A stretch of 60,239 nt of DNA, filler included, from Xylographa opegraphella (taxonomy: Eukaryota): the NCBI GenBank assembly GCA_022813865.1. It is 2 parts of 2 records of this genome, joined end to end, with 100 filler letters (N's around TTAATTAATTAA, not from the genome) between each part and the next. Parts side by side here need not be neighbours in the genome. Positions count along the whole stretch, not along the records: positions 1 to 30,368 come from JALDZX010000119.1; 1 more part is not named here. One strand, written 5' to 3'. Shown here one piece after another: positions 1-60,239 of this stretch. A program made the position numbers and the translations under genes. The first letter of the stretch is position 1. Each line of letters starts with the position of its first letter. A model generated the notes under the pieces. That model made no database searches. It saw nothing but the letters and a program-made list of their open reading frames with translations, and had not been told where the DNA came from.

Positions 1-60
1 GGTGCTAGTCCTGATCCAGCCCGACCCCTATTACTTGTGACTGATGTCATAATCGTCACA
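1..60 (-). mobile_element. Solo-LTR family A, partial (window edge)
   Basis: Reverse complement of the first 60 nt of the 183-bp A copies at 35705 and 55913; ends ...GTCACA. Confidence 0.9.
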
Positions 61-195
61 AATACAAACATTTTGTACGAAGACTATTACTCTTGAAGAA
101 CTATTAAACTGTTACTGTGCCTTTTTATTTACTCATTGACGAATTCAACCTAGATCCCTAATCAAATTATATTAATAAAAAGCAGAATCGTAACA
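61..195 (+). mobile_element. 3' part of Gypsy LTR family C, interrupted by the A copy
   Basis: Aligns with 34245-34378, sharing the end GCAGAATCGTAACA. Confidence 0.8.
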
Positions 196-321
196 GTTAT
201 ATATATTTTAATAATTTTAATTAATAAAATGTAGATTAAATTATATAATTCGTAACGTTAACTGACTCGAGTTTATTTTTAATATAATTTGATTTTCAAA
301 TCGTACACGTAACGTTGAAAA

Positions 322-2035
322 TATATTACGATATAAATTGAATTGAATTTGAGTTGAATTTTAAATTGAATTCAAAAAGGTCTCGATTTAATTTGATTTT
401 CTGAATTAAATTTTAAATTAAATCGAGTTAATTTAATCGTATAATTATATAAAATTTATATTATATATGAAATTTACATAATATATTTATATAATATAAT
501 ATATTTATATAATATAATATATTTATATAATATATTTTTATAATAATTGCGAATTTTTATATTTACGCGTATATTATACATTTACGTATTTTATAAATTT
601 ACGCGTATTTTTTTATGATAAACGTGTTTTATAAATTTATATATATATTATACGTATACGTAATTTATAAATTTATATAATTTCCGTATATTTTATTATA
701 ATAAATGTATTTTCGAAATTTATATATATTTATTACGTTTATTGTTACGGCTCGCTATCTCACCAGAAAGGCAGGCCTAGAACCTCAGCTATAGGTGAGC
801 GATTTCAACCTAGAATAATATAAGGAAGCAAGTTTAGTAATACACGTAGAAGTTAAAATAAACAGTGCTAACGCCAAGACTCCTAACCGCTTTCGAACTA
901 GCCTGAGTCCCGGACGCGCTTTAGTCTCGTTCCGTCTATCACTTGTTAAGGTGCCATGTAACACGCCGTTACATTTATAAATTTGCGTGATTTTCGCATA
1001 TATTAATAAAATAAACGTATTTTATAAATTTACGCGTATATTATACGTTTGTAAATTTACGAATTTATACGTATTTTATTATGATAAACGTATTTCGTAA
1101 ATTTGTATAAATTTATAATAATTACGAATTTATTTAATTTATATATATTCGTTATATTTACGAGCCCGCGTAATTTATATATATTTTATTATAATAAACG
1201 TATTTCGCAGGCCTGCGCGTATTTTATTAATAAACGAATTTTACAAATATACGTATATTTTACAAATTCGCGTTATAAATTTACGTTGTAAAACATAACG
1301 TAATATTTGAAATTTTTCGTTTACAATATTTTAATTTTAAAAATTGATTTTAAACAACGTTAATTTAAAATTTAATTTACATAAATTTACGATATTTAAT
1401 TAATTATAATATTTAACGTTCGATAAAAAATTCATTTTTGATAAATTGAATTTTTATTATAAACGATTGTTTTTAATACGTAAAATTATAAAAATAAAAA
1501 TAATAAAAAATACAATTCAAAATACGCGCAAATTCGTAAAATATAAATTAATGTATATAATTCGTTTAATATAATATAATATACGTAAATTACGCAATTT
1601 TGTTCATTCGTAAACGTAATAAATACGCGTAAATTTATAAAATACGTTTATTATAATAAATACGCGTAAATTCGCAGATTTGTAAACGTAATAATTATAC
1701 GCGTAAATTATTTAAATTAATAAATATGACGAATATACGCGTAAATTACGTCAATTCGTAAATATAATAAATTTATGGAATACGTTTATTATAATAAAAT
1801 ACACGTCAATTACGTAGATTGATAAATTACGCAAACGTATAATATACGCGCAAATTTGAAAAATTTATACAAATTTATTATATTAATTTTATATATAATA
1901 TAATTTTAAATAATTATACGACTGGATTAATTCAGTTCAGTTCAATTTAATTTATAAAAAAAATTCAATTTAATTTTAAATGAATTGAATTATTTATTCA
2001 ATCATTCAATTCAATTCAATTTATATCGCAATATA
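322..2035. mobile_element. Foldback/MITE-like element with long modular terminal inverted repeats (RIP-degraded)
   Basis: Left end TATATTACGATATAAATTGAATTGA (322) is the reverse complement of right end TCAATTCAATTTATATCGCAATATA (2035), with one transition. Both arms contain inverted ~36-38 bp tandem units. Possible TA TSD. Confidence 0.7.
743..973 (-). mobile_element. Solo-LTR family B (231 bp)
   Basis: TGTTACGGC...GCCGTTACA termini, perfect TSD TTTAT, near-identical to copies at 53112 and 55018. Strand assigned only relative to family A. Confidence 0.92.
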
Positions 2036-2427
2036 ATTGAATAAATTTAATTATAAAAACGAATTTAATAATAAATATATTAAATACATTAATAAAAAAA
2101 CAAAAACTCGATCCAAAAATATATTTTTTGCGTAAAAAACAAATTTGTAAAAATATTAAAAAAAACATCGAATTTATCAAAATTAAAATCATAATATAAT
2201 TCTAACGCGTTAAATTTCTTGACGTTATTTATTAAATAATTATTTTTAAATTTTAGGCGATATAATATATTTAAAACGATGTTAAATTTATTTAATTTAT
2301 ATCGAATATTAAACGAGAAGGTTCAAATATATTCGCTGGTTTTAATTAGTTTTAATTTTAATTTTTTTATCAATAACGTTGTAAAATTTATTTAATTAGC
2401 AATTTCGACGCTTACTTTACAATCTAT

Positions 2428-2804
2428 TGTAAAGGAATTTGTAGGAAGTCCGCAGCAGCCTAGTTGAGTAGGCAAAGGGGTAGGCAAAAGGATTGGATCG
2501 GGGTCGCAGCTAGGTCAAGTCTTTTCTGAATAAGGTNACTATCCGTCCGACAGAGAGTGAAAAGAAGAAAAAACGAATTAACTGCCGTTGTGGCTCTGCT
2601 GCTCTATCGCTATATGCAGATGCGTGAGGAAGGAAGCTCGAAATCTAAAAAGCGCCCAAAAGACCCGCCCCGAATCCACCACACTATATAAATAATAATC
2701 GATTTTTGTAATTTTTAATTATATGTTGAATCTTTTAAAATATTTGTATTGTTTTTATTATTTTTAGCTTCATTGACTAGTATCGAGTCTCAATATCAGT
2801 TATA
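2428..2804 (+). mobile_element. Putative LTR-like GC-rich island
   Basis: Starts TGTAAAGG, has a GC-normal core to ~2685 followed by TATATAAA. No second copy in the window and no TSD found. Confidence 0.35.
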
Positions 2805-3425
2805 AATTAATTAAAAAATTAATAAATTGAATTGCTATTTTTAAAAAGTATTTAAATAAATTAATGCCGAGTTTAATGTATTAAATAATAGCATTTATTA
2901 TTTTGTTAACGCGTCGAAATCGATTAAAAATACTCGAAATTAATTAAATTTAATTCATATTATTAAATTTAATAATGTTTTTAAATAATTTCGTTTAAAA
3001 TTATTTTTTTAAATATAAATTAATAAATAAATAATGGAATTAAATTTTGCTTTGATATTGCTAGCCACCGGCGAATCTTTTAATATATAATTTTTCTTCA
3101 TTATAATAAATAAAAATTATTTATATGTATTAAAATATATTTCGAGCTGCTTAAATATTAAAGCAAAATGTAACTTATTTATAATGAGTAAATTTTTAAC
3201 TATTATAAATTTAAACGAATTTGTTATTTGCTTCAATAATTTAATGTTTAAATTGTCCAGGAAAATCTTTATAATTTTAAATTTATCAAAAATCTATCGT
3301 AAATAATTAATATATTTTAATAATAATTTCGAGAATACTACCACGTTACTTATATATACGCGATATTTTTTTAAAAAACTATATTTACTTACGGTTGTAT
3401 ATATACTAGCTAGTTAAGATATTTT

Positions 3426-3580
3426 ATTATTATTATATTAAATAATTCTGAACTATAATATATTATTATTATATCAAATAATTTTTAACTATAATATATT
3501 ACTATTATAATAAATAATTTTTAACTATAATCCATTATTATTATATTGAATAATTTTTAACTATAATATATTATTATTAT
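3426..3580. repeat. 36-bp tandem repeat, ~4 copies
   Basis: Unit ~ATTATTATTATATCAAATAATTTTTAACTATAATAT repeated with RIP-type variation. Confidence 0.8.
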
Positions 3581-4962
3581 TAAACGATTTTTATATTTAC
3601 TAGCGATTAATTATTAATAAAAAAATAACGAGTAATCGACGATTATTATGTAATTATATTTTTAAACTGCGGCGATAATGTTATTTTGTAATAATAAAAA
3701 ATATGCGTCGAGTAATCCGAATTAATTCAAATTACGTATATTTATTATTATTTCATTTTTCAATTCGTTTATTAATTATTATTATATTGCAAATATTAGA
3801 TTACTAAATAACGTATAAAAATTTATTTGTTTTATTCGTTTTTGTTGATATAATTTTTTAAAGGTTAATTTATATTTTTTTATTTTTGACTTTTAATAGA
3901 TAAACTTTTGCTTTATCGGAAAATTTTAACTTTTTATTTAATCGAAAGAATATTCATATATACCAAAATTTTAAAGTTTTTATGAATTCGAAATTTATTT
4001 ACAAATCTAAAAAATCGTTAATTCATTATATAAATATAAAAACTATTATTGTTTCGAACTTAAATGCTAACGTCGTTAAAAATAAATTATTTTAATATTA
4101 ATAGCGATTTGGTTTATAGTAAATTTAACCCTTATCTTTAGAAAAAAGAAATAAAGGCGCTTAGCAAATATATCGTCGACTTTAAAAATTATAAAAATAT
4201 TGATTTAATTATAAATTGCGCTACGGTAAATAATATTATAATTTCGATAAAGATTTTTTTCAAATTATTTCGATTTTCGTATTATTTTAAAAGCGAGCTC
4301 GAAAACAGTAATGAATTTTTTAATAAATTAATAATAATTCTCGCAATTTATTTTTATTATATATTTTAATCGAATTTTTTTAATATTTTGAAAAAGCGCT
4401 CGAAATCGTTTTTAGTTATAATATATAATATTAAAACGTTAATTATATATACTTAAAGCGAAAATCTTAAATACGGCAATCTCGATTCTAATAAAAAATT
4501 TCTATTTAACGATATATTCGTATAAAAAATTAATATAAATATTAATTAATAGAATTGTATTATTAAATTCTTTTCATTAATTTTTATATAATTTATTCGT
4601 TTCATTAAACTCCTGGCCGTACGATTTTAAATGAAAACTTTTATATCATAGAAATCAATATAAATAATTCGTCTTAAAAGATATATATTAATACTTTTAA
4701 AATTTATAATACTTATTTCTATTAATATTTTTATTTGTGAATTGGTTATTAGATAAATTTCACGCTCGATAAATATTATAAACTTTCTTTAACACGTTTT
4801 TAATAAATAATTTAACAAAATTGTATCTTTATTAATATTATGTTTTTCGATTTTAATGTTTTTTGTTTTTATCGACGTCGTTATAATTTTAATAATCATA
4901 AAAAAACATTACATAAAATTTATACCTTATTCGCTATTAATAAAATATATTTTATATGTGTA

Positions 4963-7355
4963 TGTCACGGGCTAAAGCTGTATAATTTTAATTCCTGAGA
5001 TCTGGGTCGAAAACCTTCGGCTCTGTTATTAAGGGGTAATACCACGTAATGCCCCCGGGTTATAATAGGGTTTAAAAGCCTTTCACCTTCTTTCTTTAGC
5101 AATTAATTTTAAAATAACATAATTATTACAAAATATTTTATATTATTACAAATCCAAAGATTAAATCTTTTATTTAATTAAGGTTTTAATTCTTTATAAT
5201 TTTAATTGTTTTATTTTATTCGAAATAAGAATTTATTATACATCGCAATGCTTAAAACGCGAAAAAAAGAACGAGCTGGCGTTTAAACACAAAAAATAAA
5301 TACAGTAGCCTCGAATATTATAATATAAAAAATACGAAATTATAAATCGAAAGAATACAAATAAAAATAACTTTAAAATTTAAAGAAAACGATGATAGAT
5401 CGCTAAATAAACAAAAAATATAAATAATAATCGAACGAGCTCGACTTGAAAAACAACGTAAATTAAAATAACCAATTTTTTATATATATATTATATTAAT
5501 ATATTCACGGCGAAATATCAGCGATATACTTATAAAATATCCTTTAATTTGTTGTCAATGACATTGAATTAATGCTCGTAACGACCACGATTATAAGTCT
5601 TTAACCTCAAAAATTAAAAATTTATAATAATAAAATTAAAAAAAGTAGATAAATTAAATTAAAAACGTAAAAACTGGTTTTAACTTTTGCCTCGATTTTT
5701 TTTCGACGAAAAAGTAAAAAATTCTTTAATATATATAATTTTAAAAAAGAAAACCTCGAAATACGTATTATTGAATATATAATTAAAACAATTTTTTTTA
5801 AATATATTAGAAAAAATTTACGAACTTTCTGCTTAATATTATCGTTAATTTAATAATTAAAAGCTTTAATATATTTAAATTTATTCGAAAGTTATATAAA
5901 AATCGAATTAATTTATTTATAATTTTATAGCTTATTTTAGCCAGCTAAAAACTTATTTGCTATTATACAGCGAAAAATATACGAAAAATTATTTTTTATT
6001 AAATTACGACTTTTTCTATAAAATACTTTATTAAATTATTAAAATATTTTAATAATAAAAAAAGGTTCAATAGCTTTCGCAGTACGATTTAGAATGAATA
6101 TAAATACGACAAGCAAAAAAGCGTTATTATTTTATTGAATCGCTAGCGACAATAAAATTTTTAGTAAAAAAATTTTTAATTCGAAGGAATTTAATCAAGA
6201 AGGCTATAAACGGAAACGAAATAAACAGTCGAAACGATATAAATAACGCCAGAATAAAAAATTAATCACAAAAATAAAATAAAAAAAGAATTAGTTTGAC
6301 GTAAAGCATTAAACGTACGAAAAAAACACTTTTCCATTACGTATTTTAGTAGATATTTTGATTTTAATTTAAATAAATTTTCAATCGATTTTGTTATATC
6401 GTTAAAAAATTAACGAGCAGTGTCGCTATTTTAGCATTAACGTAACGATAACCAAAATAAAGTTTAAATTCAATTTAATAATAAATTTTTTTATAAATCA
6501 CAAATAGCAGCTATTAAAATATTATTAAATATAAACTTTCAAATTAATATAATAACTCAGCGTTTTTATCGTCGAATATCAATTGCCACGCCTAAAAAAT
6601 ACATTATTAAAATCATAAATTACAAAAAAAATAGTTACTACTATAATATTTGTAAATTTGAATATTATTTCAATAATAATTTAAGGAAATGTAAAATTAA
6701 AATTTGTATCTTTTACGTATTGAATAAAAAGGGCCCAACGCTAATTTTAAATATTTTTTTCCTTAGGAAAGAAAAATTTATAAATTAACATTAAATCGCA
6801 AACTTAACGTTTTATATTAAAAACTATTTTTAACTTTAAAAAATACAAATATTTTCGTAAAATTACTAAAGAACAACTTAATCGTTTTCGCCTTATTAAT
6901 ATTTAAAGTTTTCGTTTAAAAAAATTATAGTATTAATACACGCGTCGCAAGCATCACCGTAATATTTACGAATTTAAAAAAATATAAAAAGTTCGCCGAC
7001 GTATTCTTTATTAAAAATACCAAAAAATTTCATCGCACAAAAATTATAATTATATAATCGATTTTAAAGATAAAAGCCATTTTACAAACCTTTATACACT
7101 TTTTTTTTACAAAATTATAAACATTAGAAATTTACTTTAACGACGTTTATAACGAAGGGTTATATTAAACATTTTATTAATTCAACCGAAGCATTTTGTT
7201 TTTTGATTTTTAAAAAAACGAAAATTTTCGACTATACGTAAATTATAAAAAATTTAATAAAATAATTATTGAAAATAAATACGTATTTCTCTTTATGAAC
7301 GAAACGCTCAGTCGATTTAAAGAATTTAAAAAATTTATCAAATTAATCCTTAAAC
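4963..7355 (+). mobile_element. Truncated Ty3/Gypsy element (family H): 5' LTR ~4963-5240, gag, protease, start of RT
   Basis: Starts TGTCACGGGC. 7180-7350 reads, after de-RIP, as the RT N-terminal block (KKDG.LRLCVDYRGLN.IT..N.Y.LPL..E.L.RL...FTKL) and breaks off at the next element. Confidence 0.8.
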
Positions 7356-8229
7356 TTTTTATCCTTCGTACGTAATAAAATATTTTATATATATATATTT
7401 AAAACGATATAGATTTACGCGCATTATTATACTCGTAAATTTTTAATTATAACATCGATAATATTATCGTTTTTCGTTTTTATAATCGTCGAATTATTAA
7501 TATACTAGCTTTATATAATAAAATATTTTTAGCAGGTTGTCTACTTGCGCTTAATTTCAATGAATATTATATATAAATCATTTTTTTAAAGTATAATAAA
7601 AAAATATTTTAAGTTATTACTTTTTTTTTAAATTTATTATACTCGTAAATTTATTTACAAACGCATATACGTTTCTGTAATATATAAACTTTTTTATATT
7701 TATAATTATATTAATGCCTTCGGTCTTGAAGTTACAATAATAATTATTTTCTAAATTTTATATAATGATTTACAATTATAAAATTAAATGTCGAATTTTT
7801 TGAAATTTGTGCCGCATGTTGCTTAATAAAATTATATTAAAAAATACCGGCCGTGGTATTAAAAATAATATATATTAATCGTTTTTGGTAAGTTTATTTA
7901 ATATTCAAAATTAGGGATTTACGAAGGGGGTAAAATCTTCGGATAATATCAAAATTTATAATATACCTAAAAAAATATAGTTAAATTTTTACTTTTCAGA
8001 AAAATCGATAATTTAGATATTTTAATAATTTAATTATTAATTATCGTATTTTATATAACGTATTCGAATAAAAATTCTAATAGTCGTTTAAAAATACTAA
8101 ATCGTTTAACAATATTAAGTCGAGATTAAATAATAACGTTAAATTTAATAATTATTAGTTAAATTATCTAATTATTTGAAAATTTTTATTTTAAGATTAA
8201 CCGAAATTGTATTCGACTTGTTATCTTTA

Positions 8230-10250
8230 TTTTATCAAGCGATTTGAAATATTGATAAATATTTATATTATTTAAAGGTATATTTTTACTATATCGTAAA
8301 TTTTAATTGAAACTTTTTTACAAAAAATAAGTCAATATATACGTAATCTGTATTTAAAAAGATTTTTAATCAATAAATTAACTTTAGAAAAATCTTTATA
8401 TTAATTCCGGTCTAGTTAATATAACGTAATTAAACACGAATTATAATTAAATATTAAGATATCGTAAACATATATAAAATATAAAAGAATAAAATAAAGT
8501 TTAAATCTGGTTTTAATTAATTTTGACGGAAATTCTTTTTTTCAAAAAATACTTTGCTTTACTGCAAAATTGAAACATACTAAATAACGAAATTATTAAC
8601 GTAATCTCGCATTTGGTTCTATAAATTTTTTTAGTAAGTTAATAAAATTTATATTAATTAATAGCTTTTGGTGTCGATATTTATTACAAAAAAAGTATCT
8701 AACGAATTTAATGAAAACATTATATCGTAGGGCTAATATTGAATTATTACGTAAATAAATTATAAATAAAAGATTAAATATAATAATTTTGTAAAAGATT
8801 TTGGCTTTAATCCAATAAAAGACTTAGATTTTGAATTTGGGATAATGTGAAATACTCTGCAATGATCATATTATTTTAAGACTAATTGCTAAAAAAAGAA
8901 GGGGGGACGACAGAATTAGAAATACGATAGAAAAATATATTATTATTAATATAACTACGTTAAATTCGAATTGGCCTCAATTATTAAAGAAAATATTTAA
9001 TATATATATTATTGATAAAGCGTATTTAATTAAAAATCCGAGTACGAATACATATATATTTATTTAATAATTGAATTATAACTTTTATATTTATATCATC
9101 GTAATTTTACTCTTTGCAAAAGTTTCGAATTAAAAAAATTATTAAATATTTAAAAAATTAAGGAATATTATATTGATATAAAACCCTTATAATTTCAAAT
9201 TATAAAACATCGAATCGGATATAAATCTTTAAATACTTTTTAATAAATATTTAGTTTATATATTCAAAGTTATTATAAAAATCGCGAACGTATTTATAAT
9301 TTTTCAGATCGATTTTATTTAATCGAGCGCCTTTATAAAGAAGATTTAGGAAATAATAGTAATTCGACGTACGTGTTGATCAAAATTGTCGTTTATTAAC
9401 GAGAAGATAATTGAAAATCATTTTTCTTATTTATATATTATCGTATTTAAAATAAATTATACCAGAAAAACGCGAATATATGTTTTGGTATGCGAATTTA
9501 ATATAAAAATTAATCTATAAAAATAGAAAATTAATAAAGTTTGATAATTCTTTAATATTTTCAAAAAATTCAACCTCGCGTATATTTGATCTGAATTTTA
9601 ATATATTTAAAAATGAACTGAAGGCTTCTTCGATTACTAAATTTAAAAACGATACTAATATAATATAAAAATAATTATAAATAATATAAAAAATATTTTT
9701 TTGAAGGGATTATATTTTACGTTTTTAAAAAATAAATAAAGAAAGTTTATGAAAAATTACTTTAAAGAAAGCCTCGAAAGTTCGAGTTTTAATTTAAATA
9801 ATAATCGATATAACGATAAAGAATCTGAAAAAAGAAATTATTTAATATACGGATTTGATTATTCAAATTTTTATATAAAAATGGTTAAAATTAATAAATA
9901 TAGCGATTAAAACTTTGACTGTCGGTTAAATTTTTCTTAAGCAATCATCGATATATTTAACAAGTTATTAATTATATACTGAATTTTGATTTATATATAT
10001 ATTCATATAATAATACAGTTCTCAATCTTTAATATTAATATTACGATAATATTTGGTTAAATATATTTTCGAATATTTTTATCGACGTACAAACTATCGA
10101 GCGTATATAATATAAAAAATTAAACTTTATCGTATAATTTGTGAAACTTTATTTATTAAATATATTTAACGATTAAATTATGAAATATTAATAACATTCG
10201 TAAAATTTTGCGTGCGATAATAATCGAGCTCGACGCGTATTCATTAAATA
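8230..10250 (+). pseudogene. RIP-inactivated SNF2-family (SF2) helicase/ATPase
   Basis: 9008-9046 IIDKAYLIKNPST (de-RIP IVDEAHLIKNPST, motif II). In-frame 9098-9109 de-RIP TATP (motif III). 10021-10032 LNL* (LNLQ, motif V). 10090-10104 QTIER (QAIGR, motif VI). Confidence 0.8.
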
Positions 10251-11749
10251 ATAGCGGAAATTAAGCAAAAAATTACGACAATAAAAATTTAAAATTTATA
10301 AAATAAGTTAATTAACGTTTTTAATTTTAAATTGAAGGGTTTTGAATTATTTTTTCCTTATTTTTGAACAGATTTTACGGCAATTGCTGCGTAATGCGAA
10401 AGAGAATAAAATCAATATTTAATTATTTTTAGCGAAAATTTTATCAGTTTTACGGCGATAAAAAATAAAATAATACTTTAAAGGTGGAATTTAAAATATA
10501 TATTCTAAGTTTTTTGATATTAAATTTATTTATTTTGTGTATATATTGCCTCCCGCGCTGCGGAAGCCCTATAGTAATTGAATAATAAATCGCTATTTTA
10601 TTCATAAAATAATTATTTATTACGAATTTTAATTCTTTATGATTTTAAAATTTAATGAATAAGCGCCGAACTTAGTTCTTTTTTAAGTCAAATATTTTTA
10701 ATTATTTATAAATTTCGCTTAAAACAAGGTATTTTATAATCAATTTTTTAAGTTTTAAATTGTCTTGCAAGTAAATACATTTGTTTCAAAAATGGATTTA
10801 TAAATGATATATACACTCGATTATATTATATAAAAGGGCAATAAAAATTTTAATTTTAATTTTAAAAATGAAATTTTCTATTTAAAAAAGTCGATAGCAA
10901 TTATCGATGCAATTTATATCAATAAGCCCATAATAATTAATGATACGAGCGATAATATATTGAAATATACTAAATTACAATATTTCAAGAATATTATTTA
11001 TTGTTAATTAAGCCCTATAAAGCGCTAATGATAAATTTAACGGCGATATTGAAATTTAAAGTACGCAAGATTAATTTAAGATTTTTTAATTTAATAAATA
11101 ATAATTAATAAACGATGAATTAAATAGAGATAAAAACGAAAGTAAAGGTTTTACAATTAATAAAAACACCGACCGATATTTTTAAAAATATTTTTGAAAT
11201 ATCAATAAATTTATTTAATTTTATACGTAAAGAAATGAATACTTTATAAAATAGAATAAGTACAACGTAATATTAAAAATATTTACAATATTTATAGCAA
11301 TTATCTGTCGAACCTCGATTCGACGGAAAATAAAACCGTTTTTAAATTATTAAAAATTCGCGTTTAAATTAAACATTATTCAATCGTCGATTAAAGGCAT
11401 GCCGTTGTTTTAGCTAATATTCGTACTTTGATTTTAAAAGATTCGAAAGTTTGAAATCGAATTATAATCGACTGCGAAAGATTTAAAATATAAAAAACCT
11501 TCGTTGTTTTTCGAAACTAAATCGAATCTCGAAACAAATATAAATGTCGTTAAAATTAATTAAAATAATTAAACTTTTATTAAAGTTAAACACATTAAAA
11601 CTCCGTTTACGTCGAATAATCCCCTTACTAAACTTAATAAAAAAGGCAATTACCGTGATTATTAAAAAATAATAATTTTAACTTATTTATAACAAAACCT
11701 TGATTTACACAATACGAAAAACGTGAATTTATTGATACAATTTTATAGA

Positions 11750-14700
11750 TTATATTATTTAAATATATTTCGATATGGTCGAATATCGTGACGAATCAAT
11801 GGAATTATAGTATTTAAAAATTTAAAGGTTTTTATTTTAACATGCATTTAATAATAACGCGTATAATTTACTAAACGAGATTTTAATAATCAAAAATATA
11901 ATTTAATTAGAAAAGGATTTTAAATACGAATTCATCAAGGGTTATATTATTTTTATTGAAAGAAATTAACGCGTTATTACTATTATTACTGCGAACCTTA
12001 ATATATCGATTGTGATTGTATTGTAAATTATTAAATTCATATTATTTATCCGTGCTGGCTGTTTCGATACGTATATTATTAATTAATTTTACAAAATTGT
12101 TTACGATCGGGAATTAATAATTATTAAAAAATATAATATTTAAAATATTGTCGAATGATATATAAAATTATATAAATATTTATTTAGATTAAAAGTACGA
12201 AAAAGACGCGATAAAACTTGATTTATTTAACAAATAATTTTTATTCGAAAAATAATAAATTCAATCAACACTACCGTTCGTTTTTTACCAAAATTTTACT
12301 TAATTCGAAAAGAGTTGAAAATTATTTTTTACAACTGCGAAAACCTGGTTAATATATATATAACAAAGAGTTTTATTTTATAATCGTTTTAAATGTTTAT
12401 TAACGATTTTAAAGTATATAAAAAAATATATAAAATGGTTAAAGTCTTTTACTGAATTTTTGTAAATTCATTATATAAAGAAAACGTAAATTAATTAATA
12501 TATTTACTATATTTTTCGATTTATATAATACTAATATTAAAAATATTATAAAAGTTGTTATTAAATCGTTCCAACGACCGAATCGTAAATATATTCTACG
12601 AATAAAATATTAAAATACGTTTATATACGTGTATATTGTTATATTGCTTGAAAATATGCCTCAGCAAATAAATAATAATAAATTTTCACAATATATAATT
12701 AAATACGGTTATCGTAACTACTTATGTCCTAAAGATAAAAAATTGATTTACAGTTTAATATAATGCAATACCAACGTTATTATCTATTTATTTTAAAAAC
12801 ACGAGATACGGCTTAAAAGTTTAATATAAAAAGAATTATATAATTTAAATCAAGAATTAATATTTAATAAATTAAGCCTATTATCGTACGATTTATTTCG
12901 GCATTAAATATTATAATATTTAAATTATATAATATATTATACTTTAAGTGGCAAAAACTAGGCCGAGTTATTTAAAACTTATTATTTTTAACGAATTTAT
13001 TAAATAAAAAGACCGAGCGTATTTAAAATACTTTTAGAATTTATAATTTCCTGCGTCTTAACCTCGAAAACAAAGCTCGATATATTATGTATAATTTTAA
13101 TCGCTATTAAATGCAGGCAGAGCTATTATTTTTACCTCGTTAGTTTTAGGAAATTATGCCCAGGCAGGTTAATTTCGCCAACAGTATTTATTTATTATTA
13201 ATCGATATTTCGCAGCGCAAAGGTTATTCTTTTTTAAAAATATTATTATTTAAATTTAATAATAATTACGAAATATAATATAATCGTGAACTTTTAAAGA
13301 CATGTAACATTAAATAAAATATATATTTATTTACTCGAAGCCCGGGAGTATTATTAAAAATTTATTTTATATATAAATAATTTTAATTCTAGAACGCTTT
13401 AAAGTCTTATCAAAAACGATATTTATTTAAACGTTAATAATTTACAGGCCATATGAAATCCAATAATAAAAGAAAATATTAATAAATTAAATTTTAGTTA
13501 GATAGTAAAAATAAGTAATCAAAAGCTACAAAAGAGTTTATTCAATATTATATTTATTCGATTTTTATTAATTCGACCTTTATTAACTCGATCTCGTAAA
13601 ATATTTAATAAATAAAATAAGCTGTTCGTAGTATTAAATATATATACTGATTTATATATAACGAATAATACGAGAAAATACGTTAGAGTAATAAACAATA
13701 ATATTTTTACGAAAGAATTAAACTACAAGTAAATGAAATAAATGTATATTACTTACTTTATTTATTGATTAAATATTTATAGCTACTTTGTCGAGTGCAA
13801 TAGCTTATATTAAATGAATTGATCGTTTAAAATAATAATAATTATACTGCACTTTTAAATTTAATAAAATATATATTCGCAAAAAATATAATACGATAAT
13901 CCCTTCGTCTGAGGCTTGCTAAAACATAAAAAAAAATTTAAAAGTAATAAATTTTTTAAAATAATTTATATAAATTATATTTGTCGTTATTGAAAAATTC
14001 CTTAGTTAATCCGAAACACGTTAATGTTACGATCCTGCCTCTCACTAGTATAGTTCGATTAGGGATCTGGGTTGGATTCGTCAANNNNNNNNNNNNNNNN
14101 NNNNNNNNNNNNNNNNNNNNNNNNNNNNNNNNNNNNNNNNNNNNNNNNNNNNNNNNNNNNNNAGGAGCATTCCTGTTAGGGTCCTTTCCGTACCCGAACT
14201 ACCCGGTACTGGGTTGAACCTTAACAGTTAATCACTTTGATGCTTCTATAAATTAACGCAATTTTCGTAATAACGTGAGTTATTATAAAATTAAATTATT
14301 CATCGTTAAATTTCGATTAATTTTTTCTAATTATTATAACGTTAAATCGCTATCAAAAATTGAAAGTTTTTATTAAATACATTTATTCGTTAAACAATTA
14401 CGCAAGGTTCATAAATAAAAATACGATTTACAATACATTATAAATTTCAACAATAAAATAATTAAATAATATAGTAAAATTAAGTATATAAATTTACAAC
14501 GTAGAAAAAAATCTTTCGAAATAATAATTTTCATTATAATACGCGGTCGAAAAAGTCGATTGTTTAAATTTTTATTTATGTATACAGAAATACGCGGTGT
14601 ATTTTTCTTATTATAAAAGTATTAATTTCGAAGGTGGTCAACAATAAAACAATGCGAAATATTATACTTAATCTTTCTTTTTACTATATTTTATTATATC

Positions 14701-14900
14701 AATAAAATGTCGATATTTTTTACAATAAAAAACCATAACCTTTATCTCGTTCCTGTGCAAAAAAAATCATAATTGTATTCATTAAACGTATAAAATATAG
14801 AAATAAAAATCAAAAAATAAGGCGGCGAATAGATATTTCGTACAATATAACTAAAAATTTAAATATTTATAATACTGTACTTTATTTCAAATATTTTATT
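11750..14900 (+). pseudogene. RIP-inactivated CACTA/EnSpm- or Plavaka-like DDE transposase
   Basis: 12393 MFINDFKVYKKIYK..K.FY (de-RIP FIDDFGVHR.MY) followed by de-RIP GPHG. 12647-12730 LENMPQQ...GYRNYLCP (LGDMPQQ...GCRSCLCP). 12928-12966 YNILYFKWQKLGR (YDVPHSEWQGLGR). Interrupted by the solo LTR at 14025. Confidence 0.72.
14025..14226 (-). mobile_element. Solo LTR related to family C (contains an N gap)
   Basis: TGTTACGA...CCTTAACA termini, perfect TSD GTTAA. First 60 nt are the unmutated reverse complement of the C-LTR 3' end. Confidence 0.85.
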
Positions 14901-15384
14901 ATTAAAATTTCAAATAATAGTTTTTTCTGTCGTAAATTATAAATAAATAAATACAGTAAATTCGTAAAATATCTAATATAACTTGATAAAGGCTGGTTAA
15001 TTCTACGAAAACACAATTATAGTACGATTACACCACGATTGCACAAAGATTGCAAAATTATTTTAATAATAAATTACAGGCCCTAGCAATCAAACGCATT
15101 CGTTACGCAATTAAATCTATCAACAGTAAACTCGATTTTAATAAATATAAAACGATTATATAATAATGATAATATCGAGTGTATTTAAAATATAATTATA
15201 ATAAATTCGCTGTATATTTACCTCGCAATCGATGTACAACCGTTGTACAACAATCTTATTATTATAAAATACGATTAAACAATATCGTATACAATTAAAA
15301 TAAAATATTTTTTTAAATTTATTTTATTACTTCCTTAATTATAATTAAAACTTTTAAAATTTTACGATGGTCAAAATTATCAAT

Positions 15385-18300
15385 AATAATAAATAAACGT
15401 TAACGTACTTACGTATATCGTACGTAAAATATACATATATATTTAATAATTTATAATATTTAATTGCAGTCGTTTTTTAACGAAATTTAGTCGAAAATTT
15501 TACATATATATAAAAATACCGTGAGGCCTATTTTTTGATACGTAAAAAAATTTAACTAATATTTTTAACTTTTATTAATCAATTTTTATTAAATATTCTT
15601 TTAATATTCAATTTTATTATGTTCGTTTAATTTTTATTAAGGTTTATATTTATTTAATAACTTTATTAGCGCTTAATTCACGCTTATATTATTTAAATTT
15701 AAATTTAAATTTAGTTTATACTTTATTAAAAAGATTTTTATATTATTTTTATACGTATTTTTAGTTCCTTCGTACGTATTTATAACGTAATATTTTCTAA
15801 ATTTATAATATTTTCTGTTCCCTAGGCATAGCGACGACATTTTTAATTTTTTTTATAATTTTAACGCAATTTTCTCGCAGGCTTTTTTAATTTTTATATC
15901 CTTTATTTTATGAAATTTTTTTTAATTTTAATAGAATTGATTTTTATAAATATAAATTTACAGGGGAAATAAACGATTTCGCTTTTAATATGTTAATCTA
16001 AATCGTACGATACGTTTTGATAATAATTTTCAAATATTTATTTTAAATAACTATTAATCTTTTACGTATTATTTTTTTATACTTTTTTATACTTTTTAAA
16101 TCATATTAAATAATAAAATTGTAAGATTACGCTACATATATAATTATTAAATATATTTATTACGCTTTCGTAAATTCTGCGCCTTACGTAAACGTCAATA
16201 ATTTATTTAAAATCAATAATTAAATCGCTAGTTTCTTTTTAATCTCGTGTAAATAAAGCCTTTATTTTGATTATTCATTTTTTAGACGTTTAAAGCTTTT
16301 ATCAATATTTTAACGGCGATATTAGACTGTTTTAAATAAATTAAAACTCGAAAGATATATTTTTTAGTATTTTTATAAAATAAAAAAATTCGTATTTTTC
16401 CAATATAAAAACTTACGCCATACTTTTCGTATTGATGATTTATATTTTATATATATTTTTCTGAATTTATTATAGTTGTCTTTTATATTATTTTTATAAA
16501 TAAAATATTTATATTATTTAAACTTTTTATAGTATTAATTCTTTTACCCGATTGGGTATAAATATCAATATATTCGGCGTTAAAAAAGAATAAATAAAGA
16601 AAAAAGGTTATTTTTCCGGAATTTTAAAATGTATTTTGAATGTTTAAAACTTATATTTAAAAATTATTATTGTCGTCTTTTTACTATTTTATTTTTTAAT
16701 TATTTAATTAAATAACTTCAAATACGATTTGTTTTTGGTTTATATAATAATCGTTCGAGTCTTACGTTGTCGAAGGCGCCTTTTTAATTTAAATAAAGTT
16801 TTATAGCTATTTTACGTATATTATATTTTGCAATAATATATATTTATTTAAATAATAATTACAAGGTGACTCGTGAATTTATAGCATTTCGCGTTTATTT
16901 AAACCCCGGGAAACAATATATTTATTTTTATTATATCGCTGATTCTAATAATTATTATTAATTTAAATATTTTATATGTTATATTTAATAGCGCAATAGA
17001 TTTATATGCCTCTACGTTCTTATTATTTATTTTTATTATTCTACGTAATATTATTATTTTAGCTTTTTTATATTTCGCGGAATATATTTTATATATAATA
17101 TATACGTTGAACAGCTTATATAAATAGAGTTTAAATATGTTTACTATAGTTTTTTATTTTTTATTACAAATTTAATATAACTCGAGCGCCTGTTTGCGTT
17201 TATTTTATTGATAATTTATATAATTTATTTTACTATAACTTTTTTAACATTTTAATTTTAAATAAATCAATATAAATGTTTATATTTTCAAAGTTCGCCG
17301 TCGAGGATTTAAGATTTTTTTTAAATCTGTTAATTTTGTTTTTCCAGGTTATAGCAATAATATCATTAAAATATAACTTCGATATTTACGATAATTTTAA
17401 AAAAGGATACTTTTCGTACGCATTTATTTAATTAGCTTTTGAATTCTTATTAAGAAACTAAACGTATTTTGAATTTTATATTTGAATTCCAGTTTTTTAT
17501 TTTAATACTAAATTCAATTTTATTTTCTACGATACAAGAATATTTAATAAAGTTTTTTTCGTTAATTTATATAAAATAGATTTGCGCGCCGTTTTCGCCT
17601 GTTTAATTATAATTCTATATTTTTTAACTTATTAACTTTATAAAACGATCAATTAATAAATGATTAAAATAAAGTTTTTAATCGTGAAATTTGAACCGAA
17701 TTCGATTTTCAATAGTTTACGCTTTATATCGTTTTTGTTCAACATTTTTCATATTTCTTTTTAAAAAAATATTTATACTTTTTTGCGAATCGCTTTTAAA
17801 TTTATTTTACTTTAATTATGTTTTATACTCGAAATGGGTTTTATTATTCCCCCAGCTTAATTGGATAATTACTAAAAAATAATTAAACTAATAATTTAAT
17901 TCTTGTTTAATGCCGTCATTAATTATGCGTTCTATTAAATTTTTCTTTTACAAATACTAAATTAAGTATAATATATATATTTTTTGTTTTTCTATATAAT
18001 TAAACCTTTTAAAAAATTTAATTTAAATTTTATTTCGGCGACAAACTCGATTAATAAATTTATTATTACGTATTGAATAAATTTAACTACGCCAAACTAA
18101 TATTATACATATAAATTAAAGAATTTGAATAAAGTTTATAAGCCGCTTTCGAAAGTTATATATTTTATTTACGTTAAACTACTTTCGCTTATGGAATAAT
18201 ACGGTTTCAATAAATTATAAATATTATAAATTAATATTAAATTATTGTTTTTTAATTTATTTTATTAATTTGTTAAAGTATTTAAATTTTTATTTAGAAA

Positions 18301-20100
18301 ATTAAAAAATTAATCTTTCATAATTTAAAGTTAGTTTTTTGTTAATATATAAATATACTTTAACTCTTTGTTGTAATTAATAAGTTAAATAAAAATTATG
18401 ACTGCGAAAATTATACGTTATATATACGAACGAGTTATATTAAAGTTTTTAAATAATCAATATATTAAATTTTTTAAATTTTTTTATTTTGTAATAATAA
18501 GATTATAACCATATTTTTAATCTTACGTATATTATATTATAATATTAACATTCGTTTTATATCGTTTATGTTTTACGTTGTTTTATGATAATTTATATAT
18601 CTATTAGATTCACGCTTAATATATTCGAGGGTACCGCTTTATTCTTTAATTTAATACGAATATATTTCGCGTTATTATTGTTTTGACCGTTGATTAATTC
18701 GCTTTTTCCGAATAATATTTAATTAAAATTTAAAATATATAGCTTTTCGAGGGGGTTCGTAAAATTTAATATAAAATTTTAGTTTTTTTATTTATTTTAC
18801 GCGTTTTAAACTCTTTTATTGTATTTTTACTACGCGTTTTTAAAGGTAATAAAAACATTTATTACAATATATCGCGAATATTTCTTTCCCTTTTTTAAAT
18901 TTTTATTAAATTTTTATTAAACCATGTTTCGCAGCTTTATTTCGAGTAAAATTATATATTTTTTAATATTATTATTCGAATATTTATATTCGTTGCGACG
19001 CGTCATATTATTTCAATGATACTCGTATATTTTTAGTTATTTATACGCCATTTTATATGTATTCGTATTATTTATTAATGTTTATAATATTATATAATTT
19101 TTTTAAAAATAGTTCGCAGTTTTTAACTTCGTAAGTATTCTTTTATAAAGCTTTTTTTAATTAATACGTTAATTTATTTTACGAACGCTACCTTTACGAT
19201 TATTAATCTAAAAGCGTTAATGATTTTTATTGCTAATTTTGACTACATTCTTTAAATTATTTATAAATTCAAATATACTATTTATTACATTAAGGATTTA
19301 TATACTATACGCAAAATGATCGTATTAATCGATTATTCTTTGATTTTATATATATTATTATCAAATACGTTTTGCAATAAGTAATAACCTTCGAAATCGT
19401 TTACCAAATCAGTTCGTATTTAATATTAAATGTTTTTCAAAATAAATATTTAAAAATTATAATATCAAATTTTCGCTTACTAATTTGCGCACCGCCAGCG
19501 TTTTAAATATTTATTTTTTCAATTACTTTCAGATTTTGTCGTATAATTTTATCTAAAACAACGTTAGGGTTTTTTTTATATATTTAACTTTAATTAATTT
19601 TTGATTAATTTTTTTAATTTTTGCCATTATATTCGCGTTACGCTGTTTATTCGCCTAAATGACGACTTATATTTAAAATATCGTTAATTTTTTTTCATTA
19701 ATACGCGTGGTTTTGTCGCCAAACTTTTATTCATAATAAGTTTAAAAATTTATAAAATAGTTATATTTTATGTTTCTTAAGTTTTTTTATTAACGTTTTA
19801 ATTAAAATTAAAAACGCGATAATAATGCGTAAAGAACTATTTGATTTCTATTATTAAAAAAAGGTTTATAGTAAAAAAAATTATATTAATATTTTTAATA
19901 AATATATTTATATAACTTTCCTAGTTTTTTAAGTAGCAATCGATATTCGGCCAGTTGAAATATTTTTGATTTAAAGCCCTCAGTAGATCTTTTATCGCGA
20001 AAAAAGCTGGCGTAAATTTAATAATATATATATTCGTAAAATATAAATAATTGTTTAAATGTTTTCCGAAAATTGGTATCGCCGATGTAAGATTATTTGG
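15385..20100 (-). mobile_element. Tad1-like LINE (ORF1 + endonuclease/RT ORF2), RIP-degraded
   Basis: Minus-strand KGAFDNV (~16770), de-RIP GIPQGSP..FFNAE (~16570-16625), LLPGVQMGAR-like (~16900), ORF1-like LAVRKL (~19490). 3' end ACGTTAACGTT followed by a (TAT)n tail near 15385-15410. Confidence 0.8.
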
Positions 20101-20367
20101 TTAAACATACTTTATATTATATTTAAAAAAAAGTACGAAAAGACTACGTATAAATAAAAAAAATTATTTTGTTAATATATTTAAAATAAATTACTACGTC
20201 GTTGATATGTATTTTATAATTGATTTTATACTTTTAAATTATATCGTTAATTGCTTTTGTATATAAACGAGGCTGTTGTAATAATTTATTAATAAAATAT
20301 TAAGTATTTTTTAATTTAAATAAAATACGACTGCGAGGTAATTTCGATAAAAATTACAAATTTATCA
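20100..20367 (-). mobile_element. Gypsy family F RT fragment
   Basis: Matches 23150-23430; YINDVV (de-RIP YIDDVV) at ~20195. Confidence 0.7.
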
Positions 20368-23300
20368 TTATATGAGGTGAGCGCCTGATTACAGGATTTG
20401 TAATTATATAATGATATGAAAAAGCTGAATTATAACTATAAAAGGGAAAAACTTTACTATATAGTAACTCGTTAAAATGTGTAAATAAAGCAAAAAAAGG
20501 GGAGCATAAATTGAATTAAAATTCAGAATTCAGTATTTGTAATAAATTTTTTAATTAAGAACAATTCAGCGCCTACGCTAAATAAAATGCATATGTAATA
20601 TAAAAATACGTTTAATTATTTTCCTTGATCAACCCCTTTTTTCGGTGATCATAATACGTTAATATTATTTTTTTATTAAATTCAATTATTTTCGGCCGAG
20701 CGTATCGAGTGTATATTTTTTCGTATTTTCATTATAATCGTTGATAAAAGATTTTGCCTTGTTTAAGTTCTTTTTTTAGCTATTTATTATGTTCTGTTTC
20801 GTATCTTCTTTATTTAATTAAATATTTTACGATGGGTTTTCTATAGAAGATTTTCTCCCGTTCATTTAATAATCGATTAAATTTAAAGGATTTATTTTCG
20901 TAGTCGTTAATATATATCGTGGTAAATTAATTAAAAATGAAATTTTAATAAAAATCGAGCTCTAAATCTAACGCGGGGTTAAATTAAACGATTGTAAAAA
21001 TTAAATCGTTTTTTTAGTTTTAAAGTAGCTCGAATAAATTATATACTAATTGTTTTACCTTTTTAAAACCCTTCAAAAATTCTGCGTATTATAAAAAATA
21101 TTTTTTATCAAAAGCGATAGAAATACCGTGCTCTTTATATAAACGAATTATTATGAAATTGACGAACGATAAAAGAATAGCGATACATTTTTTGTCGTAA
21201 TATTTTTTTGTTAATATATTCGTAAAAGTCATTATTTTTTCGCTTTTATTCTATGTCGCTAGAAATTATACGTCGTTTTTTTTTCGCCGTGGTTCATTGA
21301 AAAATTCGCTAAATTTAATATATTTAGTTTTTTATTTAAATGTATTCCTTGCGTAATTTCGTTAACGAATTTCGTAGTAAGTATATTAAATAAATTATTA
21401 AGCGTTATTTGTAAGGCCGGCAGAAAATTCGATGAATCCTCGAATATTTTAATCTCGCGCATATATCGCAGAGCTATTTCAACCATTTAATTAATTTTTT
21501 TACTAACTATTTATTTAAAAATAATATACGATAAAATATAGTAATTCAATTTTTAAAGCTCGAAAGAGTTTTTTTATAGTTTCAATAAATATTTTCTTTT
21601 TTTATTTAAAAGTATAACTTTCGAAAGAAATTATTCGGCGATACAAAAGGATAATAGAAAATTTTTAATTTAATTTTTTGCCGTATAAATACTCTTGCCT
21701 AATATTATATCGACTGTTTAATTAAATTTATACATTACGATAAGGCAGCAGTCGTATTCTGATTGTACCTTTAATAAAATAAGAATAAAGTTTTTCGTTA
21801 CGTAATAATAAAAAATATCGAACGTTAAAATTATTTAAATTTTTTAAGGTTTATACCTTTTAATTTAATTCTTAGAGTACTATTAATAATATCTAATACA
21901 TACTTTAAAATAATATTTAAGTTGGTAAATATATAAAAAAATCGTAATTATATCGTAAATACGATAATATCCAGAATAATCGTATGAATCGTGCGTTATA
22001 TATAATAAGTTTGTTATTAAATTATAAAATATATATAGTATTTTCGACAATTATTAAATTTATTAAATTTAAGTATTCGTTGTTTTTTTCGTATGAAAAG
22101 AATGCCGCGTATATATTTACAGTATTATTTTTACGAATTTCCTCAAGGATTTTACGTTAACGAGTATCGTTTTATGATGAATAATGAATTCAATTTCGAA
22201 AAAATAATATTTTTATTATAATCGTCTACTAATAATTTAAATAATTGAATTTATTATAGAAACTTTCGTTGTCGTTGCGCGTATCGTTATTATTTAATTT
22301 AAAAATAATATTTAATACGATATAAAATCGGCCGGGTCTATATTTAACGATGAATTTGAATTTTTAAAATATTTCCAAATTTTAATAAATTATAAATTAA
22401 AATTCTAATATTTATAGTAGACAGGCTAATTTGAATTGCGATAATAATAGTTGTAAAATAATCGATATACATTATCGCGGCTAATCTTTGTGCGGCTTTC
22501 AATATATATCGAGTTTTTTTATGATTTAAATTGTATATATTATTTCTATTTGAATAGGCTAGTACCTTTTTTCTGTATTAACTGAAACTTTGTTCAAAAA
22601 TATAATAAATTGAATGACGCAGTAATTTCAATATAAAAAATAGGTCCATGACTTTAGCGTCGGTTATTTTAAAAATATTAATGTCGAATAAAATAGTAAA
22701 CGTATTTCGATGTTCGTTAATATTTTTAATAATAAATATAGATTTTTATTTCGCGTTTCTGTAACGTGGCGATGTCGCAGAAAAGTTATGAAAATAAGTC
22801 AAAATGCGTTAAGATAAACTAATTGCTAAAAACGGTTTTCAATTTTTCGAAATTTTTTTATTTTAGTTAAAATCGAATTATTTATAAATAAATTAGCTAT
22901 TATTTTTTTTCGTCGCATATTAATAACGTTATATTTTACGAGATTTCGATTAAATAATTTTTTGCCTTTTTTAAAAGCGATGTTAAATAAATATATTTCG
23001 CGACGTGATTACGAAAATATTTAGATATTTTTAAATATGTTTTGAATCTACGTAATATTGTAGAAAATTTTAAAAAAATTTTATTTATTTTCTGCAGTTG
23101 CAAGGTCGAAGGTATTAAATTTTTTAATTTAATCAATTCACGCTAAAATAATGTAAATTTTTTTTATTTAGGGCTAAATATATATTGTATTTGAGCAGGT
23201 ACGAGAAAGCTGCGTATAAATAAAAAAAGTATTTTTTTAATATATTCGAATAAATAATCGCGTCGTTAATATATATTTTATAGTAAATTTTATATTTTTT

Positions 23301-23960
23301 AATAATATCGTCGATTTTCTTTTGTATATAAACGAGGCTATAATAGTAATTTATCAATATAATATTGAACATTTTTTATTTCGATAAAATACGACTGCGA
23401 GGCGGTTTCGATAAAGGTTATAATTCGTTATCAATAAAAAATTAATCATAATTTATTATCGATATATATTTTATTTCGCGTATTACCGCGATAATCCTTG
23501 TTTATAAAGGAATAGAGTATAAATTCGAGATTCAAATTTTGCTTAAAAATTGTACATTAATTATGACACGAATTTTTTTAATTTTATTAATTTTTTTCTG
23601 AATTACGAAATACGAATAATTAAATAATATAATCTTTTAAAATTAATTTAATTTTATATATATATATTTTAATAAAATTTTTATTGACGATGTCGCGGTC
23701 TTTAAAATCGAGTAAATATATTTTAAAAATTGATTTGTAAATTATTTATTAATTGTCGATTAATAATATTTTTATTTATTTCGCTTTTAAAATATTTATT
23801 ACGTTATTATTATTTCTTTATAACCTCAAGAGATCATTTATTATTTCGACGATTTTCGCTGCGACGATAAAGTTTTTATTATAAATCATAATTTAATTTG
23901 AAAGTATTTGTTTTATTTTTTCGACGGCATATTGTACTCAGAAATATCGAAGGTTAAAAC
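20368..23960 (-). mobile_element. 5'-truncated Gypsy family F (3' LTR 20368-20544, chromo/integrase, RNase H, RT)
   Basis: LTR matches those at 40432 and 47076 in reverse. ORF 21259-21486 (VEIALRY) is integrase. ORF 23133-23372 contains YINDAIIYS (YVDD). Confidence 0.85.
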
Positions 23961-24524
23961 AAATTTACGATATTTTTATTATTTTCAAAATATGCTGTCA
24001 GGTTCGCTTCGTTTAAAAATATTAAAAAATATTAATTAATATTGTATTTTACAAGATTGTTAAAGTTTATTTTTTACGATATTATTATAAATAAAAATAT
24101 TATTCATTGTATAAACGTAGAAAAGATTTGCGTTTATTACGTATACGTAAAAACTTTTATACGTCGATTTAAAAATAAAACCGCGATGGAGGGGAAATTT
24201 TTTAATATATTAAACTATAATAAACGTTTTACGTGAGATGCAAGGTTTTGGGCTCGGGGTGCAATGCGTAATTGGCTATCAAGCTGAAACTAAGGAGGGA
24301 AGTGTTCAGGACCGCAGATTCTGATTATATACATATTGGGCTTCCTAAATGAGAAGCCACGCCCAGGATGCGAGCAGCCAGAAGCCACGCCTAGAATGTA
24401 GGCCAGCAGGCCGAACGCCACTTTGAACCCTGCACCTTACAGTATCCTCCCCCTTTCTATGCTTTCTGACCTCAGAAAGGGCTAAGATTGCTTACACGGG
24501 CGAAAAGTGTAAGGTGAATACAGA

Positions 24525-24740
24525 CGAAATGTGAGAATAGCGAATATAAACGTAATCTGAAATCTCGCGAATATAAGTTATAATGTAAACCTTCGCGATT
24601 ACAAACGTGATGTGAAATCTCGCGAATACAGATATAATATAAACTCTCGCGATTATAAACGTGATGTAAAGCTTCGCGAATATAAACGTGATATGAGATT
24701 TCGCGAATAAAGATAAAATATAAAATAATAAATATAATAC
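24525..24740. repeat. 27-bp tandem array in the 3' UTR of family E
   Basis: Unit ~TCGCGATTACAAACGTGATGTGAAATC, about 7-8 copies. Confidence 0.8.
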
Positions 24741-27700
24741 GAATATAATGTAAATCTATTAATAAAATATAATCACAGATAAAATGTAAATTAATAAATA
24801 TTCGTTAAATTTTAAATAATTATTTATCAAACAAAGGCCTCGGGATGAAAAAGTGTTTTTTATAAAAAAAATTCATTAGCGCCGATGCGTTTTACTGAAT
24901 AATTTTTACTAATTCGATAATTATATTTTTATAACTTTATTATTTATAAACATATTTATATTTGCGCTTTATATATTTTGAGTGTATTATTTCTTTTATT
25001 ATAAATTTTTAATATAGTTCGTTTTTATTTACTATTTCGATAAAAAATAAAATAATTGAGGCTCGCGTGTTTGCTTCTCGCATTTTAAAAATTTTTATAT
25101 ATTAAATATTATAAATTCTATACGCATTAAAACGATTTAATTTATAAATTTATTTTTCAATGCGTTTTATAAATTGAAATAGTTCGAAATATTAATCGTT
25201 GAATTTTTTTAATAAACGTATTATTCGAATATTCGTATTTCGCAGAAAAATTAAATCGTTTTCTTGAAATTTCATCGAAAATTAATATTTATTGTAATAT
25301 TTGGCTTAAATTTTCTGTACGATTTTAATTATATATTTTAACCTTTTTTATATATTTTTAATATTTTTCGTATATATTAAAACGTTTATTAATATTTCAG
25401 TAATTTTAACGTTTACAATTGTTTATAATCGCCAATATTTTCCTTTTTTTATTTAAAAAAACGATACTTCTGTAAATATATTAATATTAATATTATATAT
25501 ATATTTAACTAGTGGTAAATAATTAATTTAATTATTCTGATTTTAATTAATAAAAGCCGGTAGATATTGTTTCACAATTTAATTATATTTTTTACTTTGT
25601 TTATCGAATTTAAGAATAATATATCGTTGTCAATCTGAACTTGATTTTTATGGCTTTAAACAGTATTTTACAAAATTTTAGTACAAACAAAATTTCTCTG
25701 TCGCTTACAATTGATTTTAATATTATATAATATTAAAAAATTTCCTTAATCATTAAATATTTGAATTAAGCAGCGTTTATTTGAATATAATATTGAATAA
25801 AATAGGTAATTTTGATTAATTTATCAATTATTGTTATAATCGAATTATATTTCGACTTATCATTTTTATTAACTAAAAGTATAAAGCGTAAAAGTTTATA
25901 ATTATATTAACAAAGATACTGTCCCAAGAATAATTAAAAATAAATAATAATTGCAATTCTTTGTTTAAAATTACATAAACACCTTTGTTTTTTAACATAT
26001 ATCGCATATTCTAACGGAATTCCGAATAAAGTTCTTAAATTCAAGCCAGTAATAATATTTATTAATAAAATAAAATATTTTCGCTGTTTCGAAATATTTC
26101 GTCAACGAGGTATTATAAGAATTTTTTTAAACGTGTTTTTTATAATATAAATAAAACATAAAATTCGTTGTATTCGAAGAATAATAGGCCGTCGGTAATA
26201 ATAAAGTTTAAATATACCGTCGATATTATAATTACGAATTAAAACGTATTGTTTTTTAATAGTAGCTATTTAATTTAAAGCAATAAATTAATTTGAATAT
26301 CATTGAGTACCGCGATTAGATATTCTTTAACGTTTTCTATTATCGTCGATTCGCGATTAAAGAATTTTTTTAAAAAGATTTAAAAAAAATCTTTGCGTAA
26401 ACAAGTTATAATATAGATTTCTTTTAATTTAAAATTATTTATATAACTTACGCGTCTTAAGAACACGTTAGCTAAATTTGATCTTTTAAATACGTATAAA
26501 ATAACGAGGTCGAAATTAATAAAGTATTTTATTTATTGCGTTTAACATCGCGATAAATTTATTATAATATTAAATATTTGCAGATTATTATTATCATTAT
26601 ATATTATATTTCTTTACGACCTCGAGGTAATGTTTTCAAGCTTTAAAATCGCGATAATAAGTAAAAATTTATTATTTTCTGTAGTATAATTTAGCTCGAG
26701 AACGATCAATTTCCTTAAATAAAACGCCCGATAAATATTAATAAATATTCTTTCTTTAAAAAATTTCCACGATTGCGAAAGCGCTTACGTCGTAATATGT
26801 AAAACGTCGTTTTTTCGATAAAAAATATTTAAATAAAAATGCTTTCAAAAAATGTCGATTTTAGCTTTTCGAATATTAATACTGTTGCTATAATTATGGC
26901 GAAAACAATAAATGCTTTCTTTCCTGTCAGATTTGTTATAGCTATAATTATTTTGTTATAATAAAAAATAAAGCGTCGATAGAAATTCGTAAAATCGAGG
27001 AAAGCTTGAACGTTTTTAAAATATTTTGATACAAATTAATTTAATATTATAATAATTCGAGATAGATCCATGTATATGTTCAACAAAAATTATAAATTTT
27101 AAGAAATCGATGAATTCAACGCTAAATAAACATTTTAAAAAAAATTTACGCAATAAATTTAGTACTTCTTTTACGTTTTTTACGTAATTTACAAAATCGT
27201 TCAATAATATCAAAATACCGTCAAGGTACGTAATTGTACTTTTGTTGATTATTAAGCGTAAAATAGTATTAGTATATAATTAAAATATCTCAAGGGCATT
27301 ATTAAACTGGAAAAATATAATATAATGTTCAAAATTCTCGTATCGTATTTGGAACGTCGTTATTTACTCCCGGCCATATTGAATTCGAATTAAATTAAAC
27401 ATTGTCGTTGAATTTAACCGTATAAAACGCCGGGCTTTTAATAGTCGATCCATTGATGTAAAAATCAATAAAAAAGGGTATTTATTTTTTATTGTAAATG
27501 CATTTAGACTAAGAAAATCCATATATAATTTTAAAAAATAATTATTTTCTTTTACAAAAAAAATAAGCGCGCCTGTTAAATTTATAAAATTTTTAATAAG
27601 TTTTAACGCCAAATTTGTATTTATAAAATTTTTTAACGTTTTAAACTTTAATTTAAAGAGGCTGTTTAAAAAATCGGAAGAAAATATGCTGTTTGGCAGA

Positions 27701-28392
27701 AAATTGAATCTATAAATTAACTCCAGGGCGATATTTAAATAATATAGTTATTTTGGATTTACTAAAAACGTTTATAAAATTTATATATTCCTTGGGAAAT
27801 ACGGGTGGCTTGATATTTAATTTTATAATTTAAATTATTATTATAATATCGTTAGATTTTCAGGTGCGTAGTGCGATATTTGCGTTTATAAATAAGATTA
27901 ATAAAAAAGTTTTTTTATAATAAAATACTTCGAGTTTTCCAACCGATATTTAAATTATTTCTATAAGTTACGACAGTTCCAAAATCATATTGTATTTTGA
28001 ATCAAATTATTACTCGAAAAAGCTATTCGTATTTGATTGTACCAAGTTTATTAGTAATAAAATAATAATTCTTTATAAATTTCGATTTTAAAATTTATTG
28101 ATGTATTTTTAATATTAAAAAAAGCTGTCAAGTATATAAACTTTAAAATTTATATAATGATTTATATACGGAGAACGAAATTTGCTATTACGTCGCAGTT
28201 AATTAAATGATTTAATATACTATTTTATGCATAAATTTAACTAATAAAATAATACGAATTAACCAAAATCGTTAGATATAAATTATTTGAAATCGAGCAC
28301 GTATTTCTTTACGATATTTTTATTTCCGCGGCGAAGCGTTTCTCGCAGTAAAATCGTTTCATTTTATATTGTAATTATTAATATAGTACTCG

Positions 28393-28472
28393 ATAAAATT
28401 ATAAAAATTATAAAAATTATAAAAATTATAAAAATTATAAAAATTATAAAAATTATAAAAATTATAAAAATT
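28393..28472. repeat. 9-bp minisatellite (ATAAAAATT)n
   Basis: About 8-9 near-perfect units inside element E; absent from the homologous segment at ~47950-48000. Confidence 0.9.
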
Positions 28473-30468
28473 AATGATCACGTTCTTTATTTGTCAGGCT
28501 TTCTCGCTTAAAACGGTTATTCGCCTAATAAAATAATGTTAATATTTAAAATGTTTTTAAACGTATTTTTTTACTTTTTCGCGTTTACGTATTATTTATT
28601 TTTCGTTAAACGCATTCTTTGCTAGCGTTATATTAATTTTTGCTTAAAATACGATTTATTTAAAGGCGGCGTATTTCTACGATAATTTAAAAAAGTAGCC
28701 GATAACGATATAATTTATTATTTTACTCCATAGTTTTAATTTCAAAATAGTACAAAAGGCTTGATCGTTTTATATTATATCGGTGAAAAATTCTTCAAGA
28801 TTGTTAATATACTCCCGAATTAGTTAATTTAAATTGCAAATAAATTATAATATTAAAATTTTCGCTATTATACCTGTATTGATATTTCTATGGTATTTCT
28901 TTGTTTAAATCTTGAAATAGTATTATAAAATAATTGCGAAATAAATTTTTTTTATTTTAGTAAATTGCTATTATTATTTTATTATCGATTGGTTTTTTAA
29001 AATTTTTAAAAGCATATAAAACTCGAGTTTTATTTAAATAAAAAGTATATAAATCTCGTTCGAAGTTATTTTCTATATTTATTGATTAGAATCTCGAATC
29101 TTTAATTTTATTATAAATTAAAGGCTATTTAAACGGAATTTTAAAAATATCGTAATTTTCTTATTTACTGTACATTAATAGTAATTTAAAAGTTTATATC
29201 CGCGAGGTGGCCGTAAAATTAAACGAAACTTTAAATGATTTTTTATTTTGCTATAATAATACTTTAGTAATTTTGGCTTCGATGTTTATAATTTAATTTT
29301 AAAATTTTTTAAAGGCTGTCGCGAAAATATTCGTAAATTTTTTTTAGATATATTGCGCAGTTGTACTTCGTTATTTGATATGTATTTTTAAATTTTTTTA
29401 ATTATATAATAAATTATGCCCCGGGTTGAGTTCGATTCGAGTTAATTTCGTAAAGCGCGAATTCTCGAGTACGTATTAATAATGCATATTTTAATAAAGA
29501 TAGTTAATCATCGGGGTTCGATAATATAAATTTATAAATATAAAACGATCGTGTATAAATACGTAATATAAATAAACGATTTTTTATAATGAAATTTCGA
29601 TTAAATTTATTAAGTAAAGTTTATCAGATTTATATACGTAATTCGGGTAAACAATTATTTTATATTATTTCAAGAGCGTTTAATTCGTCGCTATTAAATA
29701 TAGTCGTAGTATTTCGAGCGATTTTTTTAATATAATTATTTTGTCTGGGAAAATTGTTTTATATTATATCAATCTTGTCGTTAATTATAAAATCTGATAT
29801 AATTATTTTATTTACGTTTATTTAAAAAATAGTAGCAGTCTGGGTACGTATTGAAAATAGTATTATACAGGGTAAGCGTAATCGAAGAAAAAAGGCGAAC
29901 GAAAAAAAATGAAAAAAAATACGCTTGCTTGGTCGATTGATTATGATAAAATATTTTAATATATAAAATACAAGATTTTGGGCTCGAGTTATGATACGTA
30001 TTTAGTTACCAAGCTAAAATTAAGGAGAGAAACGTTCAGGACCGTAGATTTTAAAATTATGTATATATTGAGCTTTTTAAATGGGAAGCCACGCCCAGAA
30101 TGCGGGCAGCCAGAAGCCACGCTCAGAATACAGGCCGACAGGCAAACAGGCAGGCAGGCCGGCAGGTCGAACGCCACTCTGAACTTTGCTCCTTACATTT
30201 TTAGTATGAGGAGGAAGTATAACGTTTTTTAAAATATTTTTTTTTGATTCTTTGATTAATATAAAACGTAATAATTATATTAATAATTATATTTTTATAA
30301 TTGTTAATTGTTGAAAGGTACGATGGGTACTGAAGCGCAGTGGTCATTCTAGCAGAATATATGGGTAANNNNNNNNNNNNNNNNNNNNNNNNNNNNNNNN
30401 NNNNNNNNNNNNTTAATTAATTAANNNNNNNNNNNNNNNNNNNNNNNNNNNNNNNNNNNNNNNNNNNN

Positions 30469-30527
<59 letters not shown>

Positions 30528-30583
30528 ATCGACAAATAAATAAATCGATAAATTGAACGCCACTTTGAATTCTGTATTTTACA
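30469..30583 (-). repeat. Family E LTR fragment with (TAAA)n microsatellite, next to N gaps
   Basis: (TAAA)n runs into GAACGCCACTTTGAATTCTGTATTTTACA, which is the E LTR end. Confidence 0.8.
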
Positions 30584-31920
30584 CGTGTCGAGATTAATAA
30601 ATAATTTTCAAAAAAACGATAAAAAATATTTTGCCTTGAATATATATATATATATGTATATTTTACTGCGCATGATTTTTGAGACAAAAACCCTCTATTA
30701 TAATTAATATTTATTGTAATTATTTGATTCTTTACATAAAGAAGTTTAATTCGAATTTAATTCGAATTTGTATTTTTGCTTTATGTATAATAAAATTTTA
30801 ACCTTTATTTTATAAATGTTGTAAACTTGTAAGTTTTTGATATAATTTTACAGCTTTTGAATATTATACTTTTTATATATTCCGATCCGATATATTACGT
30901 TTTCACGAGTATAATTATAATATTAATACAAACGATAAATTTTTTTGATTGTGAAAATATATTACGAATTTTGACTTTTGATTTAAAATTAATTCAATCT
31001 TAAATTTTTTTACTTTATCTATATATTTCAACGAGTTATTATTCAATAAAATCTTTTTTATAATTATTATTCAACCTTTTCAAATTATTATAACGATTGT
31101 TGCAGCGTAGTTACCTTAAGAATAAAAAAATCAAATTCAACTTCGATCGTTAATGAGCAGATTGTTCCGCTCCGGGGTGTAATTTATTTCCTATTCAAGT
31201 TTAGCTCCAGGGGGGTTTGGCTTCTCATCACGCTGCTGTGAAATACAAGACTTTGAACTCGAGATGCAAAACGTATTTGATATATCAAGCTGAAATTAAA
31301 GAGTACAGTTCAAAATCGCAAATTTTGATTATATACATATTAAACTTCCTAAATAAGAAGCGACGCCCAAAATGCGAGCAGGCAGAAATCTCGCTTATTA
31401 AAATATAAACAAACAGGCAGATCGGCAGATCACACCCCACTTAAATCGATCAATCGAACGTTATTTTAAACTTTATATTTTATAGTATTTCCCCCCTTTT
31501 TTATACTTTCTGGCCTTAAAAAGATTTAAACTTGCTAATACAAGCGAAAGGTAAAAAATTTATAAATATAACGTATAAAATAAATACAAATATAATATAA
31601 AATTTCGCGAATACAAACGAAATTTAAAATAATAAATGTAATACGAACATAATATGACCCTATTAATGAAATATGAATATAAACCAAATATGCGTTTAAT
31701 AAATTATATAAAACTTTAGATAATTATTTATTAAGCAGTGGGCCGGGGGTAAAAAAGTATTTTTTATTAAAAGATTTTATCAGCGCCAATGCGTTTTATT
31801 TAATTATTTTCGCTGGCTCAATAATCGTATTTTTATAATTTCATTATTTATAAATATATTTAAAACTTCGTTTTATATATTTTAATTATATTATTTTTTC
31901 GATAATAAATTTTTAATATA

Positions 31921-34016
31921 ATTGTTTTAGCTATAAACCACAGGTTTTTGCTGCAAATTTCTGCTGTAATTGCAGTTGCCCTGACTGCTTATTAAAGCTT
32001 CTGCCACATATAATTAATAAAAACTTTCTGCTTAATTAAAAAACCCTATATATATATAGATAAAGTTTTCGATTTTGTAAATGATTATTTTTGGCTATTT
32101 ATATAATTACCCGTTTTTAGTAATATTTAAAATATATAATAATGCTGGTTGTTTTATTAGCAAATAATTGATATATTATTTTATTAAATTTATTTACTAA
32201 TTCGAACGAATAGTTCGAATATTGATTTAATTTTGAATTTTATTATTTTAATTAATTATATAAATTCTGGCTTATTTTTTTAACTAGCTGCTTTAAATCC
32301 TGATTTGTTTTATTTTATTTTTATATTATTTATTAAATTTCTGGGTATAAAACTCGGGAATTAACCAATTATTTAAATTTTTTCGTATTTTTTATTGATT
32401 TTACCCATTTATTTATTCTTCTGCGTTATTTATTAATTTTTTTAGATGTAAACAAAAGAAATTATTTTAATTATTTTATTCGCCAGTATTCAAATATACG
32501 TAAACGTTTTATTTTAATTGAATTAAAAACGTTAACTCAACGTTTTTATTATCGTCTTTTTATAATAAAATTTATATATTAATTAAATTCGTATTTATCG
32601 AGATCGAAAATAAATCTCTACTCGATTTAAATTAAAATTGAAACTTTTCGAAGTTTAATACGTATTTGGCGAAATATTCTGAAACTATTAAAATCTAATT
32701 GCTAAAAGTTTAATAAATTAGGAATATTTCGCTGAAAATTTTTTTATTTTTAAATAAATAATTAATAAAAGTCGCAGTAATTTATTAAGCTTTGAAATTT
32801 TTCGATCATATTTTTATAAATTTTCCAGAGATCGATTAAACGTTTAAAATCGAAATATGTTATAAATAGTTTACAAAAAATAATAATACTTTTTTTAATC
32901 AATAACGAAGCAATATCTTCGATTATTTTATTGATTACGTATTTAATTCTCGTAGAAAAACCCAAAATAAATTTAATAGTTCTATTTAAACAATTTTTAA
33001 AAAGGTTTATCAATCGATAGTCCCGTTTTAAAATTAATAAACGTTTTAATCTTCGAAACAACCACCTTTATTTAGTTCAAATAAAAATGATCGTTTTATA
33101 ACATCGATTTAAAATCAGCGTTTTACGGTATTTTTTAAAATTAATAAATATGTTAATTTTACTTAAAACCTTTAATAATATTCAACTTAAATTAATATAC
33201 GAATTTTATTTATAAGTAATTTATCGGTATCGTTAATCTTATAGGAATTTTAACCATGGCAAATCTTGTATAAAAATAAATATATTAATTATTAATATCT
33301 GCCGCTAAATATTCTAAAATAGAAAAATCAATCAGTTTAAATTTAACAATAATACCTTATTTATTAAAATTAGCGATAAAAATAATTTATTATAATATAT
33401 AAAACTTTATCTGGCGTTTTCCAATAAAATCTTTTTAAAAAGTATTAAATAAATTAAAATCTAATTTTAATACTTCCTTGCTAGGCAAAATTTGTAAATA
33501 ATATATTAGATAATTAAATAATCTTTTTCGTTTAAATTTGTACAACGATTTAAATAATATAAAAATCTAGTGTAAAACTGAAAAAAATATGTTTCGAAAA
33601 GCTTTTGGTATTTTATTATTTTAATTAAAAAAAATTGTACTATATAATTAAAAGTGCAAAAAATCGATTTTTATAAAATACTGCCAGTTAATAGTAATTT
33701 ATAGCAAGAATATAAATATTATTATAATAAATTATATTTAAACCCTATTGACTTTTTAATATTTAAATAGTACTTTAAAAATAATATTTTTTGTTCTAAT
33801 ATTTACAACTACTATAAGTAAATTTATTGAATATATTATAATTTGAAAATACAATTAGTTTGATATATTATATATATAAATAAATTCGAACATTGAAAAA
33901 ATAAATAAAAAATATACGATAATCGTAGTTTTTTTTATTTTAAAGGTTTTTTTTATTTTAATGTTTCTTTTTTTAAGCGAATTATCGAAATTTTTGATAT
34001 CGATTTCCTAAATATA
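31921..34016. mobile_element. Unclassified repeat family D, copy 1
   Basis: Colinear with 53015-55017 and 58964-59580; shared anchor AAATTTCTGGGTAYAAAA. Confidence 0.75.
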
Positions 34017-34960
34017 TGATAAGGTTCTGATCAATGTTGTGTGGAACAAGGGTCGGGGGAATTTTATTCCGGATGCCTCCTCTGCCTCCTCAGGAGGCAT
34101 GGGGGGCATGGCCCCTTTGCCTCAATGGCCTTCTCGGGAGGCATGGAAGACATTTTAAAGCAGGACTTTATATGAAATAAAGGATTTCCTTTATTGTAAA
34201 AGGTATGTTAAACTTATATTATAGTCTTAAAATAGTAGACTTTAATATAATTATTATACAAAAATTATTACTTTTAAAAAACAATTAATCTATTACTTTA
34301 TTCTTCTAATTTTTTTTATTAACGAATTCAATTTAAATCCCTAATTGAATTATACTAATAAAAAGCAGAATCGTAACAATTTAAACATTTTTAAAATAAG
34401 TATATTAAAAATACGATTAAATCCAACCGCAAGCGGTATAAAAAATAATAAAGAAATACTATAAAAAGTAATCGCGTCAAGGTAAAAAAACTCGATAAAT
34501 ATAAAGAAAATAGGGACTATTCAAAGAAATGGCTTATATAAATAAACATATTCTTCGGGTTTCAGGGAAATAGTGTTTTAGAATTAAAAAAATTACTTTT
34601 CGTTATTACGTATATGCGAGAACAAGCTCAGGAATAAATCGCTTTTTATTTCTTGAAATATTTCAAGGATTCTGACGACAAAAACTCTAAATATTTAAAA
34701 AGCTTTGCGACATTTAAAACTAAAATTATAAGAATTTTCGAATGATTAAATCAAAAGAATACAGCAATACAAATCATATAGCATTTTAAACAAGAAGAAT
34801 TTTATATAAAATACTCGACTCGATTTTAAAAGTTTGCTACTTAAATTAAACAAACTGGCGACGTTTTAATAATAATATATCGCAGGGGATTTAAAAATTT
34901 TACAAAATCCGCGATAAATACGCGTGAAATAAATAAATATATAAAAATATAAGATACTTA
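34017..34960 (+). mobile_element. Gypsy family C 5' LTR (34017-34378) plus gag fragment
   Basis: Imperfect inverted termini TGATAAGGTTCTG...CAGAATCGTAACA; gag-like KVKK(P)DKY.G.RD...WL at ~34475-34540. Confidence 0.75.
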
Positions 34961-34989
34961 AAAATAATAGAGTTTAAATCCTTTATCAA

Positions 34990-36060
34990 ATAGTTAAAGA
35001 TCTAATGTACTTTGTCGACGTTAAGCAGCGTTTTCGCCTTTATATCTTTTAATTCGTTTATATTAATTAAAACTATTAAAAATACGATCGTATATATTAA
35101 AAATTAATCGAAAACTTATATATTTTTAATATAACCAAAAAGCTGTATATATATTTTTGATATTATTTATAATATTAATTATATTAAATACTTTGATATA
35201 AATCTTATAGTTTATTATAATTTATTTTTAGCTCCTTTAAGGCAATTTATATAATAATAATTGATTTTATATCAACTTTACCAAAGTTATTCTTAAATAA
35301 ATATAATTACGTTATAATAATTGTTTACAAGTTTAATAAAGTTATTATATTTATTTTTAACAAAATAAATATTAAAAGCAAGGTGTAAATTAAAACTTTA
35401 TTAAATTAATTATATTTACTATACTAAAAGTGTTTAAAGTTATTCTTTTCAATAAAAATTAAAGATTTATAATATAATTATAAAGAAATTTTCGAAGCTT
35501 TAAAAGTAAATTTATTTTATAATATATTTTATTATTCATAAACGAACGGGCAGTTCAAACGTTTAAATTAAACCGTGGAAATTATACTACGATATTGTAT
35601 AATCATAATATTTATACACTTTTGTGACATCGATTTTAGTCGACCCATCGAGGAATTTGTTTCATGATTATGTAAACAGAATCCTTTAGGGAAAAAACCA
35701 TCCTTGTGACGATTATGACATCAGTCACAAGTAATAGGGGTCGGCTTGGATCAGGACTAGCACCTTAAGTATATAGTCTTGCCCATGAAGTAGTCTCATC
35801 GCTTCTCCATTTTAATCTAGGTTGAAATCGTCCATTTAAAGCTTACATTTTAGGCGTGCTTGTGTAGTAAGTTGATGAGCCGTGACATTCCTTTTACTTT
35901 ATAAATATATATTTATCGTCGCGATTGCGTTATTTTATATATTTATATTAATTTATTCAATCATTTCGTCGCTTTCATTAAATTTTTTTTATTATTAAAA
36001 ACTATTTTAGCAATTGCGTATATATTAATATTTTAACCGTCGCTTAAAACTTTATAGTAA
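34990..36060 (+). mobile_element. Gypsy integrase fragment
   Basis: De-RIP IDFISALP (~35260) and HPQTDGQSERLNQTVEI (~35530-35583). Confidence 0.75.
35705..35887 (+). mobile_element. Solo-LTR family A (183 bp)
   Basis: TGTGAC...GTGACA termini; TSD ATCCT/TTCCT (4/5). An uninterrupted paralogous empty site lies at ~48250-48300 in inverted orientation. Confidence 0.9.
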
Positions 36061-39000
36061 AATCCAGTTAACTTTTAATAATTTAAAGATTTAATAATAT
36101 TTAAATTGTTTTTATACGTTTTTTAGCGCCATTTAAATTTTATACTATATTAATACGTATCGAGCTATTTATAGCTAATTATAACCTTTTATTTTATATT
36201 ATAATTTGGGGTTAAAAACCTTTTTCAACGATATTTTTATTTTTAAACTAATCTTTATTTTAATATACATCGTTAACGTATTCTATATTTTACAAGATTC
36301 GTCTTTAAATTTCGTTGTTTTTTCGTTAAAAAAGCATCGCTGCGTTAATATTCTGCCCGTTTTTTTAAATAATTTATTTCTTTTTTATTTTATTCGCTTT
36401 AATAAACGATTACTATAATTTTTTTAAATAACGTTATATATACGTTTCTCACGTTTCACAATATAGTAGTACCTTTAGTAATTATTTTTTAGAATCTATT
36501 ATTTTTTTTTGCTCGAGATTGTATATTATAATTACATTTTAATTTTAGTTTTAATTTTATCGCAAATTTTTTTTATTTTCTGCGTTTTATTTATATTTCG
36601 CATACGTAAAGTCGCGTAATTTTAAATTTTATCAAAATATAATTTAATTAAAGATAGGAATATCTTTATTTATAATATTTTTAATTAATTTATATTTCGC
36701 AGCCCTTGGTTTTAAAAAATTTTGAGCCACTTTTTTATTTTTATTAATTTTTTTCGTATTGTCTCGCCTGTGCTATATCGTCGTTTTATATATAATAACC
36801 GATTTAACTATTATATTATATATTAATGTTACTTTTACGAAAGTCGTTTTTTAAACAAAATAATTTAATTTTAATATTATTAATGTTTATACCGCGTTCT
36901 TAATCTTTTTGATTTATAAATACACGTTTTATTTTAGTTTCATATTAATCTAAACGTTTTAAATTTTAAAAAATTTCAAAATTAATAATGGCCTCCACCG
37001 TTTGTAACGTCGCTGCCATATTAAACTTTTTGAAAATACGTAAAAAATAAATAAATAAATATTTTTCAAACGCGAAAGCGGCGCCGTATTTATTTATTGA
37101 CGTCGTATATTTTTTATATATTTTAAAGAAAATTTTATAAATTTCTTTAATTAAGCGGTTGTAGGCAAGTATATTAACGTCGTTTATGGGTATTTATAAT
37201 TTAGTTTTTAAATTTAATTTATTATAATTATTAAATAAATTTATATTAAAAAATAAAAACAAAAATTATAAAATTGATAAGCTCTGTGAAACTTTAACGT
37301 TAACGTCGTTTATAGCGTTCGTTTATTTATTAAACGTTAAAAATAATTATTGATTTTTAAAAAGTTTATTTATTTACATTATTATATAACTAAAAATTCT
37401 TCGTTTACGCAAATTGTAGAATAATCGTTAATGAAATATATTATTAAAAATGTTATTAATATTTAAATTCAATACCGTCGCTAAGTAATCGTTGTTTTTA
37501 TTTTATATTATATAAATATACTTTATAGATACCTTTACACTATTCTAACTAATCGCTCGCGCCTCGCCTTTATTTAATAAAGGAAAAATGAATTATGCTT
37601 TTTTATTAAATCGCTAATTTTTATTATAATAATTAATTGGAAAGCTTTTTTTATTATATTAAAAAAAGCGATAAATTTTGAAATTTTAAATCTATAAATT
37701 CCTTTTTTCCCGATTTACGAAAGAATATGTAGTATTCGCCTTTTTATAGCGAAATACATAATACGCCTATTTAACCCATGCGTTAAATATATAGAACAAA
37801 ATTAATTTTAAAATTAAAAAATAATTTAAATTTTTCTATTAAAAATATTAAATACTCCCGGCGATTTATCGAGTTTCAATTTATATATAACTTTCGCTAT
37901 TTTGGTTAAAATAATTATAATATTGTACGAAAGTGTTCTCTGGTAACAATATTCGACAATATTTATTAAATTTACTTTAAAAAGGTCGGGAAATTTTTTT
38001 TATTATCGCTATTTTTTATTAGATCATTACGCTACCCCTTCGTTTTTATCGTATTTAAATAAAATAAAATTATAAATTTCTTTTAAATATATATTTTTCC
38101 TTATTTTATGTATTTCGTTAATTTTTAAATTTTTTACTGCGCGCTACTTAACTCGTGTATTTATTATTTTAATTGAATTAATTTTGTTATTATTATTATT
38201 TTATTCTTTACGTCGATTTTTATTGAATACGTTTTTTACTTTTTTCGTATAAATATTATTTTTGATTATTGAATCGTCGTTTCGGCAGCGCTACTAGGTT
38301 ATTGTGTTTATAAAATTAAAATACTTTTAGTAAGTTTAAATAGCCCAGCCTTGTCGATTTCATTTATAAAATTATTAATTTAATCGGGTTTTAAATCGCT
38401 TTTTTGCAATTTTATTCCCTAATTTTTAATATTTTTGATTATAATTAAAGTTTTGAAAGCTTTGACGAGGTTTGCAGTCTTTTATTAAAAAATCTTTAAA
38501 AGCTTGTTTAAAGTAATTTTTTCCAAAACCTTTAATATATTATCGCGGCGCTGATTATAGGTAAATTTATTTTTATTAAAATTATTAAACAATTTAGATT
38601 ATAATTTAAATTTTTTTAAACTTAATATTTCATTATTTTTAATAAACTATTCGTTCTTAAATATTAAATTAATCGTCATTTTTTACTAATTTACTCGTTT
38701 TACAATTAACTTTAATAAAAATAATAATTAAAGTTTTCTCGTCGTAACGATACTTATAAGTTAAATGAATATATTATGATTATTTAAATATCTCGATCCC
38801 CCCAAATATAAATAATATAATTTTTTTATATTATAATATATTTCCTTTTTTACTATAATTTAATACTTAATTTAAGCAGGTTTTGAGGCCCTTTTATATA
38901 TATTATATGAATATATGGTATATTTTAATCCAGCGTTAATTTAAATAAGAATTTTAATATTATAATAATTATTTTTTACCGCGTTTACGTCTTATATATT

Positions 39001-40430
39001 AATACTAATCTTTTTATTTACGTAGATATACATTTTTAATAAAACTTTCGAATTATTAATAAAATAAAGCTTATACTTATTCGTATTATATAATTTTATA
39101 GCGTCGGAACAGCGCCCCGGCTTTTATATCGTTAATATATTTATATTTTAATTAAAAAATTATTTAATAACAATAAATAAACTGCGTTTAATCGTTTTTG
39201 CGTATTATTTTATAATATTCGTAAATTTAAATATATATTCATTAGAAGTTCGTAACATTAAAATTTATTTAATTATTTTAATTGTAATTTGTTTTTATTA
39301 TTAACGCTAAAGATACCAATCGCTCGAGTTCTTTCTTTTATATTAATTAAAATAAATTATATTTTATTTTAAATAATTTTGTCGTACTCTCGAAGTCGAG
39401 TTTTCTACGTTTATTTAACGTTACTTATTATTATTAATTCGTAAAATTCGTACTTTCGATTATTTCGCTAATTATAAAATTTCAATTATTAAATTTGGCT
39501 AAATTTGCTCGCGTTATACGTTTATATAATATTTCGTAAAAACTTTTTAATTTATCTTTAAAAATAATATTGACTTATTTTTTATCAAATACGTTTTTAT
39601 TTACGGTTTCTAGCCTTTTTTGCGTGTATTACGCAATATTTAAATCTTTTATTTTTCTATATTTCTTTGCCTCGTAACTGCCTTCGTATTTATAGTAAAA
39701 TAAAACAACTTCACAACCCTTTTTTTATATATTCGTATCTATAGTAGTTATAATATTATAATATTTTTTTAAATATTTGTATTTATATTTATATTTTTAA
39801 TACGATTTCAGTAATTTGTAATTTAATATACGATTAAATATCGCCTCGTTAACTATTTTTATAATAATAAATAAAAAGATTTATTATTTTTAATTATTCT
39901 CTTTAAATTAAATTATTTCAAGAACTTTTAAGCGCGGGTAAAACCTTTCATTCTTTTTCTATAATTCTTTTTCGAGGGTTTTTTGATTCTTGATATTTTT
40001 ATTATTTGAGTTTTATACATTAATACGAAAAACTTGTAATATAAAATATACGCGAACGCGGCGAATTCTTTAATTTCATTTACTTTTTTTAATTTATTTA
40101 ATTTATTTAATTTATTTTTTATATTTACGTTTATCGCGTAAATCGCTACTTATCGCTAAAAGAACGCATAATAAATGTTATTAATCTTTTAATTTTTAAT
40201 TTTTTCAATCTTAAAGGTTATAACAATTAAATCGAGTTTTCAATTTTTATTTAACATTTATCTTTTGCCGCCTTTATTTTTATTATGCTTTATTTTTTTT
40301 TAATTGGAAAAACGATAATCAGGCGTTTATTTTCTATTTTTCTACGATTATATTTATTTAAATAGGTATTTTTCAGCTTAATCGACTTTATTCAATGTTT
40401 AAAATTGTTAATAATGAAAAAATAATATAA
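36060..40430 (-). mobile_element. Second Tad1-like LINE, RIP-degraded
   Basis: Minus-strand KYGAAFAFEKY (HGA.FAPEKY, ~37075), INDVNILAY (VDDVNILAY, ~37170), DKSPG (~37860), endonuclease WGD/WGG motif (~38800). Confidence 0.8.
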
Positions 40431-40431
40431 A

Positions 40432-43400
40432 TGTTACGGGTTCTGGGCTCTGAACTTTAACCTGATATGTGCTTCCCTTTTTATGCTCTGTTTGCATATT
40501 TTAGCATATAGCTGAAGTTTCGTTTCATAATTATAATTCAGTTTTTTTATATTATTATATAATTACAAATTTTACAATCAGGTGTTTACCTAATAAATGG
40601 CAGTATTGTCGATATTATTTAACTATTCGAGACATTAAAAATAGCTCGTTTATTTTATTAACTAAAGAATTTAGCCCTTCAGCGAGTCACTGTTTTTATA
40701 AAACAAATCTAATATTATTTTCGCCACAGAACCTTCAATTTTCTTTTCCTTTTTTTCAATTTATAAATGTTAATATATTTATTTGTTATTTTCTCAATCG
40801 CGTTTTCAATAGGTGACGTGGCCTTCGTATTCTTTCAGGAAAAAAACCCTATTTGTACTACTAAAAATATTTTTAGTAAAACCTTTTATATTCATCGTGA
40901 CCTTTTCGATTGAAAACGCTGCAATAATTCGAGCTTGCTTTCGTTTTTAAAGTTTTTCTCGAAATTAATTATTAACATATTTAATATATTCCTTCTTTTT
41001 TTGGAAATTTCGTTAAATAGATTACGATTATTTATATTCAATTTACTAACTGTTAATTTGATCGTTTTAAATTAATTATTTTATCGACTTATTTCAGGCA
41101 ATACGAACAAGATTCTTCAAATTTTGAATTTACAATCAAAATCAAATAATTAACAAAATAATTTTTAAATTTTAACGTAAAAAAACTTATTAAAATCGTT
41201 ACATATTTATTATTAATATTTTTATAAAAAATTGATATTAAAGGAGTTTTTACTCGAAAATTTTATTTCTATAAATTTTATTACTTTTATCAATAGTCGA
41301 CCAAGTATTTATAACGAAAATTAATTTAAAAAATCGAACGTACTTGAATTTCTTGATGCTTTAAAAGATTAAAAAACAAAAAATATAAACGATAATAATT
41401 AATAAAATATTAAACTTAATAAAATCTAGTAGAAAAGTTTTCAAATATTAATAATTTAATATATATAAATTTTTGCTTTATTAAAATCTCTTGGCCCTCT
41501 CAATTCGTTTCGCTTAATTAATTAAAACGGTCAAAACGATAAAGGCGAAGGTAAAAATTATTAAAAATCGATAAATATTAATTTATTTTACCTAAATATG
41601 CTAATAAATTAAAGCTAAAAAAATTTTAATAATAAAAATTTTAAGAACTACAACAGAAACATTTATAATTTTATAAATTAATTACGTGTCGTAGTAAATA
41701 TTAAAAATATAGCAAAAATATAATAAATTTTAAATACGTACTTTCGTGGCGAGATCGAACTATAATGAAACATTTAATTTTATAAAATTATAAAATTTAA
41801 TTTTATAAATTATTCGAATAATATTAAAGAATTTTATAAAGCTTTTAAACGACGTTTTCGACCGTTATTAAGCGAAACCTTTAATAAATACGTTAATACG
41901 TGTTGTATTATAAAAATTATACGAAATCGGCGAAAACTCGTAAAATATTCTAATATACTTACTGCTACTGCGAAAAAATATAATTTAAACGAAAATAAAT
42001 TTAAACTCGTACTTTAAATTTATATATATATTAATTTACCCTTAAGAAAGTTAATAAATAAATTAAAATATTATTATTATTATATTAATATTTCTTGTAA
42101 CTTTGAAAATGAAGTAAATAAATAAATCAAATAAATATAAACATTTAAATTTTTCGGAGTTAAATAATTAAATCCAGTTTAAATTTAATTTTAAAAATAA
42201 ATAAAATCAAGGCCCTTTTAGTTCTTCGAGAGGTGGTGTTTAAAATAATTCAAAGAATTTTAAATATTCTTGATTGTTTTTTCAAAATTATCCATTTATA
42301 CAATATTTTTTAACCTTTTTTGAAGCTATTTAAGCCGTTTTGTTTTCTTATTTTAACGCTTTTTTATTTGACGCAGTTTAGTAGCCGTGGCAATTATTAC
42401 TATTCATTTAAAGAAATATATTAAGTGCTTGGCCTTAATTTCAGAATTTAAACAACGCGACCGAAAAAACGTCGAAATATCTGACAAAAGAATTATTAAA
42501 TTAAAACGATTATTAAAATGGTTATTAACCCTCGAAGCAGCGACCAATAATTTATTATAATATAAACGCTAAAAATACGAAAAACGTTAAATCGGCAGCA
42601 ATTAATGATAAGAAAAACTTTAATAATAAATAAGTTTAAGCCTATTATAATCAGGATTACTACGAAATTTATTACAGTCAGAGCTATTACAACGTATAAA
42701 ACGAATAATTGTATAATCTTTAAAAGCAAAATTATAATATTTATTTAAATAATATTAAAGTTTTCGTAAAGAATAATAAACCCGCGGTATATTTCGTAAT
42801 ATCGAAATATTAATATAATACGTACGATACGGTATTTAAATCTCGAAATAAATTTCAAATATATTTGGAGAAAAAAATTTCAAACATATTTTTTTTCCTA
42901 AATAAAAAATAGCTAAATCAAAGTTTATAACAGCCGACGATATTATCGTAGCTATTTTTTATATTATAAAATCAAACGCCGTATATTATAGGCGAACGAT
43001 TTAAGCCTTTAAAGACAATATTATATAATAATATAAATAAAGCTTTTGTCGAATATATTTTTATTTAAATATATTTTAATTTAATCTGTACGATAACTAT
43101 AGTCGATCAAGGGTTTTTGTTTAAACAAAATTTAAAAACGAATATTTTAAAAATAAATCCATTATTTATCGTTCAAAAAATCGATATTAATAAATATTAA
43201 ATTAAGAAACATATTTATATAAAGATTTATTATTTCTTTAAAGATTTCGCGGAAAATACGCCCACAATAATTTACATCGTTTAAAAAATATATTTTATAA
43301 AGAATTTTAAAATAAAAGTTTTTATCGAAGTAGATTTTTTTATTTTAAACCTTTTATTTTTAATTTCGCCAAAAAAGCTATTATTAATAATTTTAGAAAC

Positions 43401-46400
43401 ATAATTATTGACATAATTATCACGTTTCGTACCAACGAGAGAATTAAAAAAACTATTTTTACCTCAAAAAGCGTTACGCTCCCGTTTTATGTTAAAACGT
43501 TTATCGTAATTTAATATATCAAAGAATTTTCCCTCGATCGCGATTTTTTTTCGAAATAATATATATAAGATTTTACGTTTATATAATAAATAATATTTTT
43601 TAATTTATAATAATATTACAAAAAACGAACTTTAAAGATTTTATAAAATACGACGTGAGTAAATATTTTTTAATATTTTTGAACGAAATGGATTTAGCGA
43701 TATATTTTAGGAATATTTAAAAATTTCGTAAACTTTTACTTTAATTTTTAATGCCTTCTAGAATAATATACCGTCAAAAAATAAAAAAAATAAAATTATA
43801 ATTTATAATAAAAACTTAGTCGCTGTAGTAGTAATCGCCGAAATAATAAATCATTTTTCAAGGTTATAAATAAAAAATAATAACGTAGTGAATATTTTGA
43901 AAGCAGAGTAAAAAAAAACTATTAATCGACAATTAATAATTAATTTATAAATTAACTTTTAAAATATATTTATTCGGCCTTAAAAACCGCGAGATTATAC
44001 ATATAAAGTAAAATAAATTAATTTTAAAAAATTATATTATTTAACTATTCGTATATTATAATTTCCAAAAAATCAAGGGAATTAAAAAAATCGTGCCGTA
44101 ATTAACATACGATTTGTGAATAAAATTTCAATTTTAAAATTATACTTTATTTTTTTTATAAATAAGAATTATCGCTGCGTTACGCGAAGCAATATATACA
44201 TTAATAATAAATTATAATAAATTTTTTTACTAATAGTAAATTTATGATTTTTACTAAAATCGCCTCGTAGTGGTGTTATACCAAGGATAAAAAATATTTA
44301 AAATTATATTAATAGATTACTGTAACAACCTCGTTTATATATAAAAAAAATTGACAATATTATTAAAAAATATAAAATTTACTGCAAAATACATGTTGAC
44401 GACGCGATAATTTATTTAAATATATTTAAAAAAAATTTATCTATACGTAGTTTTGTCGCATCCGCTCAAGTATAATATATATTTAATTTTAAATAGATTT
44501 TTCCTCAATTATTTGACCGTAAATTTATTAAGCCAGAAGGTTAATACCTTCGATTTCATAATTGCAGAGAATAAACTTAATGTATTTTTATTTTTTATAT
44601 TTTTTATAATATTACGTAAGCTTAAAATATATTTAAAAATAATTAAATTTTTTCGCAACTACGTCGCGAAATATATTTATTCAATGCCGCCCTTAAAGAA
44701 TATAAAAATATTTTTAATCGAAATCTCGCAGAGTATAAAGCTATTGATATATAACGTAAAAAAATGGTAGACAATTTATTCGTCAATAATTTGATTTTCA
44801 CTATATTAAAAAAATTCCAAAAACTTAAAAACGTTTCTAATAATTTATTTATTTTAACGTACTGTAACTTATTTTAATAAATTTCCTACGATATTAATAC
44901 GTTATAGAAACGCGGAATAAAAATTTGTATTTATTATATTAAAAGCATTGACAAACACCGAGATACGTTTACTATTTTATTTTATATTAAATTATTTTTT
45001 TAAAATTATAAACGCTGAGGTCATAAATTTTATTTTTATACTAAAATACTTCGATATTTAGTTTATTATATTCTTAAACAAAGTTTTGATCAACGCAGAA
45101 AAAAAAGTACTAACTTATTAAAATAAAAATATAATATTTAATTTAAATTATTAAAATTTTTTAGTATATATTAAAAGCCGTAGAAAAATCAACCGGGATA
45201 ATGAATATTAACTATTTTGCGATTATTGTTATCGCGATTTAAATTAATTCATCAATTATAAGTATTAAAAATTTTTATCTACGATTTACTAAAGTTTTAA
45301 AATATTTTTAAAGATTTAAATCTATTATTAAATATAAGCCTAGCCGATTTTATATTATATTCAATATTATTTCAAAACTAAACAGCGACGATACGCGCTA
45401 TGATTATAATAATTTTTATAATAAATTCGATTATTTATATAATTATTAAACGATTATAATGAAAATATTATTTAAGTTCAAAGTTAAATTTGTTATTAAA
45501 TAGGAAAACGATATCCGTTGGCGTAAAATCCTTAAGAAAATTTATAAGAATAATATTTTAAATATATACGCGGCATTCCTCTCGTACGAAAAAAATAATA
45601 AATATTTTTATTTAATAAATTTTAATAACAATCAAAAAAGATTGTATATATTGTATAATTTAATAAAAAACGTATTATATATAGCGCACGATTCATACGA
45701 TCATTCTGGGTATTATTATATTTATAAAAGAATTACGACTTTTATATATATTTATTAGTTCAAATATTACTTTAAAATATTTGTTAAAAATTACTAATTG
45801 TACTTTAAAAATTAAATTAAGCGGCATAAATTGTAAAAAGGTTTTTAATTAATTTAAATATTTAATATTTTTCCTATTACGTAACGATAAATTTCATTAT
45901 CGTTCTATCGAAATTATAATAAAAATACGATTGCTATTCTATCGTAACTTATAAAGTTAATAAAAAGTTGATATAATATTAAAAAATTTATTTATACGAC
46001 AGAGAATTAGACTAAAAAAATTGAATATATTTTGAAATCGTCGAATAATTTATCTCAAAAGTTATATTTTTAGAAAAAAAATTCGAAATTTTAAAAACAA
46101 CTTTTTCGAATTTTAAATATAAAATTATTGTATTTTACCGTATATTATTCTCAAATCGATAATTGATTAAAAAAATTAATTACACGGCGGAAATAACTCT
46201 GCGATATATAATCGCAGAATTAAAAATATTTAAAAATTAATTAAATCTTTTGCTAGCCTTACAAACAACGTTTAATAATTTAATAAATTCAATTACTACG
46301 ATATTCGCCAACGAATTTACGTAAAAAATGCATTTCAATTAAAACCTTAATATATTAAATTAAGCGAACCTTTTAATAAATCCTGGCGATAAAAAAGCGG

Positions 46401-47254
46401 TGTACCGCTTTTAGCGATATAAAATAAAAGTTAAAAAAGTAATATTACAATTTTCTTATTACTCGGCGGTTACGCGATAATTCGTTTAAACAAAAAGTAT
46501 AATATTTTTATCGCTTTTGGTAAAAAGCTCTCTTTAATATACAAAAAATTTAAAATCTTTGAAAAGGTAAAATAAATGATATATCGACTCGAGCTCCTTA
46601 TAAAATTGAAAATTTAATTTAATTTTTATAATCGTACAGCTTGGTTTTATACTAAACTCAAAATTCGATTTGAATTATAAATTTATTTTCGACTAATCTG
46701 CGACGATATGTATTAACGATCATAAAAATTAATTTTTTAAATTAAATCGACTGCTAAATAAGCGAAAAAGAATATTTTGAAAAAAATTTATCGTAGGAAA
46801 TTTAGTTAAATAAAAAGGATATGGGGCAGAATATAATGAATGATTAAAAAATTTAGGCGAAGCACAAAAGCTTATTAACGATTATAATAAAATTATCAAA
46901 GAATATATATTCGATGTATTCAATCGGAAACTTTGAAAGTCGATAAAAAAGAAACTACTGAGGTATTAATTTCAGCGAAAAAAACGGTCGTTTAAAAAAT
47001 ATGATTTAAACGTGTTTATATTTTATACGAATTTTGTTCAACGTAAACGCTGAAATTTTTTTTAATTAAGGGATTTATCACGAGTTTTAAATTTTAAACC
47101 TTAATTTGATCTATGTTTCCCTTTTTTGCTTTATTTGTATATTTTACCGAATCATTATATTATATAACTGAATCTTCATTTCATAATTACAATTCAGCTT
47201 TTTCACATCATTATATAATCACAAATTCTGTAGTCGGGCGTTTATTTCATAATA
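40432..47254 (+). mobile_element. Full-length Gypsy/chromovirus family F (LTRs ~40432-40596 and 47076-47254)
   Basis: Paired LTRs, HVDDAIIY at ~44390, integrase ~45880-46300, chromodomain-like LVK*KGYGAEYNE* at ~46800. TSD ATAAA/AAAAA (4/5). Confidence 0.88.
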
Positions 47255-49224
47255 AAAAATCGAAAAAAGTATATTAATTAACAAAAATTGGATTTATAAT
47301 TAACTTTAAAATGATATTTAAATAGTATAGCTATTTTAAGTTCGCTCAAAATATTTACGAAATTTACACATTTTTAAAAAATATAATAACGATTTAATAT
47401 CGAGTTCGACGATTTAAATTATTATTAAACGAGTGCGCAGTACGAGATTTACGTTTAAAAATAACATTGATAAAATGTTTTTTATAATAAAATATTTTAA
47501 AATATTTTAATTATTTTTCGAATTATTTTTAATAAATTATAACAGCTCGAAAATCATGTCATATTTTAATAAAATTATTATTTAACAAAGTTGCTCGCAT
47601 TTGATTACCCCAAGTTTTATAATAATAAAATGATAATTATTCATGAATTTTAATTTTGAAATTTTAAAATTTATTTCTCGAACCGCGAAAGTTACTAAAT
47701 TTATAAATTTTAAAATTCATATATCAATTTACATTTCTAAAACAAAGTTTATCATTACGTCGTAATTAATTAAACAATTGAAAATAATTTGTTGCGTATG
47801 AATTTAAATAATAAAATAATATAAATTAATCCAAATCGTTAAGTATAAATTATTGGAAATTAACAACGTATTGTTTTACGATATTTTTACTTCCGCTGCG
47901 AAACGTTTTTCGCAGTAAAATCGTTTGATTTTATATTATCATTATAAAAAAAATACTCGATAAATTTATAATATTTACATAAATTATTTTTCAATCGATA
48001 ATTACGCTTTATATTTATTGAACGTTTTTGCTTTTAAAGAGGCTATTTGCTTAATAAAATAGTATTAATATTTGAAATATTTGAAATATTATTATTACAT
48101 TTATTATGAAATTTCGAGCGGCGATCAAGATATTAATATATATAAAATTATTAAAATAATTTCGATAACAAAAACATTTTTTTACGAGAGCGATTAAATT
48201 AATAAATTAATTAATATAAATACGTAGGGCAGCGTAATCGCGACGATGAATATACATTTATAAATTAAAAATGTGGTTTTTTTCCTTAAAAAGGTTTATT
48301 TTATATAACCATTAAATAAATTCCTCGATGGATCGATTAAAATCGATATAACAAAAGTGTATGAATATCATTATTAACGTTTTACAATCGATTCGTTTTT
48401 TACATTTTTAAACGCGTATAATACCCGAGTTTTATTTAATTAAAATATATATAAATCTTGTTTAAAATTATTTTTTATATTTATTAATCAAAATCTCGAA
48501 TCTTTAATTTCATTATAAATTAAAAATTATTTTAACGGAAATCTAAAAACGTCGTTACCTTTTGACTTGCTGTACGATAATAATATTTAAAATTTTATAT
48601 TAATAAAATAGTAATAAGTTTAACAAAACTTTCGATAGTTTCTGATTTTATGATAATTATATTTAAATAATTAAAGCTTTAATATTTATAAATTTAGTTT
48701 AAATTTCCTTTAAAAACTGTCGCGAAAACATTCGTAAAATATCAAGAAAAAGAATTTAAATATATTATATAATTATATTTTATTATTTATTAAAATATTT
48801 TTAATTTTCCCGATTATATAATACATAATATTTTGAATCGAGTATAATTTAAATCATTTTCGCGAAGCGCGAGTTCTCGAGTACGTATTAATAACGTATA
48901 TTTTTATACAAATAAATATTTATCAAGGTTCGATAATATAAACTCGTTAATATATAACGATTATATATATATATACGTATTACAGGCAGACGACTTTTTT
49001 AATTAAATTTTAATTAAATTTTTTAAATAATATTAATAGTATTTGCACGCGTAATTTAAATAAATAAATATTTTAATTTTCTTTAAAATATTTAATTTAT
49101 CGCTATTATTATGAAATTTATAAATATCGATCGAGTTTAAATTTAAAAAGCTTTTAAATATAATCGTAACATGTCGAGCAAGTTTTTATTAATACGGTTT
49201 TTCGACTGAAAAATCGTTTTATAA

Positions 49225-49424
49225 AGTTGAAATGAATGGGTGGAATCAGTATGGTGGAACCAGTGCTTCATTGAACTACCTGTCAAGATGCGTAAGAAGG
49301 TTGCTTTCTTCTTAAGGAAGAAAGCTCCCTTATATACGGNTACGCTAGTCTAGAAGCAGGTTAGCGTCTATATTGCCTGCAGGCAACATAGAGGGCATTC
49401 TGCCAGGCAACGCTATTTCCAACA
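49225..49424 (-). mobile_element. Solo Copia-type LTR family G (200 bp)
   Basis: AGTTG...CCAACA termini, TSD TATAA, absent from the homologous E site at ~29760. Second copy at 55736. Confidence 0.85.
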
Positions 49425-50223
49425 TATAATATATTTATTTTATTATCGATTATAAAGTCGAGTATAGTTGTTTTATTTACGTTTATTTAAAAAATAGTAG
49501 TAGTTTAAACACGTATTAATAATAATATTATACGAGGTAAGCGTAAGCGATAAAACGAAAGGGAACAAAAAGGTAAAAAAAATTAAAATACGCTTGCTTG
49601 CTCGAGCGATTATTATAAATAATTTTAATATATAGAATACAAAATTTTAAACTTAAGGTACAAAACGTATTTAATTTCATAAACTGAAATTAAAGAGTAA
49701 AGTCTTAAACCGTAGATTTTAATTATATATATTAAACTTCCTAAATGGGAAGCCACGCCCAGGATGCGAGCAGGTAGAAATCACGCTTAAAATACAGGCA
49801 GGTAAACAGGCCAACAGGTCGAACGCCACTCGAGGCCGGCAGGTCAAACGCTATTCTGAACCCTGTATTTTAATGCTGCATCTTGAGCGAGAGGTCCCCT
49901 CGCGCTGGATCACCTGGTTGATTTTGTAATCAAGCGCTCATATTATAATTGAATATAAAATAAATATTTGCATTTCCTGGAATTAAAAAATAACAAAATT
50001 TTATATTTTAAATTTGCGATACGAGTTTATTGTTATGATTTTATTTTTATCTTTATTATGATAACATATTTTTTATATGAATAATAACGTTTTTGGCATT
50101 CGTATTGATTTGTATTGTGGTGGTTTCTGCTATAAAACACTCCCTGCACCTCTTTCAGATCAAGAGTATTGCTTTATGGGACAGGCTGATCAAAATCCAT
50201 TATTGACTGTAATTACTCGTTGA

Positions 50224-50927
50224 TCAGGCTGCGTTCTCCCTCCTCCTTGCCAACCCAACCCTTCCCGCTTGCTCGATCGCAAGCTGCACCTCAACAAGCC
50301 TTCCGATGCCTTTCTTCCATTCTTCGCATAGACCATCCATTTCTCTTTTGACTCCCTCCTGGGTGAACTGCCTGATTTGACCCACCTCTCCGATCTGCTC
50401 CTTCGTCTCAAGAAGCTTCCTCTCAATTTCCTTGAGAATACCCTCCAGTTGAGCATTGCCGATCAACCAAGCGTTTTTGCCAAATTGATTTAGGAGCATA
50501 AGATTCTGTAGTCGCGTCTGTAAATGAACAGAAGATGCGTAAGAATCCTGAAATTTAGTTTTCCACGCTTCCAAGAACTCAGGGTTGGTTTCATCGGATG
50601 TCGTTCCACTGGTAGCTGGAGCTTCATGAATTTCGTAGCGACCGACGTTGATCACTGCTAAGCATTGTTTGCCAGCGACACGCTCAATTTCGACGTCGTT
50701 CAAAGAGAGCTTGGGCGAAGGGAGAGCAGGGAGTAAAGGATGTAATGTGCAGGCGTAGGTTTCGGGGAGCTCTTTGGCGAGAAGGGCATAGACTTCAGTA
50801 CGCGCTTGTGCAGAGATATCAAGATCGATGTCTAATACCATCATAATGAGCAAGTTTGATTCAATAACAGGAACAACAAGATGATCTTACAAGGTAAAAA
50901 GTCATAAATCACTCGAACAATAAACAT
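50224..50927 (-). CDS. SPF27: Pre-mRNA splicing factor SPF27/BCAS2 (Cwf7-like), 2 exons: 50927-50891 and 50831-50224, ~214 aa
   Basis: A 59-nt GT..AG intron (50890-50832) restores the D.LPYID motif. NL.LL..FGKNAWL.GN.QLE and the C-terminal coiled coil are typical of the BCAS2 family. Confidence 0.9.
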
Positions 50928-50939
50928 TGTACTCAACAG

Positions 50940-53010
50940 GAATTTGAAAGTTTACTGTCGACAATATATTCGAAGTAAGTTCAATAAAATTAGTTCTTGA
51001 GAAATTAAAATCGACAAATAATATAACTCGATTTCAAAAATTTACAAATTCAAAAATTTTAACTATTTGAAAAATAATTATTTATTCATAAAAAGGCCAA
51101 ATAATAAAATAATAAAATTCTATCGAAAAAAACTGATTCATATTTTTAAAATTCACGAATCGTTTAAAATAACGTTGTATTCAATCTTTTAAATATTTTA
51201 TATATTTAACAATTTAATTTTAATTTAAATACATTTATTATTTTAATTTTACTTTCAATATATTTAACATTTCAATTTTAATTTCAACCTTTTTAGCAAA
51301 TATTATATATAATTAAATTACGTTTCGAGTTGAAATAAATGAATGAAATCAATATAAAGAAATTAATATTTCTTTGAATCATTTATTAAAATGCATAAAA
51401 AATTGTTTTTTTCTTAAGGAAAAAACTTTTTGATACATAATTATATTGATTTAAAAGTAAATTAACGTTTATATTATTTTTAAATAATATAAAAAATGTT
51501 TTGCTAAATAAGGTTATTTTTAATATTTTTACTCGATATTTATTAAATCGCTAATTTTTATTACTTTTGAAATTTAATTAAATAATAATAAAATTTTTAA
51601 ATTTAAGTTTAAATAGTAAATTAATTAATTCGTCTGCGATTATATTTTACGTAAATACGAAATTATTTTAATTTTAATTTTTAGTGGGTTTTTTAAAATA
51701 AAATAATAAATAACGTTAATATACTTTAATTTTTATAGTTATAAACGTTTTTAATTAAAGTTAATAATACTTGATTATTTTTTAACTATATTAACGAGTT
51801 TTACATATTGATTATTTTTGATAATATTAACATTATTGAAATTAATATTTAATTATTTACTGTAATCGAAATATTTAAATAATTAAATAGTTTAAAGTTT
51901 TTTTCGCGCAGCTCGACAGAGCTATATATTTAATTTTTATAATTAAAATAAATATTGATTTTTATGTTGAATTTATTTAAATAATTAATTTTTCGTTAAA
52001 TATATATATATATATATATATTTAAAAATAAATTTTCGATTCTGTTTATTTATCGCGTTATTAAAATCGAAATAATTAATAAAATTCAATTTTTTATTAT
52101 TTTTATAAATTACTTCAAGATTAATCGTTAATCGAATTTAATAGAATAAAATTTTTGATACGCGGCCGTAATATTTGATAAAATTATTAAAATATTAATT
52201 AAATTTTTTAAAGTAAAAACGATTTTAAATCGCGTATATATAATCGCGTGTATTAAACTTTGAATTACATATTAATATTTACGTTAATTAATTTTTTTAT
52301 TTTTAAAATCGATTAATCGAAGCGAGTCGTAATTATTTATTAAAACTTTTACTATTTTGTATTTATTAATCTCCATATATAATTTTACGAAAACTTTTTT
52401 TAAATAACAAATTTACTTTAAATAAATTGAACGAGTTTTATTATTGCGCGTAATTTAAATATCGATAATTTTTTTTATTTTTCTTAAATTTTTAACTTTA
52501 AATCTTTTTATCAATTTAGTTTTAAATTAATTAAATTTAATTAAACGCGATATTGCGATATTAATATCGTTTATATATATAAATAAATAATATTTGTTTT
52601 AAATCAAATTAATAAGTAAAATTTATCGTTATGTTGTTGAAAATTGATTTATTCCAGATTTCCAATCCAGCGTTTATATTAATTACGAATTATTTACTTA
52701 ATTATAAAAATTATTTAAAATTTTTGAATAGTAATTTGATCTAGTTTTAATCTTCGGTAAAATTATATATAAATCTTTTGTTTAAAAAAATTAATAAAGA
52801 ATTAATTAATGTTTATTTAATTGTATTTTAATTTTTATAACAATTAACGCAAAAAAACGAAATATATTATATTTTATTATTAAAATGAAAGTATTTTCAT
52901 AATTTATATCATATTTTAACAAGAATTTTTTTATTATAATATAAACTTTAAATTTATTCAATAAATTATTAGCGTAAAATTTCGATTTAAATATTTATTT
53001 ATTATAACGA
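50940..53010. mobile_element. Unclassified RIP-degraded repeat DNA
   Basis: Extreme AT content with residual CpG; no motif recognised. Confidence 0.5.
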
Positions 53011-53014
53011 TAGT

Positions 53015-55017
53015 AACGTATTATAGTTACAAATCGTAGATTTCTGCTACAACGACAGTTATAAACCGCGAGTTTTTACTGTAACTACAAAATGCAGACT
53101 TCGACTGCAGTTGTAACGGCGTGTTACATGGCACCTTAACAAGTGATAGACGGAACGGGACTAAAGCGCGTCCGGGACTCAGGCTAGTTCGAAAGCGGTT
53201 AGGAGTCTTGGCGTTAGCACTGTTTATTTTAACGTCTACGTGTATTACTAAACTTGCTTCCTTGTATTATTCTAGGTTGAAATCGCTCACCTATAGCTGT
53301 GGTTCTAGGCCTGCTTTTCTGGTGAGATAGCGAGCCGTAACAGCAGTTATTTTGATTACTTATTAAAGTTTCTGCTATATATAATTAATCAAGGTTTTTT
53401 TTAATTGAAAAACTTTATATATATGAAGAAAGCTTTCAATTTTGCAGATTATTATTGTTTATTATTCATATAATTACCCGCTTTCAACAGTATTTACAAT
53501 ATATATTAATACTATTTACTTTATTGATAGATAATTAATATAGTATTTTACTAAATTTATTTATTAATTTAAACGAATAATTTAAATATTGTTTTAATTT
53601 TTCATTTTACTACCTTTACTAGCTATATAAATCTTGGTTTATTTTATTTCACTTTATTTTTTAAATTAATTACTTTTAATTTTAGTTTATTTCACTTAAT
53701 TGCTTTTATTTTATTTTTATATTATTTATTAAATTTCTGGGTACAAAAGTCGAGAAGCAGTTAATTATTTCAATTTGTTCGCATTTTTTTTTATTAATTT
53801 TACCTATTATTTTATTATTTTACGTTAGTTATAGATTCTTTTAAAGATAAATAAGGAAATTAATTTTATTTTTTATTATTTTCGTACGATTGTTTTGTTG
53901 TTAATATTTTAATATATATAATTGTTTTATCGTAATTTAATTAAAATATTAAGTTAGTATTTCTATTATTAATTTTTAGAATAAAATTTACGTATTAATT
54001 AAACTCGTATTTATTAATATTAAAGGTAATTATTTATTCGATTTAAATTGAAGTCGAAACTTTTCGAAAGCTAATACGTATTTTATTAAAATATTTTAAA
54101 ACTATTAAAATTGAATTATTCAAATTTAATAAATTAAGAATACCTCGCTAAAAAAACTTTTACTTTTAAATAGATAGTTAATAAACGTCGCAGCGATTCG
54201 TTAAGTTTATAAAATTTTCGACTGTAATTTAATAATTTTTTTAAAGATCAATCAAACGCTTAAAATCGAAATATTTCGAAAAAGGTTTATAAAAAATATT
54301 AGTACTTTTTTAATTAATAATGAAATAATACCTTCGATTATTTTATTAATTATAAATTTAATTTTCGCAGCAAAAGTTAAAATATATTTAATAATTTTAT
54401 TAAAATTTTTAAAAGGCTTTGTTAATTGAAAGTGTTTTTTTAAAGTAAATAAACGTTTTAATTTTTAAAATAATAATTTTTATTTAATTAAAATTAAATT
54501 TATCGTTCTATAGTATTTTTATAATTAGCGTTTTATAGTTTTTTTTAAAATTAATCAATTTTCGAATCTTTTTTAACATTTTAAATAATTTTTAATTTAG
54601 ATTAAAGTATAAATTATGTTTATAAGTAATTTATCGCTATCGTAAGCACTGCGATAATTTTAATTATAATAAATTTAACATAGATATAAATATATTAATT
54701 ATAAGCATTTATCGCTTAATATTTTAAGGCAGAAAAGATAAGTTATTTCGAGTTTAATAATAATATTATATATAATAAAATTAGCAATAAAAAATAATTT
54801 ATCATAATGAATGAAATTTTATCACGCGTTTTCGAGTAAAGAAATTAATAAAAATATTAAATACATTAAAACATAATTTTAATACTTGCCTGCTAAACAA
54901 AGCTAATAGATAATATATTAAAAAATTAAATAAATTTTTTCGTTTAAATTTGTATAATAATTTAAATAGTATAAAATTTTAAAAAATAAATTTCGATTTT
55001 TTTTTAGCATTTCTTTT
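53015..55017. mobile_element. Unclassified repeat family D, copy 2 (interrupted by B)
   Basis: Colinear with 31921-33600. Confidence 0.75.
53112..53342 (+). mobile_element. Solo-LTR family B (231 bp)
   Basis: TGTAACGGC...GCCGTAACA termini, perfect TSD GCAGT. Confidence 0.92.
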
Positions 55018-55248
55018 TGTTACGGCTCGCTATCTCACCAGAAAAGCAGGCCTAGAACCACAGCTATAGGTGAGCGATTTCAACCTAGAATAATACAAGG
55101 AAGCAAGTTTANNNNNNNNNGTAGAAGTTAAAATAAACAGTGCTAACGCCAAGACTCCTAACCGCTTTCGAACTAGCCTGAGTCCTGGACGCGCTTTAGT
55201 CCCGTTCCGTCTATCACTTGTTAAGGTGCCATGTAACACGCCGTTACA
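55018..55248 (-). mobile_element. Family B LTR (contains an N gap; flanks do not form a TSD)
   Basis: Near-identical to 743-973; flanks CTTTT / ATATA. Confidence 0.88.
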
Positions 55249-55735
55249 ATATATACGTATAAAAAACGTAATAAAATATAAAATAAATAAATATTTTAAT
55301 AAGATAATTAAAACGTTGTTAAATAATACTAAATTTATCGTAAAATTATTGAAATTTCCGAAATTAAAATGATTTAGAAAATTATAAAAAGATTTATTAA
55401 TAATAATACTGCTATTTAACGTTATTATTTTAATTTTTTTAATTGTCTACGAATATAAACTTGCGAACGAAATGATAATTTATAATAATATATTAATTAT
55501 TATATTTTTAAAATTTGCTGCGGCGAAATACCTTGATTGTTAAATTAATAAAGAAAATACTGCGAACGTATTTAAATTTAAATAAATATATTTATTTTTA
55601 ATAAATAATTAAAAAAATACTACAAATTTAAATAAATTTAAATATGTTGAATAAAATAACGACATCGTAATATTATCCATAAAGCCTTTAAAAATTATAT
55701 TTTTAAAAAAATAAACGAGACTTATTATATTATTT

Positions 55736-56320
55736 GGTTAAAAATAACGTTGCCTGGCAAAATATTTTTTATATTGCCTGAAGGCAATTTAAACGTGAAT
55801 CTGCTTTTAAACTGACGTAGTTATATATAAAGGCGTTTCTTTTCTTTAAGAAAAAAACAATTTTTGACGTATTTTAATAAATAGTTTAATAAAGCACTAA
55901 TTTGACTATTTTTGTGACGGCTATGACATCAGTCACAGGTGATAGGGGTCGGGCTGGATCAGGACTAGCACCTTTAGTATATAGTCTCGCCCATGGAGNN
56001 NNNNNNNNNNNNNNNNATCTTAATCTGGGTTGAAATCGTCCACCTAAAGCTTACGTTCTAGGCGTGCTTGCGTGGTGAGTTGATGAGCCATAACAATTTT
56101 AATTTTATTTATTTATTTAAACTGATTATAAACTCGGGTTCGCGTAACGATTAAAATAAATAATCGTATGAAATAATTTAATCCTTAATAGCTTACTATG
56201 AAATTTAATATTAATAAATACTATAATTATTTATTACGCGTTTTTTACGATAAAATAAAGAACCATATATTTTATTAAATATTATTATTATAATTCGATA
56301 AAATTTTTGAGTTTGGAAAT
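55736..56320 (+). mobile_element. Copia family G 5' LTR (55736-56122, with A nested) plus PBS and short internal stub
   Basis: RIP-mutated reverse complement of 49225-49424, followed by TGATTATAAACTCGGG (de-RIP TGGTTATGAGCCCGGG, a Copia-type PBS). Confidence 0.7.
55913..56095 (+). mobile_element. Solo-LTR family A (183 bp)
   Basis: TGTGACGGCT...AGCCATAACA termini, perfect TSD ATTTT. Confidence 0.92.
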
Positions 56321-56563
56321 TAAAATTCAAAATAATATTTTGCATATTATCGGGGTATATTATATAATATTCTGAGATTTCAAGTTTAATATCAATTCAA
56401 GTAAACTCTGAATATATTAATGTCACGACTTCGGGTGGTGTTTGCATTTAACGAATTCATGTTGAATGTACGCGATGTTCAACTTTTTGATTGCAAGGTA
56501 TGAATTCAGAAATCTCCCTCCATGCTAAGGATCGAAGGTACAAATCTAATCGCCACACAAGCA

Positions 56564-58743
56564 TCAATGGCTACAAGATCGACCGATTACAAAAACGCCG
56601 ATAATAACCACTGCTAAAGTGACAACAGCACTTGGAAGAAGTAGATCATTTGAAACACCGGCTACGAGTTGCGGTTGTTCTTTCTTTGCCTGATGCGCTG
56701 CTGGTTTTCTTCCGCTTCGCACAGGCGTGTCCATGGTATCCTCGTCCTCGCCACCCTCATGCTGCTGTCTCCGCCGTCCATTTACCACAGACGCTGGTGG
56801 CGTTATAGGTTTCGAGAGCGCCGGATGGGGATCCAAAGTAGCAGTCATCGGTGGCTTCGTTGGATCGTGAACAAAGAGGTCGACTTTGTCCCGATGACCA
56901 CTTTGAGCAATGCTGATTGCATCAATGAGATCTTGATCTCTGGTGATTGATACAGTGTCACCTTCATTATCTAGATAACTGAGGGCGTATCCGGAACCCC
57001 CGATCTTTCCATCTTCGAAACTGGCTGCGCCACCTACAGTAGCGATTTCTGTACCAAGTTTTGCTGTTACATTCGCAATAAGTTCTGCCATACCTCCAGA
57101 AGCTGAGACCTGCAATCTATGCACACGGCCGCTAGGCGCCTTGAATTTGAACGGGAACGGTGCATCCTCTGAAGCTGGCGATGGTTCCATGAACTCGGAG
57201 CGAGAGTCGTCCCCATTATGTGATGCGGATTCGCCTGGCAATACACTATCACCTCGATCTATTATGGGCCGTAAGGAAGGATCGGGAGACATGAGTGAAC
57301 GCCCCGGGGTCTGCACACGATGACTGCCTTCTCCAGAAACTATAGATTCTGTTTCTTGGTCAAGTGAAAGCCAGAACTTATTCCAAGCTGGACCTTCGTT
57401 GTCGCCTGTTGACATCGTGTTAATCTGCTACCAATTAACATGTAGCAATATACAGGCACACTGACAGACCTGCTCCAACGTTGCATAAGTTAGCTTTAAA
57501 ACATCGACCATGCCAACAATCTCTCCTGCGTCATTCATTACTGGGAGGTTAAGGTAATGGCCGTCTTGGATAAATTAGCTGTATGCCAAAGTAACGTCAG
57601 CAGACTGGACGTACCATGCATCTTCCTCAAAGCCGCCTGAATGCTCATGTCCATGGGCGCGAAGTCCGGATGAGGAGTCATGACTCTTACCACACTACAC
57701 TTAGCAGGATCTAAACCAGGCGCGATAACTCGCAGGACCACGTCTTTGCTGGTAAATATGCCAGTAATGGAGCCTTGATCTTGAACAAGAACAGCAGTGG
57801 TATGATTCTCTTTCATTAAGCTTGCTGCTTCCTTAACTGTAGTGCGAACATTTACTGTGGTTGGGGGTAATCCGTTGAGAACACACTCGAGCGTCGGCCC
57901 CGACATTTTATGTCTCAAAGCCTCAACGTATTGAATGATCTGCTGCGGCTGACTGGAACCAAGTTCGGACTGTACTCCCTCGAGTGCATCATACAACTTT
58001 CGAGACGAGCTGTAGGCACGTTCAAGTTTTTCCATCGCATCGTAAAAGCATTTCGTAATATCCAGTATACCAGAGATGTCTTGGTTCTCGTCCATTACAG
58101 GTAGATGTCTAAAACCCTTTCGAACCATGAGATCCAATGCATCGGTAGCACTTGTGTCCGTTCGCGCGCACAGCGGGTTCTTCGTCATGATTTCAGATAT
58201 CATGATATCTCTGGCTTTGATACCCGCCCCTACAACACGGAATGCAAGATCCTTGGCGGTGAATATGCCAGCGATACGATCGTCGTCGTCTGTAACTAGT
58301 ACACAATCTTCTCTCTTTGCTGCCATCAACTGAGCTGCTTCTGCGACGGTCGTGTTGGGCTTAATTTGTAAAGCCTGACTGGGCTTCAAAGCCAGCACGG
58401 TTCCAGGAGGGGCCTTACGGGTATGTCGTGCTCTATTTGGGACATGCTTCTTCTTGTTAAGATCCGCCTCCATCTTCTTCCTTATTGCCTATACGTCAGA
58501 GACTTAGTATGGTTGTTTCAATCTTATGTCCTCGAGACAGACCTCATCCCGCTTAGATTGTTTCTGCCTGCTTGCACTCATGGTGGATGTACCAGTCTCA
58601 CTTTGCAAATTCGAGCTTGGTTGGGTCTCTAGCTTAGGGCGTGGAACAGGAATAGCTGAAGGGCTATTCTCGAAACCAGGAAGTTGTCCTCGGCCTTGTC
58701 CTCGACCAGGTGTACCTCTGTATGTACCACCAGCAGCGGACAT
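56564..58743 (-). CDS. CBS-domain (two pairs) + PB1 + C-terminal transmembrane protein (Mug70-like), 4 exons: 58743-58543, 58488-57615, 57564-57470, 57424-56564; 676 aa
   Basis: Three GT..AG introns (54, 50, 45 nt) join the ORF-track pieces into one 2031-nt frame. CBS motifs GIFTAKDL, FRHLPV, GHYLNLPV; PB1 motifs FKFKAPSGRVHR and LSYLDNEGDTV; hydrophobic tail. Confidence 0.93.
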
Positions 58744-58963
58744 TATGATTATAAATAGCCGGTTTTGCGGAATAGATCGAATAACGAATTTCTTGATTGG
58801 TTGTCATGAACGGACACTCGTGTTTACACTGAATCGGCGCTAACTACTAGACTCTGTTACCGGGTAACGGGCTACACCCTAAAAGCGGGCCACTAAGTTA
58901 AGCGAGACGCGAGGGCTAGGGTACGCATTAAAATAGATAAAATCAACACAATTAAATTATTAT

Positions 58964-59580
58964 ATTGCTGCAGCTGTGGGTCCCAGGTCCCTGCTGTTAC
59001 TACGGGGGGTGCAAACTCTGGCTGCAATTGCGCTGATTACGTATTGGAGTTTCTGCCATACATGACTAATAAAAGTGTTCTGTTTAATTAAAAAATCTTG
59101 TATAAATATAAATAAAGTTTTCGATTTTATAAATTATTATTTTTTATTATTTATATAATTACTTCGTTTTTAGTAGTATTTATTATAAATAATAATTCCA
59201 TTTATTTTGTTAATAAATTGTTTATTTATTATTTTATTAAATTTATTTATTAATTCGAACGAACAATTCGAGTATTATTTTAATTCATTATTATTATAAT
59301 AATTATAGAAGTCCTGGTTTATTTTATTTTATTTTTTAAAAAATCAATTATTTTAAATCCTGATTTATTTTATTCAATTGTTTTTATTAATTTTATTTTT
59401 GTATTATTTACAAAATTTCTGGGTACAAAAATCGAGAATTAATTAATTAAATTAATTAATTCGTATTTTTTGTTAATTTTATTTATTAATTTATTTATTT
59501 ACGTTGTTTATCAGTTCTTTTAAACATGAATCAAGAAATTAATTTTATTTTTCGTTATTTTTTCGACGTTTATTTTATTC
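58964..59580. mobile_element. Unclassified repeat family D, copy 3 (terminal part, least mutated)
   Basis: Colinear with 31921-32500; the first ~120 nt are GC-normal. Confidence 0.75.
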
Positions 59581-59584
59581 ATTG

Positions 59585-59747
59585 AAAATAATTTCACATC
59601 GGCGACACCAATACTTAAAAAATCTTTAATTAATTATTCGTATTTTACGAGTATATACATCGTCAAGTTTACGCCAGTTTTTTTCGCGATAAATTTTTTA
59701 TTAAAGGCCTTAAATTAAGGGTAGTTAAATTAATTAAATATTGATTA
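59585..59747 (+). mobile_element. Fragment homologous to the 5' region of the first LINE
   Basis: Reverse complement of ~19940-20097 (CATCGGCGAYACCAAT...TTTACGCCAG). Confidence 0.7.
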
Positions 59748-59931
59748 TGTTACGGCTCATCAACTCACCACACAAGCACGCCTAGAACGTAAGCTTTAGG
59801 TGGACGATTTNNNNNNNNNNNNNNNNNNNNNNNNNNNNNNNNNNNNNNNNNNNNNNNNNNTATATACTAAAGGTGCTAGTCCTGATCCAGCCCGACCCCT
59901 ATTACCTGTGACTGATGTCATAGCTGTCACA
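59748..59931 (-). mobile_element. Family A LTR (contains an N gap; flanks do not form a TSD)
   Basis: Reverse complement of A; flanks GATTA / AAAAC. Confidence 0.88.
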
Positions 59932-60176
59932 AAAACTGTTGATCGAAAAATAAAATATTTAAATTGTAAATAAATATATACTTAAAATTTTGGGTAAAGT
60001 CGAAATTTAAAAAAGAATTAGCTATTTTTATATAAAAAGAATACGAAATTTATTTTAATTTTAAAAGATTAAGCTAATATTAATAAATATATAAAAAATA
60101 ATCTTACAAAAAGATTATATTTAATATAAAATAACTAGCCTTTAAATGAAAATTAATAACAACGAAAAAAGCGGTT

Positions 60177-60239
60177 TGTGACGATTATGACATCAGTCAC
60201 AAGAAATAGGGGTCGGGCTGGATCAGGACTAGCACCTTT
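60177..60239 (+). mobile_element. Family A LTR, partial (window edge)
   Basis: Matches the first 63 nt of A. Confidence 0.9.

Follow-up and report, generated by a model that had tools for sequence, protein, structure and literature searches.

A RIP-killed transposase gene and a probable upstream SNF2 ATPase remnant in Xylographa opegraphella

The window analysed here, a stretch of 60,239 nt from the Xylographa opegraphella assembly GCA_022813865.1, contains a RIP-killed gene of a large DNA transposon. The segment at 11.4–14.5 kb holds a dead DDE transposase gene that spans nearly the whole protein, and the sequence upstream of it, on the same strand, probably contains the remnant of an SNF2-type ATPase. 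The best explanation for the two relics, to which we assign a probability of about 50%, is that they belonged to one multi-gene En/Spm-derived transposon of the Enton kind.

Base composition of the locus

An earlier note on this DNA had remarked that no usable ORF survives, and this is borne out: 13 ORFs of ≥40 aa overlap positions 6000–17000, and the longest is 78 aa. The GC content at 7–15 kb is 18–22%, composition analysis gave a ~4-fold over-representation of CpG, and the (CA+TG)/(AC+GT) ratio is 0.55–0.82 in the AT-rich parts vs 1.02–1.09 in genic parts. This composition is of the RIP type, being AT-rich, depleted in CpA/TpG and marked by C>T/G>A transitions.

RIP targets duplicated DNA. 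RIP mutation in the helicase-like region is as complete as in its surroundings, so the SNF2 region would have had a multicopy past. No second copy of either relic was found within the window, in which several unrelated repeat families are intermixed, and at ≥80% likeness the relic is unique in the assembly today.

The transposase relic

RIP-aware profile alignment placed the transposase at 11399–14502 on the + strand, over profile columns 70–966 of 967, with a score of 489.9 bits. Forty shuffles gave a mean of 24.2 and a maximum of 36.0 bits, the - strand gave 27.5 bits, and the rest of the window gave at most 27.5 bits. Compared with the nearest homologue, P0006, the relic has 196 identical codons out of 754, and 468 (62%) are RIP-compatible, so that 272 extra codons fit after reversal of transitions; in the wrong frames, 147 and 129 of the 754 codons are RIP-compatible (17–19%). 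The same comparison counts 41 stops in frame, together with six 1-nt indels, five of them deletions and one an insertion. The gene was killed by RIP, and a few 1-nt indels followed. The element had earlier been described as carrying a CACTA/Plavaka-like transposase, and the alignment upholds that description as a full-length, frameshifted CMC-type DDE gene, distantly Plavaka-like and with a predicted RAG1 fold.

The catalytic motifs are legible on the + strand (residues in P0034 numbering). The first catalytic-Asp motif, at 12396–12413, reads FINDFK, from FIDDFG, and holds the invariant D397. The second, at 12650–12736, reads ENMPQQ..GYRNYLCPKD, from GDMPQQ..GCRxCxCPK[DE] (GDMPQQ..GCRSCLC in the earlier reading), and combines the invariant D480 with the C(2)C residues C499 and C502. 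At 12931–12966, NILYFKWQKLGR corresponds to DAPHSEWRGLGR, with invariant D574 and S578 and near-invariant H577 and E579; the residues N-I-L-Y-F-K-W-Q-K-L-G-R de-RIP to D.PHSEW.GLGR. A further block at 13607–13747, LNIYTDLY...TKELNYK from PNVHAGLH...AGELKHK, contains H(3)H and the candidate catalytic Glu (near-invariant H792, H796, E816 and H819). At the D, D and E positions the relic has AAC and AAT, both RIP-compatible with Asp, and GAA, an unchanged Glu codon.

The C-terminal part of the relic is interrupted by a high-copy short repeat at 14011–14084, followed by a run of N at 14085–14162. In the bin 13723–14123 the contig depths add up to 34,242, vs ~200–490 in most other bins.

The transposase family in intact relatives

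A degenerate pattern derived from the 12650 motif led to a metagenome contig with an intact homologue (L125), and through it to further homologues. At E ≤ 1e-3, 41 homologues were found in the first search and at least 135 subsequently. All hits bearing organism names belong to Pezizomycotina, in which the family is widespread; it has no Pfam model.

In 36 homologues, D397, D480, C499 and C502 are invariant, and H792, H796 and E816 are near-invariant. The intact relatives thereby show the CMC signature D, D, C(2)C, H(3)H, E, which maps onto the relic, with E816 as the putative catalytic Glu; C(2)C with H(3)H is taken as a CMC feature after PMC12730594 and PMC4592977.

An AlphaFold model of the family (pLDDT 79.1, pTM 0.78) had RAG1 as its best Foldseek matches (E 2e-6). 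VIA-align gave Z scores of 12.6 with RAG1, 11.7 with BbRAGL and 10.2 with HzTransib, and model residues 177–370 aligned with BAH domains at Z 10.3. In the predicted model, the RNase-H-like core with a long insertion domain of the RAG1/Transib type is matched. The predicted fold of the intact relatives is thus RAG1/Transib-like with an inserted BAH (chromatin-reader) domain, and it can be mapped onto the relic. The likeness to RAG1, ProtoRAG (BbRAGL) and Transib lies in the predicted catalytic core (400–476 residues aligned), whereas identity is 9–12%, and the family here is fungal and carries the BAH insertion. No sequence-level match of the transposase to PDB chains was found. We know of no solved CMC structure, and the fold likeness is therefore to a sister group.

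Plavaka (PF18759) comprises CACTA/En-Spm-related fungal DDE transposases (Iyer et al. 2014, as cited in PMC5751038 and PMC12730594). A precomputed PF18759 match is present in 6 of 120 listed homologues. In a Pfam scan of 26 homologues, 25 had no match and one scored 16.4 bits (E 0.0057); P0001 has no match either. None of the 26 reached the PF18759 gathering score of 26.3 bits. We class the family as a distant Plavaka relative and not as a clear member. The two have in common a D.P.Q motif followed by C..C..P. Plavaka is mainly basidiomycete, whereas the present family is found in Pezizomycotina, and to our knowledge an inserted BAH domain is no described Plavaka feature.

The SNF2-like relic

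The window was searched with two SNF2 profiles built from disjoint protein sets, the second of them independently of the relic. Both are bacterial, which limits their sensitivity for a fungal relic. Their top match coincides. At 9008–9046, IIDKAYLIKNPST is RIP-compatible with DEAHLIKNPST, an instance of the motif II pattern DE[AG][HQ]x[IL]KN. It lies in a probable SNF2 ATPase N-lobe relic at 8854–9112 (+ strand), which comprises a 'TTL' block and motif II (from DEAHxIKNPxT), possibly continued directly by motif III as IVIL (from TATP).

Profile 1 scored 40.5 bits at the motif II block (0 of 200 shuffles as high), and profile 2 scored 32.0 bits at 8854–9112 (1 of 200). Elsewhere in the window, on both strands, the profiles reached at most 25.6 and 25.4 bits, respectively. 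With the nine motif II columns masked, profile 1 gave 26.9 bits (9/200 shuffles as high), and with H and P alone masked it gave 33.4 bits (1/200). These scores give the motif II block good support, beyond chance at the ~0.5% level for 8 kb.

Beyond motif II, the SNF2 evidence is weak or missing. A possible SNF2-specific block following motif III (of the type W.LL.FL.., LRR.K..V..LP.K) lies at 9559–9804 on the + strand, with a profile 1 chain of 8.8 + 21.7 bits. Profile 2 has its best match for this block in the same place, ending at 9768, with 16.9 bits, a score equalled in 92 of 300 shuffles. The profiles differ in the placement of motif III, at 9559 in profile 1 vs 9098 (9086–9112) in profile 2. 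A possible C-lobe with motifs V–VI (LNL*, DVQTIERI) lies at 10021–10212 (+ strand), in frame with 9559–9804. Profile 1 matched it at 10051–10212 with 21.2 bits, 250 nt downstream with order and frame kept; this score was as high in 7 of 400 local shuffles, 2 of 74 natural 1.5-kb pieces and 24 of 200 full 8-kb shuffles. For profile 2, 117 of 300 shuffles scored as high on the C-lobe, and the best match was elsewhere.

Motifs I (GxGKT) and Ia were not found at 7439–8938 (13.0 bits, 254/300 shuffles as high), in the wider stretch 6439–8938 (273/300 in a further test) or at 3581–5080, where they might lie if the inverted-repeat unit described below had inserted (14.2 bits, 145/300). The three + strand frames, read with stops as X, matched no Pfam family at a threshold of E ≤ 10, SNF2-rel_dom and Helicase_C included; heavy RIP makes such a miss of the raw translation expected, so it carries little weight. 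A phmmer search of the raw translation against 1.84 billion proteins returned no match.

All motifs named in the earlier note occur at their positions, and reversing C>T/G>A changes alone recovers each of them: D-K-A-Y at 9014 gives DEAH, I-V-I-L at 9098, in frame with 9014, gives TATP, L-N-L-stop at 10021 gives LNLQ, and Q-T-I-E-R at 10090 gives QAIGR. Of its proposed SNF2 helicase, the motif II block stands; motifs I/Ia did not emerge, and LNLQ and QAIGR proved weak. By rough estimate, four residues on their own, as in DEAH, are expected by chance a few times per 8 kb after free de-RIP.

One element or two

The motif II block lies ~2.3 kb upstream of the transposase, and the last SNF2-like block ~1.2 kb upstream. 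The only ties between the relics are this proximity, the common strand and the Enton precedent. A RIP-aware search for terminal inverted repeats between 6000–11400 and 14400–16600 gave 22.8 bits (null mean 23.8, maximum 31.2), in a single RIP-mutated copy where short repeats are invisible. No transposase–SNF2 fusion occurs among the 120 + 41 listed homologues.

The SNF2 likeness could instead have arisen by chance from AT-richness and the freedom of RIP reversal, the transposase alone being real and the locus a one-gene or Sly-like two-gene CMC element. This would account for the missing motifs I/Ia, for the frequency of equal scores once motif II is fully masked, for the failure of profile 2 to back either the post-motif-III block or the C-lobe, and for the lack of Pfam and phmmer matches. 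The shuffle nulls are also heavy-tailed (maxima 33.2–36.3 bits), and the motifs first came from a search of 60 kb on both strands, which puts a look-elsewhere factor of ~15 (rough estimate) on the 8-kb p-values. We nevertheless consider chance rather unlikely: profiles from disjoint sets agree on the same ~250 nt as the best in the window, the match covers ten SNF2-specific residues (DEAHxIKNPxT, with the upstream TT-L block) and so exceeds DEAH, and it lies next to a confirmed transposase of En/Spm type, a place in which an SNF2 would be expected from the Enton precedent.

Unlikely, in our judgement, is a separate origin of two real relics, the SNF2 sequence being part of a different repeat, or of a host gene that had been duplicated, and lying by chance beside the transposase relic in a RIP-mutated repeat nest. 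The mosaic of unrelated repeat families would suit such an origin, as would an SNF2 relic that seems truncated, lacking motifs I/Ia, and is fused to none of the listed transposase homologues. The inverted-repeat unit that ends 32 nt short of the SNF2 block indicates that insertions occurred here. A single-copy host SNF2 gene, however, would escape RIP to 18–20% GC, the relics are co-oriented with ~1.2 kb from the last SNF2-like block to the transposase start, and Entons, as described in PMC3520738 and PMC3627910, are a published precedent for the exact pair.

If the two relics did form one Enton-like transposon, the transposase would have carried out its cut-and-paste movement, the BAH module could have biased the element toward particular chromatin, and the SNF2 motor might have shifted nucleosomes at donor or target sites, or worked against silencing. 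A Xylographa-like lichen-forming host would once have had more than one copy, and RIP would have brought the element to ~20% GC. We put forward tentatively, as a possibility we would not favour, that, for lichen-forming fungi, this locus would be the first sequence trace of an Enton-type element that can be located, an element combining a RAG1-fold transposase, an acquired BAH histone-reader and its own SNF2 nucleosome motor, with intact, possibly active copies in Teloschistaceae and other Pezizomycotina. If true, there would be a class of cut-and-paste transposons able to read and remodel chromatin, and the transposase family would structurally connect fungal CMC elements to RAG1/Transib.

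Comparison with known elements

Fungal "Entons" were presented in a 2012 meeting report as En/Spm-derived elements with 5–6 conserved proteins, and a 2013 paper credited them with an SNF2 helicase (PMC3520738, PMC3627910). In the searched literature, the name was found solely in these two sources. The novelty implied in the earlier note thus gives way to this announcement. The elements resemble, by published description, the element proposed for the present locus in being fungal, large and multi-gene, with an En/Spm (CMC)-derived transposase and an SNF2 helicase, here a probable one. We regard the locus as a putative further example of a known, poorly documented kind, whose pairing had one prior report.

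Sly1-1 of Neurospora crassa, the CMC element best described in ascomycetes, had been named in the earlier note as a large element of similar type, correctly in outline: PMC4592977 describes an 11.5 kb CMC element that has the C(2)C motif, the H(3)H motif and a second gene, RIP-mutated relic copies of ~12 kb, and a Coccidioides homologue. The second gene, NCU09968, is given there as divergent and of unknown function, and no helicase is reported. Compared by description, the locus differs from Sly1-1 in that NCU09968 is divergent, whereas an SNF2-like relic here is co-oriented with the transposase. The transposase family likewise includes a Coccidioides posadasii protein, whereas N. crassa and Chaetomium are absent among the 120 listed homologues.

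Neighbouring features

Upstream lies a unit between inverted repeats of 138 nt (5081–8907, strand undefined; arms 5081–5217 vs 8907–8770), perhaps a nested element, perhaps a foldback. Its arms, read directly, are 92% identical in the purine/pyrimidine alphabet (196 bits). The unit ends 32 nt before 8939, the start of the profile 1 motif II block, and overlaps 8854–8928, the weak upstream extension of the profile 2 alignment.

It had also been suggested that ~1.4 kb between helicase and transposase could hold a third gene. The transposase-like frame has already begun by 11399 (profile column 70), which leaves that suggestion unsupported: the gap is largely transposase N-terminus, with ~1.2 kb left after the last SNF2 block. 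The GC-retaining patch noted earlier in this spacer is present and, read directly, extends over 10548–10570.

RIP-aware alignment of degraded sequence

GC content is about 20% almost throughout the window, and dinucleotide counts showed CpG to be roughly four-fold over-represented and CpA/TpG to be depleted. The ratio (CA+TG)/(AC+GT) was 0.55–0.82 in the AT-rich parts of the window, compared with 1.02–1.09 in two genic islands. This composition is what repeat-induced point mutation (RIP) leaves. The longest ORF within 6000–17000 is 78 aa, and a Pfam search (E ≤ 10) with the three plus strand frames of 7360–15385, stops being read as X, gave zero matches.

In this region the earlier note had recovered motifs of an SNF2 helicase and of a CACTA/Plavaka-like transposase by reversing RIP. 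All the motifs named are present at the positions assigned to them, and each can be obtained by undoing C>T and G>A changes alone; a GC-retaining patch is likewise present at 10548–10570. We estimate that chance alone would produce a motif of four residues, DEAH for example, a few times per 8 kb if any T may derive from C and any A from G. The presence of de-RIP motifs alone is little proof, and a test with a proper null was therefore built.

The test is a local profile-to-DNA alignment, in which profile columns emit the observed codons via a RIP channel (C>T and G>A at a rate of 0.6, other changes at 3%), with frameshifts and long DNA gaps permitted and random protein sent through the identical channel as the background. 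Scores were compared with those of dinucleotide-preserving shuffles, the opposite strand and the remaining window. The outcome was insensitive to the RIP rate assumed. Purine/pyrimidine codon periodicity, tried as a reference-free coding detector, was too weak (0.558, 0.505, 0.506). With RIP-aware profile alignment, even relics of 20% GC can be annotated with statistics, and the approach could extend to AT-rich fungal compartments generally.

The transposase relic and its family

Relatives of the transposase were sought with the degenerate DNA pattern D.P[EQ]Q-x14-C[RP].C..P[KR][DE]. Exactly one metagenome contig, L125, matched, and its open frame encodes a protein of 443 aa (P0001) containing LFIDDFG, LGPHG, IGDLPQQ, GCRFCFCPKEE and DVPHSEWRGLGR, which brings together in one intact protein all of the transposase motifs previously proposed. 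A scan of viral_contigs gave 26 pattern matches, 0 of them confirmed. P0001 as the query retrieved 41 longer homologues, and a search with an alignment of 36 of these gave 135 at E ≤ 1e-3; our counts by organism and annotation rest on the 120 listed. Among these listed matches, all those with an organism name belong to the Pezizomycotina, including many lichen fungi, Coccidioides, Blastomyces, Xylariales, Morchella, Trichoderma, Aureobasidium and Elaphomyces, and those with a product name are hypothetical or uncharacterized throughout. Several genomes contain two or three distinct members among the matches listed (Blastomyces percursus 3, Xylaria longipes 2, Chaenotheca gracillima 2). The relic leads to a large Pezizomycotina transposase family (>135 proteins) that lacks a Pfam model.

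Alignment of a 967-column profile (42 sequences) to the window placed columns 70–966 at 11399–14502 (+) with 489.9 bits. The minus strand gave 27.5 bits, the remaining window at most 27.5 bits, and 40 shuffles a mean of 24.2 and a maximum of 36.0. Of the 754 codons aligned with P0006, the nearest homologue, 196 are identical and 468 are RIP-compatible, compared with only 147/754 and 129/754 in the wrong frames. The transposase relic is certainly real. It contains 41 in-frame stops, one 1-nt insertion (12120) and five 1-nt deletions (12238, 12480, 12743, 12997 and 13254), each deletion lying in an A/T run. A Logan contig of the public sequencing run X1, possibly the origin of this DNA, matches 5901–14050 without any difference; the indels are therefore not confined to the window copy. 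The relic itself is dead, ordinary RIP debris. The five deletions are oddly regular, about 255 nt apart.

P0001 had zero Pfam matches. When Pfam was searched with 26 homologues, 25 gave no match and one gave a Plavaka match of 16.4 bits, under the 26.3-bit cut-off; a precomputed PF18759 match is present in 6 of the 120 listed homologues. In the homologue alignment (residue numbering of P0034), D397, D480, C499 and C502 are invariant, and H792, H796, E816 and H819 near-invariant. Together these residues give D, D, C(2)C, H(3)H, E, the arrangement by which CMC elements are defined and which Transib and RAG1 also have, according to the available passages of PMC12730594 and PMC4592977.

An AlphaFold model of P0034 (pLDDT 79.1, pTM 0.78) was compared with known structures. 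Foldseek gave 41 matches at E ≤ 1e-3 with RAG1 first (E 2e-6), and VIA-align gave Z 12.6 to RAG1 (453–473 residues aligned, spanning 66–879 of the model), Z 11.7 to the amphioxus RAG1-like transposase and Z 10.2 to Transib. A sequence search of the PDB with the transposase profile returned only two meaningless CYP51 matches (E ~0.3). Residues 177–370 of P0034, corresponding to ~11.8–12.25 kb of the relic, match the BAH domains of ASI1 and ORC1 (VIA-align, Z 10.3, 139–142 of 157–159 residues). On this structural match, the family therefore bears a chromatin-reader-like insert within its RAG1-like core, undetected by Pfam in the 26 homologues, and the modelled insert may be a chromatin-targeting module. 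A family that is CMC-type, RAG1-fold, distantly Plavaka-like and BAH-bearing is well supported. The designation CACTA/Plavaka-like was right in kind, as regards the CMC layout, but the family falls under Plavaka's own 26.3-bit threshold. Its fold and BAH insert bear on the origin of RAG-like recombinases and on chromatin-targeted transposition.

The probable SNF2 relic

The upstream remnant (8.85–10.2 kb, plus strand) was examined with two bacterial SNF2 profiles. Profile 1 was built from 75 bacterial or archaeal ORFs picked by a DEAHxIKNP pattern, and scored 40.5 bits on 7360–15385 (+), a score reached by 0 of 200 shuffles (mean 20.7, maximum 33.2); the minus strand gave 17.5 bits and the remaining window at most 25.6. 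The alignment comprises 8939–9073 (IIINITTL...IIDKAYLIKNPST) and a second part, separated from the first by a gap of 486 nt, at 9559–9804, with segments resembling W.LL.FL and LRR.K..V..LP.K. Motif II was masked because the references had been chosen by motif II. With all nine of its columns masked the score was 26.9 bits (reached by 9/200 shuffles), and with H and P alone masked 33.4 bits (1/200). Profile 2, an independent set of 60 ORFs from Bacteroidota and Pseudomonadota chosen by Pfam PF00176 alone, scored 32.0 bits at 8854–9112 (1/200 shuffles), compared with 21.3 bits on the minus strand and at most 25.4 elsewhere in the window, and placed motif III on TATP at 9098, contiguous with motif II.

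The best C-lobe match of profile 1 lies on QAIGR at 10051–10212, in frame with 9559–9804. Its 21.2 bits were reached by 24 of 200 shuffles over 8 kb; in the 1.5 kb downstream of the N-lobe, 7 of 400 shuffles and 2 of 74 natural pieces scored as high. Under softer gap costs the null for the C-lobe rose equally, with the observed score reached in 122/300 shuffles. With profile 2, the post-III block peaked again near 9768 at 16.9 bits (92/300 shuffles), and the best C-lobe match fell at another place with a score reached by 117/300. A phmmer search with 9469–10302, read with X, against 1.84 billion representatives gave 0 matches. Motifs I/Ia were not found upstream, with scores reached by 254/300 shuffles for 7439–8938, 273/300 for 6439–8938 and 145/300 beyond the 5081–8907 unit.

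That unit is 3.8 kb long, is bounded by a 138-nt inverted repeat (5081–5217 and 8770–8907; 92% identity in purine/pyrimidine space), and stops 32 nt short of the motif II block. Either a nested TIR element or a foldback could account for it. An SNF2 gene split by the unit was modelled by excising it in silico, without gain (40.5 bits unchanged). A different motor, as in an AcademH or RecQ-type helicase element (a RecQ helicase is reported for Academ elements in the available text of PMC3627910), was rejected on the SNF2-type context of motif II (IKNP) and of the upstream TT-L block. The proposed SNF2 helicase was supported in its motif II block, by both profiles, but motifs I/Ia were not found upstream and the later blocks were unconfirmed by profile 2. 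We consider the SNF2 relic likely to be real, probably in truncated or interrupted form.

One element or two

The SNF2 and transposase relics lie on the same strand. The last SNF2-like block ends at 10212 and column 70 of the transposase profile falls at 11399, which leaves about 1.2 kb between them; the 1.4 kb in which a third gene had been envisaged is mostly the N-terminal part of the transposase protein. The SNF2 region is RIP-mutated as thoroughly as its surroundings, which implies that it was once repeated. Shared strand, spacing of ~1.2 kb, equal RIP and published precedent make a circumstantial link.

No second copy of the SNF2/transposase part was found within the window, at the nucleotide level or in purine/pyrimidine space, where true repeats stand out at 82–96% identity and the sole repeat inside this part is a short high-copy piece (14011–14084). 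At ≥80% likeness, contigs from three public runs yielded no additional long copy of either body. Two contigs tile the window sequence exactly, 4500–5916 and the X1 contig over 5901–14050, with otherwise only short pieces, and almost nothing of the window is present in runs X2 and X3. A RIP-aware search for terminal inverted repeats scored below null, and there was no SNF2 fusion among the listed transposase homologues. A repeat family beginning at ~15.3–15.6 kb sets the outer right-end limit for any transposase-containing element. On balance, we give about even odds that both relics belong to a single Enton-like element.

The precedent is that of the Entons, fungal En/Spm-derived multi-gene elements announced in 2012–2013 (PMC3520738, PMC3627910). 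In the available text of the literature searched, the name is confined to a meeting report and a single sentence in a subsequent paper, and Plavaka, EnSpm or CACTA elements are paired with a helicase or SNF2 only in those Enton sentences. The combination put forward in the earlier note, a large fungal transposon in which an En/Spm-type transposase is accompanied by an SNF2 motor, is on these passages already in print, barely documented. Sly1-1 of Neurospora, also raised as a comparison, is described in the available passages of PMC4592977 as an 11.5-kb CMC element with RIP-mutated relic copies and a divergently transcribed second gene of unknown function. If the SNF2–transposase link holds, the locus is a new, dead member of the Enton kind and a concrete handle on these multi-gene fungal transposons. 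The unannotated family, the RAG1-like fold and the Enton handle merit specialist attention.

Neighbourhood of the relics

The short repeat at 14011–14084 also occurs inverted at 136–211 and 34319–34391. It adjoins an N run (14085–14162) inside the transposase relic, and its contig depth sums to 34,242, compared with a few hundred elsewhere. Four other repeat pairs, from families 73–90% identical in purine/pyrimidine space, are present in the window: 20371–24244 with 47251–43479, 31829–33910 with 53205–55313, 27667–29696 with 47253–49108, and 15557–19215 with 36229–39925.

Single-copy genes persist amid the RIP-mutated blocks, in two genic islands of normal GC. The island at 50224–50853 (−) contains an intact ORF that, by reading of its translation, is a BCAS2/SPF27-like candidate, and that at 56564–58743 (−) an intact gene for a CBS/PB1-domain protein. 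The housekeeping ORF of the latter, 57538–58473 (−), marks the host as a Xylographa-like Lecanoromycete that forms lichens: it matches a Xylographa opegraphella protein with 100% identity over 92% of the ORF, and two other Xylographa species at 99% and 98% identity.
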